Made by a program: the position numbers and the translations under genes. From IMG/VR virus record IMGVR_UViG_3300031228_000007, positions 1 through 50,785 of that record: a stretch of 50,785 nucleotides of DNA. One strand, written 5' to 3'. Positions 1 through 50,785 of the stretch are shown piece after piece; the stretch's first letter is position 1, and each line of letters starts with the position of its first letter. The DNA is from a virus. Lineage: Duplodnaviria > Caudoviricetes. The notes under the pieces are model-generated. The model was not told the DNA's origin and ran no database searches. It saw only the letters and a list, made by a program, of their open reading frames with translations.

Positions 1-177
1 GTGAAGTCGTCGAACATCGAAATGACCGACGGCGAGGGAAGGTGGATCTGGTTGCCGTGATCGCCCGCGACAAATCCGCCTGTCGCGATCAGCGGGGAAC
101 CGCCCTTGAGACCGCCTGTGGTGCCTTCGGGGCCGAGGCCGATCTTGCGGCCATGAAGCGAGGTGAGAATCTTCGTC
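1..177. repeat. Terminal direct repeat copy 1 (circular overlap with 50609-50785)
   Basis: 177 bp identical to 50609-50785 except C128 vs T50736; indicates a circular/permuted genome of about 50,608 bp. Confidence 0.97.
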
Positions 178-179
178 AT
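1..179 (-). CDS. 5' part of a 279-aa beta-rich putative virion protein spanning the circular junction (continues at 49948-50785)
   Basis: ATG at 179 preceded by AGGAG; reads MTKILTSLHGRKIGLGPEG...ISMFDDFT, in frame with ORF 49948..50625. Confidence 0.85.
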   Translation of the reverse strand, partial: MTKILTSLHGRKIGLGPEGTTGGLKGGSPLIATGGFVAGDHGNQIHLPSPSVISMFDDF

Positions 180-242
180 GTTAGGCTCCTGCTTGATGCT
201 TTGTGCTTATGGAGATGCGCGTTCAGGCCCGACGCGCGCGGG

Positions 243-764
243 TCATTGAATGGTCGGCTGGCGATCCCTGCGGGCGCGGGCGATGACGAACAGCATCCGC
301 CGCACCGCCTCTTCATCGGAAACATCGCGGGTCTCGATCGGACCCCCGTCCTTGCCAGTCACCTCGTGCTTCTCCGTGAACATGCCGAGATGCTTGCCGA
401 GAAGTTCAGAGCCCTTCAGGACGGCGCGAGAGTCGAAGGCATAGGCTGGAGCTGCGTTCCCATCGGGCAATTCTGTCAGTACCGGGTCGCCCTTTCTGTC
501 GAGAACGGGACGCGCCTGCTTGCATCGCTCGACAGTCTCTACGATAGTCGAAAGGACGTAGGCTTGATCGATTTCGGCGCGAGCGGCTGCGGCGCCCAAT
601 ATCTCGTCGACCCGATTGCGAATGTTTTGCTTTGCTTTGAGCGTGGCAGCATTGCCTCGGTTCGGTCTATAGCCGGCGATCTCATAGGCTGCGTCGGCTG
701 TCTCACCATCGGCGAGGGCCTGAGCAAACCGTTCGTGTCGAGCATTGCTGAGCGGTCCTGACAT
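243..764 (-). CDS. terS: Terminase small subunit
   Basis: N-terminal HERFAQAL...AYEIAGY HTH; C-terminal ELLGKHLGMFTEKHEVTGKDGGPI motif typical of phage TerS. Confidence 0.9.
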   Translation of the reverse strand: MSGPLSNARHERFAQALADGETADAAYEIAGYRPNRGNAATLKAKQNIRNRVDEILGAAAARAEIDQAYVLSTIVETVERCKQARPVLDRKGDPVLTELPDGNAAPAYAFDSRAVLKGSELLGKHLGMFTEKHEVTGKDGGPIETRDVSDEEAVRRMLFVIARARRDRQPTIQ

Positions 765-903
765 TCGGGTCGCTCCGTGATTGGTTCCGGCGTTCGATCG
801 ATTTCCCGCTAGCCAATGGCCCCAGGCGCGTCGCGGGTTTGCCCTGAGAGGGATCGAAAGCCTCGGAGCCGCCGCCGGATGTCGGCTGGGAAAGGAGACG
901 CGC

Positions 904-1182
904 CTAGGAAACGGCGATGACCTTGTGGTTGGCGATCACGGCGAAGTCATACGGCTCGTCGGCGTTGAGCGGGAAAGTGTCGCCAGTTCCCGCAGGAGCC
1001 GCGCCGAACTCGACCGAACAATCTATGCTGGTGATGATCGTGACCATCGTCGTGCCGCGGTTGAAAGCCGCCGAGGCTGCTCCGTCGATATCGATCACCT
1101 GCTTTTCGATGAATGGCACGACGCGCAACGGTGTGTCCCCCCGAAGGGCCGCCATTTCGAATACCTGAACTTCGTCGGCCAT
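904..1182 (-). CDS. Small beta-rich hypothetical protein (possible virion accessory)
   Basis: 92 aa, AGGA-type RBS, late-operon orientation. Confidence 0.7.
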   Translation of the reverse strand: MADEVQVFEMAALRGDTPLRVVPFIEKQVIDIDGAASAAFNRGTTMVTIITSIDCSVEFGAAPAGTGDTFPLNADEPYDFAVIANHKVIAVS

Positions 1183-1193
1183 CTATCCTGTCC

Positions 1194-1541
1194 TTATGCG
1201 GCTGCGAGGCTGGTGATCTTGATGCGGGCGACGGTGTTGGAGTAACCGCGCAGCGCGATCTGGGAGCATTCGCCGAGGTTCGTGAACGTCAGGCTGTGCG
1301 CGCCCACGACGTTCGTCGGGGCGGTGTTTCCGCCGGCCTGCGCGACGAAGAAGACGGAGCCGGAGCTGAGGCTCTCGATCTCGAAATCCACGGTATAGTC
1401 CGTCGCCTCCAGCATCGGCTCGGCAAGGTCGAGCGTGGCCTGGGGCTGCGTGCTTCCGAGCATTTCGACCGCGCCGTCGCACGCCTTGGTGTTGCGGGCG
1501 TTGGTGTAACCTTCGACGGCAAGCGGGGCGTTCACGAACAT
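1194..1541 (-). CDS. Beta-sandwich/CBM-like hypothetical virion protein
   Basis: ATG 1541 after AAGGAAAGGA; MFVNAPLAVEG...; alternating beta-strand pattern YTVDFEIESLSSGSVFF. Confidence 0.7.
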   Translation of the reverse strand: MFVNAPLAVEGYTNARNTKACDGAVEMLGSTQPQATLDLAEPMLEATDYTVDFEIESLSSGSVFFVAQAGGNTAPTNVVGAHSLTFTNLGECSQIALRGYSNTVARIKITSLAAA

Positions 1542-1555
1542 GGTTGTTCCTTTCC

Positions 1556-2767
1556 TTAGATAAAGATGAGGTTGTCGATGCTGATGTCGCGGCCTGAAAC
1601 GGAGGCGGTATTCCACACACGAAGGTTTGTTCCTGAAGCGCCGCAGGTAAGTTCGACAGTATGTGTCCCGACTGTAATGGCGCCGTCGGCATTTGCGCCG
1701 CCACCTAGCGTGAACCTGAGGAACGGTACGCTCAAAACACTCGACACCTCATATTGTAGTGTCACCGTATCATTCTCGACCACGCCAGAGACTTCGGCTT
1801 CGGCCCAAGTGTTGTTGGGGTCGCTCCCGCCGAGGAAATTGAGCGTACCGCTGCCGATGGTGACGCTCGCCGTCCCGCCCGTGTCGTTGAGCGTCCAGCC
1901 GTCCGCATTGTCGAACGTGCCGTTGGTTATGGTGGGAACGTCAGGATCGGCAGAAGCCGCGCCAACGGCCTGCAAATAGGTGCTGAGCGCGTTGCGGGTC
2001 GCGTCCCGCTCCGTATCGTCCAGATATTCGCCGAAATGGACTGCGGCGTAGCGGCGGGTGCTGAAGCTCGACGGAGAACCCGCGCTGTTGAAGCATCCGA
2101 TGAAGAAGTTGGCGGAAGTAGGCGTCTGCGAGGCTATGGCGGTGGTGTCCGCCGCTTCCAGCTCGCAGATTATCTCCATGTTCGCAGAATCAGGGCGGGC
2201 AACGCAGGTCCAGCCGAGCGGCCTGTCGGCATCCGTCACCGTGGCGTTGAGGCCGCTGGCGCCGTTGATGCGGGCGGTTATGCTGGTGGAGCTTGCGGCA
2301 GAGTTTCCCCTGCTGTTCGTGTTGCCGAAATCGTTGACGGCTGCTGCCGAGCCATCCTGAACCCACCAGCCGTAATGCGCGCTGTCCTGAACATAGTTCG
2401 GAGTCGATGCCGTGGCCGGGTTGAAGCCGGTGTCGAGATAGCTTGTCGAGCCGTCGCCGGCGTATCCCCGGTCGGCCGTGAACGTCGGCGCGCTTACCGC
2501 TGTGAGGTTGAAGACGTCGGCGATCCAGTTGAGCCGTGCCGCCTGTGCGTCGTGCGCGGCCATGACGTAGAGCGCGTCGAGCTTCGCCCATACCCCCGCC
2601 GTCTTGAGCGAGCCTACGAGCGTGTCGATCCGCTGCTTGCGCAAGCGCGTCGGAGCAGTGGTCATCCGCGCGACCAGCGCCGAGGCTTCGGCGTTGGTGA
2701 AGACGTAGGGGGCGGGCACGCGCGACGACGAAAAACCGAGCCGACCGCCAAACCCCAGCTCCAGCAC
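1556..2767 (-). CDS. Putative virion fibre/decoration protein with lectin-like core and C-terminal CBM-like domain
   Basis: 403 aa, Thr/Ser/Gly/Ala rich; GVWAKLDALYV...PTFTADRGYAGDGSTSYLDTGFNP; C-terminal TNGTFDNADGW...IDNL module. Confidence 0.65.
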   Translation of the reverse strand: MLELGFGGRLGFSSSRVPAPYVFTNAEASALVARMTTAPTRLRKQRIDTLVGSLKTAGVWAKLDALYVMAAHDAQAARLNWIADVFNLTAVSAPTFTADRGYAGDGSTSYLDTGFNPATASTPNYVQDSAHYGWWVQDGSAAAVNDFGNTNSRGNSAASSTSITARINGASGLNATVTDADRPLGWTCVARPDSANMEIICELEAADTTAIASQTPTSANFFIGCFNSAGSPSSFSTRRYAAVHFGEYLDDTERDATRNALSTYLQAVGAASADPDVPTITNGTFDNADGWTLNDTGGTASVTIGSGTLNFLGGSDPNNTWAEAEVSGVVENDTVTLQYEVSSVLSVPFLRFTLGGGANADGAITVGTHTVELTCGASGTNLRVWNTASVSGRDISIDNLIFI

Positions 2768-2904
2768 TAGGCCAGATTCCCCAGCAGGACGTACAGCGTC
2801 GCACAGGCCAGCCCCGCGGCGATGAGGTTGAACCGTGACGCAACCCCAATGGCCGCGATCACGAACAGGACGAAAGCCGCTACCAAAAGGATCAGTGCGA
2901 GCAT
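2767..2904 (-). CDS. 45-aa two-TM membrane protein (not in ORF track)
   Basis: MLALILLVAAFVLFVIAAIGVASRFNLIAAGLACATLYVLLGNLA; AAGGAG RBS; TAGTG coupling to next gene. Confidence 0.75.
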   Translation of the reverse strand: MLALILLVAAFVLFVIAAIGVASRFNLIAAGLACATLYVLLGNLA

Positions 2905-2916
2905 GTTGCGTCTCCT

Positions 2917-3192
2917 TCAGGCCGCTAGTCGGGCGGCGACCAGTTCTGGCACCTTGTCGCGCAGGATGTCCTGAGACACGCTGCCATCATCGGCGACGTA
3001 GGCTTCGCGCCCTAGAATCTTGCCGATCTGATCGACCAGCCCGCGATAGTAGTCCTCATTGCGAGAGAAGCGGCACGCCTCTTCGATCCAGAAATTGCGG
3101 TCAGCGATGGCTTCCTCAAGCGTTTCCGGCAACGGCAACTGAGCGATATAAGCCGCCACGCGCGCATTGATCCGCTCCTGCTCGGCCATCAT
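2917..3192 (-). CDS. Hypothetical protein
   Basis: 91 aa, AGGAG RBS; flanked by 12-bp direct repeat. Confidence 0.8.
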   Translation of the reverse strand: MMAEQERINARVAAYIAQLPLPETLEEAIADRNFWIEEACRFSRNEDYYRGLVDQIGKILGREAYVADDGSVSQDILRDKVPELVAARLAA

Positions 3193-3314
3193 GGGTTGCG
3201 TCTCCTGGTGTTTCCCGCCGCGCGCTATCGCTCACCAGCCGAAAGGGGAGTGAGACTGTGGCAATGGCGGCGGCGGGTCCGCGCTATGGGGGAGGCGCGG
3301 AATCTGTGGATCAG

Positions 3315-3857
3315 TTAGAATGCTTTCTCGGCGGCCTTCCGCGCTTGGTCTACCAGGCGCCGAGAGGACCGCGCGAAATGGAGAAGCGTCACCATCCCGA
3401 AGTCAGGCAACAGGCCGGTTTCCTTCCAGTTCGCCAAGTCGCTTTCAGGCACCAGCAGAAACTCGGCTGCCTCGTACAGGTTGAACTCAACTTCCTCGGC
3501 GTCGACAAGGATCATCTCGCTCGGAACATAGCGAGGCGCGGGGCGGCTCCGGCCTATCATCCGTGACATTCTCGCCGCGCCGCAGTTGTTATATTCCGGC
3601 GCGTGCTTCCGAATGTAGTGGCCCTCGATCTCCGTCAGTCGGTCGATCGTGCAGGGGATGAAGGCAACGGAGTCGAATACCTTTCGCCGGTCGCCTAGAT
3701 GAGCATCAAGCCGCAGCTTCAGCGTGCGCGTCTGCCCGACGTACACCAGCTCATCCTTATGGTAGAGGAAATACACGCCCGCTCGCATCAGATCCGATGT
3801 CATAAACTCGGATATGTGGACGGGAGCCGGGATCGTGGGTATGAAGTCGAAAGCCAT
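3315..3857 (-). CDS. GIY-YIG domain protein with C-terminal HTH-like segment
   Basis: GVYFLY...VYVGQT..L..RL..H motif; C-terminal NLYEAAEFLLVPESDLANW. Confidence 0.8.
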   Translation of the reverse strand: MAFDFIPTIPAPVHISEFMTSDLMRAGVYFLYHKDELVYVGQTRTLKLRLDAHLGDRRKVFDSVAFIPCTIDRLTEIEGHYIRKHAPEYNNCGAARMSRMIGRSRPAPRYVPSEMILVDAEEVEFNLYEAAEFLLVPESDLANWKETGLLPDFGMVTLLHFARSSRRLVDQARKAAEKAF

Positions 3858-3946
3858 GGCGGGTGTCTCCGCTGCGGTCAGGGCCGAGGCTGACGTTAGC
3901 GCGTCGCTTCGGCCCGCTGTGGGCGCGATTTCCCACTTAGCCGCTC

Positions 3947-3975
3947 CCCTTAACTTAGCTGCGCACCGCCGTCAA
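3947..3975 (-). promoter_or_regulatory. Putative late (pR'-like) sigma70 promoter
   Basis: TTGACG-17-TAAGGG just after the last early gene; followed by hairpins (3881-3915). Confidence 0.5.
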
Positions 3976-3997
3976 CTGGGTTTCTTTCCGCAACGGA

Positions 3998-4582
3998 TCA
4001 GAGCCTGCGCCACATCCCGATCAGGCTCGCCGTGAACGCCACCGTCGTTCGCGCTGCGTCGACGGCGGAGCGGCTGTTGTTCGCCAGCCTGGAGCCGGCC
4101 GCGCCAGCTTCCTCGTCAAAGCGAACTACGTTCTCATAGCATTGCCAGAACGGGCGGGGCACGCGCTCTGCCAAGCGGCTCAACTCACAGATCGCCTCCT
4201 GCTGCGCCCAGCCCAGCGGCTGGTCTACTCGGTCAGCCGAATGGTCTATGGCCGCCAAGTGCCCCTCGGCGCGCGTCCACAGGTTCTGACAATAGCGGAT
4301 AGCCCTGCGCTCGCTCTCCCCGAACAGGCGCTCTTGCGGCTTGCGCTTCTCGTCATTGCTCAACCATCGCTCGATCGCCGTCCCGCCGCGATTCAGCAGC
4401 ACCGGGATCATGCTCATGCGCCGGCCGCCAAGTTCACCAGACAGATCGACCATTGTCCCGCGCACCATGCCGCCACGCTGAACCTGTTCGAACGGAACGC
4501 CGATCTTGATCGCCAGCTCCGCGCCCTGTTGCTCAGGTGATTTCATCTCGCGAGGCTTCGCACCCGCGCGCTTTCTCCCCAT
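3998..4582 (-). CDS. Putative late-gene transcription regulator (Q-position, DUF6456-like)
   Basis: 194 aa from ATG 4582 (TGATG coupling); last gene of the replication operon; helical C-terminus typical of alphaproteobacterial phage regulators at this position. Confidence 0.5.
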   Translation of the reverse strand: MGRKRAGAKPREMKSPEQQGAELAIKIGVPFEQVQRGGMVRGTMVDLSGELGGRRMSMIPVLLNRGGTAIERWLSNDEKRKPQERLFGESERRAIRYCQNLWTRAEGHLAAIDHSADRVDQPLGWAQQEAICELSRLAERVPRPFWQCYENVVRFDEEAGAAGSRLANNSRSAVDAARTTVAFTASLIGMWRRL

Positions 4583-4671
4583 CAGGTTTTCTCCATGGTC
4601 GCAGCAAGGCCGAGCGTGTGGCGACCAGAGGTCCGCAAAATGATCCAGCCGTTTTCGTGGAATGCCATCAT
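4582..4671 (-). pseudogene. 29-aa stub resembling the N-terminus of phage NusG-like antiterminators
   Basis: MMAFHENGWIILRTSGRHTLGLAATMEKT*; W-x-I-L-R-T...TL-x-LA start of an NGN domain, then stop. Confidence 0.5.
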
Positions 4672-4738
4672 CCGCCTCCCGTGGTTGGGCCGAGCCCCCG
4701 CCCGCAGTAGGCACACCAGCCGAGGATGGGGCGGGCCA

Positions 4739-6220
4739 TCAGGTGGCGGCCTGGGTGGGGGCTTCGCGGTAGGACGAGCTGCGGAAATCATATTCGATCT
4801 CGGCGCATCCCTCCTTGCCGGGAAGGCCCATCTTGACCTTCACGACGTAGACCTTGGCGAGGTTCGTTTCCTTGTTCGGTCGCGTGTAGACGAGCCCGTA
4901 ATCCGGCTTGTTCGCCCAGTTCGCCGAGCCGGAGATGTGATAGAGGCCGGGCACTTGCGCCTTGCCGTCGTGCTGCGGCTTGGTTGGATGCGCGACCAGC
5001 CAGACCGCCACCTGATGCTGCTGCGCGAACCGCCGGAGCGCCCGCAGCGCCCGCCCGACATATTCGGTCTCGGTCTCGTCGACGCGCCGCTTGTGCTCGA
5101 TCTCGTTCCACGGGTCGAGGATCAGCACCTTGGCGCCGTCACGCTGGACCGCGACGCGGGCAAGCTCGAGCACGTCCTCCAGCGTCATCTCCTGCTCTTC
5201 GCCGACCATCTGCGCGATGACGTTGAGGTGGGCGTCGATCAGCTTGTCGGCCGCCAGGATGTCCTCGACGGGGATGGAATATTCCTGGCAGCGGATGATG
5301 GCGGCGCGCAGCCGGCGCTCGAGGATCGGCCGCGGCATGGTCTCGAAAGTGCCGAGCGCGACGCCGATGCTGGATCGCAGCAGGTGGGCGACGATTGCCA
5401 TCGTGAGGCTCGTCTTGCCCTGCCCCGCCCAGCCGGTGAGAACGGTGAGCGTGCCCGGCACGACGTTGATGAGCGCGGACAGGCCGGGGACGCCGATCGG
5501 GATCGAGTTGAGCGGCGGCGGCTCTGGGAAGTCCTTGACCTTGAACAGGCCGCGCACCGGGACCGGCTTGGCTGCATTGAGCACGCGCGCCGCTTCCTCC
5601 GCGCCATGCCGCAGCAACACGTCGTTCAGGTCTTTCAGCACCTCGCCTTCATGGCTCGGATATTCGACAAAGCTGCATCGGTCGGCACCGAGCAGGGCGA
5701 CGAGATCGTGGCGGAGCGCGATGCCTGGTCCGTCGCCGTCGGTGGCGAGGATGAACCGCTTGACCCTCAGCAGATCGTCGCGGGAGCGCCAGAGATATTC
5801 ATATCGTTTCGCGTTCGCTACGTCGTCGGTCGTCTGGGCCGGCGCCCCGTTCGGCACGGAGACGGCCCGCCACCCGAGCTGCAGGGCGATCATCGCATCC
5901 CACTCGCCCTCGCAAATGACCACCGGCCGGTCCGATTCCTCGATCAGGCAGTCGTGGTTCCACAAACAGAGCGGGCTCCCTTCGTCCATCTGATGTCGCT
6001 TCTCGGACACCAGCCGGTACTTGTGATTGATCGTCCGCCCGCGCTCGACATAGGGCACCGCCAGCCACGCGCGGCCGTCTCGCTGCACCGTCGCCAGCCC
6101 GAGCTTGCGGGCGAGCTCGGCGGAAATCCCCCGGGCTTCGATCCAGGCGGCGTGCTTCGGATGGAGGGCCGACGGCGCCGTCGAAGCTGCATCCATTGTG
6201 GCAGTGCCAGATCCATCCAT
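4739..6220 (-). CDS. Primase-helicase (TOPRIM + SF4/DnaB-like, T7 gp4/Twinkle type) lacking an in-frame zinc-binding domain
   Basis: TOPRIM ICEGEWDA and ATDGDGPG; Walker A GWAGQGKTS; Walker B LILDPWNE; LVAHP and ISGSANW motifs; start could be 6220 or 6196. Confidence 0.92.
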   Translation of the reverse strand: MDGSGTATMDAASTAPSALHPKHAAWIEARGISAELARKLGLATVQRDGRAWLAVPYVERGRTINHKYRLVSEKRHQMDEGSPLCLWNHDCLIEESDRPVVICEGEWDAMIALQLGWRAVSVPNGAPAQTTDDVANAKRYEYLWRSRDDLLRVKRFILATDGDGPGIALRHDLVALLGADRCSFVEYPSHEGEVLKDLNDVLLRHGAEEAARVLNAAKPVPVRGLFKVKDFPEPPPLNSIPIGVPGLSALINVVPGTLTVLTGWAGQGKTSLTMAIVAHLLRSSIGVALGTFETMPRPILERRLRAAIIRCQEYSIPVEDILAADKLIDAHLNVIAQMVGEEQEMTLEDVLELARVAVQRDGAKVLILDPWNEIEHKRRVDETETEYVGRALRALRRFAQQHQVAVWLVAHPTKPQHDGKAQVPGLYHISGSANWANKPDYGLVYTRPNKETNLAKVYVVKVKMGLPGKEGCAEIEYDFRSSSYREAPTQAAT

Positions 6221-6329
6221 TTTCCGTCTCCGTTACGCTCAGACACCTGTCCCGCTTGTTCTTTCGCTGGTGCGAGCAGTTCGGGCACAGCTGCTTGCCG
6301 GCGCGACGGGGCCTCCAGTCGCTCAGCAT
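5799..6329 (-). CDS. Primase-type zinc-binding domain ORF overlapping the primase-helicase in another frame
   Basis: ATG 6329 overlaps the DUF1376 stop; KQLCPNCSHQRKNKRDRCLSV...WIWHCHNGCSFDG is a T7-gp4/Twinkle-like Zn ribbon; remaining residues look like out-of-frame junk. Confidence 0.75.
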   Translation of the reverse strand: MLSDWRPRRAGKQLCPNCSHQRKNKRDRCLSVTETENGWIWHCHNGCSFDGAVGPPSEARRLDRSPGDFRRARPQARAGDGAARRPRVAGGALCRARADDQSQVPAGVREATSDGRREPALFVEPRLPDRGIGPAGGHLRGRVGCDDRPAARVAGRLRAERGAGPDDRRRSERETI

Positions 6330-7033
6330 ATCGGCCGCTCCGGCTCTGGAGGGTCTTGCGCGTGGCGGCGGAAATAGCCCTCGACATAAGCGATCGGCTC
6401 GACGGCGTGCTCGATCTGCGCCGCAGTGAGGGCGCGCGCGGTCTCTTCCTTGCCGTGGTCGCGGAGCCACTTGCCGACCAGCGCGCCCGGGTTCTTGACG
6501 GTCCGCCCGAGATAGCCTTTCGCCGTATCCCAGAAATCCTTTTCCAGGTCGGCCGCGGCAGGCCGGGCCTGCCCGTTAGATTCTTTATCTAACGGAATAG
6601 TGGAGTAGGAGTAGGGTAGGTCACAATCCGGCTTTGCCCCGGCCACAGCCGGAGCCTGACCACTTTCTGCCCCGGCTAAATGCCGCTTGTTGTATTTCAG
6701 AGACTTAGCTTTGCCGCCCTTCTTGCCCTTCTCAGACTGAGTTTCTCGAAACCGTTTGACAGCATCGCGTTCGTCGCTCAATCTTTCCTGCATCCAGGCG
6801 CCGTCCTCGACACGAAAAAACGGCTCCAGAATTGGCCGAAGGCGCTTCCATTGCCCGGGGCTGCAGCGAGCATAGCGTGCCAGCATTTTATCATCGTCCG
6901 GCAGCGAACAATCGCGCGTCCGCCATGCCGTAATAAGCAGCAGCAGATACGCGCCGTGCTCGATCGTCGTGAGGTGCGTCGTGTCGCCGAGATAGGCGTC
7001 GGTCCAGAGCGGGAGGGCGGGGAACTCAGCCAC
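6323..7033 (-). CDS. DUF1376 (YdaU-like) replication initiator
   Basis: FPALPLWTDAYLGDTTHLTTIEHGAYLLLL...LPDDDKMLARY signature. Confidence 0.9.
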   Translation of the reverse strand: MAEFPALPLWTDAYLGDTTHLTTIEHGAYLLLLITAWRTRDCSLPDDDKMLARYARCSPGQWKRLRPILEPFFRVEDGAWMQERLSDERDAVKRFRETQSEKGKKGGKAKSLKYNKRHLAGAESGQAPAVAGAKPDCDLPYSYSTIPLDKESNGQARPAAADLEKDFWDTAKGYLGRTVKNPGALVGKWLRDHGKEETARALTAAQIEHAVEPIAYVEGYFRRHAQDPPEPERPIC

Positions 7034-7233
7034 TACGCCGTCTCCAGCTGGTAGGCTTCGATCAGCAGCTGGGCGTCATCAGCCCCGATTCCATCCAATT
7101 CGTACAGGGCGACGATGATCGCCTTCCGCCGCGCCGGCTCCGCGACGTCGTTGAGCATCGCCTGAACCTTCGCCATGCGTCCCGCCCGCGCCATGATGGG
7201 CGCGATGATCTCGCCGATCGGCCGCGCGCTCAC
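7033..7233 (-). CDS. Hypothetical protein
   Basis: GTG 7233, coupled on both sides; MSARPIGEII...YQLETA, 66 aa. Confidence 0.7.
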   Translation of the reverse strand: MSARPIGEIIAPIMARAGRMAKVQAMLNDVAEPARRKAIIVALYELDGIGADDAQLLIEAYQLETA

Positions 7234-7415
7234 AGCCCCGGCTCCACGATGACGACCACGCCGCCGTGTGGTCGCGCAAGGGCGGCCAGCGCATGGTCCA
7301 GCGCCGCCCCGGGCGTCTCGCCGCGCATCCGGTGACCGTTCGGCCCGACCGACCACGCCGCCTGCTCGCCGACCGGCCAGATATGCACGCGCGGGCGGGC
7401 GTCGGCGTTCTTCAT
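7230..7415 (-). CDS. Hypothetical protein
   Basis: ATGA coupling to RuvC-like gene; MKNADARPRVHIWPVG..., 61 aa. Confidence 0.6.
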   Translation of the reverse strand: MKNADARPRVHIWPVGEQAAWSVGPNGHRMRGETPGAALDHALAALARPHGGVVVIVEPGL

Positions 7416-7933
7416 GCTGCCAGCGCTCCCCCGAACAGATGAGAATCGCGCCACGGCACCTCGATGCCGAAGCAGGCGAGCCCGAAGTCGAGCACGCCGG
7501 CCGCGTCCGCCTGGTGATCGTCCTCCACGTTCCAGCCGCGCGCCTGCGCCGCCTCGATCGCCATGCGCTTCAACTGCTCGCTCTTGCCGGTGCCGCGGCC
7601 GATGAAATGCTTGCGCCAGCTCTGCTGCTCGACCCGCCGGCACTCGGCGCCGATCCGGTGCGCGAACCATTCGGCCATGCCGGCCAGCGCGCACAGCATG
7701 TTGACGGTGTGGATATTCGTCTTCCCGGGCAGGATCGACGCCTCGAAGAAAAGATGGGTGATCGGCTCGATCGCCTGCACGTCCGCCAGGTGCGCGCGCA
7801 GCGCCTCGAGCGGCCGCCCGAGCTCTTCGGACTGACCCGGCAGGTGGAGCGTCGACAGGCGCGGCGCGGCGGTCCCGGAGAGCCACAGCGCCGCGCCCGT
7901 GCGACGGGCAAGATCGAGGCCGATCGCGCTCAT
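7412..7933 (-). CDS. RuvC-like Holliday junction resolvase
   Basis: IGLDLA..TG, FFEA, WRKHFIG, DDHQADAAGV acidic RNase H-fold motifs. Confidence 0.85.
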   Translation of the reverse strand: MSAIGLDLARRTGAALWLSGTAAPRLSTLHLPGQSEELGRPLEALRAHLADVQAIEPITHLFFEASILPGKTNIHTVNMLCALAGMAEWFAHRIGAECRRVEQQSWRKHFIGRGTGKSEQLKRMAIEAAQARGWNVEDDHQADAAGVLDFGLACFGIEVPWRDSHLFGGALAA

Positions 7934-8367
7934 CAGGCGGTGACGGCGTCCGGCGCCGGCGCGGTGCCGAGATGGGCCTTGGCGTCGGCCATCGCGGCGT
8001 CCTTGCCCTTGGTCTTGCCGTTCGGCTTGGCGGCCGGCTCGTCGCCGGCGCCCTCGCCAGCCGGCGTCTCGATCATCTCGAAAAGCGAGCGCTGGACGGC
8101 GACGCCGATCGCCTCGCGGGCGATGATGTAGCCCTCGTCGTAGCGTTGGCGGTCGTCCGGATCCATCTCGCGCAGGCGGATCGCGTGGTCGAGCGCCTTC
8201 TTCGGCACGCCGGCGGCATTCACCCGCTCGCGCAGCTCGGCGATGTCGGCGTTGATCGCCTTGCGGCGCTCCTTCAGGTTGACGATCTTCGGAACGGCGT
8301 CGCGGATCGTTTCCTTGGCCGCCGAAATGTTGGTCGGGCCGTCTCCGACCTTGGCCTTCTTCGCCAT
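7933..8367 (-). CDS. GapR/DUF2312-like nucleoid-associated protein
   Basis: IVNLKERRKAINADIAELRERVNAAGVPKKALDHAIRLREMDPDDR matches the GapR helical pattern. Confidence 0.75.
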   Translation of the reverse strand: MAKKAKVGDGPTNISAAKETIRDAVPKIVNLKERRKAINADIAELRERVNAAGVPKKALDHAIRLREMDPDDRQRYDEGYIIAREAIGVAVQRSLFEMIETPAGEGAGDEPAAKPNGKTKGKDAAMADAKAHLGTAPAPDAVTA

Positions 8368-8369
8368 GT

Positions 8370-8705
8370 TCAGGCTCCTTCTGCAGGCGCGAATCCCTCG
8401 CGCCGGGGGTTGGAAAGCTCCGCCGCCAGCTCGGCGACCGCGGTGTCGATCTCGGGATGGGTCAGGCGCAGGGCCTCGATGCGGCGGACGGCTTCGAGGA
8501 CGGTCGTGTGGTGGCGGCGCCCGAACTGCAGTCCGACCCGGCGGCGCGAATATCCGGTGAGGCTGCTCGCGAGATACATCGCCACCTGTCGCGGCCGGGC
8601 ATGGACGCGCTCACGGTTCGGGCCTGTCATGGCGCCCGCCGGCAGGCCGTATCGGGCGCAGACGGCGGCCTTAACCGCGGCGATGGGGAGGGGCGGCCCG
8701 TCCAT
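8370..8705 (-). CDS. DnaA C-terminal (domain IV)-like HTH protein
   Basis: RPRQVAMYLA..LTGYS..RVGLQFGRRHHTTVLEAVRRI; ATG 8705 via TGATG coupling. Confidence 0.88.
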   Translation of the reverse strand: MDGPPLPIAAVKAAVCARYGLPAGAMTGPNRERVHARPRQVAMYLASSLTGYSRRRVGLQFGRRHHTTVLEAVRRIEALRLTHPEIDTAVAELAAELSNPRREGFAPAEGA

Positions 8706-9487
8706 CAGTGCCTCAAAAACGCGATGGTGCGGTCGGAATGCCAGCACAGCGCGCAGGTAGCGCAGCAGTCCGTCTTGCCGGTCTGTGCGGGGCAAATCAG
8801 GTGCTCGGTGTCCGCAGGGCCGTCGATCACAACCGCGCCGTCAGTCGGCCCGTCGTGGCCCGAGAAGCGCATCCGCCAGCGGGTCGGGTGGACGCCGAGC
8901 AGCTCGGCGACGATGATCCCTTCCGGGCTATCCGGCGCGCGAGCGGTGTAGCCGAAGACGTGGAGCGCCGGATAACATTCCAGCGCCTCGGCCCATAGTT
9001 CGACATATGTCGGAGAGTAGAAGTCCCCGAGAATATGGAGGCGCACGACGAACCCGTCGGGATGCTGGCGCTGCTTGTCCGCAAGCTCCTCCCACAGCCG
9101 CTCCTCGAACGCGCGGCCGTGCTTGATCCGGCGAGCCCAGTTCATCGAATTGCCGTAGCAGGTGGTCCATTCGAGACAGGTTCGGGGACAGGTGGCGCGC
9201 TCCTCAAGCGTGAGGGTGAAGATCGGGAAGCCCTTCCACCGCCCCTTCGTCACGCGCCGGCCGATCTTGCGGCTGTTGTGGCCGTCGATCAGCAGCCGGG
9301 GGCAGTCGCTCTGGTCCTCGACGCGGGACGGGAACATGGTCCGCCCCTCGATCAGCGCCGGATGCGCGGCGGGAAGATGGACGCGATGGCCCTTCGGCTT
9401 GATGCTGACGAAACGCCGGAGCGCACCGCCTGACTCGTAGCGTTCGCTCGCGGTGCGATAGCGGCGGCCAGGATCGTCGCGGGCCAC
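8705..9487 (-). CDS. GP88-like Cys-rich protein (putative Fe-S/metal enzyme)
   Basis: TLEERATCPRTC.....CYG, VRLHILGDFYS, FGYT, CPAQ...CCATCALCW; GTG 9487 via TAGTG. Confidence 0.7.
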   Translation of the reverse strand: MARDDPGRRYRTASERYESGGALRRFVSIKPKGHRVHLPAAHPALIEGRTMFPSRVEDQSDCPRLLIDGHNSRKIGRRVTKGRWKGFPIFTLTLEERATCPRTCLEWTTCYGNSMNWARRIKHGRAFEERLWEELADKQRQHPDGFVVRLHILGDFYSPTYVELWAEALECYPALHVFGYTARAPDSPEGIIVAELLGVHPTRWRMRFSGHDGPTDGAVVIDGPADTEHLICPAQTGKTDCCATCALCWHSDRTIAFLRH

Positions 9488-9891
9488 TACCTCGCCCCCT
9501 CCCTCACCCGCCGCGCCCGAAACGCTCCGATGCGCAACTCGATGTCGGCAAGCTCGTCGTCCTCGGTCCGGGGCTCGGGCGGGTTGCCGTTGACCAGCGC
9601 CTCGATGCGCCGCAGCCGTTTCATCCCGCCGCACATCGCGCCGAGGTTGAGCATGGTCACGCCGTCAAGGTTGCCGTTCTCGTTTTCGGCGTTGTAGACA
9701 GTCGTTTCCGAGCAACCGAGGATTTCGGCAAGGCGCTCGTTGGTATAGCCGCGCTCCGCCTTGATCTCGCGCACTATCTGAGCGACTGCGCCCCTGTAAT
9801 CGCGGCTCGAAATGCGCCCGAAAAGCCCCGGCGACGGTTCAGAATTATGAACCTGCGCCTCAGTGTCGGCGCGAGACATTGAGCCGTGCAT
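9487..9891 (-). CDS. XRE-HTH regulator, CII-like position
   Basis: TNERLAEILGCSETTVYNAEN HTH; downstream of cro. Confidence 0.7.
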   Translation of the reverse strand: MHGSMSRADTEAQVHNSEPSPGLFGRISSRDYRGAVAQIVREIKAERGYTNERLAEILGCSETTVYNAENENGNLDGVTMLNLGAMCGGMKRLRRIEALVNGNPPEPRTEDDELADIELRIGAFRARRVREGAR

Positions 9892-10037
9892 CAGGTAGCT
9901 TTCACGATGTCATTCGAGTGTGAAGGATGATCTGTTTGCTTACTCGCGAGCCCTTTTCCGCCCGCCGTGCCGATCGCGCCCCCGATCAGCGGCGGGCGGC
10001 TTGGCGAGTGGCGGGGCGGGATGGCGGCGCGCATGGG

Positions 10038-10445
10038 TCAGGCCCCGATGGTGAGAGCGATGGTTTCGCCCTGCTTGCGGCCAACCAGCCGCGCCCATTT
10101 CATCAGGTCACCAGCGAGATCGGCCGCCTGCTGCGCCGACATGCCGAGCCAATGAACGGGAGTGCCAAAGTCGATAACGACCTTGCCGTTCTGCTCGCCA
10201 ATCGCGAACTGGATCGCGCCTTCGTCGGCGGGCGTCAGCTTGCCCTCGGGATGCGATCCGAGGGCGCCGATAAAGCCCGTCGTGTCCAAGAGACCGCGCA
10301 TCAACTTCTGGCGGCTCTGGATTTTCTCCATCATCTCCGCCTTCCCTTGCTCGCTCTCGGCATCCGCCATTTTTGTCTTCTCCTCGAAAGCCTTCCGGAA
10401 AGCCTCCGGGTCGCCGTCAAACGGCTGGTCGCTGTGGTGTCCCAT
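10038..10445 (-). CDS. Hypothetical protein
   Basis: 135 aa, AAGGA RBS; GKLTPADEGAIQFAIGEQNGKVVIDFGTPVHWLGM. Confidence 0.8.
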   Translation of the reverse strand: MGHHSDQPFDGDPEAFRKAFEEKTKMADAESEQGKAEMMEKIQSRQKLMRGLLDTTGFIGALGSHPEGKLTPADEGAIQFAIGEQNGKVVIDFGTPVHWLGMSAQQAADLAGDLMKWARLVGRKQGETIALTIGA

Positions 10446-10448
10446 GTT

Positions 10449-10676
10449 TCAGTTCCTTCCATTGATGTTGCGGGGGATGATCGACAGGTCGGAGAGGCCG
10501 GGCGGCTTGAGACGGCGGCCGGTGGAGTCGGTGATTGCTCCGGTCCAAGGCCAATCGCCCTCAACCTCGTAGTTCGCCGCCTCGTCACGCTTGCGGCGCG
10601 CTGTCTCGTCAAAGGCTATGCGAACAGCCATGATGAGCAGGCCGGCGAGGATGACGTAGGGGATGAGGTGGGTCAT
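10449..10676 (-). CDS. Small protein with N-terminal TM helix
   Basis: 75 aa; LIPYVILAGLLIMAVRIAF. Confidence 0.65.
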   Translation of the reverse strand: MTHLIPYVILAGLLIMAVRIAFDETARRKRDEAANYEVEGDWPWTGAITDSTGRRLKPPGLSDLSIIPRNINGRN

Positions 10677-11456
10677 TCAGGCGGCCTTCTCGACAAAGAG
10701 GGAGCCTTGCCTTTGCGCGTCCTCGATGCGGCGGCAGGCAATGTCGAAGTAGCCGGGGTCACGCTCGATCCCGATGAACGAGCGATGGAGTTGGGAGGCA
10801 GCGATTCCTGTCGTGCCTACACCCATGAAAGGGTCGATCACCGTTTCGTCGGTGCAGGCGTTCAGGGCGCGCAATGGAAGCGCGAGAGGAAAACTGGCAG
10901 TGTGTTCGGCGTCTGCCGTCGGCGGGATGCGCCACACGTCGCCGAGCATGGATGCGGCCTTGTCTCGCAGCGACCATGCGGGCTTCGCGTAGAGCAGTAT
11001 CCATTCGCACATCGGGGCGAACGCGCCCGACATTGCGTTGAACCCGCTCGCGCGATCCCAGATGATGACCTGCCGCAGCGGAAGATCAGCGAAGAACGGG
11101 AGCCGGAGCGCACGCTTCACCACGCGGGGCTTGTGGTTGTAGAAGATCGCGCCACTGCAAATCCGCCAGAGCTGATTCAGCGTCTGTCTCTGCCACTCGC
11201 AATACTCGGGATAGGGCAGGTTATCAGCATATTCGCCGTAGCCGTTGCGAAGCTTGTCTTGCCCCCATTTGCTGCCAGAGTGACCGACGCGGAGCCCGCC
11301 CTTGTCCTCCATGCCTTCCCCGAGGTTGTAGGGCGGCGAGGTTACGCAGACGCCGGCGGAATTGTCCGCGAGCGTTGGCAGAATGTCGCGGCAATCCCCA
11401 AGATAGAGCGTAGCGCGGCCGATGTGCTCGACGCGCCCATCCTTGCCCCCGCTCAC
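10677..11456 (-). CDS. N4C/N6A DNA methyltransferase (beta class, orphan)
   Basis: Motif IV TSPPY precedes motif I DPFMGVGTT; HTASFP; FIGIERDPGYF. Confidence 0.93.
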   Translation of the reverse strand: MSGGKDGRVEHIGRATLYLGDCRDILPTLADNSAGVCVTSPPYNLGEGMEDKGGLRVGHSGSKWGQDKLRNGYGEYADNLPYPEYCEWQRQTLNQLWRICSGAIFYNHKPRVVKRALRLPFFADLPLRQVIIWDRASGFNAMSGAFAPMCEWILLYAKPAWSLRDKAASMLGDVWRIPPTADAEHTASFPLALPLRALNACTDETVIDPFMGVGTTGIAASQLHRSFIGIERDPGYFDIACRRIEDAQRQGSLFVEKAA

Positions 11457-11542
11457 GCCGCACCGCCCGCAGAATTATTTCCGGCGCTTCGACAGAATCG
11501 CGCGCCAGCCGGGACTATGGCGTATGCGGGCGGGAGTAGCGG

Positions 11543-11746
11543 GTGCCCACAAGGCCGTTTCTCGACGAAATACCGACCTACGCCATCAGCGACGGGATCA
11601 TGTTCATCACCGCCGGGGAGTTTAAGCTCGCAATGCCCCTGCGGAAGTTCCGGCTCGGCATGGCTAGAGCGGCGAAGGTTATTGCCGAGCATGATGCGCG
11701 GGGCGTTGTCGTGTCGCTCGCAAAAAGGCGGAGGCCGAAGCATTAG
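11543..11746 (+). CDS. 67-aa hypothetical protein antisense to the early-left operon
   Basis: GGGAG RBS before GTG; protein-like FLDEIPTYAISDGIMFITAGEFKLAMPLRKF; convergent with cro. Confidence 0.55.
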   Translation: MPTRPFLDEIPTYAISDGIMFITAGEFKLAMPLRKFRLGMARAAKVIAEHDARGVVVSLAKRRRPKH

Positions 11747-11958
11747 GCGGCCGCCTTGCGCGCTGCCGCTACGTCCTCGTTCAGCGAGGCCGCATCAACG
11801 AGCCCCTTCGAATGTGCCTCAATAGCGAGCGCGACCTTGGCCGAGCACCTATTGGAATCTTCAATGTCGCAGATGAAGCCCTTGCTTTTGAAGCCGAGCA
11901 CGGAAGCAAACTGTTCCTGGGTGAGCGCAAGATGCTTGCGATAGTCGACGATCCGCAT
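11743..11958 (-). CDS. Cro-like repressor
   Basis: 71 aa, LTQEQFASVLGFKSKGFICDIE HTH and ALAIEAHSKGLV motif; divergent from cI-like gene. Confidence 0.85.
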   Translation of the reverse strand: MRIVDYRKHLALTQEQFASVLGFKSKGFICDIEDSNRCSAKVALAIEAHSKGLVDAASLNEDVAAARKAAA

Positions 11959-11968
11959 GGCGCTGGTT

Positions 11969-11985
11969 GTTCGCACATAACGAAC
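11969..11985. promoter_or_regulatory. Operator OR-like palindrome GTTCG-N7-CGAAC within leftward promoter
   Basis: GTTCGCACATAACGAAC; half site TTGTTCGCAC at 12002-12011; sits between TTGCGC and GAACAA boxes upstream of cro. Confidence 0.8.
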
Positions 11986-12054
11986 TTCGGCGCAAGCCCC
12001 CTTGTTCGCACGGGCCGTGCCGACTTTCAGCGCCGGCTGCCGCACAATGCGGGC

Positions 12055-12381
12055 ATGGCACGACGCGGCATCCCGAAAGAGCCTTCCTTCTGGTATCTAC
12101 GCGAGTGGATGGCGGCCAAGGGCATGAAGGGACGCGGAGCGCAGGCGAAGATGCGCGAACTCACCGGCTGGCCGAGGGCCACGATGAGCGACCTCTACAA
12201 CCACAGGCAGGACTTCTCTCCGAAGATACTCAAAGAGGCAGCGGAGGCGCTAGGCGTAGAGCCCTACGAGCTGCTCATGCATCCAGACCATGCGATGGCG
12301 CTCCTCCGCCTGCGCAAAGACGCACTCACCATTGTAGAGTCCAGCGCGCCTCTTGATGAGCGGACCGGCACGACCGGCTGA
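12055..12381 (+). CDS. CI-like XRE repressor (no S24 peptidase domain)
   Basis: 108 aa; WYLREWM...QAKMRELTGWPRATMSDLYN...AAEALGVEPYELL; flanked by operators. Confidence 0.85.
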   Translation: MARRGIPKEPSFWYLREWMAAKGMKGRGAQAKMRELTGWPRATMSDLYNHRQDFSPKILKEAAEALGVEPYELLMHPDHAMALLRLRKDALTIVESSAPLDERTGTTG

Positions 12382-12432
12382 ACCGCCCATTCCCTGACGA
12401 TTCCTGACTGACAGATCGGCACCCGAATAAAA

Positions 12433-12483
12433 GTTCGGGGCGTGCGAACTTTGCTATTGCACGGAAGTTCGTTATGTGCGAAC
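12433..12483. promoter_or_regulatory. Two OL-like operators GTTCG-N7-CGAAC and rightward promoter
   Basis: GTTCGGGGCGTGCGAAC (12433-12449) and GTTCGTTATGTGCGAAC (12467-12483); 12464-12485 is the exact reverse complement of 11967-11988. Confidence 0.82.
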
Positions 12484-12491
12484 AAGACCGC

Positions 12492-13439
12492 ATGGACAAG
12501 GTTCACCGGCTCTTTGGCGACCAGCCCTCGCCCCCCACGGAAGCCCGCGTTCGCGAGATCGTGCGCGATGAAATAGAATGGGCGTTGAAGCTGGCAGCGC
12601 CCCCGTCCGGCGTTACCCCTGCCGCCGCGCGCCGCGCCACCCGCGATGCCGAGATGGCCGCTGACTTTGAGGGCGGCCTCACCATGTCAGCAATCGCCGC
12701 GAAACACGGGTGCTGCGTCAGCACCGTTTCGAGCGCGCTGAAGCGGGTCGTCCCGTTGCGGCCACTACCCGAAATCCCGGTCCGCGATCCCAACGCGCCG
12801 TCACCGACCTTGGCGCGGCGGCTGGCCCGTTTTCAGGAAATCGCCGAAACTTATCAGTCCGGCCTCTCGCTCGAAAACACAGCGCAGAAGCACGGCTGCA
12901 CCATCGGCACCGTTAGGAACGCGCTCCGCACGCTCGGCATCGAGGCCCGGCCGCCGGGTGAAGCGCAGAAGATTGGAATGAGCCACCGCGACGACGAACG
13001 GTTCACGCGCATGAAGGCGATGCGTGACGAAGGCGCGACGCTTGAGAAAATTGCGACCGAGTTCGGCATCACGCGAGAGCGCGTCCGGCAGATCATGAAC
13101 AAGCGCGGCGTAGACACGACCAAGCGCCCGCCGACCCCCGAAGAAAGGGCGGCGGTTGAAGCCTACGTCGCTGGCGAGAATCTTGAAGTCGCCGCTTCGC
13201 GCGTCGGCATCTGCGACGCGGCGTTCAAGAACCTCGTGACGCGGTGCGGGCACGCGGTGAGAAAGCGCGAGCGGGCAACCACCGTCCGCTTCAACGAGCG
13301 CGCCAAGCGGTGTGCCGCTCTCCGCGCCGAGGGCAAAAGCGCCGAGGAAATTGCGTCGATCATGGGGATCAAGCACCGCGAGTACGTCTACAAATTTCTC
13401 AGCCGCGCCAAGGGCCTCGCCGAGCGCGAACAGACCTAA
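12492..13439 (+). CDS. Protein with five tandem HTH motifs (sigma70 region 4/Mor-like)
   Basis: GLTMSAIAAKHGC, GLSLENTAQKHGC, GATLEKIATEFGITRERVRQI, GENLEVAASRVGI, GKSAEEIASIMGI. Confidence 0.8.
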   Translation: MDKVHRLFGDQPSPPTEARVREIVRDEIEWALKLAAPPSGVTPAAARRATRDAEMAADFEGGLTMSAIAAKHGCCVSTVSSALKRVVPLRPLPEIPVRDPNAPSPTLARRLARFQEIAETYQSGLSLENTAQKHGCTIGTVRNALRTLGIEARPPGEAQKIGMSHRDDERFTRMKAMRDEGATLEKIATEFGITRERVRQIMNKRGVDTTKRPPTPEERAAVEAYVAGENLEVAASRVGICDAAFKNLVTRCGHAVRKRERATTVRFNERAKRCAALRAEGKSAEEIASIMGIKHREYVYKFLSRAKGLAEREQT

Positions 13440-13445
13440 CCCCCA

Positions 13446-13473
13446 GAGGGCGGCGTTCCCCCGCGCCGCCCTC
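13446..13473 (+). terminator. Strong 10-bp hairpin after first rightward gene (attenuator/terminator candidate)
   Basis: GAGGGCGGCG-TTCCCCCG-CGCCGCCCTC; no U-tract. Confidence 0.4.
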
Positions 13474-13492
13474 GCCCAACGAGGAAGTGAGT

Positions 13493-13762
13493 ATGAGCGA
13501 TAGGACCGACGAACAGCCCCGCGCGCACATAATTGTCGTCTCGCGTGACGGATCGTGTCGCGACATGGACTCGGGACAGGCGGGCTTGGTTTTCAAGCCC
13601 ACGGACATGCTCGACACCTACCCGCTGCCGGTTCGCGCACGGACGCATGACGAGGCGCGAGCCATCGCTGCCGAATGGGCCGCGCTCGGCGATCTGGACG
13701 ACGTTGGCGATCTGATGATCGGTCACAATCGATCCACCTGTTGGTTGGAGCGCATCACATGA
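13493..13762 (+). CDS. Hypothetical protein
   Basis: GAGG RBS, MSDRTDEQPRAHIIVVS..., 89 aa. Confidence 0.65.
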   Translation: MSDRTDEQPRAHIIVVSRDGSCRDMDSGQAGLVFKPTDMLDTYPLPVRARTHDEARAIAAEWAALGDLDDVGDLMIGHNRSTCWLERIT

Positions 13763-13783
13763 CCCGCGCTGCCGAAGGGAATT

Positions 13784-14164
13784 ATGCAGATGACTCCAGA
13801 TAACCACGAAACGCCGCCACGCTATAAGTGGGTGGTCTACGGCAACAACCCCGACATGTCGCGTTGCGATCGCGGCATCTTCGGCCCGTTCTCAGAGCGG
13901 GAGAGGGCGGAGGCCTTCGCCAAGACGCTACCCCACGGCGGCACCGTCAACTGGGAATTGATCCGCAGGCGACACGTTGCGTGTGTGATCGATCCCGCGC
14001 GCGACGGGGCGGCTCTGATAGAGGCGCTAAAGCCGTTCGCCAGAATCCCGCTCTGCCACCCACGTCGCGGATCACAGCCGCAACAGGCTGAGTTGGATGT
14101 GCCCGCTCCGGGCGGGGCATACACGGCGGCCGACGTGGTGCGCGCTCGAAAGCTGCTCCCATGA
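13784..14164 (+). CDS. Hypothetical protein
   Basis: AAGGGA RBS; ATGA-coupled to next gene. Confidence 0.7.
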   Translation: MQMTPDNHETPPRYKWVVYGNNPDMSRCDRGIFGPFSERERAEAFAKTLPHGGTVNWELIRRRHVACVIDPARDGAALIEALKPFARIPLCHPRRGSQPQQAELDVPAPGGAYTAADVVRARKLLP

Positions 14165-14379
14165 GCAAGGCTCGGGAACTGCTCGCGCAGGCCGCTAGCG
14201 AGCTTGGCTACGCAGCCGACGCACAGGTTCTTCGGAAAGGTGGCGGCGCCTTCATTCAGGTGAGCGCAGCCCTTCGTGCCATTGAGTTTGCCCTGAGCGA
14301 CACGCGAGCCGAACGCACCGCCCCGGACAACCGCGATGGCCTGAAAGCCGCCCGCCGCGCAATCGAACGAGGATCGTGA
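14161..14379 (+). CDS. Hypothetical protein
   Basis: 72 aa, coupled on both sides. Confidence 0.65.
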   Translation: MSKARELLAQAASELGYAADAQVLRKGGGAFIQVSAALRAIEFALSDTRAERTAPDNRDGLKAARRAIERGS

Positions 14380-14801
14380 CCATGCCATCCGAACAGACCC
14401 GCGATGAGCCTGCGTGGACGAAGGGGCCGTGGTCGGTTTCCACCATAGTGCCTACTCTCGTTGTCGCCGACGCGGGCGAAGACCCGGACCATCCTGGCGA
14501 GGGGCTAGTCGTCAATGTCGCGATCACGCATATCGCCCACGGCTGCATCGTCACTCAGGAAGAGAAGGCCAACGCCACACTGATCGCAGCGAGCCCGTGC
14601 ATGTACGATGCGCTGGCGGATGCACGCACGGCCTTGGAACACGCCGCCAGCACCTTCTACCGCTACGCCAAGCTGCATCGCGCCAAGGGCACCGACGAAG
14701 GCGACAAGAAAGCCTGCGCCAACGCCAGCCACGGCGAAGAAATGCGGGCCGCTATTTCCACCATCGACGACGTACAGGCACGCGCACGGGGGACGGTATG
14801 A
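14376..14801 (+). CDS. Hypothetical phage protein (WTKGPW...ANATLIAASP family)
   Basis: Common phage motif T.GPW ... ANA.LIAAAP. Confidence 0.75.
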   Translation: MTMPSEQTRDEPAWTKGPWSVSTIVPTLVVADAGEDPDHPGEGLVVNVAITHIAHGCIVTQEEKANATLIAASPCMYDALADARTALEHAASTFYRYAKLHRAKGTDEGDKKACANASHGEEMRAAISTIDDVQARARGTV

Positions 14802-15067
14802 GCGCCCTCCCGTCCTTCACCCTCTCCACCGCCGCCGCCATCATCCGCGCCCGCCTCGCCGCGAACGCCGCGGCGAATGTGGACCGGATCGCCCGGATCA
14901 CGCTCGACGCGCTTTCGGCCAGGCTGCAGCGGTATCTCGCGGCCGCAGAGAGCCCGCAGACCGTCGATCGGTACTTCGGCGCCAACTGGATGGGCCCCGC
15001 GCTCGCCAGCCTTCTCGACCAGTGCGAGGCGGCGGTGCGGATGGGCGCGATGGAGGATGCGGCGTGA
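14798..15067 (+). CDS. Hypothetical protein
   Basis: ATGA-coupled; MSALPSFTLSTAAAII...MEDAA. Confidence 0.65.
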   Translation: MSALPSFTLSTAAAIIRARLAANAAANVDRIARITLDALSARLQRYLAAAESPQTVDRYFGANWMGPALASLLDQCEAAVRMGAMEDAA

Positions 15068-15240
15068 AGAGGACAATCTACCGACATGATGAGCGAACCC
15101 CGCGCGACGGCCTGCCCTATTACTGCGCGATCTGCGGCCTCGGCTTTGGTGAATATCTGGCTTGCGAGGAAGCCGGCTGCAGGCTGGAGAGCATCAGGGA
15201 CGCCGAGACGCGCATCGCTGAGGACTCCGAACATGCGTGA
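15064..15240 (+). CDS. Small Cys-containing protein
   Basis: GTGA-coupled, GGAGG RBS; YYCAICG...CEEAGC. Confidence 0.6.
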   Translation: MKRTIYRHDERTPRDGLPYYCAICGLGFGEYLACEEAGCRLESIRDAETRIAEDSEHA

Positions 15241-15439
15241 CTTCGGCCCCCAATTCCCCCCGATCGACCCGCCGACCCTCGGGCCGCGCTACGTCGACAT
15301 GCACCTGCTCGACCGCCCGCTCGCACCCGAGCCGTTCGACCGTCGGCGCGCATATCTGATCGCGGCTGCGGAGGCGGTGTTCATCCTGGTTGTCGTGCCG
15401 GCGCTGGTGGTGGGCGGGTTGGCGGTGTTGCCGTCGTGA
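15233..15439 (+). CDS. Small protein with C-terminal TM helix
   Basis: GAGG RBS; MRDFGPQF...AVFILVVVPALVVGGLAVL. Confidence 0.6.
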   Translation: MRDFGPQFPPIDPPTLGPRYVDMHLLDRPLAPEPFDRRRAYLIAAAEAVFILVVVPALVVGGLAVLPS

Positions 15440-15657
15440 CCCTGAGCCCCTGCGAACAGAGCGCCATCGCCTCGTTGAAGCGCCTCGCCACGCGCTGGCC
15501 GCCCTCCCTGATGCTGTTCTCATGGTCCGGCACCCTGTGCGTCGTGAAGCTGAATGAGGACGGTCAGTGGGAAGGTATGGACCGGCACCAAGTGGATCGG
15601 GATGCGATTGTCGAGACGATCCGCGGCATCCGCAACGACGGAGGCGATCCGACATGA
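15436..15657 (+). CDS. Hypothetical protein
   Basis: 73 aa, LKRLATRWPPSLMLFSWSGTLCV...IRNDGGD. Confidence 0.7.
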   Translation: MTLSPCEQSAIASLKRLATRWPPSLMLFSWSGTLCVVKLNEDGQWEGMDRHQVDRDAIVETIRGIRNDGGDPT

Positions 15658-15742
15658 ACACCCTAACCCTCTCCCCCCGCCCCGCCGTCGCGTCCCGCTA
15701 CAGCCGCTACGCCTACGAGTCTTCGACGTGAAAGGAACCGCC

Positions 15743-16009
15743 ATGCTCAACGATTTCAGCGACGCTCTGTCCGCCCTGATGGCCGACGATCCGGGCCTCG
15801 TCATTCAGACCGACGGCAACCGCCCCCAAGTCCTTGTCGGCCTCTGGTTCGATGCTGCGACCGGGCGGGAATATGTCTGCGCCTTCGCCGGCACGTTCGC
15901 CGAGGCCCATGCCATCGCCGTCAAGCGCCGCGCCGACAAGCTCGCCAGCGCTGAGGTCGAAATCGAGGTCCGCCGCGAGGTCGAGGCCCGGATGCAGGCT
16001 GCGGCGTGA
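15743..16009 (+). CDS. Hypothetical protein
   Basis: AAAGGA RBS, MLNDFSDALSAL..., 88 aa. Confidence 0.7.
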   Translation: MLNDFSDALSALMADDPGLVIQTDGNRPQVLVGLWFDAATGREYVCAFAGTFAEAHAIAVKRRADKLASAEVEIEVRREVEARMQAAA

Positions 16010-16524
16010 TGGCACAGGTAGAGACATCCGTCTTCGACTCCGAGGACAACTTCGACCGCGTCATGGACGCGATGCAGACGCTGATGCGGCTGGAGCCCGG
16101 TCACGTTCTGACAGCCGAGGAAATCGAAGGGCTCCGTTTGCTCGACAAGTCGAATCGCGAGGACGCCGAGCGAGCGCAGGACGCATTCAACAACGGCTAC
16201 GAATGCGGGCTTGCCCGTGGTGCCGGTGCTGACACCGCCAAGCTGATCGAGGAACGCGACGCCGCCCGCACAAGGGTCAGCGTCATGGCGGCGTGTTCGG
16301 CCTTCACCGAGCGCAATGCCTTCATCAACGGCGCTCAGGTCTGCCGCGAGATGGTGGCCCGCTTTGTTGAGCAAGGCGGCGACTCCGCTACGGCTGAGAG
16401 CATCCGCGCCAACTGGCGCCCGTCATGGGGCAATGACCCCGGCACCCCGCCTCAGGAATATTACGACCGGGCCGCGCCGTGCGACATCCGCGAGCGGGCA
16501 CGGGAACTGAGGGAGGACGCATAG
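16006..16524 (+). CDS. Hypothetical protein
   Basis: 172 aa; GAQVCREMVARFVEQGGD...SIRANWRPSWGNDPG. Confidence 0.75.
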   Translation: MMAQVETSVFDSEDNFDRVMDAMQTLMRLEPGHVLTAEEIEGLRLLDKSNREDAERAQDAFNNGYECGLARGAGADTAKLIEERDAARTRVSVMAACSAFTERNAFINGAQVCREMVARFVEQGGDSATAESIRANWRPSWGNDPGTPPQEYYDRAAPCDIRERARELREDA

Positions 16525-16613
16525 ATGGGCGCTCGCTCGCATATCTCCGAAATCACGCTTCACGAGCGCAGGCAGGACCGGCGGCCGGATGGGGCTCGGA
16601 TGCGGAGGGCAGC

Positions 16614-17375
16614 ATGACGAAGCCGCTCATCTCCGCGCCGGGCATCCCCCCCGACGAGCCCGTGATCGTCAAGGGCACGGTGCGCTATTATCCCGAGCTC
16701 GTTCAGGGTTCAGAGGAATGGCACCGCGCCCGCTGCGGCCTGCTGACGGCCAGCGAGTTCGACCTGATCCTGACGCCGACGCTCAAGATCGCGGCCAACG
16801 CGAAGGAGCGCGCGCATCTGTGGGAAATGGCGGCGCAGAGGATCAGCGGCTATGTCGAGCCGCAATACGTCAGCGACGCGATGCTGCGCGGCCACGAAGA
16901 CGAGATCGAGGCCAGCGCGCTCTACGCCAAGCATATCGCGCCCGTGACCGAATGCGGCTTCGTCACCAACGACAAATGGGGCTTCACGCTCGGATGCTCG
17001 CCGGATCGGCTGGTCGGCGACGACGGCATGATCGAAGCCAAGTCGCGCTGCCAGAAATTCCAGATCCAGACCATTTGCGAGAACGTCTGGAACGACAAAT
17101 CGGCGACCATCCCCGCCGACTTCGTGCTCCAGATTCAGGGCGAGATGCTGGTCTGCGAGCGGCAGTGGTGCGACTTCATCAGCTACAGCGGCGGCCTGCC
17201 TATGGCGGTGATCCGGGTCCATCCGATCGCCGCGGTTCAGGACGCGATAATCGAGGCCGCTTCCAAGTTCGAGGCGCGCATCCATGAAGTGATCGCCGAC
17301 TACCGGGCCGCGCTCGAGAGCGACGCGCGGCTGTTCCCCACCGAACGCAAGATTGAACAGGAGATAACGCTGTGA
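16614..17375 (+). CDS. YqaJ/lambda-type exonuclease
   Basis: QGSEEWHRARCGLLTAS, AMLRGHEDE, GCSPDRLV, IEAKS, QIQGEMLV, WCDFISY. Confidence 0.92.
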   Translation: MTKPLISAPGIPPDEPVIVKGTVRYYPELVQGSEEWHRARCGLLTASEFDLILTPTLKIAANAKERAHLWEMAAQRISGYVEPQYVSDAMLRGHEDEIEASALYAKHIAPVTECGFVTNDKWGFTLGCSPDRLVGDDGMIEAKSRCQKFQIQTICENVWNDKSATIPADFVLQIQGEMLVCERQWCDFISYSGGLPMAVIRVHPIAAVQDAIIEAASKFEARIHEVIADYRAALESDARLFPTERKIEQEITL

Positions 17376-17734
17376 AGATAACGACGGTTCGCTACCGGAG
17401 ACTGCAGTCGCATGACCGCGGCTATGGCCATGATGCTGTCGAGGCCGAAGGTCAGATTGAAGACGGCGAAGATGCCGACGCCGCCCTCGATGCTCTGAAA
17501 TTGTGGGTGCTGCACCGCCTCGACGGCATCCGTGAGATCGATCACCACATTGACACGCTGCAGAGCCTTCGCGGCCAAGTGTCGAGCGCCGAACGCCGCC
17601 TGTCCGGCATCAAGGAAGATATCGAGACTGGCCGCAAGATCATCACTGAGCATGAGAAGCTCGCCGAAATCGCCAAGCGCGAAGGGCTCGACGCGGAAGG
17701 CGAACAGCTTTTCGCCGTCAACCTTCCCTTCTGA
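17372..17734 (+). CDS. Hypothetical coiled-coil protein
   Basis: 120 aa between exonuclease and partner gene. Confidence 0.7.
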   Translation: MKITTVRYRRLQSHDRGYGHDAVEAEGQIEDGEDADAALDALKLWVLHRLDGIREIDHHIDTLQSLRGQVSSAERRLSGIKEDIETGRKIITEHEKLAEIAKREGLDAEGEQLFAVNLPF

Positions 17735-17747
17735 CGGAGAAAACAAA

Positions 17748-18626
17748 ATGACCGACCTTTCCCTCACCATCGATCCAAAATCCGACCAGCTCAACGCCGA
17801 CGATCTGATCGGCGGGCCGCGCACGATCCTTGTCACCCGCGTCTCCGGCCGCGACACCGCCGAGCAGCCGATCGCCATCAACTTCGAAGGCGACAACGGC
17901 AAGCCCTACCTGCCGTGCAAGTCGATGCGCCGCGTGCTCGTCCAGGTCTGGGGCAAGGACGGCAACCAATATCCGGGCCGGTCCATGACGCTCTATCGCG
18001 ACCCGGCGGTGAAGTTCGGCGGGCTGGAGGTCGGCGGCATCCGCATCAGCCACATGAGCCACCTCGACGAGCCGAAGACAATGGCGCTGACCGCGACCCG
18101 CGCGAGCCGCAAGCCGTTCACCGTGCGCCCGCTGCCGAAGTCGCAACAGCCCGAAGCCGCCACCGATCCCGCCGCGAAATGGGCGGCGGCCTATATCGAG
18201 AAGGTCCGCACGACCAGCGATGCGGCCGCGCTCAAGACGTTCATCGACGGCAAGGCGGCCAAGCTGGACGAATTGCGGCAGAAGCGACCCGAGCTCGCCG
18301 CCGAGATCGACCTGGCCGTTGCCAAGCCGGCCGACACGTCGTTCGAAGACGACTTTGGCCTCGACCAACCCGCCCACACCCCCGAAGGCAAGCCCGACGA
18401 GGAGCACGGCGAGGCGCATACCGACGCCGAGCACCCCGCGCGAGCGGCTGCGGACGAGATTATCGCGCGCGCCGGCAAGGTCGCCAACATGCCGGACCTC
18501 AACAGCCTGCGCTCCAACCGGAAGGCCGACGTCGCCGCCATGCCGGAGGAAATAAAGGCCGAGGTCGAGCAGGCTTACGGGGACGCCGAGAAGCGGTTGA
18601 AGGGCGGGCAGGGCAAATCCTCATGA
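17748..18626 (+). CDS. Conserved phage protein, putative ssDNA annealing/binding partner of the exonuclease
   Basis: PKSDQLNADDLIGGP...KPYLPCKSMRRVL..WG...GRSMTLYRDPAVKFGG..VGGIRISHMSH; recombinase position. Confidence 0.65.
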   Translation: MTDLSLTIDPKSDQLNADDLIGGPRTILVTRVSGRDTAEQPIAINFEGDNGKPYLPCKSMRRVLVQVWGKDGNQYPGRSMTLYRDPAVKFGGLEVGGIRISHMSHLDEPKTMALTATRASRKPFTVRPLPKSQQPEAATDPAAKWAAAYIEKVRTTSDAAALKTFIDGKAAKLDELRQKRPELAAEIDLAVAKPADTSFEDDFGLDQPAHTPEGKPDEEHGEAHTDAEHPARAAADEIIARAGKVANMPDLNSLRSNRKADVAAMPEEIKAEVEQAYGDAEKRLKGGQGKSS

Positions 18627-18934
18627 CCGCCACACTACTTGAGAGGCTGGAGCCTGCGCTGGAGCTGCTGCCGGTCACGGTGGAAGACGGGCAGGATTAC
18701 GCCACGGCAACCGGTCCACAGTTCCAGGCCATGACGATGAAGCCGGAAGCGTTTCTCGCGCTCAATGCGCTGCCAGACGCCATCGCGACCATCCGCTCAC
18801 TACAGGCTGAGAACGAGAGACTTTCCGGGGCGCTCGCTCGCATCCGCGATCACGATGGCGTGTCGTACCGATTTGGCGACGAGGTGCGACAGATAGCCCG
18901 CGATGCCCTCGCCACCCCGGAAGGAGAGGGATGA
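18623..18934 (+). CDS. Hypothetical protein
   Basis: ATGA-coupled, 103 aa. Confidence 0.65.
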   Translation: MTATLLERLEPALELLPVTVEDGQDYATATGPQFQAMTMKPEAFLALNALPDAIATIRSLQAENERLSGALARIRDHDGVSYRFGDEVRQIARDALATPEGEG

Positions 18935-19125
18935 TGCCGCTGTTTACATGCTCAGGGTGCGGTGCGGTCGAGAACACCGCCCTTGGCGACTACTGGAACG
19001 CGCGGCGCGAAGGCCGGCCCGTAAGGTGCTCGGAATGCGCCACGGGTGCTTGGCACGGGAGATTCCCAAAGCGCCCCGGCAATCCCGATCAAAACTCGTT
19101 GAGGAGCAAGTCACATGGCGAGTGA
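18931..19125 (+). CDS. Small zinc-ribbon protein
   Basis: CSGCGAVENTALG..W ... CSEC...WHGRF. Confidence 0.7.
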   Translation: MMPLFTCSGCGAVENTALGDYWNARREGRPVRCSECATGAWHGRFPKRPGNPDQNSLRSKSHGE

Positions 19126-19621
19126 ACATGCGCGGGAGCTGCTGGCGGCGGAGTATGCGGGCGCACTTCCGACCTACGGACAGAGCGAAACCTTGTACCC
19201 TGAGAGTGTCGTACTGCGCGCCATCGAAAAGGCCCTGTCCCTCCCCCGCATGGATGAGGTTGACGAAACTTTGCTCGCCAACATCCGCCCGACCTTGGTG
19301 CGCCTGCTCAACCACCACGACGTATGTGGTATCGACTGGCCCGCGCATGAGAGGGCGGCCAAAGAAATTACCGAAGCAACCCTCTCCGCGTTCAACGCAG
19401 GCATCGAGGCGGCTGCGAAGGTGAACGAGGAGCTTGTCGAGGCGCTGGAGTTTTACGCGAACGCCTGGGAGCAGGACGTGGACGCCGAGCAAACGCCGTT
19501 CGGTTGGCAAGGCTCCGTTGGCGACGTTTACCCCATCGAGGAGCTTTATCAGGATCATGGAGACAAGGCCCGCGCAGCCCTCGCCAAGGCCCGCTCCCTC
19601 GCCAAGGGAGACGGTGGATGA
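19115..19621 (+). CDS. Hypothetical protein
   Basis: GAGGAG RBS; LVEALEFYA...GDKARAALAK. Confidence 0.7.
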   Translation: MASEHARELLAAEYAGALPTYGQSETLYPESVVLRAIEKALSLPRMDEVDETLLANIRPTLVRLLNHHDVCGIDWPAHERAAKEITEATLSAFNAGIEAAAKVNEELVEALEFYANAWEQDVDAEQTPFGWQGSVGDVYPIEELYQDHGDKARAALAKARSLAKGDGG

Positions 19622-19812
19622 GCGAGAGATGCGAGACGTGTCGGTTCTGGCGGGCGATCAATCCGAGCGGCTTTTGCGCCCGCTTTCCACCAGTACCGCA
19701 GCCCGGCCTTCGGACGAATGACGACGTTGCGCCAAGCGTTTGGCCGGAAGCGAACCAAGCTGACTGGTGCGGCGAATATCAGGCCCAACCTCCCGAGGAC
19801 CCAGCCCCATGA
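19618..19812 (+). CDS. Small Cys-rich protein
   Basis: CETCRFW...GFCARFPP...WP......WCGEY pattern. Confidence 0.75.
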   Translation: MSERCETCRFWRAINPSGFCARFPPVPQPGLRTNDDVAPSVWPEANQADWCGEYQAQPPEDPAP

Positions 19813-20015
19813 AACCCGCCCGCAAGCTGGCCCTGGTCGAGCCGTTGCCGCGCACCTTCCCGCACGATCCAGCGAGGCGAGGCTATGTCGTGACTTACAG
19901 TTCCGACACGGTGAACCGTTGCCCCGGATGCGGGCGCGGGCATTGGTATGTCGGCAGGCTGTCGGCGGAATGTGCTTTTTGTGGCGTGGCGTTGCCGATC
20001 GAGAGGAGCGCGTGA
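19809..20015 (+). CDS. Small zinc-ribbon protein
   Basis: CPGCGRGHWYVGRLSAECAFCGVALP. Confidence 0.75.
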   Translation: MKPARKLALVEPLPRTFPHDPARRGYVVTYSSDTVNRCPGCGRGHWYVGRLSAECAFCGVALPIERSA

Positions 20016-20296
20016 TGGCACAGATTCTAGTCACGAAGCCCGGCACTTTGACGCTCGGCGATCGGCGGAAGCTCCGTAGGGCTGGCGTCGTCACCGTAGA
20101 AGCCGAGGCACCGCAGGACGTGCGGATGCTGACGCCAGAAGGCCCTCCGTTGGGCGGTGACGATCTGCTTTACGCGGCAATGCGGGCGCTGGCGCAAACC
20201 TCAGATGACAGTGCCGCCCGATACGCCAAGCGAGCCTTCGTCGAGATAATCGCCAAGCTCCTCGCCGAACAGCGCACGGAGCGCTTGGCAGAATGA
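20015..20296 (+). CDS. Hypothetical protein
   Basis: GAGGAG RBS, TGATG coupling, MAQILVTKPGTL... Confidence 0.7.
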   Translation: MAQILVTKPGTLTLGDRRKLRRAGVVTVEAEAPQDVRMLTPEGPPLGGDDLLYAAMRALAQTSDDSAARYAKRAFVEIIAKLLAEQRTERLAE

Positions 20297-20354
20297 CCCA
20301 CCCCACCCCCCTCGCCGAACGCGCCCACATCGTCGCCTACCAGGAGCGGCGGCG

Positions 20355-20915
20355 TTGAGCGGCTTTATCGAACTGAGGCCCGTTACTCGCGACGAAGCGC
20401 GCGCCTTCATTCGTCAGCACCACCGCCATCATGGCGTTCCGGTCGGCTGGCTTTGGCTGCACGGCGTCCACCGCGAAGATGGGGAGTTGGCCGGCGTCGC
20501 AGTCTGCGGGCGGCCAGTCGCACGAGCCTTGGACGACGGCCTCACTGTGGAAGTCACCCGCATGTGCACCGATGGGGCACCCAACGCGAACTCGATGCTC
20601 TATGCCGCCACTGAGCGGGCGGCGAAGGCGAAGGGCTATCGGCGGTGGCTCACCTATCTTCTCGCCAGCGAATGGGATCGTTTCGAGCATATCGAGACTG
20701 GCGAAATCGCCGTCAATGCCGCGCTGATCTTCGATCCGGAGTGGAAGCGGATTGGCGGCGCGGGCGTCCGGGCTGCGGGATGGAAGGAACTCTGGCGCGT
20801 CGGCGGGCGCAGTTGGGATTGTCCATCCCGGCCAAGGACCGACAAGCACCCGACTGAGGACAAGGTAGCGATCGGCGAAGGCGCATGGCCACAGCTATTG
20901 GAAATGGCCGCATGA
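20355..20915 (+). CDS. XF1762-family (Mom-like GNAT) putative DNA modification protein
   Basis: AFIRQHHRHH..., GVAVCGRPVARALDDGLTVEVTRMCTDGAPNANSMLY, GYRRWLTY, RAAGW; TTG start after CAGGAG. Confidence 0.82.
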   Translation: MSGFIELRPVTRDEARAFIRQHHRHHGVPVGWLWLHGVHREDGELAGVAVCGRPVARALDDGLTVEVTRMCTDGAPNANSMLYAATERAAKAKGYRRWLTYLLASEWDRFEHIETGEIAVNAALIFDPEWKRIGGAGVRAAGWKELWRVGGRSWDCPSRPRTDKHPTEDKVAIGEGAWPQLLEMAA

Positions 20916-20991
20916 ACGCCGCCCTTCAGGAACGCTCCGCCATCGTCGCCTACCTCGAAGCCCGCGCGGCTGTCACTAACGCAAGGAGAAG

Positions 20992-21303
20992 ATGATGGTC
21001 GGTATCATGCTTTTCGGCACCCTCGGCCTCGTGGTCGCGCTCGGCGTGCTTCGCGGGTGGGTGCTCTCTTATCTCTGGCTTTGGTTTTTGGTCCCGGTCG
21101 GCGTGCCCGCTATCGGCGTAGCGCACGCGATGGGAATGTCGCTGCTCATCTCGCTCTTCACTAGCCATGCCGCATCGCGCGACGCCGAGATGAAAGAGGG
21201 ATGGGATGCCTTCCGGTATCTGACCACGAAGCTCCTCGGTTACGCGGCGACGGCGCTGACGTTCCTCGGCTTCGGCTACATTCTCGCGGCGGTAATGACA
21301 TGA
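20992..21303 (+). CDS. Multi-TM membrane protein
   Basis: AAGGAG RBS; three to four hydrophobic segments. Confidence 0.75.
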   Translation: MMVGIMLFGTLGLVVALGVLRGWVLSYLWLWFLVPVGVPAIGVAHAMGMSLLISLFTSHAASRDAEMKEGWDAFRYLTTKLLGYAATALTFLGFGYILAAVMT

Positions 21304-21399
21304 CCAGCGATAGCCGACCGAAGCCCGGCAAAGCGAGCGCGCGCCAGTTGCGGGTCGCGGCGGGGGATATCGCGGCCGGGCTGCATCGGGAGGATGGGG

Positions 21400-21597
21400 A
21401 TGGTTGAGATGGAGCCCCTCGAATTGGACCTACCCACCCCGATGCGGCGCTGCCTTCAGCACCTTGTCGGGATGGGGATTTACGGCGCTACGGAGGACGA
21501 GGTGGCGACCTATCTGCTCCGGCGCGAGCTGCACGATCTTACCGCGACGAAGGTGCTGCCGCTGGTGGTGTGGAGCGGAGACGCCAATGGGCGCTGA
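21400..21597 (+). CDS. Small RHH-like DNA-binding protein
   Basis: LELDLPTPMRRCLQHLVGMGIYGATEDEVATYLLRREL: strand-helix-helix pattern. Confidence 0.55.
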   Translation: MVEMEPLELDLPTPMRRCLQHLVGMGIYGATEDEVATYLLRRELHDLTATKVLPLVVWSGDANGR

Positions 21598-21901
21598 ACT
21601 CCCCGAGCTCGCGCGCCACTGGTCTAGGCAGACCGACAAGCGCAAGGGTATCAGGCTGGAGGCCGACGCGCTCGACCTGCTGAACGCGATCGGCGTCGGC
21701 GAGCTGATCCAGACCAAGGCCGCAGAGCATCAGAGGACCACATGCCAGCATCGCGCCGCCCGAAGCCGCTCTATCAGCGTGGACCGTATTCCCTCCACCG
21801 CCGGCCCGGTCGCAACCTCGAAATCGTCTGGTACGACACAGAGCGCAAACGGGAGAGAAGCACTAGCGCGGGCACGGCGGACGTTGAGGCCGGGAAGCTA
21901 G
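21587..21901 (+). CDS. Excisionase-position protein overlapping the integrase 5' end
   Basis: GGAG RBS; 160-nt overlap with int; Ser/Thr-rich out-of-frame tail. Confidence 0.55.
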   Translation: MGAELPELARHWSRQTDKRKGIRLEADALDLLNAIGVGELIQTKAAEHQRTTCQHRAARSRSISVDRIPSTAGPVATSKSSGTTQSANGREALARARRTLRPGS

Positions 21902-22932
21902 CCCTTGACCGCGCCTTCCTCCTCAGCGCCGGCGTGCGCCATTGCCCGACCTGCCATCGGCCGTGGGAGGGCGAGGCAAGCCCGCTACTCGCCGACGTGA
22001 TCGCCGACTATCTCCTGCTCGCCGACGGCAAGGCCGGAGCGAGATCGGCTCGAGGCCGGCTCGGCCACGTTATCGGCTATCTCGCCGACCGCCCCGAGAC
22101 GCGCTGCGCCGACGTCGACGGGCGGTGGATCGACGACTTCCGGCGGTGGCTGCTCGCCATGCCGGTGCGCGCGAAGGATGGCGCGGTGCTGCGGCCGCGG
22201 TCGATCGGCGCTGTCGAGGGGTGCGTTCTCCAGCTCGCCGCCGCGATCAACGCCGCGCCCGGCCAGGCCGCGCAGTTCCGCCCCGAACAGCCCAAGGCGG
22301 TTTCCAGATCCCCGGTCTATCGCGCCGACGTGAAGACCCTCGCCGCCATGTTCCGGTTCGCGACGGCCGAGCCGCACCGGCTCAACCTCCTGCGCTATCT
22401 GCGCTTCGCCGTCGCGACTTGGGCCCGGCCGGACGCCATCTTCGACGCCGGCCCGGCGCAATGGCACTCCGCCGCCCGCGTGCTCGACCTCAACCCGCCG
22501 AACAGGAAGCAGACGCGCAAGTACCGGCCAAAGGTGCCGACCGCCCGCCAGTTCGTGCCGTTCCTCGACAGCGGCGAGGCTTTCCTGACGGTCGGCAGCG
22601 TGCGCGCGTCGTGGGGCAAGATGCGCGACGAGCTCCATCTCCCCGGCGAACGCGAGGCCGGCGAGAAGCTGATCCGCCGCTCGGTCGCGACGCTGGCCCG
22701 CAAGCGCATCGGCGAGGCGAACTGGCGTCAGGGCGAGATGATGCTGGGCCACGTCAAGGCCAGCATATCCGACATCTACGCGCTGCCGGACCCGGCCAAT
22801 CTGGGGCTCGCGCTGGCGGCGACGGAGGCGATAATCGAGGAGGTCGAGGCCCTTGCGCCGGGGGCCTTTTACCGCAACGTTACCGCGAACGGGCGCCCGC
22901 TCGAAGTGGTCGAAGGAGGGCTAAGTGATTGA
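21742..22932 (+). CDS. int: Tyrosine integrase
   Basis: Catalytic-like R (TWARP), K (KYRP), K-x-x-R (KLIRRS), LGH, Y (SDIYA); adjacent to tRNA-fragment attP. Confidence 0.9.
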   Translation: MPASRRPKPLYQRGPYSLHRRPGRNLEIVWYDTERKRERSTSAGTADVEAGKLALDRAFLLSAGVRHCPTCHRPWEGEASPLLADVIADYLLLADGKAGARSARGRLGHVIGYLADRPETRCADVDGRWIDDFRRWLLAMPVRAKDGAVLRPRSIGAVEGCVLQLAAAINAAPGQAAQFRPEQPKAVSRSPVYRADVKTLAAMFRFATAEPHRLNLLRYLRFAVATWARPDAIFDAGPAQWHSAARVLDLNPPNRKQTRKYRPKVPTARQFVPFLDSGEAFLTVGSVRASWGKMRDELHLPGEREAGEKLIRRSVATLARKRIGEANWRQGEMMLGHVKASISDIYALPDPANLGLALAATEAIIEEVEALAPGAFYRNVTANGRPLEVVEGGLSD

Positions 22933-23099
22933 TCAGGAAGGTGGAGCGGGCGAAGGGAATCGAACCCTCGTCGTAAGCTTGGGAAGCCTCGGCCTTCGCC
23001 CGAAAAGCGCGGATTTCCAGCGGTTTCGTGTTCCGCTGCGAAGGGACAGGCGGGGAACGGGCCGTGAATCGCGGCGGGGTTTACCGCAGATTTGCCGCG
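22869..23099. repeat. Putative integrase arm-type sites flanking the attP core
   Basis: Tandem TTACCGCA/TTACCGCG at 22869 and 22880, and TTACCGCA/TTGCCGCG at 23081 and 23092, both with 11-bp period. Confidence 0.7.
22942..22987 (-). mobile_element. attP core: 3' half of tRNA-Gly(CCC), anticodon arm to CCA (not a full tRNA)
   Basis: GCTTCCCAAGCTTACGACGAGGGTTCGATTCCCTTCGCCCGCTCCA: CCC anticodon, GTTCGA T-loop, CCA end; no D-arm or 5' acceptor strand; 10 bp from the int stop. Confidence 0.93.
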
Positions 23100-23109
23100 C
23101 GGTGGTGGC

Positions 23110-24117
23110 GTGATCGTCCGCATCACTCAGCTCGACGGCAAGCTGCCGAACCTAGCGCTGATGCGCTTGTCGGCGTGGCACCGTGAGCAGGGTGACGACG
23201 TGCGGTGGGAGCGAAGCGCGATGCGCCAGCTCGGTGAGCCCGAATATGACCGCGTGTACGGCTCGGCCATCTTCGCGACAACGGCAAAGAAGGTGGCGCT
23301 TTACCGCCAGCAATTCCCCGGCGCCATCGTAGGCGGCTCGGGCGGCGATCCAGCCGTCGGGCCGAAGGTGCGGACGGAATGCTATGTTCCATCGCAGTTC
23401 CGCGGGCTCGACTATTCCGGCTATCCGGATTTCACCGCCTCGCTCGGCTACTGCTCGCGGGGATGCCGTTCCAAGTGCAAGTTCTGCGTGGTGCCCAGCC
23501 AGGAAGGCGCGATCTATGCCGTCGCCTCCGTGGGCCAGATATGGCGCGGCGAGCCCTACCCGAAACACATCCACCTTTTTGATAACGACTTCTTCGGCAA
23601 CCCAGAGTGGCGCGAGGTTGTCGACGAGCTCGTCGCCGGCAATTTCAAGGTGTGCATCAACCAGGGCATCAATGTTCGCCGGATCGGCGAGGAGGAGGCT
23701 GCGGCGATCGCCAGCCTCCAATACAAGGACGACCAGTTCCGCCGACCGCGCCTCTACACTGCATGGGATAATCTCGGCGACGAGCGGGTCTTCTTCCGTG
23801 GGCTCGATTTCCTCACGGCATCCGGGGTCAAGCCGCACCATGTCATGGTCTATATGCTCGTCGGCTATGACCCGCGCGAAACGTGGGAGCGCATTTGGCA
23901 TCGCTACAATCAGATGATCGAGGCCGGGGTGAAGCCTTTCCCGATGGTGCACGACCGTCACCGGCAGGAGCATCCAGACCACTGGCGACTGCTCAAGCGG
24001 TTCCAGAGTTGGGCGGTGTCGCCGGCGCAGGGCAGTTGCCGCTTCGAGGATTTCCGCGCTGACCACCGGGCACCGCAGCCACAAGGCGGGCTGTTCGATG
24101 CGATGGATGCCGCCTAA
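23110..24117 (+). CDS. Phage radical SAM protein
   Basis: LPNLALMRLSAWH N-terminus; SRGCRSKCKFCVVP (CxxxCxxC); DNDFF, QGINVR, VYMLVGY. Confidence 0.88.
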   Translation: MIVRITQLDGKLPNLALMRLSAWHREQGDDVRWERSAMRQLGEPEYDRVYGSAIFATTAKKVALYRQQFPGAIVGGSGGDPAVGPKVRTECYVPSQFRGLDYSGYPDFTASLGYCSRGCRSKCKFCVVPSQEGAIYAVASVGQIWRGEPYPKHIHLFDNDFFGNPEWREVVDELVAGNFKVCINQGINVRRIGEEEAAAIASLQYKDDQFRRPRLYTAWDNLGDERVFFRGLDFLTASGVKPHHVMVYMLVGYDPRETWERIWHRYNQMIEAGVKPFPMVHDRHRQEHPDHWRLLKRFQSWAVSPAQGSCRFEDFRADHRAPQPQGGLFDAMDAA

Positions 24118-24162
24118 TGCCCCACACCGACCAGGTGGCGTTCCGGATGGATGGGCGGTGAG

Positions 24163-24510
24163 CTAGAATATCCCGAGGAATCGCCGCCGCGTGTCCCGCC
24201 TCAGCGCCTCCCGATGCAGGTCGAGGCAGCCCCGGTAGATGTGATCCACCGCCGGCGCGCGCTCGTTCGCTTTCTCGAGCTGCCCCGTCTGCTCGATGAA
24301 GCCGACCTGCCACGGTTGGGCGTCGTCATGCCCGTCCGGTAGCTGCTGGGCTTCAGGGAGCGGCGCCGACGGCACGGCGGCAAGCAGCGACGGCGGGATC
24401 AGCCGCTGACAGTTCGGCACACCGCCGGTCACCGCAATGTGACCGCATCCGGCAAGCAGCGCGAATAGCGGCAGCGTTGCTCTGGCCCGCAGGCTGCGAC
24501 AGGATTTCAT
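24163..24510 (-). CDS. o-spanin (Rz1-like lipoprotein)
   Basis: Lipobox LLAGC, Pro-rich, overlaps the 3' part of the i-spanin in another frame. Confidence 0.85.
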   Translation of the reverse strand: MKSCRSLRARATLPLFALLAGCGHIAVTGGVPNCQRLIPPSLLAAVPSAPLPEAQQLPDGHDDAQPWQVGFIEQTGQLEKANERAPAVDHIYRGCLDLHREALRRDTRRRFLGIF

Positions 24511-24748
24511 CTCTACCTCCTCTGACGGTCTGATCGACCCGCTGATCGGCTTCCATGACGTTGCTGACTGTGTTCCCGGCCTCCGCGCCGGCCTCGATCC
24601 CGGCTTCGCCCTGTCCCCGATCCACCTTGCTCTGCGCCGCCTGTTGCCGCGCCTGCTGGCAGGAACGGACCTGCAGCACGCCGAGAATGAGGACGACGAC
24701 GATCAGCGCGGCGACGACCTTGCCGATGGTGCTGGCGAGGAACTTCAT
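24353..24748 (-). CDS. i-spanin (Rz-like)
   Basis: N-terminal TM, Ala/Gln-rich periplasmic helix, C-terminal Cys residues. Confidence 0.82.
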   Translation of the reverse strand: MKFLASTIGKVVAALIVVVLILGVLQVRSCQQARQQAAQSKVDRGQGEAGIEAGAEAGNTVSNVMEADQRVDQTVRGGRDEILSQPAGQSNAAAIRAACRMRSHCGDRRCAELSAADPAVAACRRAVGAAP

Positions 24749-24749
24749 C

Positions 24750-24983
24750 TCACGTCTCCCCGGAGCGCGGCTCTGAGGGCATCCCCTCGGTCATGTATCG
24801 GACCATCGCCTCGGCCTGCGTCGCGTCGAACAGGTTGGTCCCTGTCGGCTCGTGCTTCATCGGATGGGCGGTATGTTCGTTGTAATCGGGCTCGAAGCTG
24901 ATCCCGGCATCGGGGCAGAAATCGTCGGGGAGCCGCCACCTAAGGAAGCGGTCCACCATGTGCTTGATCTGGTCGTCAGTCAT
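24750..24983 (-). CDS. Hypothetical protein (77 aa) inserted in the lysis cassette
   Basis: MTDDQIKHMVDRFLRWRLPDDF...GTNLFDATQAEAMVRYM; flanked by 16-bp direct repeat. Confidence 0.8.
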   Translation of the reverse strand: MTDDQIKHMVDRFLRWRLPDDFCPDAGISFEPDYNEHTAHPMKHEPTGTNLFDATQAEAMVRYMTEGMPSEPRSGET

Positions 24984-25066
24984 CTCACGTCTCCCAAAGG
25001 ATAGAACCTCACCGCCAGCAGTGCCGCGCAATAGGCGCCGAGCAGGAGAGCGGCGGTGAGCTTCAT
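24980..25066 (-). CDS. 28-aa hydrophobic mini-protein
   Basis: MKLTAALLLGAYCAALLAVRFYPLGDVR; ATGA-coupled on both sides. Confidence 0.5.
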   Translation of the reverse strand: MKLTAALLLGAYCAALLAVRFYPLGDVR

Positions 25067-25158
25067 CGGCCGGGCCCAATGCCGGACTTTAGGGCTGCGA
25101 TAAGCAGCAGCCAGAGGATCACGCCGATAACGAGCATAAGGGCGATTTCACCGGCCAT
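25063..25158 (-). CDS. 31-aa single-TM mini-protein
   Basis: MAGEIALMLVIGVILWLLLIAALKSGIGPGR; GGAGGAG RBS, TGATG-coupled. Confidence 0.6.
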   Translation of the reverse strand: MAGEIALMLVIGVILWLLLIAALKSGIGPGR

Positions 25159-25526
25159 CACTTCTGCTCCTCCGCCTGCGCCGTCTCGCCGGGTGCGAGC
25201 GTGTGATCGGGCGCGCTCCCGCCTGCCTCGGCTGCGGCCTTCACCGCCTCGAAGGCGCGGCCTGTGTTTTCCGTCGCCTGCTCCTCGCGCGCGTCGCTGC
25301 GGAACATGGCGCCGATGATGAGCCCGACCGGCGGGCCGAGCGTCAGCATGGCGTCGCGGATGAGGGCGATGTTGTCCTTCGGCAGCTCGCCCATCGTGAA
25401 CTGCCAGACCATGACGTAATAGCCGACCAGGAACGAGAAGCCGATGAACTGGCGGATGTCGCGCGGGCGGCGAGGGTGCTTGGCCCGGCGCTCGGCCTGG
25501 CGGTCCAGATATTCGAGCAGGGTCAT
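25158..25526 (-). CDS. Putative holin (2 TM)
   Basis: Two hydrophobic helices, charged termini, between endolysin and spanins. Confidence 0.6.
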   Translation of the reverse strand: MTLLEYLDRQAERRAKHPRRPRDIRQFIGFSFLVGYYVMVWQFTMGELPKDNIALIRDAMLTLGPPVGLIIGAMFRSDAREEQATENTGRAFEAVKAAAEAGGSAPDHTLAPGETAQAEEQK

Positions 25527-25873
25527 TCCGCCCACTCCGGTAGCGGCACCGTCTGGCCCGCTAGCTTATGGGTGCAATCGCCCAGAAACTGTATCTGCCC
25601 GTCGCAAACGAACGAGTGGCAGCGCTGCGGCTCAGGCGTGATCTTCTCGCCAGCCATGATGCGCGCGTGCTCAGCGTCGGTGATGGGCCGCGTGCCGGTT
25701 ACGAGGATCGAAGGCGAGAAGGTCGGGTGATCAGGGTTGCCGTTATAGCCCCACCGACCCGCTTCCTTAGGCCCGGTCGAAACGGGAATGGCGTGCGCCT
25801 CATCGCAACCGGGACACCAAAAGGCGACCATGCCGCCTTCGAGCGAGCGAAGAATCGGCGACAGCGCGCTCAT
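25523..25873 (-). CDS. DUF6527-like Cys/His metal-binding protein
   Basis: WCPGC...H; WGYNGNPDHPTFSPSILV; RCHSFV.DGQIQFLGDCTH.LAGQTVPLP. Confidence 0.75.
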   Translation of the reverse strand: MSALSPILRSLEGGMVAFWCPGCDEAHAIPVSTGPKEAGRWGYNGNPDHPTFSPSILVTGTRPITDAEHARIMAGEKITPEPQRCHSFVCDGQIQFLGDCTHKLAGQTVPLPEWAE

Positions 25874-26670
25874 CGCCAGCCCCCCGCCTTCAGCGCCGCC
25901 TGAATCGCCTCCGCCTCGCCAGCGATCTTGTCGGCCTTGTCCATGATGTTGATGATGCGCCGAGCCGGGCGGAACTCGGCGCGGGTCGCCTCGCGGTCGC
26001 GCGGCAGATGGCGAGCGAGCGTGTGGCGGCCCTGCTTGTCGCCTGAAAACCAGCCTTCCTCCATGCCGCGGATCATCGTGTCGGCGGCGATGTCCGGCTC
26101 CAGCATCCGGTCAGGGTTGGCTATCAGCGTCCCGCCGAGCCCGAGCTTCTCATCGGCCTTGCGGTAATTCTCCTCCCACGTCGTCTGCGGGTAGCCGCGC
26201 CCGTACCAGGGGTAATAGCGGAAGTTGCGGCGGCGGTAGGCGTCGCTTACGTCCAGCCCTTCGCGAACCGGCTGCATCCGATGCGCCGTCTCGTGCCATG
26301 CCGTCGCCAGCCCGTAAGCCGCCCAAGCGATCGGCCAGTGCGCCATCTTGGACAGCAGGAACTCGAAGCCCTGTACCTGATCGTCGCTGTTGAGCCGCCC
26401 GAGGCCCTTCCTCAGCTCGGCGAAGAAGGCCGGAGCATCGCTCAAACCGCCCGCATCCGCCGTAGGAGCCTCACCAGCGCCCGAAACAGCATCCGCGCCT
26501 GTCCCGAGCCCTTGGCCCGGTGGCGGGGCTGTGGGGGCTTCCAGCGGCGATTTGCGCGCTCCGAGCAAGTCGAGGTGGCGGTGGAAGCCTTCGCGCAAGG
26601 CGAGGTCGTTCCAGCCGTCCTTGAGGTAGGGGCGGAGGAAAGCGTGGATTGGCGTGCGTGGATCGCTCAT
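25870..26670 (-). CDS. Endolysin, glycoside hydrolase family 19-like
   Basis: AYGLATAWHET..MQPVRE, YGRGYPQTTWEENY, GMEEGWF, ARRIIN. Confidence 0.87.
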   Translation of the reverse strand: MSDPRTPIHAFLRPYLKDGWNDLALREGFHRHLDLLGARKSPLEAPTAPPPGQGLGTGADAVSGAGEAPTADAGGLSDAPAFFAELRKGLGRLNSDDQVQGFEFLLSKMAHWPIAWAAYGLATAWHETAHRMQPVREGLDVSDAYRRRNFRYYPWYGRGYPQTTWEENYRKADEKLGLGGTLIANPDRMLEPDIAADTMIRGMEEGWFSGDKQGRHTLARHLPRDREATRAEFRPARRIINIMDKADKIAGEAEAIQAALKAGGWR

Positions 26671-26936
26671 TGCTCGCCTGCCTGAATGCCGCGGTCTTTC
26701 TCAAGCTGCTCGATCCGGCGCGTTGACCGGGCCGAAGTCTCCGCCGCCTGCGTCGTGCGCGTGTCGAGCAGGCTGGCGACGCTGGACTCGATCCGCACCA
26801 CCCGCTCCCGAACGTCGATGATGGCCGTGGCAAGCCAGACGAAGAAGGCGAGCAGGCTGGCCGTGAAGACGCCGAGCAGCGTGATAAGCGCCTTGGTCGC
26901 AAAGCTCTGCGCGCCGTTACCTGTTCCCGGCATCAT
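26667..26936 (-). CDS. Single-TM coiled-coil protein (holin/antiholin-like)
   Basis: LITLLGVFTASLLAFFVWLA then heptad region; immediately upstream of endolysin. Confidence 0.6.
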   Translation of the reverse strand: MMPGTGNGAQSFATKALITLLGVFTASLLAFFVWLATAIIDVRERVVRIESSVASLLDTRTTQAAETSARSTRRIEQLEKDRGIQAGEQ

Positions 26937-27309
26937 CCCCTCCCTTCTTCCCCCGCTTCTCGGCATCCTGCGCTTCCCGATCGGAGGAAAGCCGCCGCTG
27001 CACCTCCTGGTCGATCATCCCCCAGCCTTCCATGATGGCCTTCAAACCCATGACCTCGCCACGCGCTTCGTCCCGTTCGCGGTGGCACTTCTCGATTTCA
27101 GTCTCGGCCGCATCCAGCCGGGTTTCGAGCGACGTGACGCGCTTGGCGAGCCCGCCTGTCAGCACGGCGCCGGCCTCCGCTTCGTCGCGCTTCGCCTCGT
27201 TGCGGAGCCCCACGTAGAGGTTCCCGCGATAGACGAGGAACAGGAAGGCCAGCAGCAGCAGCCCGCCGACTCCAAGCTGGGGGAGTGCCTGAACGATTCC
27301 ATCAAACAT
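26917..27309 (-). CDS. Single-TM coiled-coil protein (lysis accessory)
   Basis: MFDGIVQALPQLGVGGLLLLAFLFLV then coiled coil, 130 aa. Confidence 0.65.
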   Translation of the reverse strand: MFDGIVQALPQLGVGGLLLLAFLFLVYRGNLYVGLRNEAKRDEAEAGAVLTGGLAKRVTSLETRLDAAETEIEKCHRERDEARGEVMGLKAIMEGWGMIDQEVQRRLSSDREAQDAEKRGKKGGDDAGNR

Positions 27310-27778
27310 GCCCTGCCCTGCCCCACGCCCAGCGATACTCGACACCGGACGAGGGGTTGTCCGGCGAATCGTCGGCCGTCGCCAGCGCATTGGCCTTGCG
27401 CGGATCGAGCCATTGGAAAAACGAATCCGCCCCGGCGAGCGCGAACTGCGCCAGCACGAGGAACCACAGCGCCATCCATTTGTGGAACGCGCCGATTTCC
27501 TGATCGAGATAGTAGAGCCATGCCATCGGGAAGATGAGCATGATCGCCACGTCCCAGCGGGTGGCCTTGTTCGCCCAAGCCTTCGCGCAGACGATCAGCA
27601 TGACGAAGAAGTCGGCGAACCAGTAGTGCATCAGCGGGAGGTTGTCGCCGGTGACGAGCCACAGCACCTCGGCCGACGACCAGCTTATCACCAGCGCGGC
27701 CGCGGTGACGTTCCTCCACGCGGAAGGAACGCCGACCAGCAGCACGACGGCGAGCATGAGGCCCGCTTGCCAGCTCAT
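27302..27778 (-). CDS. Polytopic membrane protein (about 5 TM)
   Basis: 158 aa, Trp-rich, largely hydrophobic. Confidence 0.75.
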   Translation of the reverse strand: MSWQAGLMLAVVLLVGVPSAWRNVTAAALVISWSSAEVLWLVTGDNLPLMHYWFADFFVMLIVCAKAWANKATRWDVAIMLIFPMAWLYYLDQEIGAFHKWMALWFLVLAQFALAGADSFFQWLDPRKANALATADDSPDNPSSGVEYRWAWGRAGHV

Positions 27779-27939
27779 CAGCCGCCGCCAAGGCCGGGGC
27801 CGCTCGGGGGCGGGGGCGGAGGAACTGGTGGATTGCCGGTGCCGCCGCTCGCGGGCTTCACGCCGGGCTTGCCGACCTCCACGCCCTGCTCCCGCAGTTC
27901 CTCAAGCTCTTCCTCGGTGGGCTTGCGTTCGTCGGTCAT
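27778..27939 (-). CDS. 53-aa acidic/Pro-Gly-rich peptide (not in ORF track)
   Basis: AAGGGAGA RBS; MTDERKPTEEELEELREQGVEVGKPGVKPASGGTGNPPVPPPPPPSGPGLGGG; TGATG-coupled to the membrane protein. Confidence 0.7.
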   Translation of the reverse strand: MTDERKPTEEELEELREQGVEVGKPGVKPASGGTGNPPVPPPPPPSGPGLGGG

Positions 27940-27976
27940 GTCATTCTCCCTTCCAATTCGAGTTAGTTTGGTAACA

Positions 27977-30142
27977 TCAGGTCGTCGCCCCCCTCACCAC
28001 GCCGAACCGGATGACGATGGCCTCGCTCAACGAGCCCCCGGTAATGTTGCGGACATAGATGACGGCGCTTCCGGCGGCAGCAGCGGCATTGAGGGTGTAC
28101 GAGCCCAGCGTTCCGCCGGACTGATGCTGAAGCGTGAGAATGTCGTTCGCGCCGATCTGCGTATTGGTGAGCGTGAATGAGACGGTGGTGTCGGCCGCAA
28201 GGGCCGCCGCGTTCAGCGTGATCTCGCCGCACATCTCGTTAAGCTCGACGCCGGTTCCCTTGTCCGTCGCCTGAGTGATCGTGCCTCCGTCGCCGACGTA
28301 GAAGCCGGGGTGGCTCCAGTCGATCCGATTGCGGTTGTATGGATCAGTCGTGTCGTGCGTGCTGGTAGCGGCGGGGCGGAAGGTGTCCGCGACTCCTGCG
28401 GCGGTCCCGAGGAACCTCTCATCGACAACCTCGCCGGAGAAGGAGCCTCCGTAAGTCAGGAAGAAATGGGCCGTGGCCGCTCCACCCTGGTTCGCAGGGA
28501 GGTCGGTTTCGTAGCGATTGCGAGCGAGCCTGCGGGCATCCGTGAACGTAATGACGTTGGCGGCGTGCTGGTCCGTGCCCCCCGCATCGGAATAAGCCTC
28601 CTTCGGAATGAAGAAGTAGTTATCCTCGAACACCGCACTGGTGTTGTCGATATTGACAAGGTTCGCGGTGCTGGCCGCCGTCGCCGTGCAGATGAAGCGG
28701 TTGTCACGAACATCGCAGCGGAGACTGTCGGCGGTGTTCGAGTAGAGCAGCCGGGCAGTTCCTCTAACCTCATTACCCTCGAATATGACGCCAGAGTTCG
28801 CCTTGGTGGCGATCGAGCACCAGTTGTCCTTGAGGTCAAGATAGGAGTTTCTGATGGAGGCCCTTGGAACGCTGAGAATAATCGAGAACTTGCCCGTCTC
28901 CGCGCTGCTGATGACGGTGATTTCGTCGAAGGCAACTGTATCGACCGTGTTTTCCAGGCTGGCCCTGAGATCACCGTTCGAGTTGTTGATGAAGCGACAG
29001 TTATCGAACATTATCTCGCCGGTGTTGCTGTCGGCCGTCCCAGCAAAGAGGCTATGCGTCGGCTCGATGTCGAGCCCCACCTTGGGAGCGTGGCCTAGCG
29101 CGCCACTCTTGCCGTAAGTGCCGGTGAACTGTGCGGTTTCGGAGAAGGAGCAGTTTTTGGCGGAGAACCCACGACAGCCGATGACGACAATAGCGCAACG
29201 GGCGTTATATTCAAAGACAGAGTTTGTTACTGTGACATAGCGGGAGACAGTGGCGGTTGGAGCGCCGTCCAGATTTGCTGCGCGGACTCCGATTCCGTCA
29301 TTGGCGAAGTGGTGAGCGTGGACGTTATCTATCTTGACGTAGTAGCAGCTTCTAAGCCTGATGCCGTCCGTGGTGGCCTCGTTTGAGTCCGAGCTGTTCG
29401 TCATCAACTCGACATTGCCGTCGATCTCTAGGTTCTTGATTTCGACGTGCTGGCAATTCAGGAGGCTCATTCCGCACAGGCCGAAAGTGGTGGAGGCGCC
29501 GCGGTCGAAGTCGCCCTTTACGTCGATCTTCGCGCCGTTGCCCTCTATGACGAGACCAGTGCAGTCGAAAAACTCCATGTCGGTGAAGAGGACGCCGTTC
29601 GGAGTCGCGCCGCCAATGATATACTGGTCGATTAGGTAGATGGCGCCGGGCCTCAACCAGACGGTCCCGCCGCCGTTCGCGCTCACAGCCGCGACCGTCG
29701 CTTTCCATGCCACGTAATCGTCCGTCACGCCGTCGCCGACCGCGCCGTAATCGTCCGGCTTGAACACATCCAGATCTACCAGACCGGGGCCGGTGAACAG
29801 CCAAGTGATCGAGCTGGTGCCGATCGTTATGGGGTTCGCGGTCGTCAGCCGGAAATAGGCGCTGGAGTTGATGACGAAGACGGTGGTCCCCTGAACCGCG
29901 TCGAGCGAGCCGTTGAAGTCCCGAGCCCTGTTCCATGTTCCCGTGGCGGCAACATAAATCCCGTTTTCGCTGGCGGTGGTCTGGTCCTTCACCAGCACCC
30001 GGTCCCCGGCAACGACCGCCACGCCGTTGATCGTCTGCTCGCCCGAAAGAGTGATATTTACCGTCGTGACCACGCGCACGGGAGCCTTCACGGCGACCGA
30101 GGTCGTGAGGCCTTCTAGACGGGAGGTGGACGTTGATGGCAT
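27977..30142 (-). CDS. Tailspike/receptor-binding protein with right-handed beta-helix (putative depolymerase)
   Basis: N-terminal anchor GDRVLVKDQTTASENGIY; DDYGAVGDGVTDD pectate-lyase-3-like motif; Asn-rich beta-helix rungs. Confidence 0.87.
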   Translation of the reverse strand: MPSTSTSRLEGLTTSVAVKAPVRVVTTVNITLSGEQTINGVAVVAGDRVLVKDQTTASENGIYVAATGTWNRARDFNGSLDAVQGTTVFVINSSAYFRLTTANPITIGTSSITWLFTGPGLVDLDVFKPDDYGAVGDGVTDDYVAWKATVAAVSANGGGTVWLRPGAIYLIDQYIIGGATPNGVLFTDMEFFDCTGLVIEGNGAKIDVKGDFDRGASTTFGLCGMSLLNCQHVEIKNLEIDGNVELMTNSSDSNEATTDGIRLRSCYYVKIDNVHAHHFANDGIGVRAANLDGAPTATVSRYVTVTNSVFEYNARCAIVVIGCRGFSAKNCSFSETAQFTGTYGKSGALGHAPKVGLDIEPTHSLFAGTADSNTGEIMFDNCRFINNSNGDLRASLENTVDTVAFDEITVISSAETGKFSIILSVPRASIRNSYLDLKDNWCSIATKANSGVIFEGNEVRGTARLLYSNTADSLRCDVRDNRFICTATAASTANLVNIDNTSAVFEDNYFFIPKEAYSDAGGTDQHAANVITFTDARRLARNRYETDLPANQGGAATAHFFLTYGGSFSGEVVDERFLGTAAGVADTFRPAATSTHDTTDPYNRNRIDWSHPGFYVGDGGTITQATDKGTGVELNEMCGEITLNAAALAADTTVSFTLTNTQIGANDILTLQHQSGGTLGSYTLNAAAAAGSAVIYVRNITGGSLSEAIVIRFGVVRGATT

Positions 30143-30182
30143 AATGCTCTCCGAAAGGACGCGCGATGCGGTGGGCTAGCAG

Positions 30183-30344
30183 ATGAGGATTTGGGTGGCG
30201 GTCTTGTTGTTGGCAGGCTGTTCTCAACCCGCCCCGAGACCGGTGACAGCAGAGTCGAACAAGATTATGGAAGACCGGCCACCGCTCGATTTTGCCGAGC
30301 CGGTTAACGACACGGCTGGGCTGGAACCGTGGTCGAGAGACTGA
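30183..30344 (+). CDS. 53-aa lipoprotein carrying a copy of the N-terminal peptide of ejection protein 33136-36003 (candidate superinfection exclusion)
   Basis: MRIWVAVLLLAGC lipobox (Cys13); residues 32-52 RPPLDFAEPVNDTAGLEPWSR vs RPPIDFAEPVEDVQGIEPWQR. Confidence 0.85.
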   Translation: MRIWVAVLLLAGCSQPAPRPVTAESNKIMEDRPPLDFAEPVNDTAGLEPWSRD

Positions 30345-30381
30345 CTTTCAATTTCTTTCGTTCTCGCGTATCGGCGCGTCG

Positions 30382-30672
30382 ATGAAGCCGCACATCCGGC
30401 TATCTCTCAATCAGCGGGACAGCCTGCTTGTTCTGCTCGTCCTCTTCTGGGCGCCGTTCTGGCTTGGCCTTGGGGTCATTGTTTCCGAGAACTGGTCCGT
30501 GTGGGTCTCAATCTTCATGGTCGGCGGCGGCATCGCGGCAGGCGCCTGCTGGATATTTTCCCAGATATACCGAGCAACCAATCGCTATGAACGAGCCACC
30601 CTCGGTTTCGCGCTGGGCGTGATCGTCCTTCTGTCGCTGGCGTTTACTCAGGGGCTCCCGCCAGAATATTAG
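30382..30672 (+). CDS. 3-TM inner membrane protein (candidate superinfection exclusion)
   Basis: 96 aa, three hydrophobic helices; antisense to late operon; TTTCAA-17-TATCGG-7-ATG suggests a leaderless promoter. Confidence 0.75.
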   Translation: MKPHIRLSLNQRDSLLVLLVLFWAPFWLGLGVIVSENWSVWVSIFMVGGGIAAGACWIFSQIYRATNRYERATLGFALGVIVLLSLAFTQGLPPEY

Positions 30673-33139
30673 TCAGGTCCGGGGCGCGTTCGGGCGCCAC
30701 TTCTCCCGGCCCCCACCAGAAGCCCTGTCCCTGATCTCTCGCCCGGCGCTCCATCATTCGCCAGCTCCGACGATAGCTCGGATCGATCTCCTGCTGGATT
30801 TGGTCCGCAAGCAATCGGTCGATCGCAGCGCGAGCGTACCAGAGATTTTGTCCCGGCACATTCTGACGAAGCGTATTCGCCAAGGTCCAGCCGGCTCGCG
30901 GTCTTGGGTTAACATCGGCGCCGGCCGCGTGGAGAGCGCTCCGCCCTATCCCACTCAGCGCCCCGGCAGTGCGCCCGATGTCGGAAACAAGTGGTCCGGC
31001 GGCGTATTCGTCCCATCCTCCGAACCTGTTCTCGACCGTCATGCCGAGAAGATCTCCGACAATGCCGGAGCCGCCGCCCATGACCATTGCGTAACCCCAG
31101 AAGTTCGGGTCTTCCATCGGGCGAGGATCACGCCCCTTGGCTATTTCCTTGAGCTGCACCGCCATCGCGCCCATCAATGTGACCGGGATGACCAGCGACA
31201 GGAAATAGCCAGCCTTCCCTCCCAAACCGGGCTGGTCGAGCATCCTCCCGCCGTGCCGAATCATCATCGACACCGTGAACGTCTTGAACATCAGCGGCGA
31301 GGAACGGATCAGCTCGCCAATGACCGTGCCCTTCCGGGCCTGAGCATTGATATAGGCTCGCGTCTGTAGGTCCGGAACGGGAACCGCGAAGTCACCTTCG
31401 TTGTGGATCATTTCGAGCAACCGGTCGCCAAGCTCGCGATCGGCGACATTCTGCGGCTTGATCCAGACTACTCCTCCGTCTTTTTCGAGCGGCGTGGCGC
31501 GCACCGCCTCCCACGCCTTCGCGCCGATGCCGTAGCGGTTGAGCGCGGCACGAAAGGCCGGCTCCAGCCTGTCAAAGTCCTTGCCCCGCTCGTTGGTGAG
31601 GTGGGTAAGCCAGACAATACCGTTCGCCATCCTGCCGGCATCGGTCCATGCGTTGAGCCCCGACGTTCGCAAAACTCCGTCCGCGATGCGCCGCGACACT
31701 TCGCCCGTCAGTTCTTCGGCTAGGAACCTGTTCTGCCCCGCGACTGTGGTAGTCCAGGTTTCGGCGACCACCCCCAGCCGGGCCGCTAACCTGCGATCGG
31801 CTTGGCTCGCCGGGTTTATCATCTTGAGATAATCGCGAAGCAGACTAGCCTGAGGGAGCCCATTGAACCGCCGCGTCGTCACGCCGAAGCCGATGTCGCC
31901 AACGGCGGTGAGCGTGGCGCTGCCGAGCTTCGATGCAGCCGCGACCGAACGATAGGCGGAAAAGGCCAAGGCGAGATTGCGGTTCTCGGGCTGCCTCAGA
32001 GCCCCGGAATATTCATCCCACAGCCGCTGAACGACCAAAGCCTCCTGCTGCGCCTTGTCGCGGGTGCGAAGCTGGCGCGGCTCGAACAGCCTTTCATCGC
32101 TGGTGATGGTGTCCTTCAGCCAACGCACTCCCGTTTCCGGGTTCGGTCCCAATATCTCCATCGCGGCGATATTGCGCGACATGCCCTTGATATGGCCCAT
32201 CATCGCGTCATAGGCGGTGCCGCGACCGAACTGCTCGCGCGAGGCTTTCCAGTCGTTGAAGCTCTTGTAATGCAGGAAGCGGTGCTCGCCCATCCGGTTG
32301 GCCATCGCTCGCCGGCCGAACTGCCCCGGCGTCCGGCTCAACGCACCGTCGCTGGCGATGTTGTCGAAAGCACCCCGCATCGCGCGAGTGAACGCCGCAT
32401 CGGTGAAGGGCTGTCCCGTATTGGGATCGATCATCCGCTCGCGCGCGATCCTTGGCCCCTCCGCGGCGAACCACGCATCGAAGCCAGCCTCCGCCACCGC
32501 GCGGCTGTCATGCGCCTGAGGCAGCCCCCACCGTTCCAGCTTGGCGATGCTCGCTCCGGCTGCGTTGGCTCGTTGGCGCAGGGATTCCGAAGCCCGGAAC
32601 CAACCGTCCGTCAGCTCGTCTGCCGCCACACTGCCGGTTTTCTCCCCGAAGGCCGCACGGCCGATCTCATCCATCTGCGCCGGATTGCGGAGCCGCCCCA
32701 GCGCATTTGAGTGGTGGGCGGCCATGATGCCGTCCATTTCGGCAAACGCCCGCGCCTCGATTGCCCGTCGTCGTGCATCGACGCGAGACAGCAGGGTCCG
32801 CGCTGCTCGCGGGTTGACTGGTCCCTTTGGTCCTTCTCCGGGCGGCGGAACGTCGCCACCTCGCCCGCCGCGTCCCCATCCTTCTCCACCGCCGCGAAGC
32901 CAGCCGTCCATCCGGCGCTGCGCGTCGATCTGGCGCAAAGTGTTCAGCCGGCGCTGCCGAGCCTCGAAATCCAGAGCATCGACAGTGCGCGTAGAGGCCA
33001 GAGCTTCCGCCGCGTCTGCTCCCATGTTCCGCCGTAGCTGTTCGGTCAGCTCCTCGAAAAGCCCCGTAGCCTTCGCGGCCTGCTCCTCGTTGATCGCGCC
33101 GGATTCCAGCAGCTCGGGGATGCAACGGTTCAGGCTCAC
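30644..33139 (-). CDS. Internal virion/DNA ejection protein
   Basis: About 830 aa helical protein with C-terminal hydrophobic stretches, last of three large genes after the nozzle; GTG 33139 via GTGA coupling. Confidence 0.75.
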   Translation of the reverse strand: MSLNRCIPELLESGAINEEQAAKATGLFEELTEQLRRNMGADAAEALASTRTVDALDFEARQRRLNTLRQIDAQRRMDGWLRGGGEGWGRGGRGGDVPPPGEGPKGPVNPRAARTLLSRVDARRRAIEARAFAEMDGIMAAHHSNALGRLRNPAQMDEIGRAAFGEKTGSVAADELTDGWFRASESLRQRANAAGASIAKLERWGLPQAHDSRAVAEAGFDAWFAAEGPRIARERMIDPNTGQPFTDAAFTRAMRGAFDNIASDGALSRTPGQFGRRAMANRMGEHRFLHYKSFNDWKASREQFGRGTAYDAMMGHIKGMSRNIAAMEILGPNPETGVRWLKDTITSDERLFEPRQLRTRDKAQQEALVVQRLWDEYSGALRQPENRNLALAFSAYRSVAAASKLGSATLTAVGDIGFGVTTRRFNGLPQASLLRDYLKMINPASQADRRLAARLGVVAETWTTTVAGQNRFLAEELTGEVSRRIADGVLRTSGLNAWTDAGRMANGIVWLTHLTNERGKDFDRLEPAFRAALNRYGIGAKAWEAVRATPLEKDGGVVWIKPQNVADRELGDRLLEMIHNEGDFAVPVPDLQTRAYINAQARKGTVIGELIRSSPLMFKTFTVSMMIRHGGRMLDQPGLGGKAGYFLSLVIPVTLMGAMAVQLKEIAKGRDPRPMEDPNFWGYAMVMGGGSGIVGDLLGMTVENRFGGWDEYAAGPLVSDIGRTAGALSGIGRSALHAAGADVNPRPRAGWTLANTLRQNVPGQNLWYARAAIDRLLADQIQQEIDPSYRRSWRMMERRARDQGQGFWWGPGEVAPERAPDLTNILAGAPE

Positions 33140-36003
33140 AGGCACCCCCTCAGGGCATCGACAGCGGCCCGATCGCCGTCCAGCCGCTCAAGGATCGTGT
33201 CTAGAGATTCCTCGCCGGTTTCTTCGATGATGAAGGTCTTGTTCGCCAGTGCGGGATCGTTGGCGATGTCGGCGGCGAGGTCGTGTTCCAAGCTGTCGAG
33301 TTGTTCGCGGATGCCGTCTCCGCCGGGATCGTCGAAGCGGGCTAGTTCTTCTGAGCCGACTTGAACACTCTCAGCAGCCTCTCCGCCTTCGCGCGCGTCG
33401 GGACGCTGAGCGCCGGGTCGTCCGTCATCCGGGCCAACGTCAAAATCTTCCGGTTCAAATCTGGTATCATCGCCACCCCTATACACTGGGTCGCCGCTTT
33501 CCGCCAGCGCCGTCCTGCTCAAATCGGCATAGACCAAATCGCCCGCCTCATCCCAGGCTTCCGCCAGCGTCCCACGAAAATCGCGAGAGGCAGAGAGCGC
33601 CGCAGCGCGAGCGAGGATTTCATCGTCACGGGCGAGCTTCGTGCCCCATTGCGCTTCGGCCGCATCGTGTATTTCGTCCATCAGCTCCCGAAGTCCCCGA
33701 TCCTGCTCCGCCCGCGCCCGAGCTTCCGCCACAGGCTCGTCGGCCAATGTGTAAAGCGGACGCCCGCGAAGCTCGTTGTCGATCGCCTCGTAGAAGGCGC
33801 TCAAACCCTCAGTCAGTTCCTCTCCGCTGTCGATCTGCGCCTTGATGCGAGGAAAATATCCAGCCTCGATAGCCGCCTCGAAAACCCGATCCGGCGCGAA
33901 GTCCTGTTGCTCGGCGATACCGCGCCTTGCACGTGGCGAGCGGTTGCGAAGGAGCTTGCGCTCCCCCCTCCTCGCGAAGCCCCTTTGCAGCGCCAGCCCC
34001 ATGCTCGTCAGGTCGCCCTCGACATCTTCGATCCCGCCGCGCGCCGCGACGAAATCCAGTAGGGATCGCGGGCGATCTCGTTGCGCCTCCCTCGCCTCCA
34101 ACGCCTCTACCCGGCGTCGAAGCTCGGCATCGACGGCCCCCGGATTCTGTGCCTCGAACCGCTCCATCTCCGGCGTGCGCTCACCTCGCATATATGCATC
34201 GGCAAACGGGGCCGCGTCAGGGTCGGCATCGTTATATTGGCGATAGACGGCGCGCTGTGCTGCGGTCCATTGCTCGTTGCTCTCGAATTGATCCCGCCTC
34301 AGTGTTGGCACCGGTTCGAACCTCGCCAGTTCGGGGCGCGTGGACGGCTGCTCTCCTGCCAGCCCCCGAGAAAGCGCCAGCGCCTCCATCTCGTCCGCCT
34401 CGCCACCATCCCCTTCTGGCCGAGCGGTCGCTTGCGCTTCAGGCACAGCCGCGCCACGCTCGGCTCCGGTTCGACGCCGGAAATTGCGGACGTACTGCTG
34501 CGTCTCCGTTGGCAAATAGGCTTCCCAATTGTCTGGATTCCCGGCCCTCTCGGCTCGCGCTATCGCACCGCGAACGCCGGTTCCCCGCCTCGCGCTTCCC
34601 GGTCCCGCATTGTAGGCCGCCGCCGCCATCGAAGGATCGCCGAACACACGAAGCTGCTCGCGATAATATGCCTGCCCGAGCCGGATATTGTATGCCGCAT
34701 CCGTCCGATAGCGGCGCTCGTCAAACGGGATTCCGGCCAGCCTTGCCGCCTCCGGCGCCGTGCCGGGCATGACCTGAGCCGGGCCTATCGCGCCAGCCGG
34801 GCTGGTCCTGAAGCTGCCGTCGCGATTGGTGCCGCCCTCTATCCCGATGATGGCCGCCCATTGCCGACCGAAGTCCGGCGTCGCGCCGGTCGGCACTCTC
34901 GGCACGATTGGAGCCGACGCCGCACCTGCTGGCGCACGGACGCTGACCGGCGGCGCTCCCGAGACAATCCTGTCGAGCGCAGCGGCAAGAGAGTCGGCGT
35001 GAGCATCATCCCCCACCCTTCCCGGATCGAAAGGAGAGAGCCCGCGGACCTCCGCGTCTCGCTCGATCACGTTGACCGCCGCCCGGATTTCCGGCGTCCA
35101 GTTCTCCGCCGGCACGCTCGCGCGAAGCATATCCACAAGAAGCGTGTCATCGACCGTCGCCGCACCTGCCCAGCGCTGCTGAATGCTCTCCGGCATCGCC
35201 TCGAAAGCCGACGATATGAATCGGTCGTACAATGGCCCGGCAGAACGAGCCCCGGCCCCGACAGCCTCGATGCCTCCCCGGAAAGCCGCGCCGGCCCCGC
35301 CAGCGAACAGTACCGAGCGGGCGCTATCCATGAACGTCATTTCCTCGCCGATCTCGGCGTAATTGGAGGAAATGAAGGGCTGCGACACCGCCTCGATAAT
35401 CATGTTCTCGACCGCCGCGCGCCCGATCGCACCCATCACCGTGCGAGAGGCGCCACCGAACGGCATCGTCCAGAAATTGACTGGATCTTCGAATGCGCCA
35501 GCAACGCCGCCAATGAAGCTGCCGACAGTTCCGGTTACTCCGGCGCCAGCCTGAACGCCCCTGATCCGTGACAGCCTTTCCGACGCGCGCCCGTTGACCT
35601 GACGCACGAACTCCTCCGGCGTGTCGGGAATACCCTGAAGGAAGGCTGGATCGGTCTGCCGCCTTCGTCTGACTTCTTCGAAGATCAGCCGCCGCATCTC
35701 CTCGCTGGCGGGAACCGTCGTATTGTAGGCGAAGGTTTCCCCGCTCGGCAGGTCTTCAGGATTGAGGAAGCGGCGATTATCGCCCCACCGCGCTCCCGCT
35801 GCATCGAGCGCGTCGATGATCGGCCGAAAGGCTTCCTGCCGGTTGCGGGACAGAGAATCGGTGTTGCCGACTATCTGCATCTCCTCGCGTGTGGCGCGGA
35901 AGTTTTCGAGAAAACTGGTCTGGGGGACCGGGCGTTGCCAAGGCTCGATGCCCTGAACGTCCTCCACCGGCTCGGCGAAGTCGATGGGTGGCCGGGTTGC
36001 CAT
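33136..36003 (-). CDS. Internal virion/ejection protein with soluble lytic transglycosylase (SLT) domain
   Basis: IIGIEGG...SPAGAIGPAQVMPGTA...NIRLGQAYY...AAAAYNAGPG...ETQQYV. Confidence 0.85.
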   Translation of the reverse strand: MATRPPIDFAEPVEDVQGIEPWQRPVPQTSFLENFRATREEMQIVGNTDSLSRNRQEAFRPIIDALDAAGARWGDNRRFLNPEDLPSGETFAYNTTVPASEEMRRLIFEEVRRRRQTDPAFLQGIPDTPEEFVRQVNGRASERLSRIRGVQAGAGVTGTVGSFIGGVAGAFEDPVNFWTMPFGGASRTVMGAIGRAAVENMIIEAVSQPFISSNYAEIGEEMTFMDSARSVLFAGGAGAAFRGGIEAVGAGARSAGPLYDRFISSAFEAMPESIQQRWAGAATVDDTLLVDMLRASVPAENWTPEIRAAVNVIERDAEVRGLSPFDPGRVGDDAHADSLAAALDRIVSGAPPVSVRAPAGAASAPIVPRVPTGATPDFGRQWAAIIGIEGGTNRDGSFRTSPAGAIGPAQVMPGTAPEAARLAGIPFDERRYRTDAAYNIRLGQAYYREQLRVFGDPSMAAAAYNAGPGSARRGTGVRGAIARAERAGNPDNWEAYLPTETQQYVRNFRRRTGAERGAAVPEAQATARPEGDGGEADEMEALALSRGLAGEQPSTRPELARFEPVPTLRRDQFESNEQWTAAQRAVYRQYNDADPDAAPFADAYMRGERTPEMERFEAQNPGAVDAELRRRVEALEAREAQRDRPRSLLDFVAARGGIEDVEGDLTSMGLALQRGFARRGERKLLRNRSPRARRGIAEQQDFAPDRVFEAAIEAGYFPRIKAQIDSGEELTEGLSAFYEAIDNELRGRPLYTLADEPVAEARARAEQDRGLRELMDEIHDAAEAQWGTKLARDDEILARAAALSASRDFRGTLAEAWDEAGDLVYADLSRTALAESGDPVYRGGDDTRFEPEDFDVGPDDGRPGAQRPDAREGGEAAESVQVGSEELARFDDPGGDGIREQLDSLEHDLAADIANDPALANKTFIIEETGEESLDTILERLDGDRAAVDALRGCL

Positions 36004-38178
36004 CTACTGCCCCCGCGGCGGCGCTCGCCATACAGGACCGCGTGGAGGATTGGCCGGGCGCTGCGGCAACGCGGGCCGCGCTTGGGTCGTCGGCCTTCTT
36101 TGCTGCTGCTGGCGCTGCTGAGGCGGGGCGCGGAAGGGCTCGATCCGCCGGATATTGAGGCGGAACGGTCGGCCCTCCCGCGTCATCAGCACCCGCCCGC
36201 TCCAATGGAACTCGTACACGCCATCGGACACGGCCATCGGCACGAACTGGCCCCTGATCTCGTCGGTGCTGACCACGCTGCCGTCTGCCGACGCCGGGAT
36301 GCCATTGATTGCCCCGGACGGCCACCGCCCTCCCGTCCGTGCGATCGGCAGATTAGCCATCCGGCGATGGAACTCGTCCTGTGACATACCGGCGGGGAGC
36401 ACCATGCCAGGATATTCTCCATCCGCAGCGCGTGGTCCCCAAGTCCAGCGGCCCATGCCGCCGCCGCTTCCACTTCCGCCAAGAGCGGTGCTAACAGCCG
36501 CCGCGAAGTCGGGGCTGCTGAAGTCCGGTCGCGTCGATTGGCCCGACGCCCGAAGACGCTCGGCATAGATCGCGCGGGCGCTTTCAAGCACCCCGGCGAC
36601 GAAATCCGGCTGAAGCCGTGTCAACGAAGGTCCGATATGAGCCGTGAACCAGGCATGGCTGATCGAGTTGAAGCCGGCCAGCGTTCCGTCATCCCGTTCG
36701 AGCTGCTGCGGCAACAGAGCGCGCGACTCCATGCCCCGCACGATCAGGCCGCGGACATTCGCCGGCATACGGATCGCGTGCTGGAAAGTCGCATCTTCGG
36801 GCGCGATCTCACGCGCCGCGCGAATTGCCGCTTGCGGGTCCAGTTGCCCGATCGCGGCGACGTTGTTGATCGCCTGCATCCGCCCCTGCGCGCCAGACGC
36901 TATCAGCTCCTGGTAGCGGGAAACCTCCTGCGGCGTGAAAAACTGGAACCGTCCGATCTCGCGCTGCGCCGCATAGGAAGCCGTCAGCCGCTCGCGGATC
37001 GACGCCGGCTCGGCGAGATTGACCGGAGCGACATCCCCGCCTCGGCGGGCATGTTCCCCGAGCGCATCGCCCTCCTCGGCCTGCTGGCGCCGTGTCAGGA
37101 TCGACTGAAGATGGTCCCGCGCCACGACATCATCGGGGCTGGCATCCTCGCCACCTTGGGCGATCCTCGCATCCAGTGCGCGAATCGCCGTCGATATTTC
37201 GAGCGCGGTTGCGTTCCGATACTCGCGGTTGACCCTGTGCTGCACTCTGGCCTTAGCAATGTCGTACACGTCAAGCGGAAGCTGCGATGCCGCCGCCCGC
37301 TGCTGCATCGCCTCCAGTTCTTCCTCCGTGATTGTCGGATCACCGTCCCTCAGGCGGCGCTGGAACAGGTCGATCTCGGCGCGGGCGGCGCTTTGGGTCG
37401 CCGCCAGTTCCCGCCGTGCATCTGCTTCACGGACCCTGATCTCGCTGTCGGAATTGTCCAGAAGCCGCGCCGCGTCGTCGGGGTCTATCCACTGATTGAG
37501 CGCCCCACTGCTGATGATCTCGCGGGCAGCGGAGGGATTCTGCTCGATCAGCCCGCCGAGATAGGACTTCACCAGCCCCGCCTGCTGCTCTCGCACCAGC
37601 CGCTCGGCAAGATCGGCGGGGATTCCCTCAGTTACCATGATGGTGGAGCGGGTCACGTCCAGATAGTTTTGCAGCGCCGCCGGGTCCGGGCGGGTCTGAA
37701 GCTGGTTCCTAAGGAGCCTCCCCGTCTCCTCGACATTCGCGACGGCAAGCTCCCTGCGTTGTCCGATCTCCCACACGTCCTCTGAGGCAAAAACGCGAGC
37801 GCGGAGCTGCTCGACATTCGTAGAGAAGCTCTCGCGGACCCTCCGATCACGAATGCTGCTCAGGAACTCACCCGTTCGCTGCTCGACATAGCCGCGGACG
37901 CCGGTAAGGTGCCCGCTTCCTCCCGGCGCCGGATTCGACCGTCTCTGGTTGGCGTCCTGCTCAATCTCACCAGCAAGGCGGGCAAACTCCACGCCGGCCT
38001 GTGCCGCCTGCCGACGCTGGTCAAGCTCGGCGAGCTGTATCGCGGCCTGCTGACCGGCGCGGCCCGTCCCAGCAACAGCCTCTCCCGGAGCTCCGGCGTT
38101 CCGCACCGTCGCCACCTGGCGGCGGGAAACCGGCGTCGGGCGCGGCCCCAAATCCTCTATGGTCGGAAGGCGGGCCAC
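36004..38178 (-). CDS. Internal virion/ejection protein
   Basis: GTG 38178 (TAGTG coupling), 724 aa Ala/Gln/Arg-rich helical; the 5' extension in the ORF track overlaps upstream genes. Confidence 0.75.
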   Translation of the reverse strand: MARLPTIEDLGPRPTPVSRRQVATVRNAGAPGEAVAGTGRAGQQAAIQLAELDQRRQAAQAGVEFARLAGEIEQDANQRRSNPAPGGSGHLTGVRGYVEQRTGEFLSSIRDRRVRESFSTNVEQLRARVFASEDVWEIGQRRELAVANVEETGRLLRNQLQTRPDPAALQNYLDVTRSTIMVTEGIPADLAERLVREQQAGLVKSYLGGLIEQNPSAAREIISSGALNQWIDPDDAARLLDNSDSEIRVREADARRELAATQSAARAEIDLFQRRLRDGDPTITEEELEAMQQRAAASQLPLDVYDIAKARVQHRVNREYRNATALEISTAIRALDARIAQGGEDASPDDVVARDHLQSILTRRQQAEEGDALGEHARRGGDVAPVNLAEPASIRERLTASYAAQREIGRFQFFTPQEVSRYQELIASGAQGRMQAINNVAAIGQLDPQAAIRAAREIAPEDATFQHAIRMPANVRGLIVRGMESRALLPQQLERDDGTLAGFNSISHAWFTAHIGPSLTRLQPDFVAGVLESARAIYAERLRASGQSTRPDFSSPDFAAAVSTALGGSGSGGGMGRWTWGPRAADGEYPGMVLPAGMSQDEFHRRMANLPIARTGGRWPSGAINGIPASADGSVVSTDEIRGQFVPMAVSDGVYEFHWSGRVLMTREGRPFRLNIRRIEPFRAPPQQRQQQQRRPTTQARPALPQRPANPPRGPVWRAPPRGQ

Positions 38179-38630
38179 TACCCGTACCTGCTGTACATGG
38201 TTGAGGCAGCTTGAAGCACCTGGCTCCCGGCGTTGATCAGCCCCGCCCGCTTCGTGTTCTTCGCCTCCCTGCGGCGGGCGCGGGCCTGCATCTCCTTGCT
38301 TCTCGCCGCTTCCTCGCCTTCGTACAGGGCGGTCAAAGCGCGATATTCCCCTTCGCCTTCGAGATTGGCGAGAATGTTGACGACGGTCGGATCGGATGCC
38401 CCGCCTGTGGCGGCCCCTACCGCGAGCGCCCGGGACTGGAGCAGGCGGGCCTGGCGTCTTTGCTCCGCAGCTTCCCTTTGCGACGACGCGCGGTCCTGCC
38501 CGGCCATCTCGATAAGCTGGTCGGACTCGCCCCGGAGCTGCTTCGCCTCGGCGTTGGAACCGAGAATGGTCCCGCCCGCGGATATTGCCGTGGAGGCCGC
38601 CATCAGGGCAATGGGAATCGCTTGCGCCAC
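38178..38630 (-). CDS. Small internal virion protein (T7 gp14-like position)
   Basis: Hydrophobic Ala/Gly N-terminus, Gln/Ala helical body, C-terminal AGLINAGSQVL. Confidence 0.7.
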   Translation of the reverse strand: MAQAIPIALMAASTAISAGGTILGSNAEAKQLRGESDQLIEMAGQDRASSQREAAEQRRQARLLQSRALAVGAATGGASDPTVVNILANLEGEGEYRALTALYEGEEAARSKEMQARARRREAKNTKRAGLINAGSQVLQAASTMYSRYG

Positions 38631-39004
38631 TATTCACCCTCCCCCGGCGTCCAAGCGAATATTTGATCGCCCTCGACCTCGCCCAACGGTTTGAATCCCA
38701 GCCGTCCCAATATCCCGGGCGATGTAGGCTCCTCGGGATCGGCAACGGCCCAGACGGGCACTCTCGACATTCTCACGGCAGCCTGAGCTTTCTTCACCTG
38801 GCGCATGATGACCGGCCGCCCCAGATAGGGTCTCAGCTCGTCCTTGAACGCCGAGAACATGCACGCGGTGGGGCGGAGCAAGGCAATCCCGACGATCCCC
38901 GAAAGCTCGCCGTCCAGTTCAGCAACCCACGCGCGGAACGAAGCGGTGATCTCGGGATAGAAAACTTTCACATCCTCCGCCGTCGCCGGCCGCGCGGTGA
39001 GCAT
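38630..39004 (-). CDS. GNAT-like virion assembly protein (T7 gp13-like position)
   Basis: MLTARPATAED ... ILGRLGFK; directly after the nozzle gene. Confidence 0.65.
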   Translation of the reverse strand: MLTARPATAEDVKVFYPEITASFRAWVAELDGELSGIVGIALLRPTACMFSAFKDELRPYLGRPVIMRQVKKAQAAVRMSRVPVWAVADPEEPTSPGILGRLGFKPLGEVEGDQIFAWTPGEGE

Positions 39005-41649
39005 CACTGGTTCGTTTCGAGATCGATGATGCACGCCAGCAGGGTTACGGGCTTTGGCGCGGTGGCCCTCAGACAGAGCCGCGCGTCAGTATCCCACTCG
39101 CCCGGGAAGCCCGTCAGCCCTTCGTCATAGACGGAGCGAACCGTGTCCTGATCCACATCGGCATAATCTTCGGTCAGCGGCAGATTATCCATCGTCGTGA
39201 AGTCCGGCCCGAACTCCAACCCCTGCGGGTGAAGGTTCCTCGCGATCACACCCAGCCGATGAATCCGCTTCTTCATGCACAGAGCCGTCCCGCCCTCGAC
39301 GCCATAGGCCAGCTTCGTGCTCTTGTACGTCGCGGTATAAACCAGCCCGGCAACCCATGAAGTCGGCGTCGGCGTGACTGTGACCGCGCCGCTCGCAACG
39401 GTGAACGTCCCCTGGTCCTCTCCGTCGGCCCAGACGGCGACTGTCGCGCCCTCCAGATGAGTGAGCCCGGAAACCGCCCCCGAGCCGGTGATGAAGCTGT
39501 CGACCTGCTTGTTCAGCGCACCCCCGGCGCACTCACTCTCCTTGGCCCAGCGTTCGTGATAGCGGACAGTGGCCCCGTCGATCGTCCGCTTGACGGTGTA
39601 CGTCACCTTGTCCTCAACATCGCCGGGCTCGACCACGACATCCTCAACGTCGCCGTCCGTCTCAACGTCGATCCAGCACCGGACATCCTCCGCCCGATCG
39701 AGAATCATTATTCCTACCGTCCCGTCCGACCGGACACAGTGGATGCGGGTTTCCGGCTGCCTCTGAACCGCAATCCGGCTGATCGACGGTTCGCCGATCT
39801 CGGGAACATGAACGCTCAAATCGGCGGCGGCATAATCGAAGGTCGCGCCGTCATAGACGACTTCGAACAACCTGACCCCGCCTTGCTGCACATAGACCGC
39901 GCTGGTGTCGATCTTCGCCGCGGCGATGTTCGCTGAGCCCTGGGTCGAAACGTCCTTCGGGTTGAAGTTGGTCGGCGTGATCGGCTCGTCCAGTGATGAG
40001 GACCGAACCGCGGCAATCGCTCCTGCGGCACCTCTCAACAACCGGCTCCCCGAGAGAAGCCAGTAGATTTTGTCCACCGGGCCGGACCCTATCGAACGCG
40101 AGATCGGTCCTGCATCGCCCTCGAACTCGTCATCAAAGCTGTCATAGGCATCCGAGATCGAGCCCCACATATGGTCCCTGCCGGCCCACCACAGTCTGCC
40201 ACCGTCCAGCGCGACCGAGGTCGGGAAGCCCCTGCGTTCGGTCCAGTAGCTTTCCGACCAGTCCGACGATGCGGTGACGGCCCCGAAATCCTCCAGCACC
40301 TGAGCCGAAACAACGGCCGAGCTGGTGAAGCCCGTTACCCTCGCGATCCCCGTCTGGCTTCCCGACGAAACCGAAAGCGAGACGTTCGCGGTCCCCGAGC
40401 CGTAATCCCCCGCCTTGAAGCCGATCCGGTAATAGATGATCTGGTTGTCGAGCGTGTCGTCATAGGAAATCGCGAGGTTGGACGTGAACGTCCCCAACGG
40501 AGCATCGACCCAATCCCCCGGCTCGCTCACCGAATATTGCAGCGTCAGCGTGCCGGTCCACGTCCCCGTGGCGATGATCGCGAAAGCCCGGGTGCCGTCC
40601 AGCCCGACGATTCGGATCGGATCGCAGAACTGGTCCTCTCCGTTGAGGGATGCATCCTTGAGCTGCCCGGTATGGACCAGCTTGAGCAGAGCCCCAATTT
40701 GCGTCGATTTGAACATCGCCTGAGAGGAGGTGATGGTCGTGTCCCCGCTTGTCGCGGTGGGGGTAAGCGTGATCGGCCCGACATTCTGGACCATGAAGGG
40801 TCCGTCGTTCGACTTGTACTCGACCACCGACCATGAATCTGTGTCTCGGCGCTCGATCCTCCTTTGACGGTAGCCATCGCAGGCGACGAAGATCACGTCC
40901 CCGGATTGATCCCAGCGCAAGTCCGAAAGATCGGCGGCAGCCCACGGGGCTGAAAGCTCCATTGTCCCGGAAGAGGCTACCGAGATGCTGTCGACCAGCG
41001 AGGCATATTCGTTATAGCTGAACAGGTCGACGAAGAAGTTTCCGGTCGGCGTGAAGGCCAGCGAGTGGAACCCGGTCTCCAGAGACGTTTCCGAGATATA
41101 GTCGTCCGCCCCAGCCGACGATCCGACCCGCAACAGGACCGGCCCGCGGTTGATATTGATGTCCAGAGCATGGCGGATATTCTGGTCTCCGCCCGACACC
41201 GTGACTTCCTGCCGGCGCTTGGCCGCCGCGGTTCCGTCTCCGATCAGCGACAGATACCCACCCGTCGCCCATGCGGAGACTGCCGTTCCCGCGTCCTGAT
41301 CGGTCCAGCTCGCCACGTCGCTGGTGAACGCCCCGTTCGTCACAGCCGAAGAAACCGAAGCCCTCGTGACAAGAGCGTCATCGACCCAGACCCGCATCGC
41401 CGCATCGGTCAGCTCGATCCTCGCCGTGTCGTCGCGAGCGAAGATGAAGGGTATCGAGACTGAAGCCGAATTGTCTTTCGTCGCCCCGGTATATTGGAGC
41501 CCGGGGCGGAGCATCATCGACCCCAACGCCCGCGGCATCCAGTTGGTCTGTATCTCCGCCGAAAGCTGGGTCCTGGTGAAATCGGTTCGCGCCAGCGCCA
41601 GTGGAGAAATGCGTCCGCGGTTGAACGCAATCAGAGGGACCGCCGTCAT
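39004..41649 (-). CDS. Tail nozzle (tail tubular protein B)
   Basis: FNRGRISP..LARTD, RPGLQY, QSGDVIFV, GFPTSVALDGGRLWWAG, WGS; 881 aa beta-propeller-type. Confidence 0.87.
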   Translation of the reverse strand: MTAVPLIAFNRGRISPLALARTDFTRTQLSAEIQTNWMPRALGSMMLRPGLQYTGATKDNSASVSIPFIFARDDTARIELTDAAMRVWVDDALVTRASVSSAVTNGAFTSDVASWTDQDAGTAVSAWATGGYLSLIGDGTAAAKRRQEVTVSGGDQNIRHALDININRGPVLLRVGSSAGADDYISETSLETGFHSLAFTPTGNFFVDLFSYNEYASLVDSISVASSGTMELSAPWAAADLSDLRWDQSGDVIFVACDGYRQRRIERRDTDSWSVVEYKSNDGPFMVQNVGPITLTPTATSGDTTITSSQAMFKSTQIGALLKLVHTGQLKDASLNGEDQFCDPIRIVGLDGTRAFAIIATGTWTGTLTLQYSVSEPGDWVDAPLGTFTSNLAISYDDTLDNQIIYYRIGFKAGDYGSGTANVSLSVSSGSQTGIARVTGFTSSAVVSAQVLEDFGAVTASSDWSESYWTERRGFPTSVALDGGRLWWAGRDHMWGSISDAYDSFDDEFEGDAGPISRSIGSGPVDKIYWLLSGSRLLRGAAGAIAAVRSSSLDEPITPTNFNPKDVSTQGSANIAAAKIDTSAVYVQQGGVRLFEVVYDGATFDYAAADLSVHVPEIGEPSISRIAVQRQPETRIHCVRSDGTVGIMILDRAEDVRCWIDVETDGDVEDVVVEPGDVEDKVTYTVKRTIDGATVRYHERWAKESECAGGALNKQVDSFITGSGAVSGLTHLEGATVAVWADGEDQGTFTVASGAVTVTPTPTSWVAGLVYTATYKSTKLAYGVEGGTALCMKKRIHRLGVIARNLHPQGLEFGPDFTTMDNLPLTEDYADVDQDTVRSVYDEGLTGFPGEWDTDARLCLRATAPKPVTLLACIIDLETNQ

Positions 41650-42290
41650 CCGGTCAGGCTGTCGCGGCTGCCGCGATCGTTTCGCCCGCCGTGGCGGGCC
41701 GAGGCCCAGCCCCCGCGCGGGAAGAAGGCGGTGGGCTTCTTCATCGCATCGTTGGACAGCGCCCGCGCCTTGGCGTCCTTATAGTGCTTCTCGATCCGGT
41801 CGCTGTCGGCGCCGGTCAGGTTGCCGACGATCTCCCTTGCAAGGTCGGCTTCCACCATGTCGGTGAACACCTGAGGCCATAGCGATAGATCGGCGCCGTA
41901 ATCGGCATCATTCGAGACGTAGCGGATGTAGATCGTCTGGAGGTCGGCGTACCAATATCCCCGTTCGTCGGCATATTGGGTCAGGGGCTGATTGAAATAT
42001 TCGTCGGAGCAGACTGCCGCGACGTTCACCATGTCGGTCGGGTGGTCGAAGGCATAGCGATAGCCGAAATCGGGTTCGATCGATGGGGAGAAGTCCAGCC
42101 GGACCGTCCGCATCGCGAACGTCCACTTCCCCATTTCCAAGCAGCGGCGAATAGAGCCGTCGGTCGAGCCGTCGCCATAGGCTTCATCCAGAAGCCGGCG
42201 AGGTTCGCGGCTTTCCGAAAGGTTGGCGAGCTTGCGCTCCTTGCATAGCCTCAGGGCGCCATTGAAGAGGCCCAGCTTGGTCGCTGCCAT
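41646..42290 (-). CDS. Tail adaptor (tail tubular protein A)
   Basis: N.AL, WTFA, YAFDHPTD, IRYVS, F..MV.ADLA motifs; upstream of nozzle. Confidence 0.82.
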   Translation of the reverse strand: MAATKLGLFNGALRLCKERKLANLSESREPRRLLDEAYGDGSTDGSIRRCLEMGKWTFAMRTVRLDFSPSIEPDFGYRYAFDHPTDMVNVAAVCSDEYFNQPLTQYADERGYWYADLQTIYIRYVSNDADYGADLSLWPQVFTDMVEADLAREIVGNLTGADSDRIEKHYKDAKARALSNDAMKKPTAFFPRGGWASARHGGRNDRGSRDSLTG

Positions 42291-42299
42291 GATGCCTCC

Positions 42300-42503
42300 C
42301 TAGGGTGCGACTACGAGCGTGCCGCCGTCATTGATGAACTGCTGGCCGCCAACCGTGATCGCGTCCACGTCCAGCACCCCGGCCTGCAAGTCTTCCAGAA
42401 GGTCCGTCGCGTCGGAAACCGCTGCCGCCGCTTCCACCAGCTCCTGCTGCGCTGTCGCGAGAACTATGTTCTGGACGGCAATGCGGGTGCGGAACGACGG
42501 CAT
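42300..42503 (-). CDS. Small hypothetical structural protein
   Basis: 67 aa, coiled-coil then short beta strands. Confidence 0.6.
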   Translation of the reverse strand: MPSFRTRIAVQNIVLATAQQELVEAAAAVSDATDLLEDLQAGVLDVDAITVGGQQFINDGGTLVVAP

Positions 42504-42506
42504 CGG

Positions 42507-42953
42507 TCAGGCCATGGCGAGCAAATGGGTGCGAGCCCACGCCTCGGCCTCGGCCTTGATCGCGAAGCCGGTACGGAGCCGTTCGCCGTCCGCCTTGCGA
42601 GTGACGGCATATTTGAGCTTCGGCCCCTTCCACGACACCTCGACAGGGGCGTCGTCTGGAAGCGCGGCTTCGCTCTCCGGCTCGGCCGCGCCGGCGTTGA
42701 GCAGCGTCACGCCGAGCAGGCGCATCTTGGCGAAGTTGGCGCCGGCGTCCATGACGATCAGGTGAGCCCGGTACGGACCGCCCTGCGGGATGACAATCAC
42801 CTCGTCATAGGGCTTGAAGCTGCGGGCGCAATGCGACCAGGTTTCAGGCTTGAGCAGGGTTTCGACCGCCGTATCGGCCGGGGCCTCGCGGATGCGCCAG
42901 ACGGTGTTGCAATAGTCGCCGGCCTGAAGCTGCGAGCTGAGAAAGGCTGCCAT
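42507..42953 (-). CDS. Hypothetical protein (head region)
   Basis: AGGAG RBS, ATG 42953, 148 aa. Confidence 0.75.
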   Translation of the reverse strand: MAAFLSSQLQAGDYCNTVWRIREAPADTAVETLLKPETWSHCARSFKPYDEVIVIPQGGPYRAHLIVMDAGANFAKMRLLGVTLLNAGAAEPESEAALPDDAPVEVSWKGPKLKYAVTRKADGERLRTGFAIKAEAEAWARTHLLAMA

Positions 42954-42964
42954 GATGTCTCCTG

Positions 42965-43144
42965 CTACCATTCAGAATCACGGCCGAAGCCGCAGGGGTT
43001 GGGCAACCGCATGATCGGCTGCCCATCGCGTGTGACGAGCCCCGTCTCAATCGGGCCGCGGCCATCGGCCGTCAGGTCTCGAATCAATGGCGGATCGTCA
43101 TCCAGCCAGTGAGGCTTGGCGCCGATGGCGTATCGACCCGACAC
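42965..43144 (-). CDS. 59-aa hypothetical protein (not in ORF track)
   Basis: MSGRYAIGAKPHW...IETGLVTRDGQPIMRLPNPCGFGRDSEW fills the gap exactly. Confidence 0.6.
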   Translation of the reverse strand: MSGRYAIGAKPHWLDDDPPLIRDLTADGRGPIETGLVTRDGQPIMRLPNPCGFGRDSEW

Positions 43145-43149
43145 GGTTT

Positions 43150-43359
43150 TCAGCCGGACAGTCGCGCGAGGATGCGCGCGTGCGGTCCCCGGGCTTCGGC
43201 GATCACCTGTTCGATGATGGCGATGCGAGCCGCCAGCGAGGCGACGGTATCCTTGCCGGCCGCTTCGGTGACGGTCTCTCCCGGGCGAGCCTTCGCTTCC
43301 GCCGCTGAAACGATCCTGCCGGTGCCGGCGTCGCGCGCCCTTCGTGTCTTTCCTGCCAT
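43150..43359 (-). CDS. Small hypothetical protein
   Basis: GGAGA RBS; RDAGTGRIVSAAEAKARPGETVTE motif. Confidence 0.65.
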   Translation of the reverse strand: MAGKTRRARDAGTGRIVSAAEAKARPGETVTEAAGKDTVASLAARIAIIEQVIAEARGPHARILARLSG

Positions 43360-43423
43360 AATCTTTCTCCCATGGCGAAGGGGCGCCCGCGATGGACGCC
43401 CCTCCCGGTTTCGGATGCGTCGG

Positions 43424-43684
43424 TTAAGCGACGGCGGCGAATGCCGTGGTCGCGTTGCCGTCCGCGTCGAGTACGCTGACATAATGCAGCGACCCCTTCG
43501 GCGTGGCCGTGTCGAAGACCAGCACGAAATCGCCGAGCTGCATCCCCAGCTCCAGACCATCGGTGAAATAGTCGGAGCCGTTGACGGTCGCGTCGTCGTC
43601 GGCCGAAGTGTAGATCCACAACGCCGGCCCGGAGGCGATGCGCTGCGAAACCAGCGTCGGAGGATTGGTGGTAGCGTAGGTCAT
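43424..43684 (-). CDS. Putative capsid decoration protein
   Basis: Directly after MCP, AAGGAG RBS; DYFTDGLELGMQLGDFVLV. Confidence 0.65.
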   Translation of the reverse strand: MTYATTNPPTLVSQRIASGPALWIYTSADDDATVNGSDYFTDGLELGMQLGDFVLVFDTATPKGSLHYVSVLDADGNATTAFAAVA

Positions 43685-43696
43685 GTCGTGTCCTCC

Positions 43697-44548
43697 TTAT
43701 TCGGCGGCGTAGGCGGAACCGTCGTGATTGATCACGACAACGCCGCTGTTCTGGAGAAGCTTCGAGCCCATGTCGCACGAGCAGCGGGCATAGGAATAAT
43801 CCTGCTCCTCGTCATAGCCGACCGGGGACTGGATGCCCTCCTTGTTGACCGCGTGGCCGATCGCGCTCCGATGGTACATGAAGTTCTTCTCGGCGCTGGT
43901 GCCGACGCCGGGCAGGTCGGGATGCTCGATCCAGTTGACGCCCAGCCAGCGGTAGAAGCCGGCCTTGTCGGTGAAAGCCGTCTCGCCGGAATCGACCGGC
44001 TTGCGGCTGACATAATCGGCGCTGCCGAACTCGGGCACCTGGAGAAGGTAGCCCATGAAAGCCGGCGTCACCGCGGCGAACAGATTGCCGTCGGCGGGCA
44101 CCTTGTTGTTGCCGAGGATGACCTTCGCCCGAACCGCCAGCGCCAGCGAAGCAGTGACCGCCGCGCCCGTGTCGAGCGTGCCGGTGTTGAGTTCGGTGAT
44201 GATCTCCTGGTCGATCTTGCGGTTGATGACCCCCATGGAGGTCTTCTGCATGATCTCCCGCTGGTTGCCCTGCGAGGCGAAGATATTGAACCGCGTCTTG
44301 CGGACGAGATCGTGCCATTCCTTCAGCGTCGCGGAAAGCTGGTCGAGATCGTCGGGACGGGCCGGGATGAGACCGTTGACGCCTCGGGTCACAGCCTCCG
44401 CACCGCCGCTGCCGGCGACGAGGAAGGTGGCGGTGTTGCCCTTGATGACGGCTTCGGTCGTGACGGAATCGCGCAGGAGAGACTGGTTCTGCTCGAACGC
44501 AGCGATGAACTCCTGCCGATATTGGGTCTGAAAGGCAGTGTCAGCCAT
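43697..44548 (-). CDS. Major capsid protein
   Basis: FQTQYRQEFIAAFEQNQSLLR, INRKIDQEII, WLGVNWIEHPDLP; follows scaffold. Confidence 0.88.
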   Translation of the reverse strand: MADTAFQTQYRQEFIAAFEQNQSLLRDSVTTEAVIKGNTATFLVAGSGGAEAVTRGVNGLIPARPDDLDQLSATLKEWHDLVRKTRFNIFASQGNQREIMQKTSMGVINRKIDQEIITELNTGTLDTGAAVTASLALAVRAKVILGNNKVPADGNLFAAVTPAFMGYLLQVPEFGSADYVSRKPVDSGETAFTDKAGFYRWLGVNWIEHPDLPGVGTSAEKNFMYHRSAIGHAVNKEGIQSPVGYDEEQDYSYARCSCDMGSKLLQNSGVVVINHDGSAYAAE

Positions 44549-44630
44549 GGCATGGCCTCCATGAAAATCGGGTTGGATGGATTTCCACAGGGCCGCTGGG
44601 TCGGGGCTTGGAACCGGGGCCGGAGCGGCG

Positions 44631-44725
44631 GTCCTCTCGCCCCCATGGCGGGGCTGCTTTTCTGGTCTCGCGAGGCCGAAGCCGGGCGAGGACGTATCTC
44701 ATAGACTGTTTGACGCAAATGTCAA
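44631..44725 (-). promoter_or_regulatory. Promoter/palindrome and structured leader upstream of MCP
   Basis: TTGACA within the palindrome TTGAC-N6-GTCAA (44710-44725); stem 44631-44693 with internal GGC-UUCG-GCC hairpin. Confidence 0.5.
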
Positions 44726-44745
44726 CCTGTGATCGACTGAGCCGA

Positions 44746-45654
44746 TTAGCGGGCCTTCAGTTTCTCCCGGGCGCCGTACAGTTCGCGCAAACGCTCCTGC
44801 ATTTTCGCGTCTCTGTTGTAAGCGGCACGGTTGGTACGCATCGTCTCCTCGATCTTCTTGATCTCGTCCTCGACGGCGGACGCCTGGTTGGCGCCGGCCC
44901 CTGGAACGACGGTAGCGAGCGGGTTGGCCTCCAGTGCGAGGCTGGAGAGCCATTTCAGCACGCCGGCATTGTTGCCCAGAGGGATGCCCTTGCCGTCGAA
45001 GCCGGAGCTGATCGCTTCCTGAACCTCCTCTGGGAGGCCGTCGAGATACGCCTGCGTCGCGTTGACGTTACGCCGATAGTCCGCTCCCCACTCCTCGCGG
45101 AGGGCGTCCTCGGTCGCCTGCTTGGCGGCGCCGACGCGCTCGGCGATGTCCGCTTCCTGCTTCTCGACGATGCCGTAATAGGTCTCGATGGCAGCCGCCG
45201 TAACGGCCGCGGGTGCGCTCTTGGCGTGCATCGCGGCGAGGAACTCGTCCACGATCGGCTTGTCGTCGTCGCCCACCACCAGCCCTTCGGGGAGGGCTTC
45301 CATATAGCCGGCCGGCTCGTCGGGAACGCCGAAGTCCTTGCGGTAGGCTTTCAGCTCGTCATCGGTCGGATCGTCGCCGAGCGGCTTGCGGTACTTGCCC
45401 GAGCGAATGTCGGCGAGGTTCTGCTTGGCCTCCCTGGCGAATGAGGCTTCGGACTGGTGGCGGCCGAGGAACTTCAGCAGGTCGGCGTCATCGCCTGCGA
45501 TGCGCGAGCGCCAATCCTCGGCGGGAGGATCGTCAGCTTTCTTGCCCTTCGGATCGGCGGGGTCGTTAGCCGGGGGATCGGTCGCCGCGGGCGGATCGGC
45601 AGGGGGGTCCTGGGGATCTGCGGGCGGGTCTTTGATGTCCGGTGCGGTGGCCAT
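44746..45654 (-). CDS. Capsid scaffolding protein
   Basis: Pro/Asp-rich N-terminus, GVPDEPAGY, LREEWGADY motifs, upstream of MCP. Confidence 0.82.
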   Translation of the reverse strand: MATAPDIKDPPADPQDPPADPPAATDPPANDPADPKGKKADDPPAEDWRSRIAGDDADLLKFLGRHQSEASFAREAKQNLADIRSGKYRKPLGDDPTDDELKAYRKDFGVPDEPAGYMEALPEGLVVGDDDKPIVDEFLAAMHAKSAPAAVTAAAIETYYGIVEKQEADIAERVGAAKQATEDALREEWGADYRRNVNATQAYLDGLPEEVQEAISSGFDGKGIPLGNNAGVLKWLSSLALEANPLATVVPGAGANQASAVEDEIKKIEETMRTNRAAYNRDAKMQERLRELYGAREKLKAR

Positions 45655-45658
45655 AAAA

Positions 45659-45931
45659 TCAGCTTCCTTGCGTCAGTTTTCGGGTGTCGAGCTTCATCAG
45701 CTTCACGATCTGGTTGCCGACGAACCGGCGCCCCTCCGCGAAGGCGGTCAGGCTCGGATTGTCGGGGCTGAAGCTCATGTCGTAAGTCGCGGCGGCGTTG
45801 TTGATGATCCAGTCCAGAGCCCGGCGCTGCTGGTCCACATTGGCCTCGCCACGCGCCAGTGCCGCCATGGCGTAGGCGTCGGCGGGCTCGTAATTGTTCG
45901 GGTCCAGTTGCGGCGGGAGCTTTCGGGTCAC
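45659..45931 (-). CDS. Bbp19-like head assembly protein
   Basis: TAFAEGRRFVGNQI motif, between portal and scaffold. Confidence 0.8.
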   Translation of the reverse strand: MTRKLPPQLDPNNYEPADAYAMAALARGEANVDQQRRALDWIINNAAATYDMSFSPDNPSLTAFAEGRRFVGNQIVKLMKLDTRKLTQGS

Positions 45932-46056
45932 AGCACGCCACTTAGAAAGAGAACGAGAACCACCGTCCCGATCAGGATAAGCGCCATCCCGCCCATGCTG
46001 ACGAGAAAGCCGGTATAGAGATTATGTAGAAGGCCGCGCCCGCCGGCCCCGCTCAT
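45928..46056 (-). CDS. 42-aa single-TM protein (not in ORF track)
   Basis: MSGAGGRGLLHNLYTGFLVSMGGMALILIGTVVLVLFLSGVL; ATGA/GTGA coupled. Confidence 0.6.
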   Translation of the reverse strand: MSGAGGRGLLHNLYTGFLVSMGGMALILIGTVVLVLFLSGVL

Positions 46057-46265
46057 TTCCGCTTCTTCTCGTGCTTCTCGGCGATCGTCCCGTAATGAGC
46101 GAGGGCCTTGGCCATCTCGCGTGCTTCCTCCGGGGTAAGGACGATTTGGCCGTCGCCAATCTCGATGTGGATGTTATCGCCAAGCCGAGAGATGACGATT
46201 GCCCTGTCCGCCTTTGTGTCGAGCAGGAAGGCCCCGCGCTCGGGATCGAATGCCAGTTCGGACAT
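46053..46265 (-). CDS. Hypothetical protein
   Basis: AGGAG RBS, 70 aa. Confidence 0.7.
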   Translation of the reverse strand: MSELAFDPERGAFLLDTKADRAIVISRLGDNIHIEIGDGQIVLTPEEAREMAKALAHYGTIAEKHEKKRK

Positions 46266-46274
46266 CGCCGTCTC

Positions 46275-47918
46275 CTAGGCCGCCAGCGCCTCAGGCCCGA
46301 GCGCCTGCCCGGCCTTGCCGACCTGTTCGGCTGCCGCCGCTCCGGCTGCCACAGCCTCAAGCATCTTCGCGGCCTCGGCTTCGGCCTGGTCCGTCTCGAT
46401 CATCCCGGCGGCGGCCTTCTCGCTCCTGACCCACTTGGCCGGAACGCCTATCGAAGTGAGCGTGTCGCGGAACGCCTCGGTGAAATCGACGTGGGCGATG
46501 GCCGTCGGGTCCACCGCCATGGTCTGCGTGGTCAAGCCAAGCGCTTCGGCGAACTTGTTCCCCTTCTGCCGCTCGATCGCGTCGTGAAGCGGGGATTCGA
46601 ACCGGAAGCCGATGTCGGCCCCGTGAAGGCTCTCGGGAATGTCCTCGGCCGGGCCGAACGCCCCAACGCTCATCATCAACTCGAACGTCGTCTCGCACAC
46701 CGCCCCGTTGTCCTCATATTCCAGCGGCTCGAAAATAGGCGAGGCGTCGCGGATGTATTGCTGGACGTACTGCCCGACTTCGAAGGCCGTCATTTCAGGG
46801 CGGTTCACCGGCAGGGTGAGCTTCGACAGGTAGAACGCTTCCCCAAGCTGCTCCCTCAGCTCGGCGTGCATGTTGAAGCCTATCGGGATGCCGTTCTTGT
46901 CCTGCGCCAGGGGGCGGAGAACTTCTCCCAGGCGCTCGTCATATTCGCTGTCGACCCACGTAATGCCGCCGGCGTACATCGGGATATCCGACCGGATCGC
47001 TTCCTGAACCGCAATCAGCGGCGGATTCGTCGCCTTCTCGCCGGCTTCCAGAAGCGTCAGTGTCATCGCCTGAAGCAGCCGCGCATCGGGGAGGGCGGCC
47101 ACCGTCGCGGGAGAATAAGCATATTGAGAGCCGGAGACCGTCTGCCAGCGCGGGATCACGTACATGAAATAGCCCTGCCCTACCGCCTCCATGATGTGCT
47201 GGTTGTCCACATCGAGGTAGATCGAGACGAACGGCTGCTTCTTCCCAGGATATTCGCCGTCGTACATCGAGGCGGGGAGGACGATGTGCCGGCAGTTGAT
47301 CTCGCAATACGGGTCCTTCTTCGGCCCGATCAACTTCTCCTGCACCTTCTCGTGCAGCTTGCCCGGAAACAACTCGGCCAGCGAGCAGGCCATCGGCTTC
47401 CACTTGCGGTGCACCGTGTCGATCTTGCCCTCGGCATTCTCGCACCAGGCCACGTCCCGAAGGTGCCAGCAGCGGTACAGGAGCCCGTCGGCGTTACGGT
47501 TCATCTCGACCGTCTTCACCGACTGCCCGAACGCCGCCAAGTCGTGGTCCGATTCCTTCGATGCCCGCGCGAACATGGAGCGGCGATCGTACATCGCCCG
47601 GCGCATGACGTTGGCCTTGGCCTCCATCCACGCCTTGGCCGGCTGGTCCTCATGCTCCTCCCTGAGGGCGCGCATGTGGAACCATTCGATGCTGGTCGGG
47701 CGCATCATCGCCCCGAACGAATTGCCGAGATCGCGTCGGACGAGGAGGGGATAGGAGGTCGTCAAATGCTCGGCGAAACTGTCTCCCAGAGTCCGCGTCA
47801 CGGTGAAGTCGGCGCGTTCCACGTAGAAGTGGTCAGCCATTTCCTGCCACATCGACAGCAGGCTTCCCCGCTTGGAGAAGAGGTTGTCTCCCTGCTCGAT
47901 CAGCGCCTTGGGCGTCAT
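46275..47918 (-). CDS. Portal protein (T7/BPP-1-type head-tail connector)
   Basis: DLAAFG, IPRWQTVSGSQYAYSPA..ALPDARLLQ, EMTAFEV, FESPL motifs; 547 aa. Confidence 0.92.
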   Translation of the reverse strand: MTPKALIEQGDNLFSKRGSLLSMWQEMADHFYVERADFTVTRTLGDSFAEHLTTSYPLLVRRDLGNSFGAMMRPTSIEWFHMRALREEHEDQPAKAWMEAKANVMRRAMYDRRSMFARASKESDHDLAAFGQSVKTVEMNRNADGLLYRCWHLRDVAWCENAEGKIDTVHRKWKPMACSLAELFPGKLHEKVQEKLIGPKKDPYCEINCRHIVLPASMYDGEYPGKKQPFVSIYLDVDNQHIMEAVGQGYFMYVIPRWQTVSGSQYAYSPATVAALPDARLLQAMTLTLLEAGEKATNPPLIAVQEAIRSDIPMYAGGITWVDSEYDERLGEVLRPLAQDKNGIPIGFNMHAELREQLGEAFYLSKLTLPVNRPEMTAFEVGQYVQQYIRDASPIFEPLEYEDNGAVCETTFELMMSVGAFGPAEDIPESLHGADIGFRFESPLHDAIERQKGNKFAEALGLTTQTMAVDPTAIAHVDFTEAFRDTLTSIGVPAKWVRSEKAAAGMIETDQAEAEAAKMLEAVAAGAAAAEQVGKAGQALGPEALAA

Positions 47919-48124
47919 CGGCCGGACGACCCGAGCTTGTCGCTAAGGATGCTGGAGACACCACCGACCAGACCGCCGCGCTTGCGAGCCGAGGCGAGGA
48001 CGGTGGCGGGGCGTGATCCCAGCCCGAGCTGCTTGATGATCGGCGTCCAGTTCGGCTTGTTCTCGGGCTCCGCGGGCTCGGCGGCCTGCTTCTTCTTGCC
48101 GCCGCCGAATATCTTCTTCGACAT
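47915..48124 (-). CDS. Small basic virion assembly protein
   Basis: FGGGKKK...SILSDKLG; T7 gp7.3-like position before portal. Confidence 0.65.
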   Translation of the reverse strand: MSKKIFGGGKKKQAAEPAEPENKPNWTPIIKQLGLGSRPATVLASARKRGGLVGGVSSILSDKLGSSGR

Positions 48125-48125
48125 A

Positions 48126-48353
48126 TCAGCCCCCTAGCCTGTCGCCGGTCAGGATCGTGCTCTCCCGGCCCCTGCGGCCCCGCTGGCGGATGATCGAGCG
48201 CCTGCGGGCCTGCCTGATCCGCTCGTCGTCGGGCTCGGGCATGACGGTAGGGGCTGCCACCTGCGGCTCCGGCGCGGGCTCCTTCTTCTTGCCGCCGCCA
48301 AACAGCGCCCCGGCAAGGCCGAAGGTGGCGACGTTGAGAATCTTTCTGGACAC
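48126..48353 (-). CDS. Small basic virion assembly protein (paralog of 47915-48124)
   Basis: GTG 48353; FGGGKKKEPAPEP...RRGRESTILTGDRLGG. Confidence 0.7.
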   Translation of the reverse strand: MSRKILNVATFGLAGALFGGGKKKEPAPEPQVAAPTVMPEPDDERIRQARRRSIIRQRGRRGRESTILTGDRLGG

Positions 48354-49948
48354 TATCGCCTCCTCGCCGCCGTTCGACCCAGTATCGCTTTTGGTATCCT
48401 GCCGCGTGGCAACCCCACGTCGCGGGACCTCCATTCGGCCATGTCCGTCACCGCCTTGGGGCCGGAGAACCACGCCATCACCGCCGCGTCGCCCTTGTCG
48501 GGGGAGCGGCCCAACCGCTTCACCAGCTTGTCCTTGGCCTCCAGCGAGATCGCCATGCCGCCCTTCTCGCTCACCGTTTCGTAGGTCGGGGCGGTGAGGT
48601 CGGCCAGAAGTTCGCGGTCGTCCGGCAGGGAGATCGGAGAGCCGCCGGGCTGGTACGGGTCCAGCGCCTCCCGAAACCGCCAATACGCCTCGGTCCTGAC
48701 GTTCTTGAACCGGAGCTGGTTGTCCCGGGTACGGCGCATGGAGACCTTTACCCCCATGTAGCCGAGCACGAACTCCGCCCCGATATTCTGGGTCAGGTGC
48801 TTCAGGGCATCCCCGCCCCAACCTCCGCCTAGGTCCACGATGACCTTGGCGTTGTCGTGACGCCTCGCCAGCACCTTGCCGGCCACGTCCGCACCGGAAG
48901 GCGTCTCGCCACCGGGAACGGCCTGTAGCGGGGCGTACCAGCCGTCGTGACGACAGGCCATGACGGTCTGGTCCGTTCCGCCCTGCGCGACATCCACGCC
49001 GATCGCGCACATCGGTATCCCTACCGGAGCCTGCGGTCGCCAGCGGGCCATGGCTTCGCGTACCCACTCGGTGGGGATGGCCTGGTTCTGCGCGTCCTCG
49101 GCGCCGGCGTTGAAGTCGCCGTAGAGAAGCTGCGAGCGCAGCGGCTCCGGCAGGGAATTGAGCTTGGCGCGATATTCGGGCGTGTTCCTGAAAGGGTTGT
49201 CTTCAAGGGCCGCCGGGATGAATGTGAACGAGATATGGGTTCGGGGCTCGGGCTCGCCTTCGTAATGCGTCTCGCCGGGACCGTCCTTCCAGTCGATCAC
49301 CCCATCGACCATGATCCCCCAACGCAACTCGCCGGGCTCGGCGGGATCGGGATGCTGAATGTCCAGCCACGGCGCGAACCACTCGGTCATCCAATAGCCG
49401 TCTGAGGACCGCGGCGGATTCGAGGCGAGGACGATCCTGCACCTCTGCCCGGCTGGGGCGCGGTTCCAGCCAAACAGCGAAGCGACCTGATCTCTCAGGA
49501 ACTCTCCGGCCTCGTCGAAGCCGTACAGGTCACGCTCGCGGCCCGCGTGCTTGGCCCAGTCGCCGGGCTCCTTCATGCCCGCGAGCTTGACCGAGCGGCC
49601 CGACCCCCACGACCACTCCTTCTCGGTCCCGTTGAATCTCGCCGTGTCGGCGATGATCTCCTTGCCAGCCTCCTCAAGCCCGTCGGTCTGTGACGATTCC
49701 CGGCGGAAGATGATCGAGCGGGTGTGCTCCTGCGAAGCGAGGCCCATCAACAGGTAGGACTTACCCCCACCGGCCTGCCCGCCATAGAGCAAGACATCGG
49801 CCTCGCACAGATAGGCCTCTGTCTGTGGGCCTGGCAGAGGGACGAACCGCAGCCCTTTCGTGCTGATGGCAGCCGTCTCTTTGATGCCCTTGCGGTCGGC
49901 CTCGGGAAGCGCCTGAAACTCCGCAAGGGCATCATCGAGAAGTGACAT
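48353..49948 (-). CDS. terL: Terminase large subunit
   Basis: Walker A YGGQAGGGKS, Walker B YGFDEAGEF, LASNPP, nuclease GVDVAQGGTD and SPDKGDA. Confidence 0.95.
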   Translation of the reverse strand: MSLLDDALAEFQALPEADRKGIKETAAISTKGLRFVPLPGPQTEAYLCEADVLLYGGQAGGGKSYLLMGLASQEHTRSIIFRRESSQTDGLEEAGKEIIADTARFNGTEKEWSWGSGRSVKLAGMKEPGDWAKHAGRERDLYGFDEAGEFLRDQVASLFGWNRAPAGQRCRIVLASNPPRSSDGYWMTEWFAPWLDIQHPDPAEPGELRWGIMVDGVIDWKDGPGETHYEGEPEPRTHISFTFIPAALEDNPFRNTPEYRAKLNSLPEPLRSQLLYGDFNAGAEDAQNQAIPTEWVREAMARWRPQAPVGIPMCAIGVDVAQGGTDQTVMACRHDGWYAPLQAVPGGETPSGADVAGKVLARRHDNAKVIVDLGGGWGGDALKHLTQNIGAEFVLGYMGVKVSMRRTRDNQLRFKNVRTEAYWRFREALDPYQPGGSPISLPDDRELLADLTAPTYETVSEKGGMAISLEAKDKLVKRLGRSPDKGDAAVMAWFSGPKAVTDMAEWRSRDVGLPRGRIPKAILGRTAARRR

Positions 49949-50785
49949 CAGGTGGCGTCACCGTCCAATGCGCGACCCATCGCGACATGGACGTAATCGA
50001 CATCCATCGTCATCGAGGCGGCGGTCGCGGTCTTGCTCACCGCCAGCGTCGGAGTCAGGTCGGTGCCGGCGGTCAAGGCCCCGGACATCGCCGTCCCGAC
50101 CTGAGCGCCGTTGCGGAAGAACACCGCGTTGCCCGAGGCGTCCACCTCGATGCGGAACGTCTCGTAATCGGCCGCGACCGGAGCGAAGCCGGCATCCTGG
50201 TGTGTCGCGTCGGTGTTGGCCTTCACTCCCACCAGCCACCAGTTGTCGTCGTCCATGCGCGTGTCGAACATAAAGCCGACGGCATCCGAGGCGTTGCTCG
50301 TCAGGGTGTTGGCCGAATCCGCGGACTCGATCGGCGCCTCCAATGTCGTCAGATCGGTGAAGCCGAGGAAGACGTAGCAGACGGTGATCGCCGACAGCTT
50401 GACGCGGGTCTGGAACACGAGGCCGCCGTTCGCCGCCTGCCATTGCAGGGTCTGCGTGATCTGCACGAGGTCCGCCGCAAGGCCGGTGCCGGCGTCGCCC
50501 GTGGTCATGCGGAGAACGCCGCCGATGCCGCCGGAGAGGATCGCGGCGTCGGAGGTCGCGCTGTCCGTGCCCTCGACAAGGTTCCACTGGTCCGCGATCA
50601 CGTCGCCCGTGAAGTCGTCGAACATCGAAATGACCGACGGCGAGGGAAGGTGGATCTGGTTGCCGTGATCGCCCGCGACAAATCCGCCTGTCGCGATCAG
50701 CGGGGAACCGCCCTTGAGACCGCCTGTGGTGCCTTTGGGGCCGAGGCCGATCTTGCGGCCATGAAGCGAGGTGAGAATCTTCGTC
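49948..50785 (-). CDS. 3' part of a 279-aa beta-rich (lectin/jelly-roll-like) putative virion protein lying between terS and terL
   Basis: FDDFTG...GGVLRMTTG...FQTRVKL...FRIEVD..GNAVFFRNG...MDVDYV; start at 179 across the junction; TGATG-coupled to terL. Confidence 0.8.
   Translation of the reverse strand, partial: TKILTSLHGRKIGLGPKGTTGGLKGGSPLIATGGFVAGDHGNQIHLPSPSVISMFDDFTGDVIADQWNLVEGTDSATSDAAILSGGIGGVLRMTTGDAGTGLAADLVQITQTLQWQAANGGLVFQTRVKLSAITVCYVFLGFTDLTTLEAPIESADSANTLTSNASDAVGFMFDTRMDDDNWWLVGVKANTDATHQDAGFAPVAADYETFRIEVDASGNAVFFRNGAQVGTAMSGALTAGTDLTPTLAVSKTATAASMTMDVDYVHVAMGRALDGDAT
50609..50785. repeat. Terminal direct repeat copy 2
   Basis: Matches 1-177 with a single mismatch. Confidence 0.97.

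What the first reader, a model, noticed from the sequence alone, without database searches (positions are those of the whole stretch)
30183..30344. Lipoprotein displaying a decoy copy of the phage's own ejection-protein N-terminus: candidate mimicry-based superinfection exclusion
Seen: an unannotated 53-aa ORF antisense to the late operon, MRIWVAVLLLAG-C-SQPAPRPVTAESNKIMEDRPPLDFAEPVNDTAGLEPWSRD. It has a lipobox, a short Pro-rich tether, then 21 residues (nt 30276-30338) matching residues 4-24 of the SLT-bearing ejection protein (nt 35932-35994, RPPIDFAEPVEDVQGIEPWQR). They share 15/21 identities plus two L/I swaps. Eight of the 15 identical residues use different codons (ccg/ccc, gat/gac, ttt/ttc, gtt/gtg, ggg/ggc, gaa/gag, ccg/cct, aga/cgc), so the similarity is kept at protein level rather than being a fresh DNA duplication. 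Established: podovirus ejection proteins assemble a trans-envelope channel, and P22 sieA sits between the ejection genes and the tailspike and blocks DNA entry. Inference: the lysogen anchors this peptide in the periplasm (Ser at +2 suggests outer membrane). There it competes for the partner that normally binds the ejection-protein N-terminus and jams the ejectosome of related phages. I know of no described exclusion system that works by self-peptide mimicry.
Basis: partly seen in the sequence, partly recalled or inferred. Interest (0 to 1): 0.93.

Follow-up and report, generated by a model that had tools for sequence, protein, structure and literature searches.

The report
Phage lipoprotein copying its ejection-protein arm
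A soil podophage carries a tiny lipoprotein gene whose tail copies the flexible N-terminal arm of the phage's own DNA-ejection protein, and a structure model docks that tail onto the neighbouring ejection protein, so it may block entry of rival phages by acting as a decoy; this is untested at the bench.

Summary
ORF 30183-30344(+) encodes a 53-aa protein with a lipobox (LAG-C13). Its residues 29-52 match residues 1-24 of the SLT ejection protein (33136-36003, -): 16/24 identical, E 7e-10. Synonymous sites are scrambled, so this is protein-level similarity.

New here:
- The shared stretch equals the low-confidence, unstructured N-terminal arm in the AlphaFold2 model of the ejection protein. It carries a motif kept in the closest subfamily.
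- The ORF heads a two-gene antisense cassette with a 3-TM protein, which is conserved in one relative. The site holds other small membrane or secreted genes in some relatives.
- A complex model docks exactly the copied residues (31-41, 44, 47-52) onto the C-terminal domain of the gp15-position ejection protein. Score 0.62, best control 0.00.

Against:
- The lipoprotein has no homologue anywhere searched, so co-variation cannot be tested.
- No other related locus has a second arm copy (0 of 71).
- No integrase was found and there are no expression data.
- The signal peptide is unusually short.

Verdict: a plausible decoy-type entry blocker, supported in silico only. A recombination by-product remains a serious rival.

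The parts
30116..30145 (+). sigma-70-like promoter candidate (TAGACG-18-CATAAT with TG), 38 nt upstream of the lipoprotein ORF, overlapping the start of the tailspike gene
   Evidence: 1 site found; shuffles give a mean of 0.5; a consensus match only
30183..30221 (+). P0001 residues 1-13: short signal peptide MRIWVAVLLLAG plus lipobox Cys13 (L-A-G-C)
   Evidence: a strict signal+lipobox pattern matched 1 of 2321 ORF/start combinations in the window, this one
30222..30266 (+). P0001 residues 14-28: Pro-rich linker SQPAPRPVTAESNKI
   Evidence: not in the predicted interface; weak likeness to the QPAPAPAP stretch of the L006 secreted protein
30267..30344 (+). P0001 residues 29-53 plus stop: copy of the ejection-protein N-terminal arm (MEDRPPLDFAEPVNDTAGLEPWSRD)
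   Evidence: predicted contact residues 31-41, 44, 47-52
30382..30672 (+). P0003, 96-aa protein with three hydrophobic segments, ending PPEY; second gene of the antisense cassette
   Evidence: homologue at the same position and orientation in L006 (26% identity end to end, E 5e-8, also ends PPEY); no family match
35932..36003 (-). codons 1-24 of the SLT ejection protein: the N-terminal arm that is copied
   Evidence: pLDDT 44-52 over residues 1-20, folded domain from about residue 29; motif P-[ILF]-D-[FW]-x-E-P-V in the closest relatives
33136..36003 (-). P0002, 955-aa ejection protein: arm, conserved helical N-domain (about 25-350), SLT domain (400-474), variable middle, conserved C-terminal end
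36004..38178 (-). 724-aa helical internal virion protein in the T7 gp15 gene position; predicted binding partner of the copied peptide
   Evidence: gene order; AF2 mean pLDDT 85; best fold match cyanophage A4 pre-ejectosome, not significant (E 0.037); complex model
36166..36849 (-). codons 444-671 of the gp15-position protein: span that holds the predicted interface residues
   Evidence: 23 of 44 interface residues identical in the closest relative L007 against 241 of 686 overall; not more conserved than the rest across 21 homologues (p 0.39)
30644..33145 (-). 833-aa virion structural protein (phrog_684), last ejection-module gene before the cassette
   Evidence: E 6e-156; 69% identical homologue in L006
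27977..30142 (-). tailspike (beta-helix), first gene after the cassette

Best explanation
ORF 30183-30344 is a real accessory ('moron') gene for a small exported lipoprotein. It is co-transcribed with a 3-TM inner-membrane protein (30382-30672), antisense to the virion genes.

Its C-terminal 24 residues are a paralogous copy of the flexible N-terminal arm of the phage's own SLT-bearing ejection protein.

In the incoming virion's ejectosome, that arm is inferred to dock on the C-terminal domain of the gp15-position ejection protein. This would resemble the way T7 gp16-N tapes gp15 C-termini in the periplasm.

The lipoprotein, tethered in the periplasm of an already infected (or lysogenic) cell, would occupy that site on gp15-position proteins ejected by later-arriving phages of the same kind. 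That would hinder assembly of the trans-envelope conduit. This is superinfection exclusion by a self-derived decoy, probably working together with the membrane protein.

Shown: the sequence copy, its protein-level character, the anatomy of the cassette, and an in-silico docking pass.

Inferred: export and lipidation, expression, the native arm's partner, and any exclusion phenotype.
For: 1. The match is far beyond chance and unique in the genome.
2. Synonymous sites are at or near saturation (pS 0.65-0.71) while pN is 0.26-0.27. Of 14 identical residues with alternative codons, 8 use different codons. The peptide, not the DNA or RNA, has been kept.
3. The tail is closer to its own phage's arm (16/24) than any orthologous arm is to either copy (4-14 of 24; Smith-Waterman 97 against at most 59).
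4. The copied stretch coincides with a structural module, the low-confidence N-terminal arm (pLDDT 44-52) that precedes a confidently folded domain.
5. The stretch contains a motif found in the first 30 residues of 13 of 145 family representatives, against 23 of 4849 background windows.
6. Signal peptide plus lipobox: the strict pattern matched 1 of 2321 ORF/start combinations. A promoter-like site lies just upstream, and local G+C is lower (0.58-0.59 against 0.62-0.64 in the flanks).
7. The partner gene P0003 is conserved in position and orientation in L006. The same site holds small membrane or secreted ORFs in L026, L027 and L070. L004 and L005 have no gap there.
8. Complex model of the gp15-position protein (21-row alignment) with P0001 residues 14-53: ipSAE 0.57/0.62/0.64, best of 3 controls 0.00. 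The mark was reached by 58 of 80 solved complexes and 2 of 110 mismatched pairs. The runs agree in at least 74% of contacts and the partner's pLDDT is at least 59.
9. The contacts fall on residues 31-41, 44 and 47-52, which is the copied segment and not the linker. Of these 18 residues, 13 are identical in the native arm, including the tightest contacts W50, P49, F37 and D36 (L35, also among the tightest, is Ile in the arm).
10. No solved homologue of the receptor exists by sequence, so a pass from memory is unlikely.
11. Precedents: T7 gp16-N is periplasmic after ejection and tapes gp15 C-termini (PMC8954989, passages). P22 SieA, encoded between gene 16 and the tailspike gene, blocks injection, and escape mutations lie in ejection proteins (PMC10883804, abstract and section 13). 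T5 Llp is a small exclusion lipoprotein of a lytic phage (abstracts in the listing).
Against: - No homologue of the lipoprotein was found in 50,697 phage records, in IMG/VR (one spurious signal-peptide hit), in 5.8 billion protein clusters of similar length, or in 84 related loci. There is therefore no conservation evidence that it is a gene and no co-variation test.
- Gene callers did not call it.
- The signal peptide is very short, with Cys at position 13. The PROSITE lipobox rule, as I recall it, asks for positions 15-35.
- GC3 is 0.67-0.68, below most phage genes here (0.71-0.90), though close to P0003 (0.70-0.72).
- The closest relative (L006/L007) has an unrelated 129-aa secreted protein at this position, with no likeness to its own arm.
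- None of the 4 cassette-bearing relatives, and none of the 71 related loci with an ejection-protein N-terminus in hand, has a second arm copy. The best score there is 26.6 bits, against 42.7 in the window.
- No integrase was found.
- Predicted interface residues of the receptor are not more conserved than the rest across 21 homologues (p 0.39).
- Identity is not significantly enriched at interface positions of the peptide (13/18 against 3/7, p 0.20).
- A silent relic that still has the arm's sequence would dock in a model just as well, so the docking pass does not show expression or function.
Confidence: 0.42

Rival explanations
1. Recombination by-product. A short 5' piece of an ejection-protein gene, from this phage long ago or from a moderately diverged relative recently, was joined in frame behind a lipoprotein signal in the accessory cassette. 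The ORF may be made, but the tail has no decoy role. Any function lies in the lipoprotein as such, or in P0003.
For: - The match starts exactly at the start Met of the ejection gene, as expected for a captured gene end.
- The ORF is an orphan.
- The cassette's first gene is replaceable: L006 has an unrelated 129-aa protein there. This fits rapid, mosaic turnover at this site.
- If the donor was a foreign functional ejection gene, low dN/dS needs no selection on the tail.
- Weak likeness of the signal and QPAPxP stretch to the L006 protein (9 of 1000 shuffles reach the score) suggests an older secreted-protein gene into which the piece was inserted.
Against: - The copied piece ends exactly at the boundary of the flexible arm. 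It is in frame, on the display side of a signal peptide and linker.
- It keeps every motif position of the subfamily. Its two changes at family-conserved positions fall at residues 2-3 (A-S/T to E-D), which matter only at a true N-terminus.
- No known orthologous arm is as close to it as the resident one.
- The docking model places precisely this piece on an ejectosome protein.
Confidence: 0.3
2. Not a gene. The ORF is a chance open frame in G+C-rich DNA over a decaying relic of an ejection-gene fragment. Only P0003 is the cassette's product.
For: - It was not called by gene finders.
- There is no homologue.
- The signal peptide is short.
- GC3 is the lowest of the genes compared.
- 53-codon open frames are common in this window (100 ORFs of at least 40 aa in 13 kb).
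Against: - A neutral relic with saturated synonymous sites should not keep 16/24 residues.
- The lipobox pattern is rare (1 of 2321).
- The 240 bp between the tailspike start and P0003 would otherwise be empty, whereas the relative L006 has a gene there that abuts the P0003 homologue.
- A promoter-like site precedes this ORF, not P0003.
Confidence: 0.15
3. The tail targets something other than the incoming ejectosome. It might target a host periplasmic factor that the arm normally engages. Or it might meet gp15-position protein released at lysis, protecting progeny from wasteful ejection into debris, as is proposed for T5 Llp (recalled). Or, if it is not exported, it might act in the cytoplasm as a placeholder during virion assembly.
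For: - The arm is a short linear motif in a disordered segment, a type of element that often binds several partners.
- Export is unproven because the signal is short.
- The lifestyle is unresolved.
Against: - The only partner tested docks with a clear margin over the controls.
- No host is known, so no host factor could be tested.
- A cytoplasmic role does not fit the lipobox.
Confidence: 0.13

Closest known systems
P22 SieA (superinfection exclusion, P22-like prophages)
   Same: It is encoded between the last ejection-protein gene and the tailspike gene. It blocks DNA delivery of phages of its own kind, and its genetic targets are ejection proteins (PMC10883804, abstract and section 13). P0003 is a small polytopic membrane protein at the equivalent place.
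   Different: SieA is one inner-membrane protein with no likeness to the ejection proteins. Neither P0001 nor P0003 matches any family, and P0003 lacks the SieA motif FxRYPxEAxxFNK quoted in that paper. The candidate here is a lipoprotein bearing a copy of an ejection-protein segment.
T5 Llp (and, recalled, Cor of phi80/N15)
   Same: It is a small lipoprotein made by the infecting phage and tethered to the periplasmic face of the outer membrane. Its gene lies next to host-recognition genes, and it excludes further infection (abstracts of bioRxiv 10.64898/2026.03.26.714494 and PMC9586334 in the listing).
   Different: Llp binds the host receptor FhuA, not a phage protein, and does not resemble any virion protein. 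P0001 has no Pfam or PHROG match.
T4 Sp (spackle) and Imm
   Same: This is a pair of small envelope proteins that stop entry of later phage. Sp acts on a virion-borne cell-wall enzyme and Imm acts at the membrane (one passage of PMC11436027; details recalled).
   Different: Sp is an inhibitor with its own fold, not a copy of a phage segment. The two genes are not a cassette (recalled).
T7 gp16-N 'molecular tape' on gp15
   Same: An N-terminal part of the lytic-domain ejection protein lies in the periplasm after ejection and cements the C-terminal regions of gp15 (PMC8954989, passages). The model here puts the arm copy on the C-terminal domain of the gp15-position protein.
   Different: No sequence or significant fold similarity to T7 gp15/gp16 was found. 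In T7 the tape is residues 157-228, behind the lytic domain. Here the arm is residues 1-24 and the SLT domain is central.
o-spanin Rz1
   Same: It is a small, Pro-rich outer-membrane lipoprotein of phages. The language-model search gave an Rz1 cluster at 0.89, which is a lead only.
   Different: There is no Pfam Rz1 match. The gene lies outside the lysis cassette and antisense to it. Its neighbour has three TM segments and no periplasmic coiled coil. A separate lysis module (endolysin 25870-26670, TM plus coiled-coil ORFs) and another lipoprotein (24163-24510) exist.

Membership tests
Bacterial lipoprotein (signal peptidase II substrate) | Lipobox [LVI][ASTVI][GAS]C after a hydrophobic stretch, with a positive charge near the N-terminus | tested here: met
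   M-R-IWVAVLLL-A-G-C13. The strict pattern matched 1 of 2321 ORF/start combinations in the window.
Bacterial lipoprotein (signal peptidase II substrate) | Cys at a usual distance from the start (positions 15-35 in the PROSITE rule, recalled) | tested here: not met
   Cys is residue 13, and an in-frame stop two codons upstream forbids a longer N-terminus.
Bacterial lipoprotein (signal peptidase II substrate) | Actual lipidation, cleavage and membrane sorting | not testable with these tools
P22 SieA family | Sequence homology to SieA types A-C, including the motif FxRYPxEAxxFNK (PMC10883804, section 13) | tested here: not met
   P0003 (96 aa) has no such motif and no match in Pfam, PHROGs, PADLOC or NCBIfam. 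No direct alignment to a SieA sequence was made.
P22 SieA family | Gene between the last ejection gene and the tailspike gene | tested here: met
Superinfection exclusion systems in general | Expression in the infected or lysogenic cell, and protection against the same or related phage | not testable with these tools
   Only the source soil-metagenome DNA runs hold the sequence. No integrase was found.
T5 Llp / Cor exclusion lipoproteins | Sequence homology | tested here: not met
   P0001 gave 0 Pfam and 0 PHROG families at E <= 0.01 and no tblastn match in 50,697 phage records.
o-spanin (Rz1) | Rz1 family match, or a gene embedded in or next to an i-spanin gene in the lysis cassette | tested here: not met
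   The Atlas lead of 0.89 is below the tool's own 0.9 line.
T7-type ejection (internal virion) proteins, for P0002 and the 36004-38178 product | Gene order portal ... tail tubular A/B, small internal protein, large helical protein, lytic-domain protein, then fibre or spike | tested here: met
   (phrog_394, phrog_376, phrog_418, SLT domain, tailspike).
T7-type ejection (internal virion) proteins, for P0002 and the 36004-38178 product | Sequence or fold similarity to T7 gp15/gp16 | tested here: inconclusive
   No significant match. 6yt5_G scored E 3.0. The best hit for the gp15-position protein is the cyanophage A4 pre-ejectosome at E 0.037. The profile found nothing significant among solved structures.

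The most novel reading that the evidence does not exclude
A phage protects its infected cell by displaying, on a periplasmic lipoprotein, a copy of a docking arm taken from its own ejection machinery. The decoy captures the gp15-position protein of later-arriving virions, so their trans-envelope DNA conduit cannot be completed. This would be superinfection exclusion by self-derived competitive mimicry. My literature searches did not find this principle described.
Probability: 0.4. Interest if true: 0.85.

Novelty: new variant of a known kind. Interest (0 to 1): 0.72.

Why it matters
If true, this adds a new principle to phage-phage competition. Exclusion would come not from hiding a receptor (Llp, Cor) or from a dedicated membrane blocker (SieA, Imm), but from recycling a piece of the phage's own ejection apparatus as a competitive decoy.

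It would also point to a specific, previously unknown contact in a non-T7 podophage ejectosome: the N-terminal arm of the lytic-domain protein on the C-terminal domain of the gp15-position protein. That contact can be tested with two peptides and one recombinant domain, without knowing the host.

Short self-derived peptides that jam DNA delivery would be useful tools for dissecting ejectosome assembly. They also suggest a search strategy for finding more such exclusion genes: small secreted ORFs that copy a virion-protein terminus.

Tried and rejected
- **Chance match:** rejected (E 7e-10 for the pair; the only second hit in the genome).
- **Fresh DNA duplication or gene conversion:** rejected. 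Nucleotide identity is 46/75 and synonymous sites are near saturation. No similarity extends beyond the coding piece.
- **RNA-level or antisense function of the repeat:** rejected for the same reason. The longest identical runs are 8 and 11 nt.
- **o-spanin reading:** rejected.
- **Homologue hunts for P0001.** None found anything: phages by tblastn, IMG/VR (the one hit, L003, is an actinophage lipoprotein signal), 5.8 billion clusters, 84 related loci.
- **Homologue hunts for P0003.** IMG/VR found none and the cluster search found only itself. The L006 homologue was found by position and confirmed by BLASTP.
- **Single-protein scans for relatives of P0002 and the phrog_684 protein:** nothing. 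Alignment-based scans worked.
- **GenBank phages:** they share only the SLT domain with P0002, plus one 34% hit to residues 116-325.
- **My automatic gap rule.** It flagged 11 of 79 loci.
  - L009 and L011 were artefacts of the rule.
  - L006, L026, L027 and L070 have small membrane or secreted ORFs in the gap.
  - L018, L020, L028, L080 and L087 I did not resolve.
- **Fold searches:** no significant match for either model.
- **Interface conservation and interface-versus-identity tests:** no signal (p 0.39; p 0.20).
- **Sequencing runs:** no RNA holder listed. Only two DNA runs of one soil sample, the likely source, hold the stretch.
- **PADLOC and NCBIfam:** nothing significant.
The contigs of the closest P0002 homologues (P0004, P0005, P0007 and others), where a co-variation test might have been possible, could therefore not be read.
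- **Supplements** of the papers were not opened. Table S2 and Fig. S3 of PMC10883804 might bear on the SieA comparison.
Other candidate partners (P0002 N-domain, phrog_684 protein, small internal protein, nozzle) were not tested either.
Full report
**What the window is.** The window is a complete IMG/VR virus record of 50,785 bp (CheckV estimate 100%, no end repeats). Its right half, on the minus strand, is a T7-like virion module:
- terminase 48353-49948
- portal 46275-47918
- tail tubular A and B, 41646-42290 and 39004-41649
- a small internal virion protein 38178-38630 (phrog_418)
- a 724-aa protein 36004-38178 in the gp15 position
- the 955-aa SLT-bearing protein P0002, 33136-36003
- an 833-aa structural protein 30644-33145 (phrog_684)
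- a beta-helix tailspike 27977-30142

A lysis region follows the spike. It holds an endolysin-like gene 25870-26670, ORFs with a TM segment plus coiled coil, and a second lipoprotein 24163-24510. No tyrosine or serine integrase is present, so a temperate lifestyle is not shown. A distant relative does lie inside a 146-kb Maricaulis MAG contig (L004).

**The observation.** The 500 bp between the phrog_684 gene and the tailspike gene hold no sizeable minus-strand ORF but two plus-strand ones:
- P0001 (30183-30344, 53 aa): MRIWVAVLLLAGCSQPAPRPVTAESNKIMEDRPPLDFAEPVNDTAGLEPWSRD
- P0003 (30382-30672, 96 aa), with three hydrophobic segments and ending PPEY

P0001 residues 29-52 align with P0002 residues 1-24, with 16/24 identical and E 7e-10. 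It is the only second copy in the genome. The alignment starts at Met29 against Met1.

Nucleotide identity is 46/75, pS is 0.65-0.71 and pN is 0.26-0.27. Of the 14 identical residues that have synonymous alternatives, 6 use the same codon and 8 a different one. I judge that to be about what independent codon choice would give. DNA similarity stops at the ends of this piece. So the likeness is at protein level and is not recent.

**Is the ORF a gene?**

For:
- A stop two codons upstream fixes the N-terminus.
- The N-terminus has one basic residue, ten hydrophobic residues and L-A-G-C. A strict signal-plus-lipobox pattern matched only this one of 2321 ORF/start combinations in the window.
- A sigma-70-like site (TAGACG-18-CATAAT) ends 38 nt upstream.
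- G+C dips to 0.58-0.59 across the cassette.
- The neighbour P0003 has a homologue of the same length, orientation and C-terminal PPEY at the same site in the closest relative L006 (26% identity, E 5e-8). In L006 a 129-aa secreted protein abuts it upstream.
- That L006 protein is not similar to P0001 by BLASTP. It does share VLLLA..QPAPxP at the signal and linker (Smith-Waterman 43; 9 of 1000 shuffles reach it).

Against:
- P0001 has no homologue in any collection searched.
- It was not called by gene finders, whereas P0003 was.
- Its Cys is at position 13, which is short for a lipoprotein signal (rule recalled).
- Its GC3 is 0.67-0.68, against 0.71-0.90 for most genes.

**The site is a recurrent accessory slot.** I fetched 80 IMG/VR loci with a phrog_684 homologue and added earlier loci. 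Of these, 79 could be scored. In 68 the fibre or spike gene follows within 200 bp, as it does in L004 and L005. Of the 11 flagged loci:
- L006, L026, L027 and L070 carry small membrane or secreted ORFs there. L070 also carries a tRNA-Arg.
- L009 and L011 were artefacts of my rule.
- Five were left unresolved.

None of the accessory ORFs in those four loci resembles a large protein of its own locus. A scan of 71 loci for a second copy of their own ejection-protein N-terminus gave nothing above 26.6 bits, against 42.7 bits for the window. The arm copy is therefore unique to this phage among what could be read.

**What is copied.** The N-domain of P0002 defines a large family: 876 representatives at E <= 0.001 and 37 at E <= 1e-30. 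The family has variable lytic and cargo domains behind it (Pfam accessions). In the closest members the extreme N-terminus reads M-A-S-R-A-P-I-D-[FW]-x-E-P-V...G-L-x-P, followed by the near-invariant P-x-P-Q-T-G-F.

A loose form of the motif occurs in the first 30 residues of 13 of 145 representatives, against 23 of 4849 background windows.

P0001's tail keeps R, P, [IL], D, F, E-P-V, G, [LI] and P. It differs at positions 2-3 (E-D instead of A-S/T). It also shares with the resident P0002 the lineage-specific A10, E20, W22 and R24.

The tail is 16/24 identical to the resident arm. Nine orthologous arms are 6-14 of 24 identical to that arm and 4-12 of 24 to the tail.

AlphaFold2 with a 65-row alignment gives mean pLDDT 73. 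Residues 1-20 score 44-52, and a confident helical domain starts at about residue 29. The copied piece is therefore exactly the flexible arm in front of the folded domain.

**A predicted partner.** In T7, gp16-N is periplasmic after ejection, and its residues 157-228 act as a 'molecular tape' on the C-terminal regions of gp15 (PMC8954989, passages). By that analogy I used the single complex job on the gp15-position protein (724 aa, 21-row alignment A5) with P0001 residues 14-53.

Result: the model supports binding.
- ipSAE was 0.57, 0.62 and 0.64 (median 0.62), and the best of 3 controls was 0.00.
- The mark was reached by 58 of 80 solved complexes and 2 of 110 mismatched pairs. The tool notes these counts hold only roughly, because my own alignment was used.
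- The runs agree in at least 74% of contacts, and the partner's pLDDT is at least 59.
- The confident contacts on the peptide are residues 31-41, 44 and 47-52. This is the copied segment, not the linker. W50, P49, L35, F37 and D36 have the lowest expected error.
- Of these 18 residues, 13 are identical and 2 are I/L swaps in the native arm.
- On the receptor, the contacts lie in residues 444-472, 520-526, 565-567, 593-596 and 630-671.

That receptor region is a confidently modelled alpha/beta C-terminal domain (AF2 mean pLDDT 85). No solved relative of the receptor exists by sequence. Its best fold hit is a cyanophage pre-ejectosome chain, which is not significant (E 0.037).

Caveats:
- It is one model.
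- The native arm and the other candidate partners were not run.
- Receptor interface residues are not more conserved than the rest (p 0.39). In the closest relative, however, 23 of 44 are identical against 241 of 686 overall.
- A silent relic with the same letters would dock equally well.

**Reading.** The most economical account of all this is as follows. An accessory cassette encodes an exported lipoprotein that displays the ejection protein's docking arm in the periplasm, next to a small inner-membrane protein. The only gp15-position proteins such a lipoprotein can meet are those ejected by later-arriving virions, or those released at lysis.

That gives exclusion by competitive decoy. It matches in position and target logic what P22 SieA does to gp16/gp20 (PMC10883804). 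It matches in protein type what T5 Llp does at the outer membrane (abstracts). It does not require lysogeny, because T5 makes Llp early in lytic infection (abstract of bioRxiv 10.64898/2026.03.26.714494).

I put this at 0.42. The main rival, at 0.30, is a recombination by-product. The start at Met1 and the orphan status fit a captured gene end, and low dN/dS needs no selection if the donor was a foreign functional gene. Against it stand several points:
- The piece has exact modular boundaries.
- It is in frame on the display side of a signal peptide.
- All motif positions are retained while positions 2-3 changed.
- The resident arm is the nearest known relative of the tail.

'Not a gene' gets 0.15, and another target or role gets 0.13.

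**Novelty.** Three full-text searches combining superinfection exclusion with lipoprotein and ejection protein, with mimic, moron and periplasm, and with decoy and ejectosome found no description of exclusion by a copy of a virion-protein segment. Only the listings and the named passages were read. A 2026 paper describes a bacterial periplasmic effector that arrests DNA entry (HXS; PMC13128918, abstract), which is a different principle. I therefore class the finding as a new variant of a known kind (entry-blocking exclusion). It rests on one metagenomic genome and on in-silico evidence.

Noticed in passing
window 33136-36003 and proteins P0004-P0159: P0002 belongs to a large family of ejected proteins (876 representatives at E <= 0.001). 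They share a conserved helical N-domain and a conserved C-terminal end of about 70 residues ending R-x-C-L. The middle is variable: different cell-wall hydrolase domains and added enzyme or toxin-like cargo domains, judged by the precomputed Pfam accessions. This resembles 'polyvalent' injected proteins.
   Followed up: partly
window 24163-24510 (-): A second lipoprotein gene (115 aa, ...LFALLAGCG..., Pro-rich mature part) lies at the far end of the lysis region. It is a candidate o-spanin. The i-spanin-like ORFs are 26667-26966 and 26917-27390 (TM plus coiled coil).
   Followed up: partly
window 30382-30672 (+) and L006 4969-5265 (-): The 3-TM cassette protein keeps a C-terminal PPEY, and FWAP in the first hydrophobic segment, across 26% overall identity. 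By the positive-inside rule the PPEY end would face the periplasm. There is no family match anywhere.
   Followed up: partly
L026 8410-8601, L027 8424-9217, L070 6571-7132: Other relatives carry unrelated small membrane or secreted genes at the same slot between the phrog_684 gene and the fibre gene, and in L070 also a tRNA-Arg(ccg). This looks like a hot spot for accessory genes.
   Followed up: partly
window 23092-24117 (+): A radical-SAM domain protein (phrog_9298, E 1e-46) is encoded just beyond the lysis region, on the opposite strand. I did not examine it. A recent paper links rSAM-matured periplasmic effectors to blocking of phage DNA entry in bacteria (PMC13128918, abstract only). No link is shown here.
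   Followed up: no
window 12474-13439 (+): A 321-aa protein made of about five repeated helix-turn-helix / sigma-70 region 4-like units (many overlapping Pfam HTH hits). This is an unusual architecture for a phage regulator.
   Followed up: no
window 28550-29600: G+C falls to 0.54-0.58 inside the tailspike gene. The spike is unrelated to that of the closest relative L006 beyond the N-terminus. This is consistent with a swapped receptor-binding part.
   Followed up: no
window 1-24000: No integrase (PF00589, PF00239) was found in a record rated 100% complete. The replication and recombination genes present are a primase-helicase, a YqaJ-like recombinase, a RuvC-like resolvase and a DNA methylase. 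The lifestyle is unresolved.
   Followed up: partly
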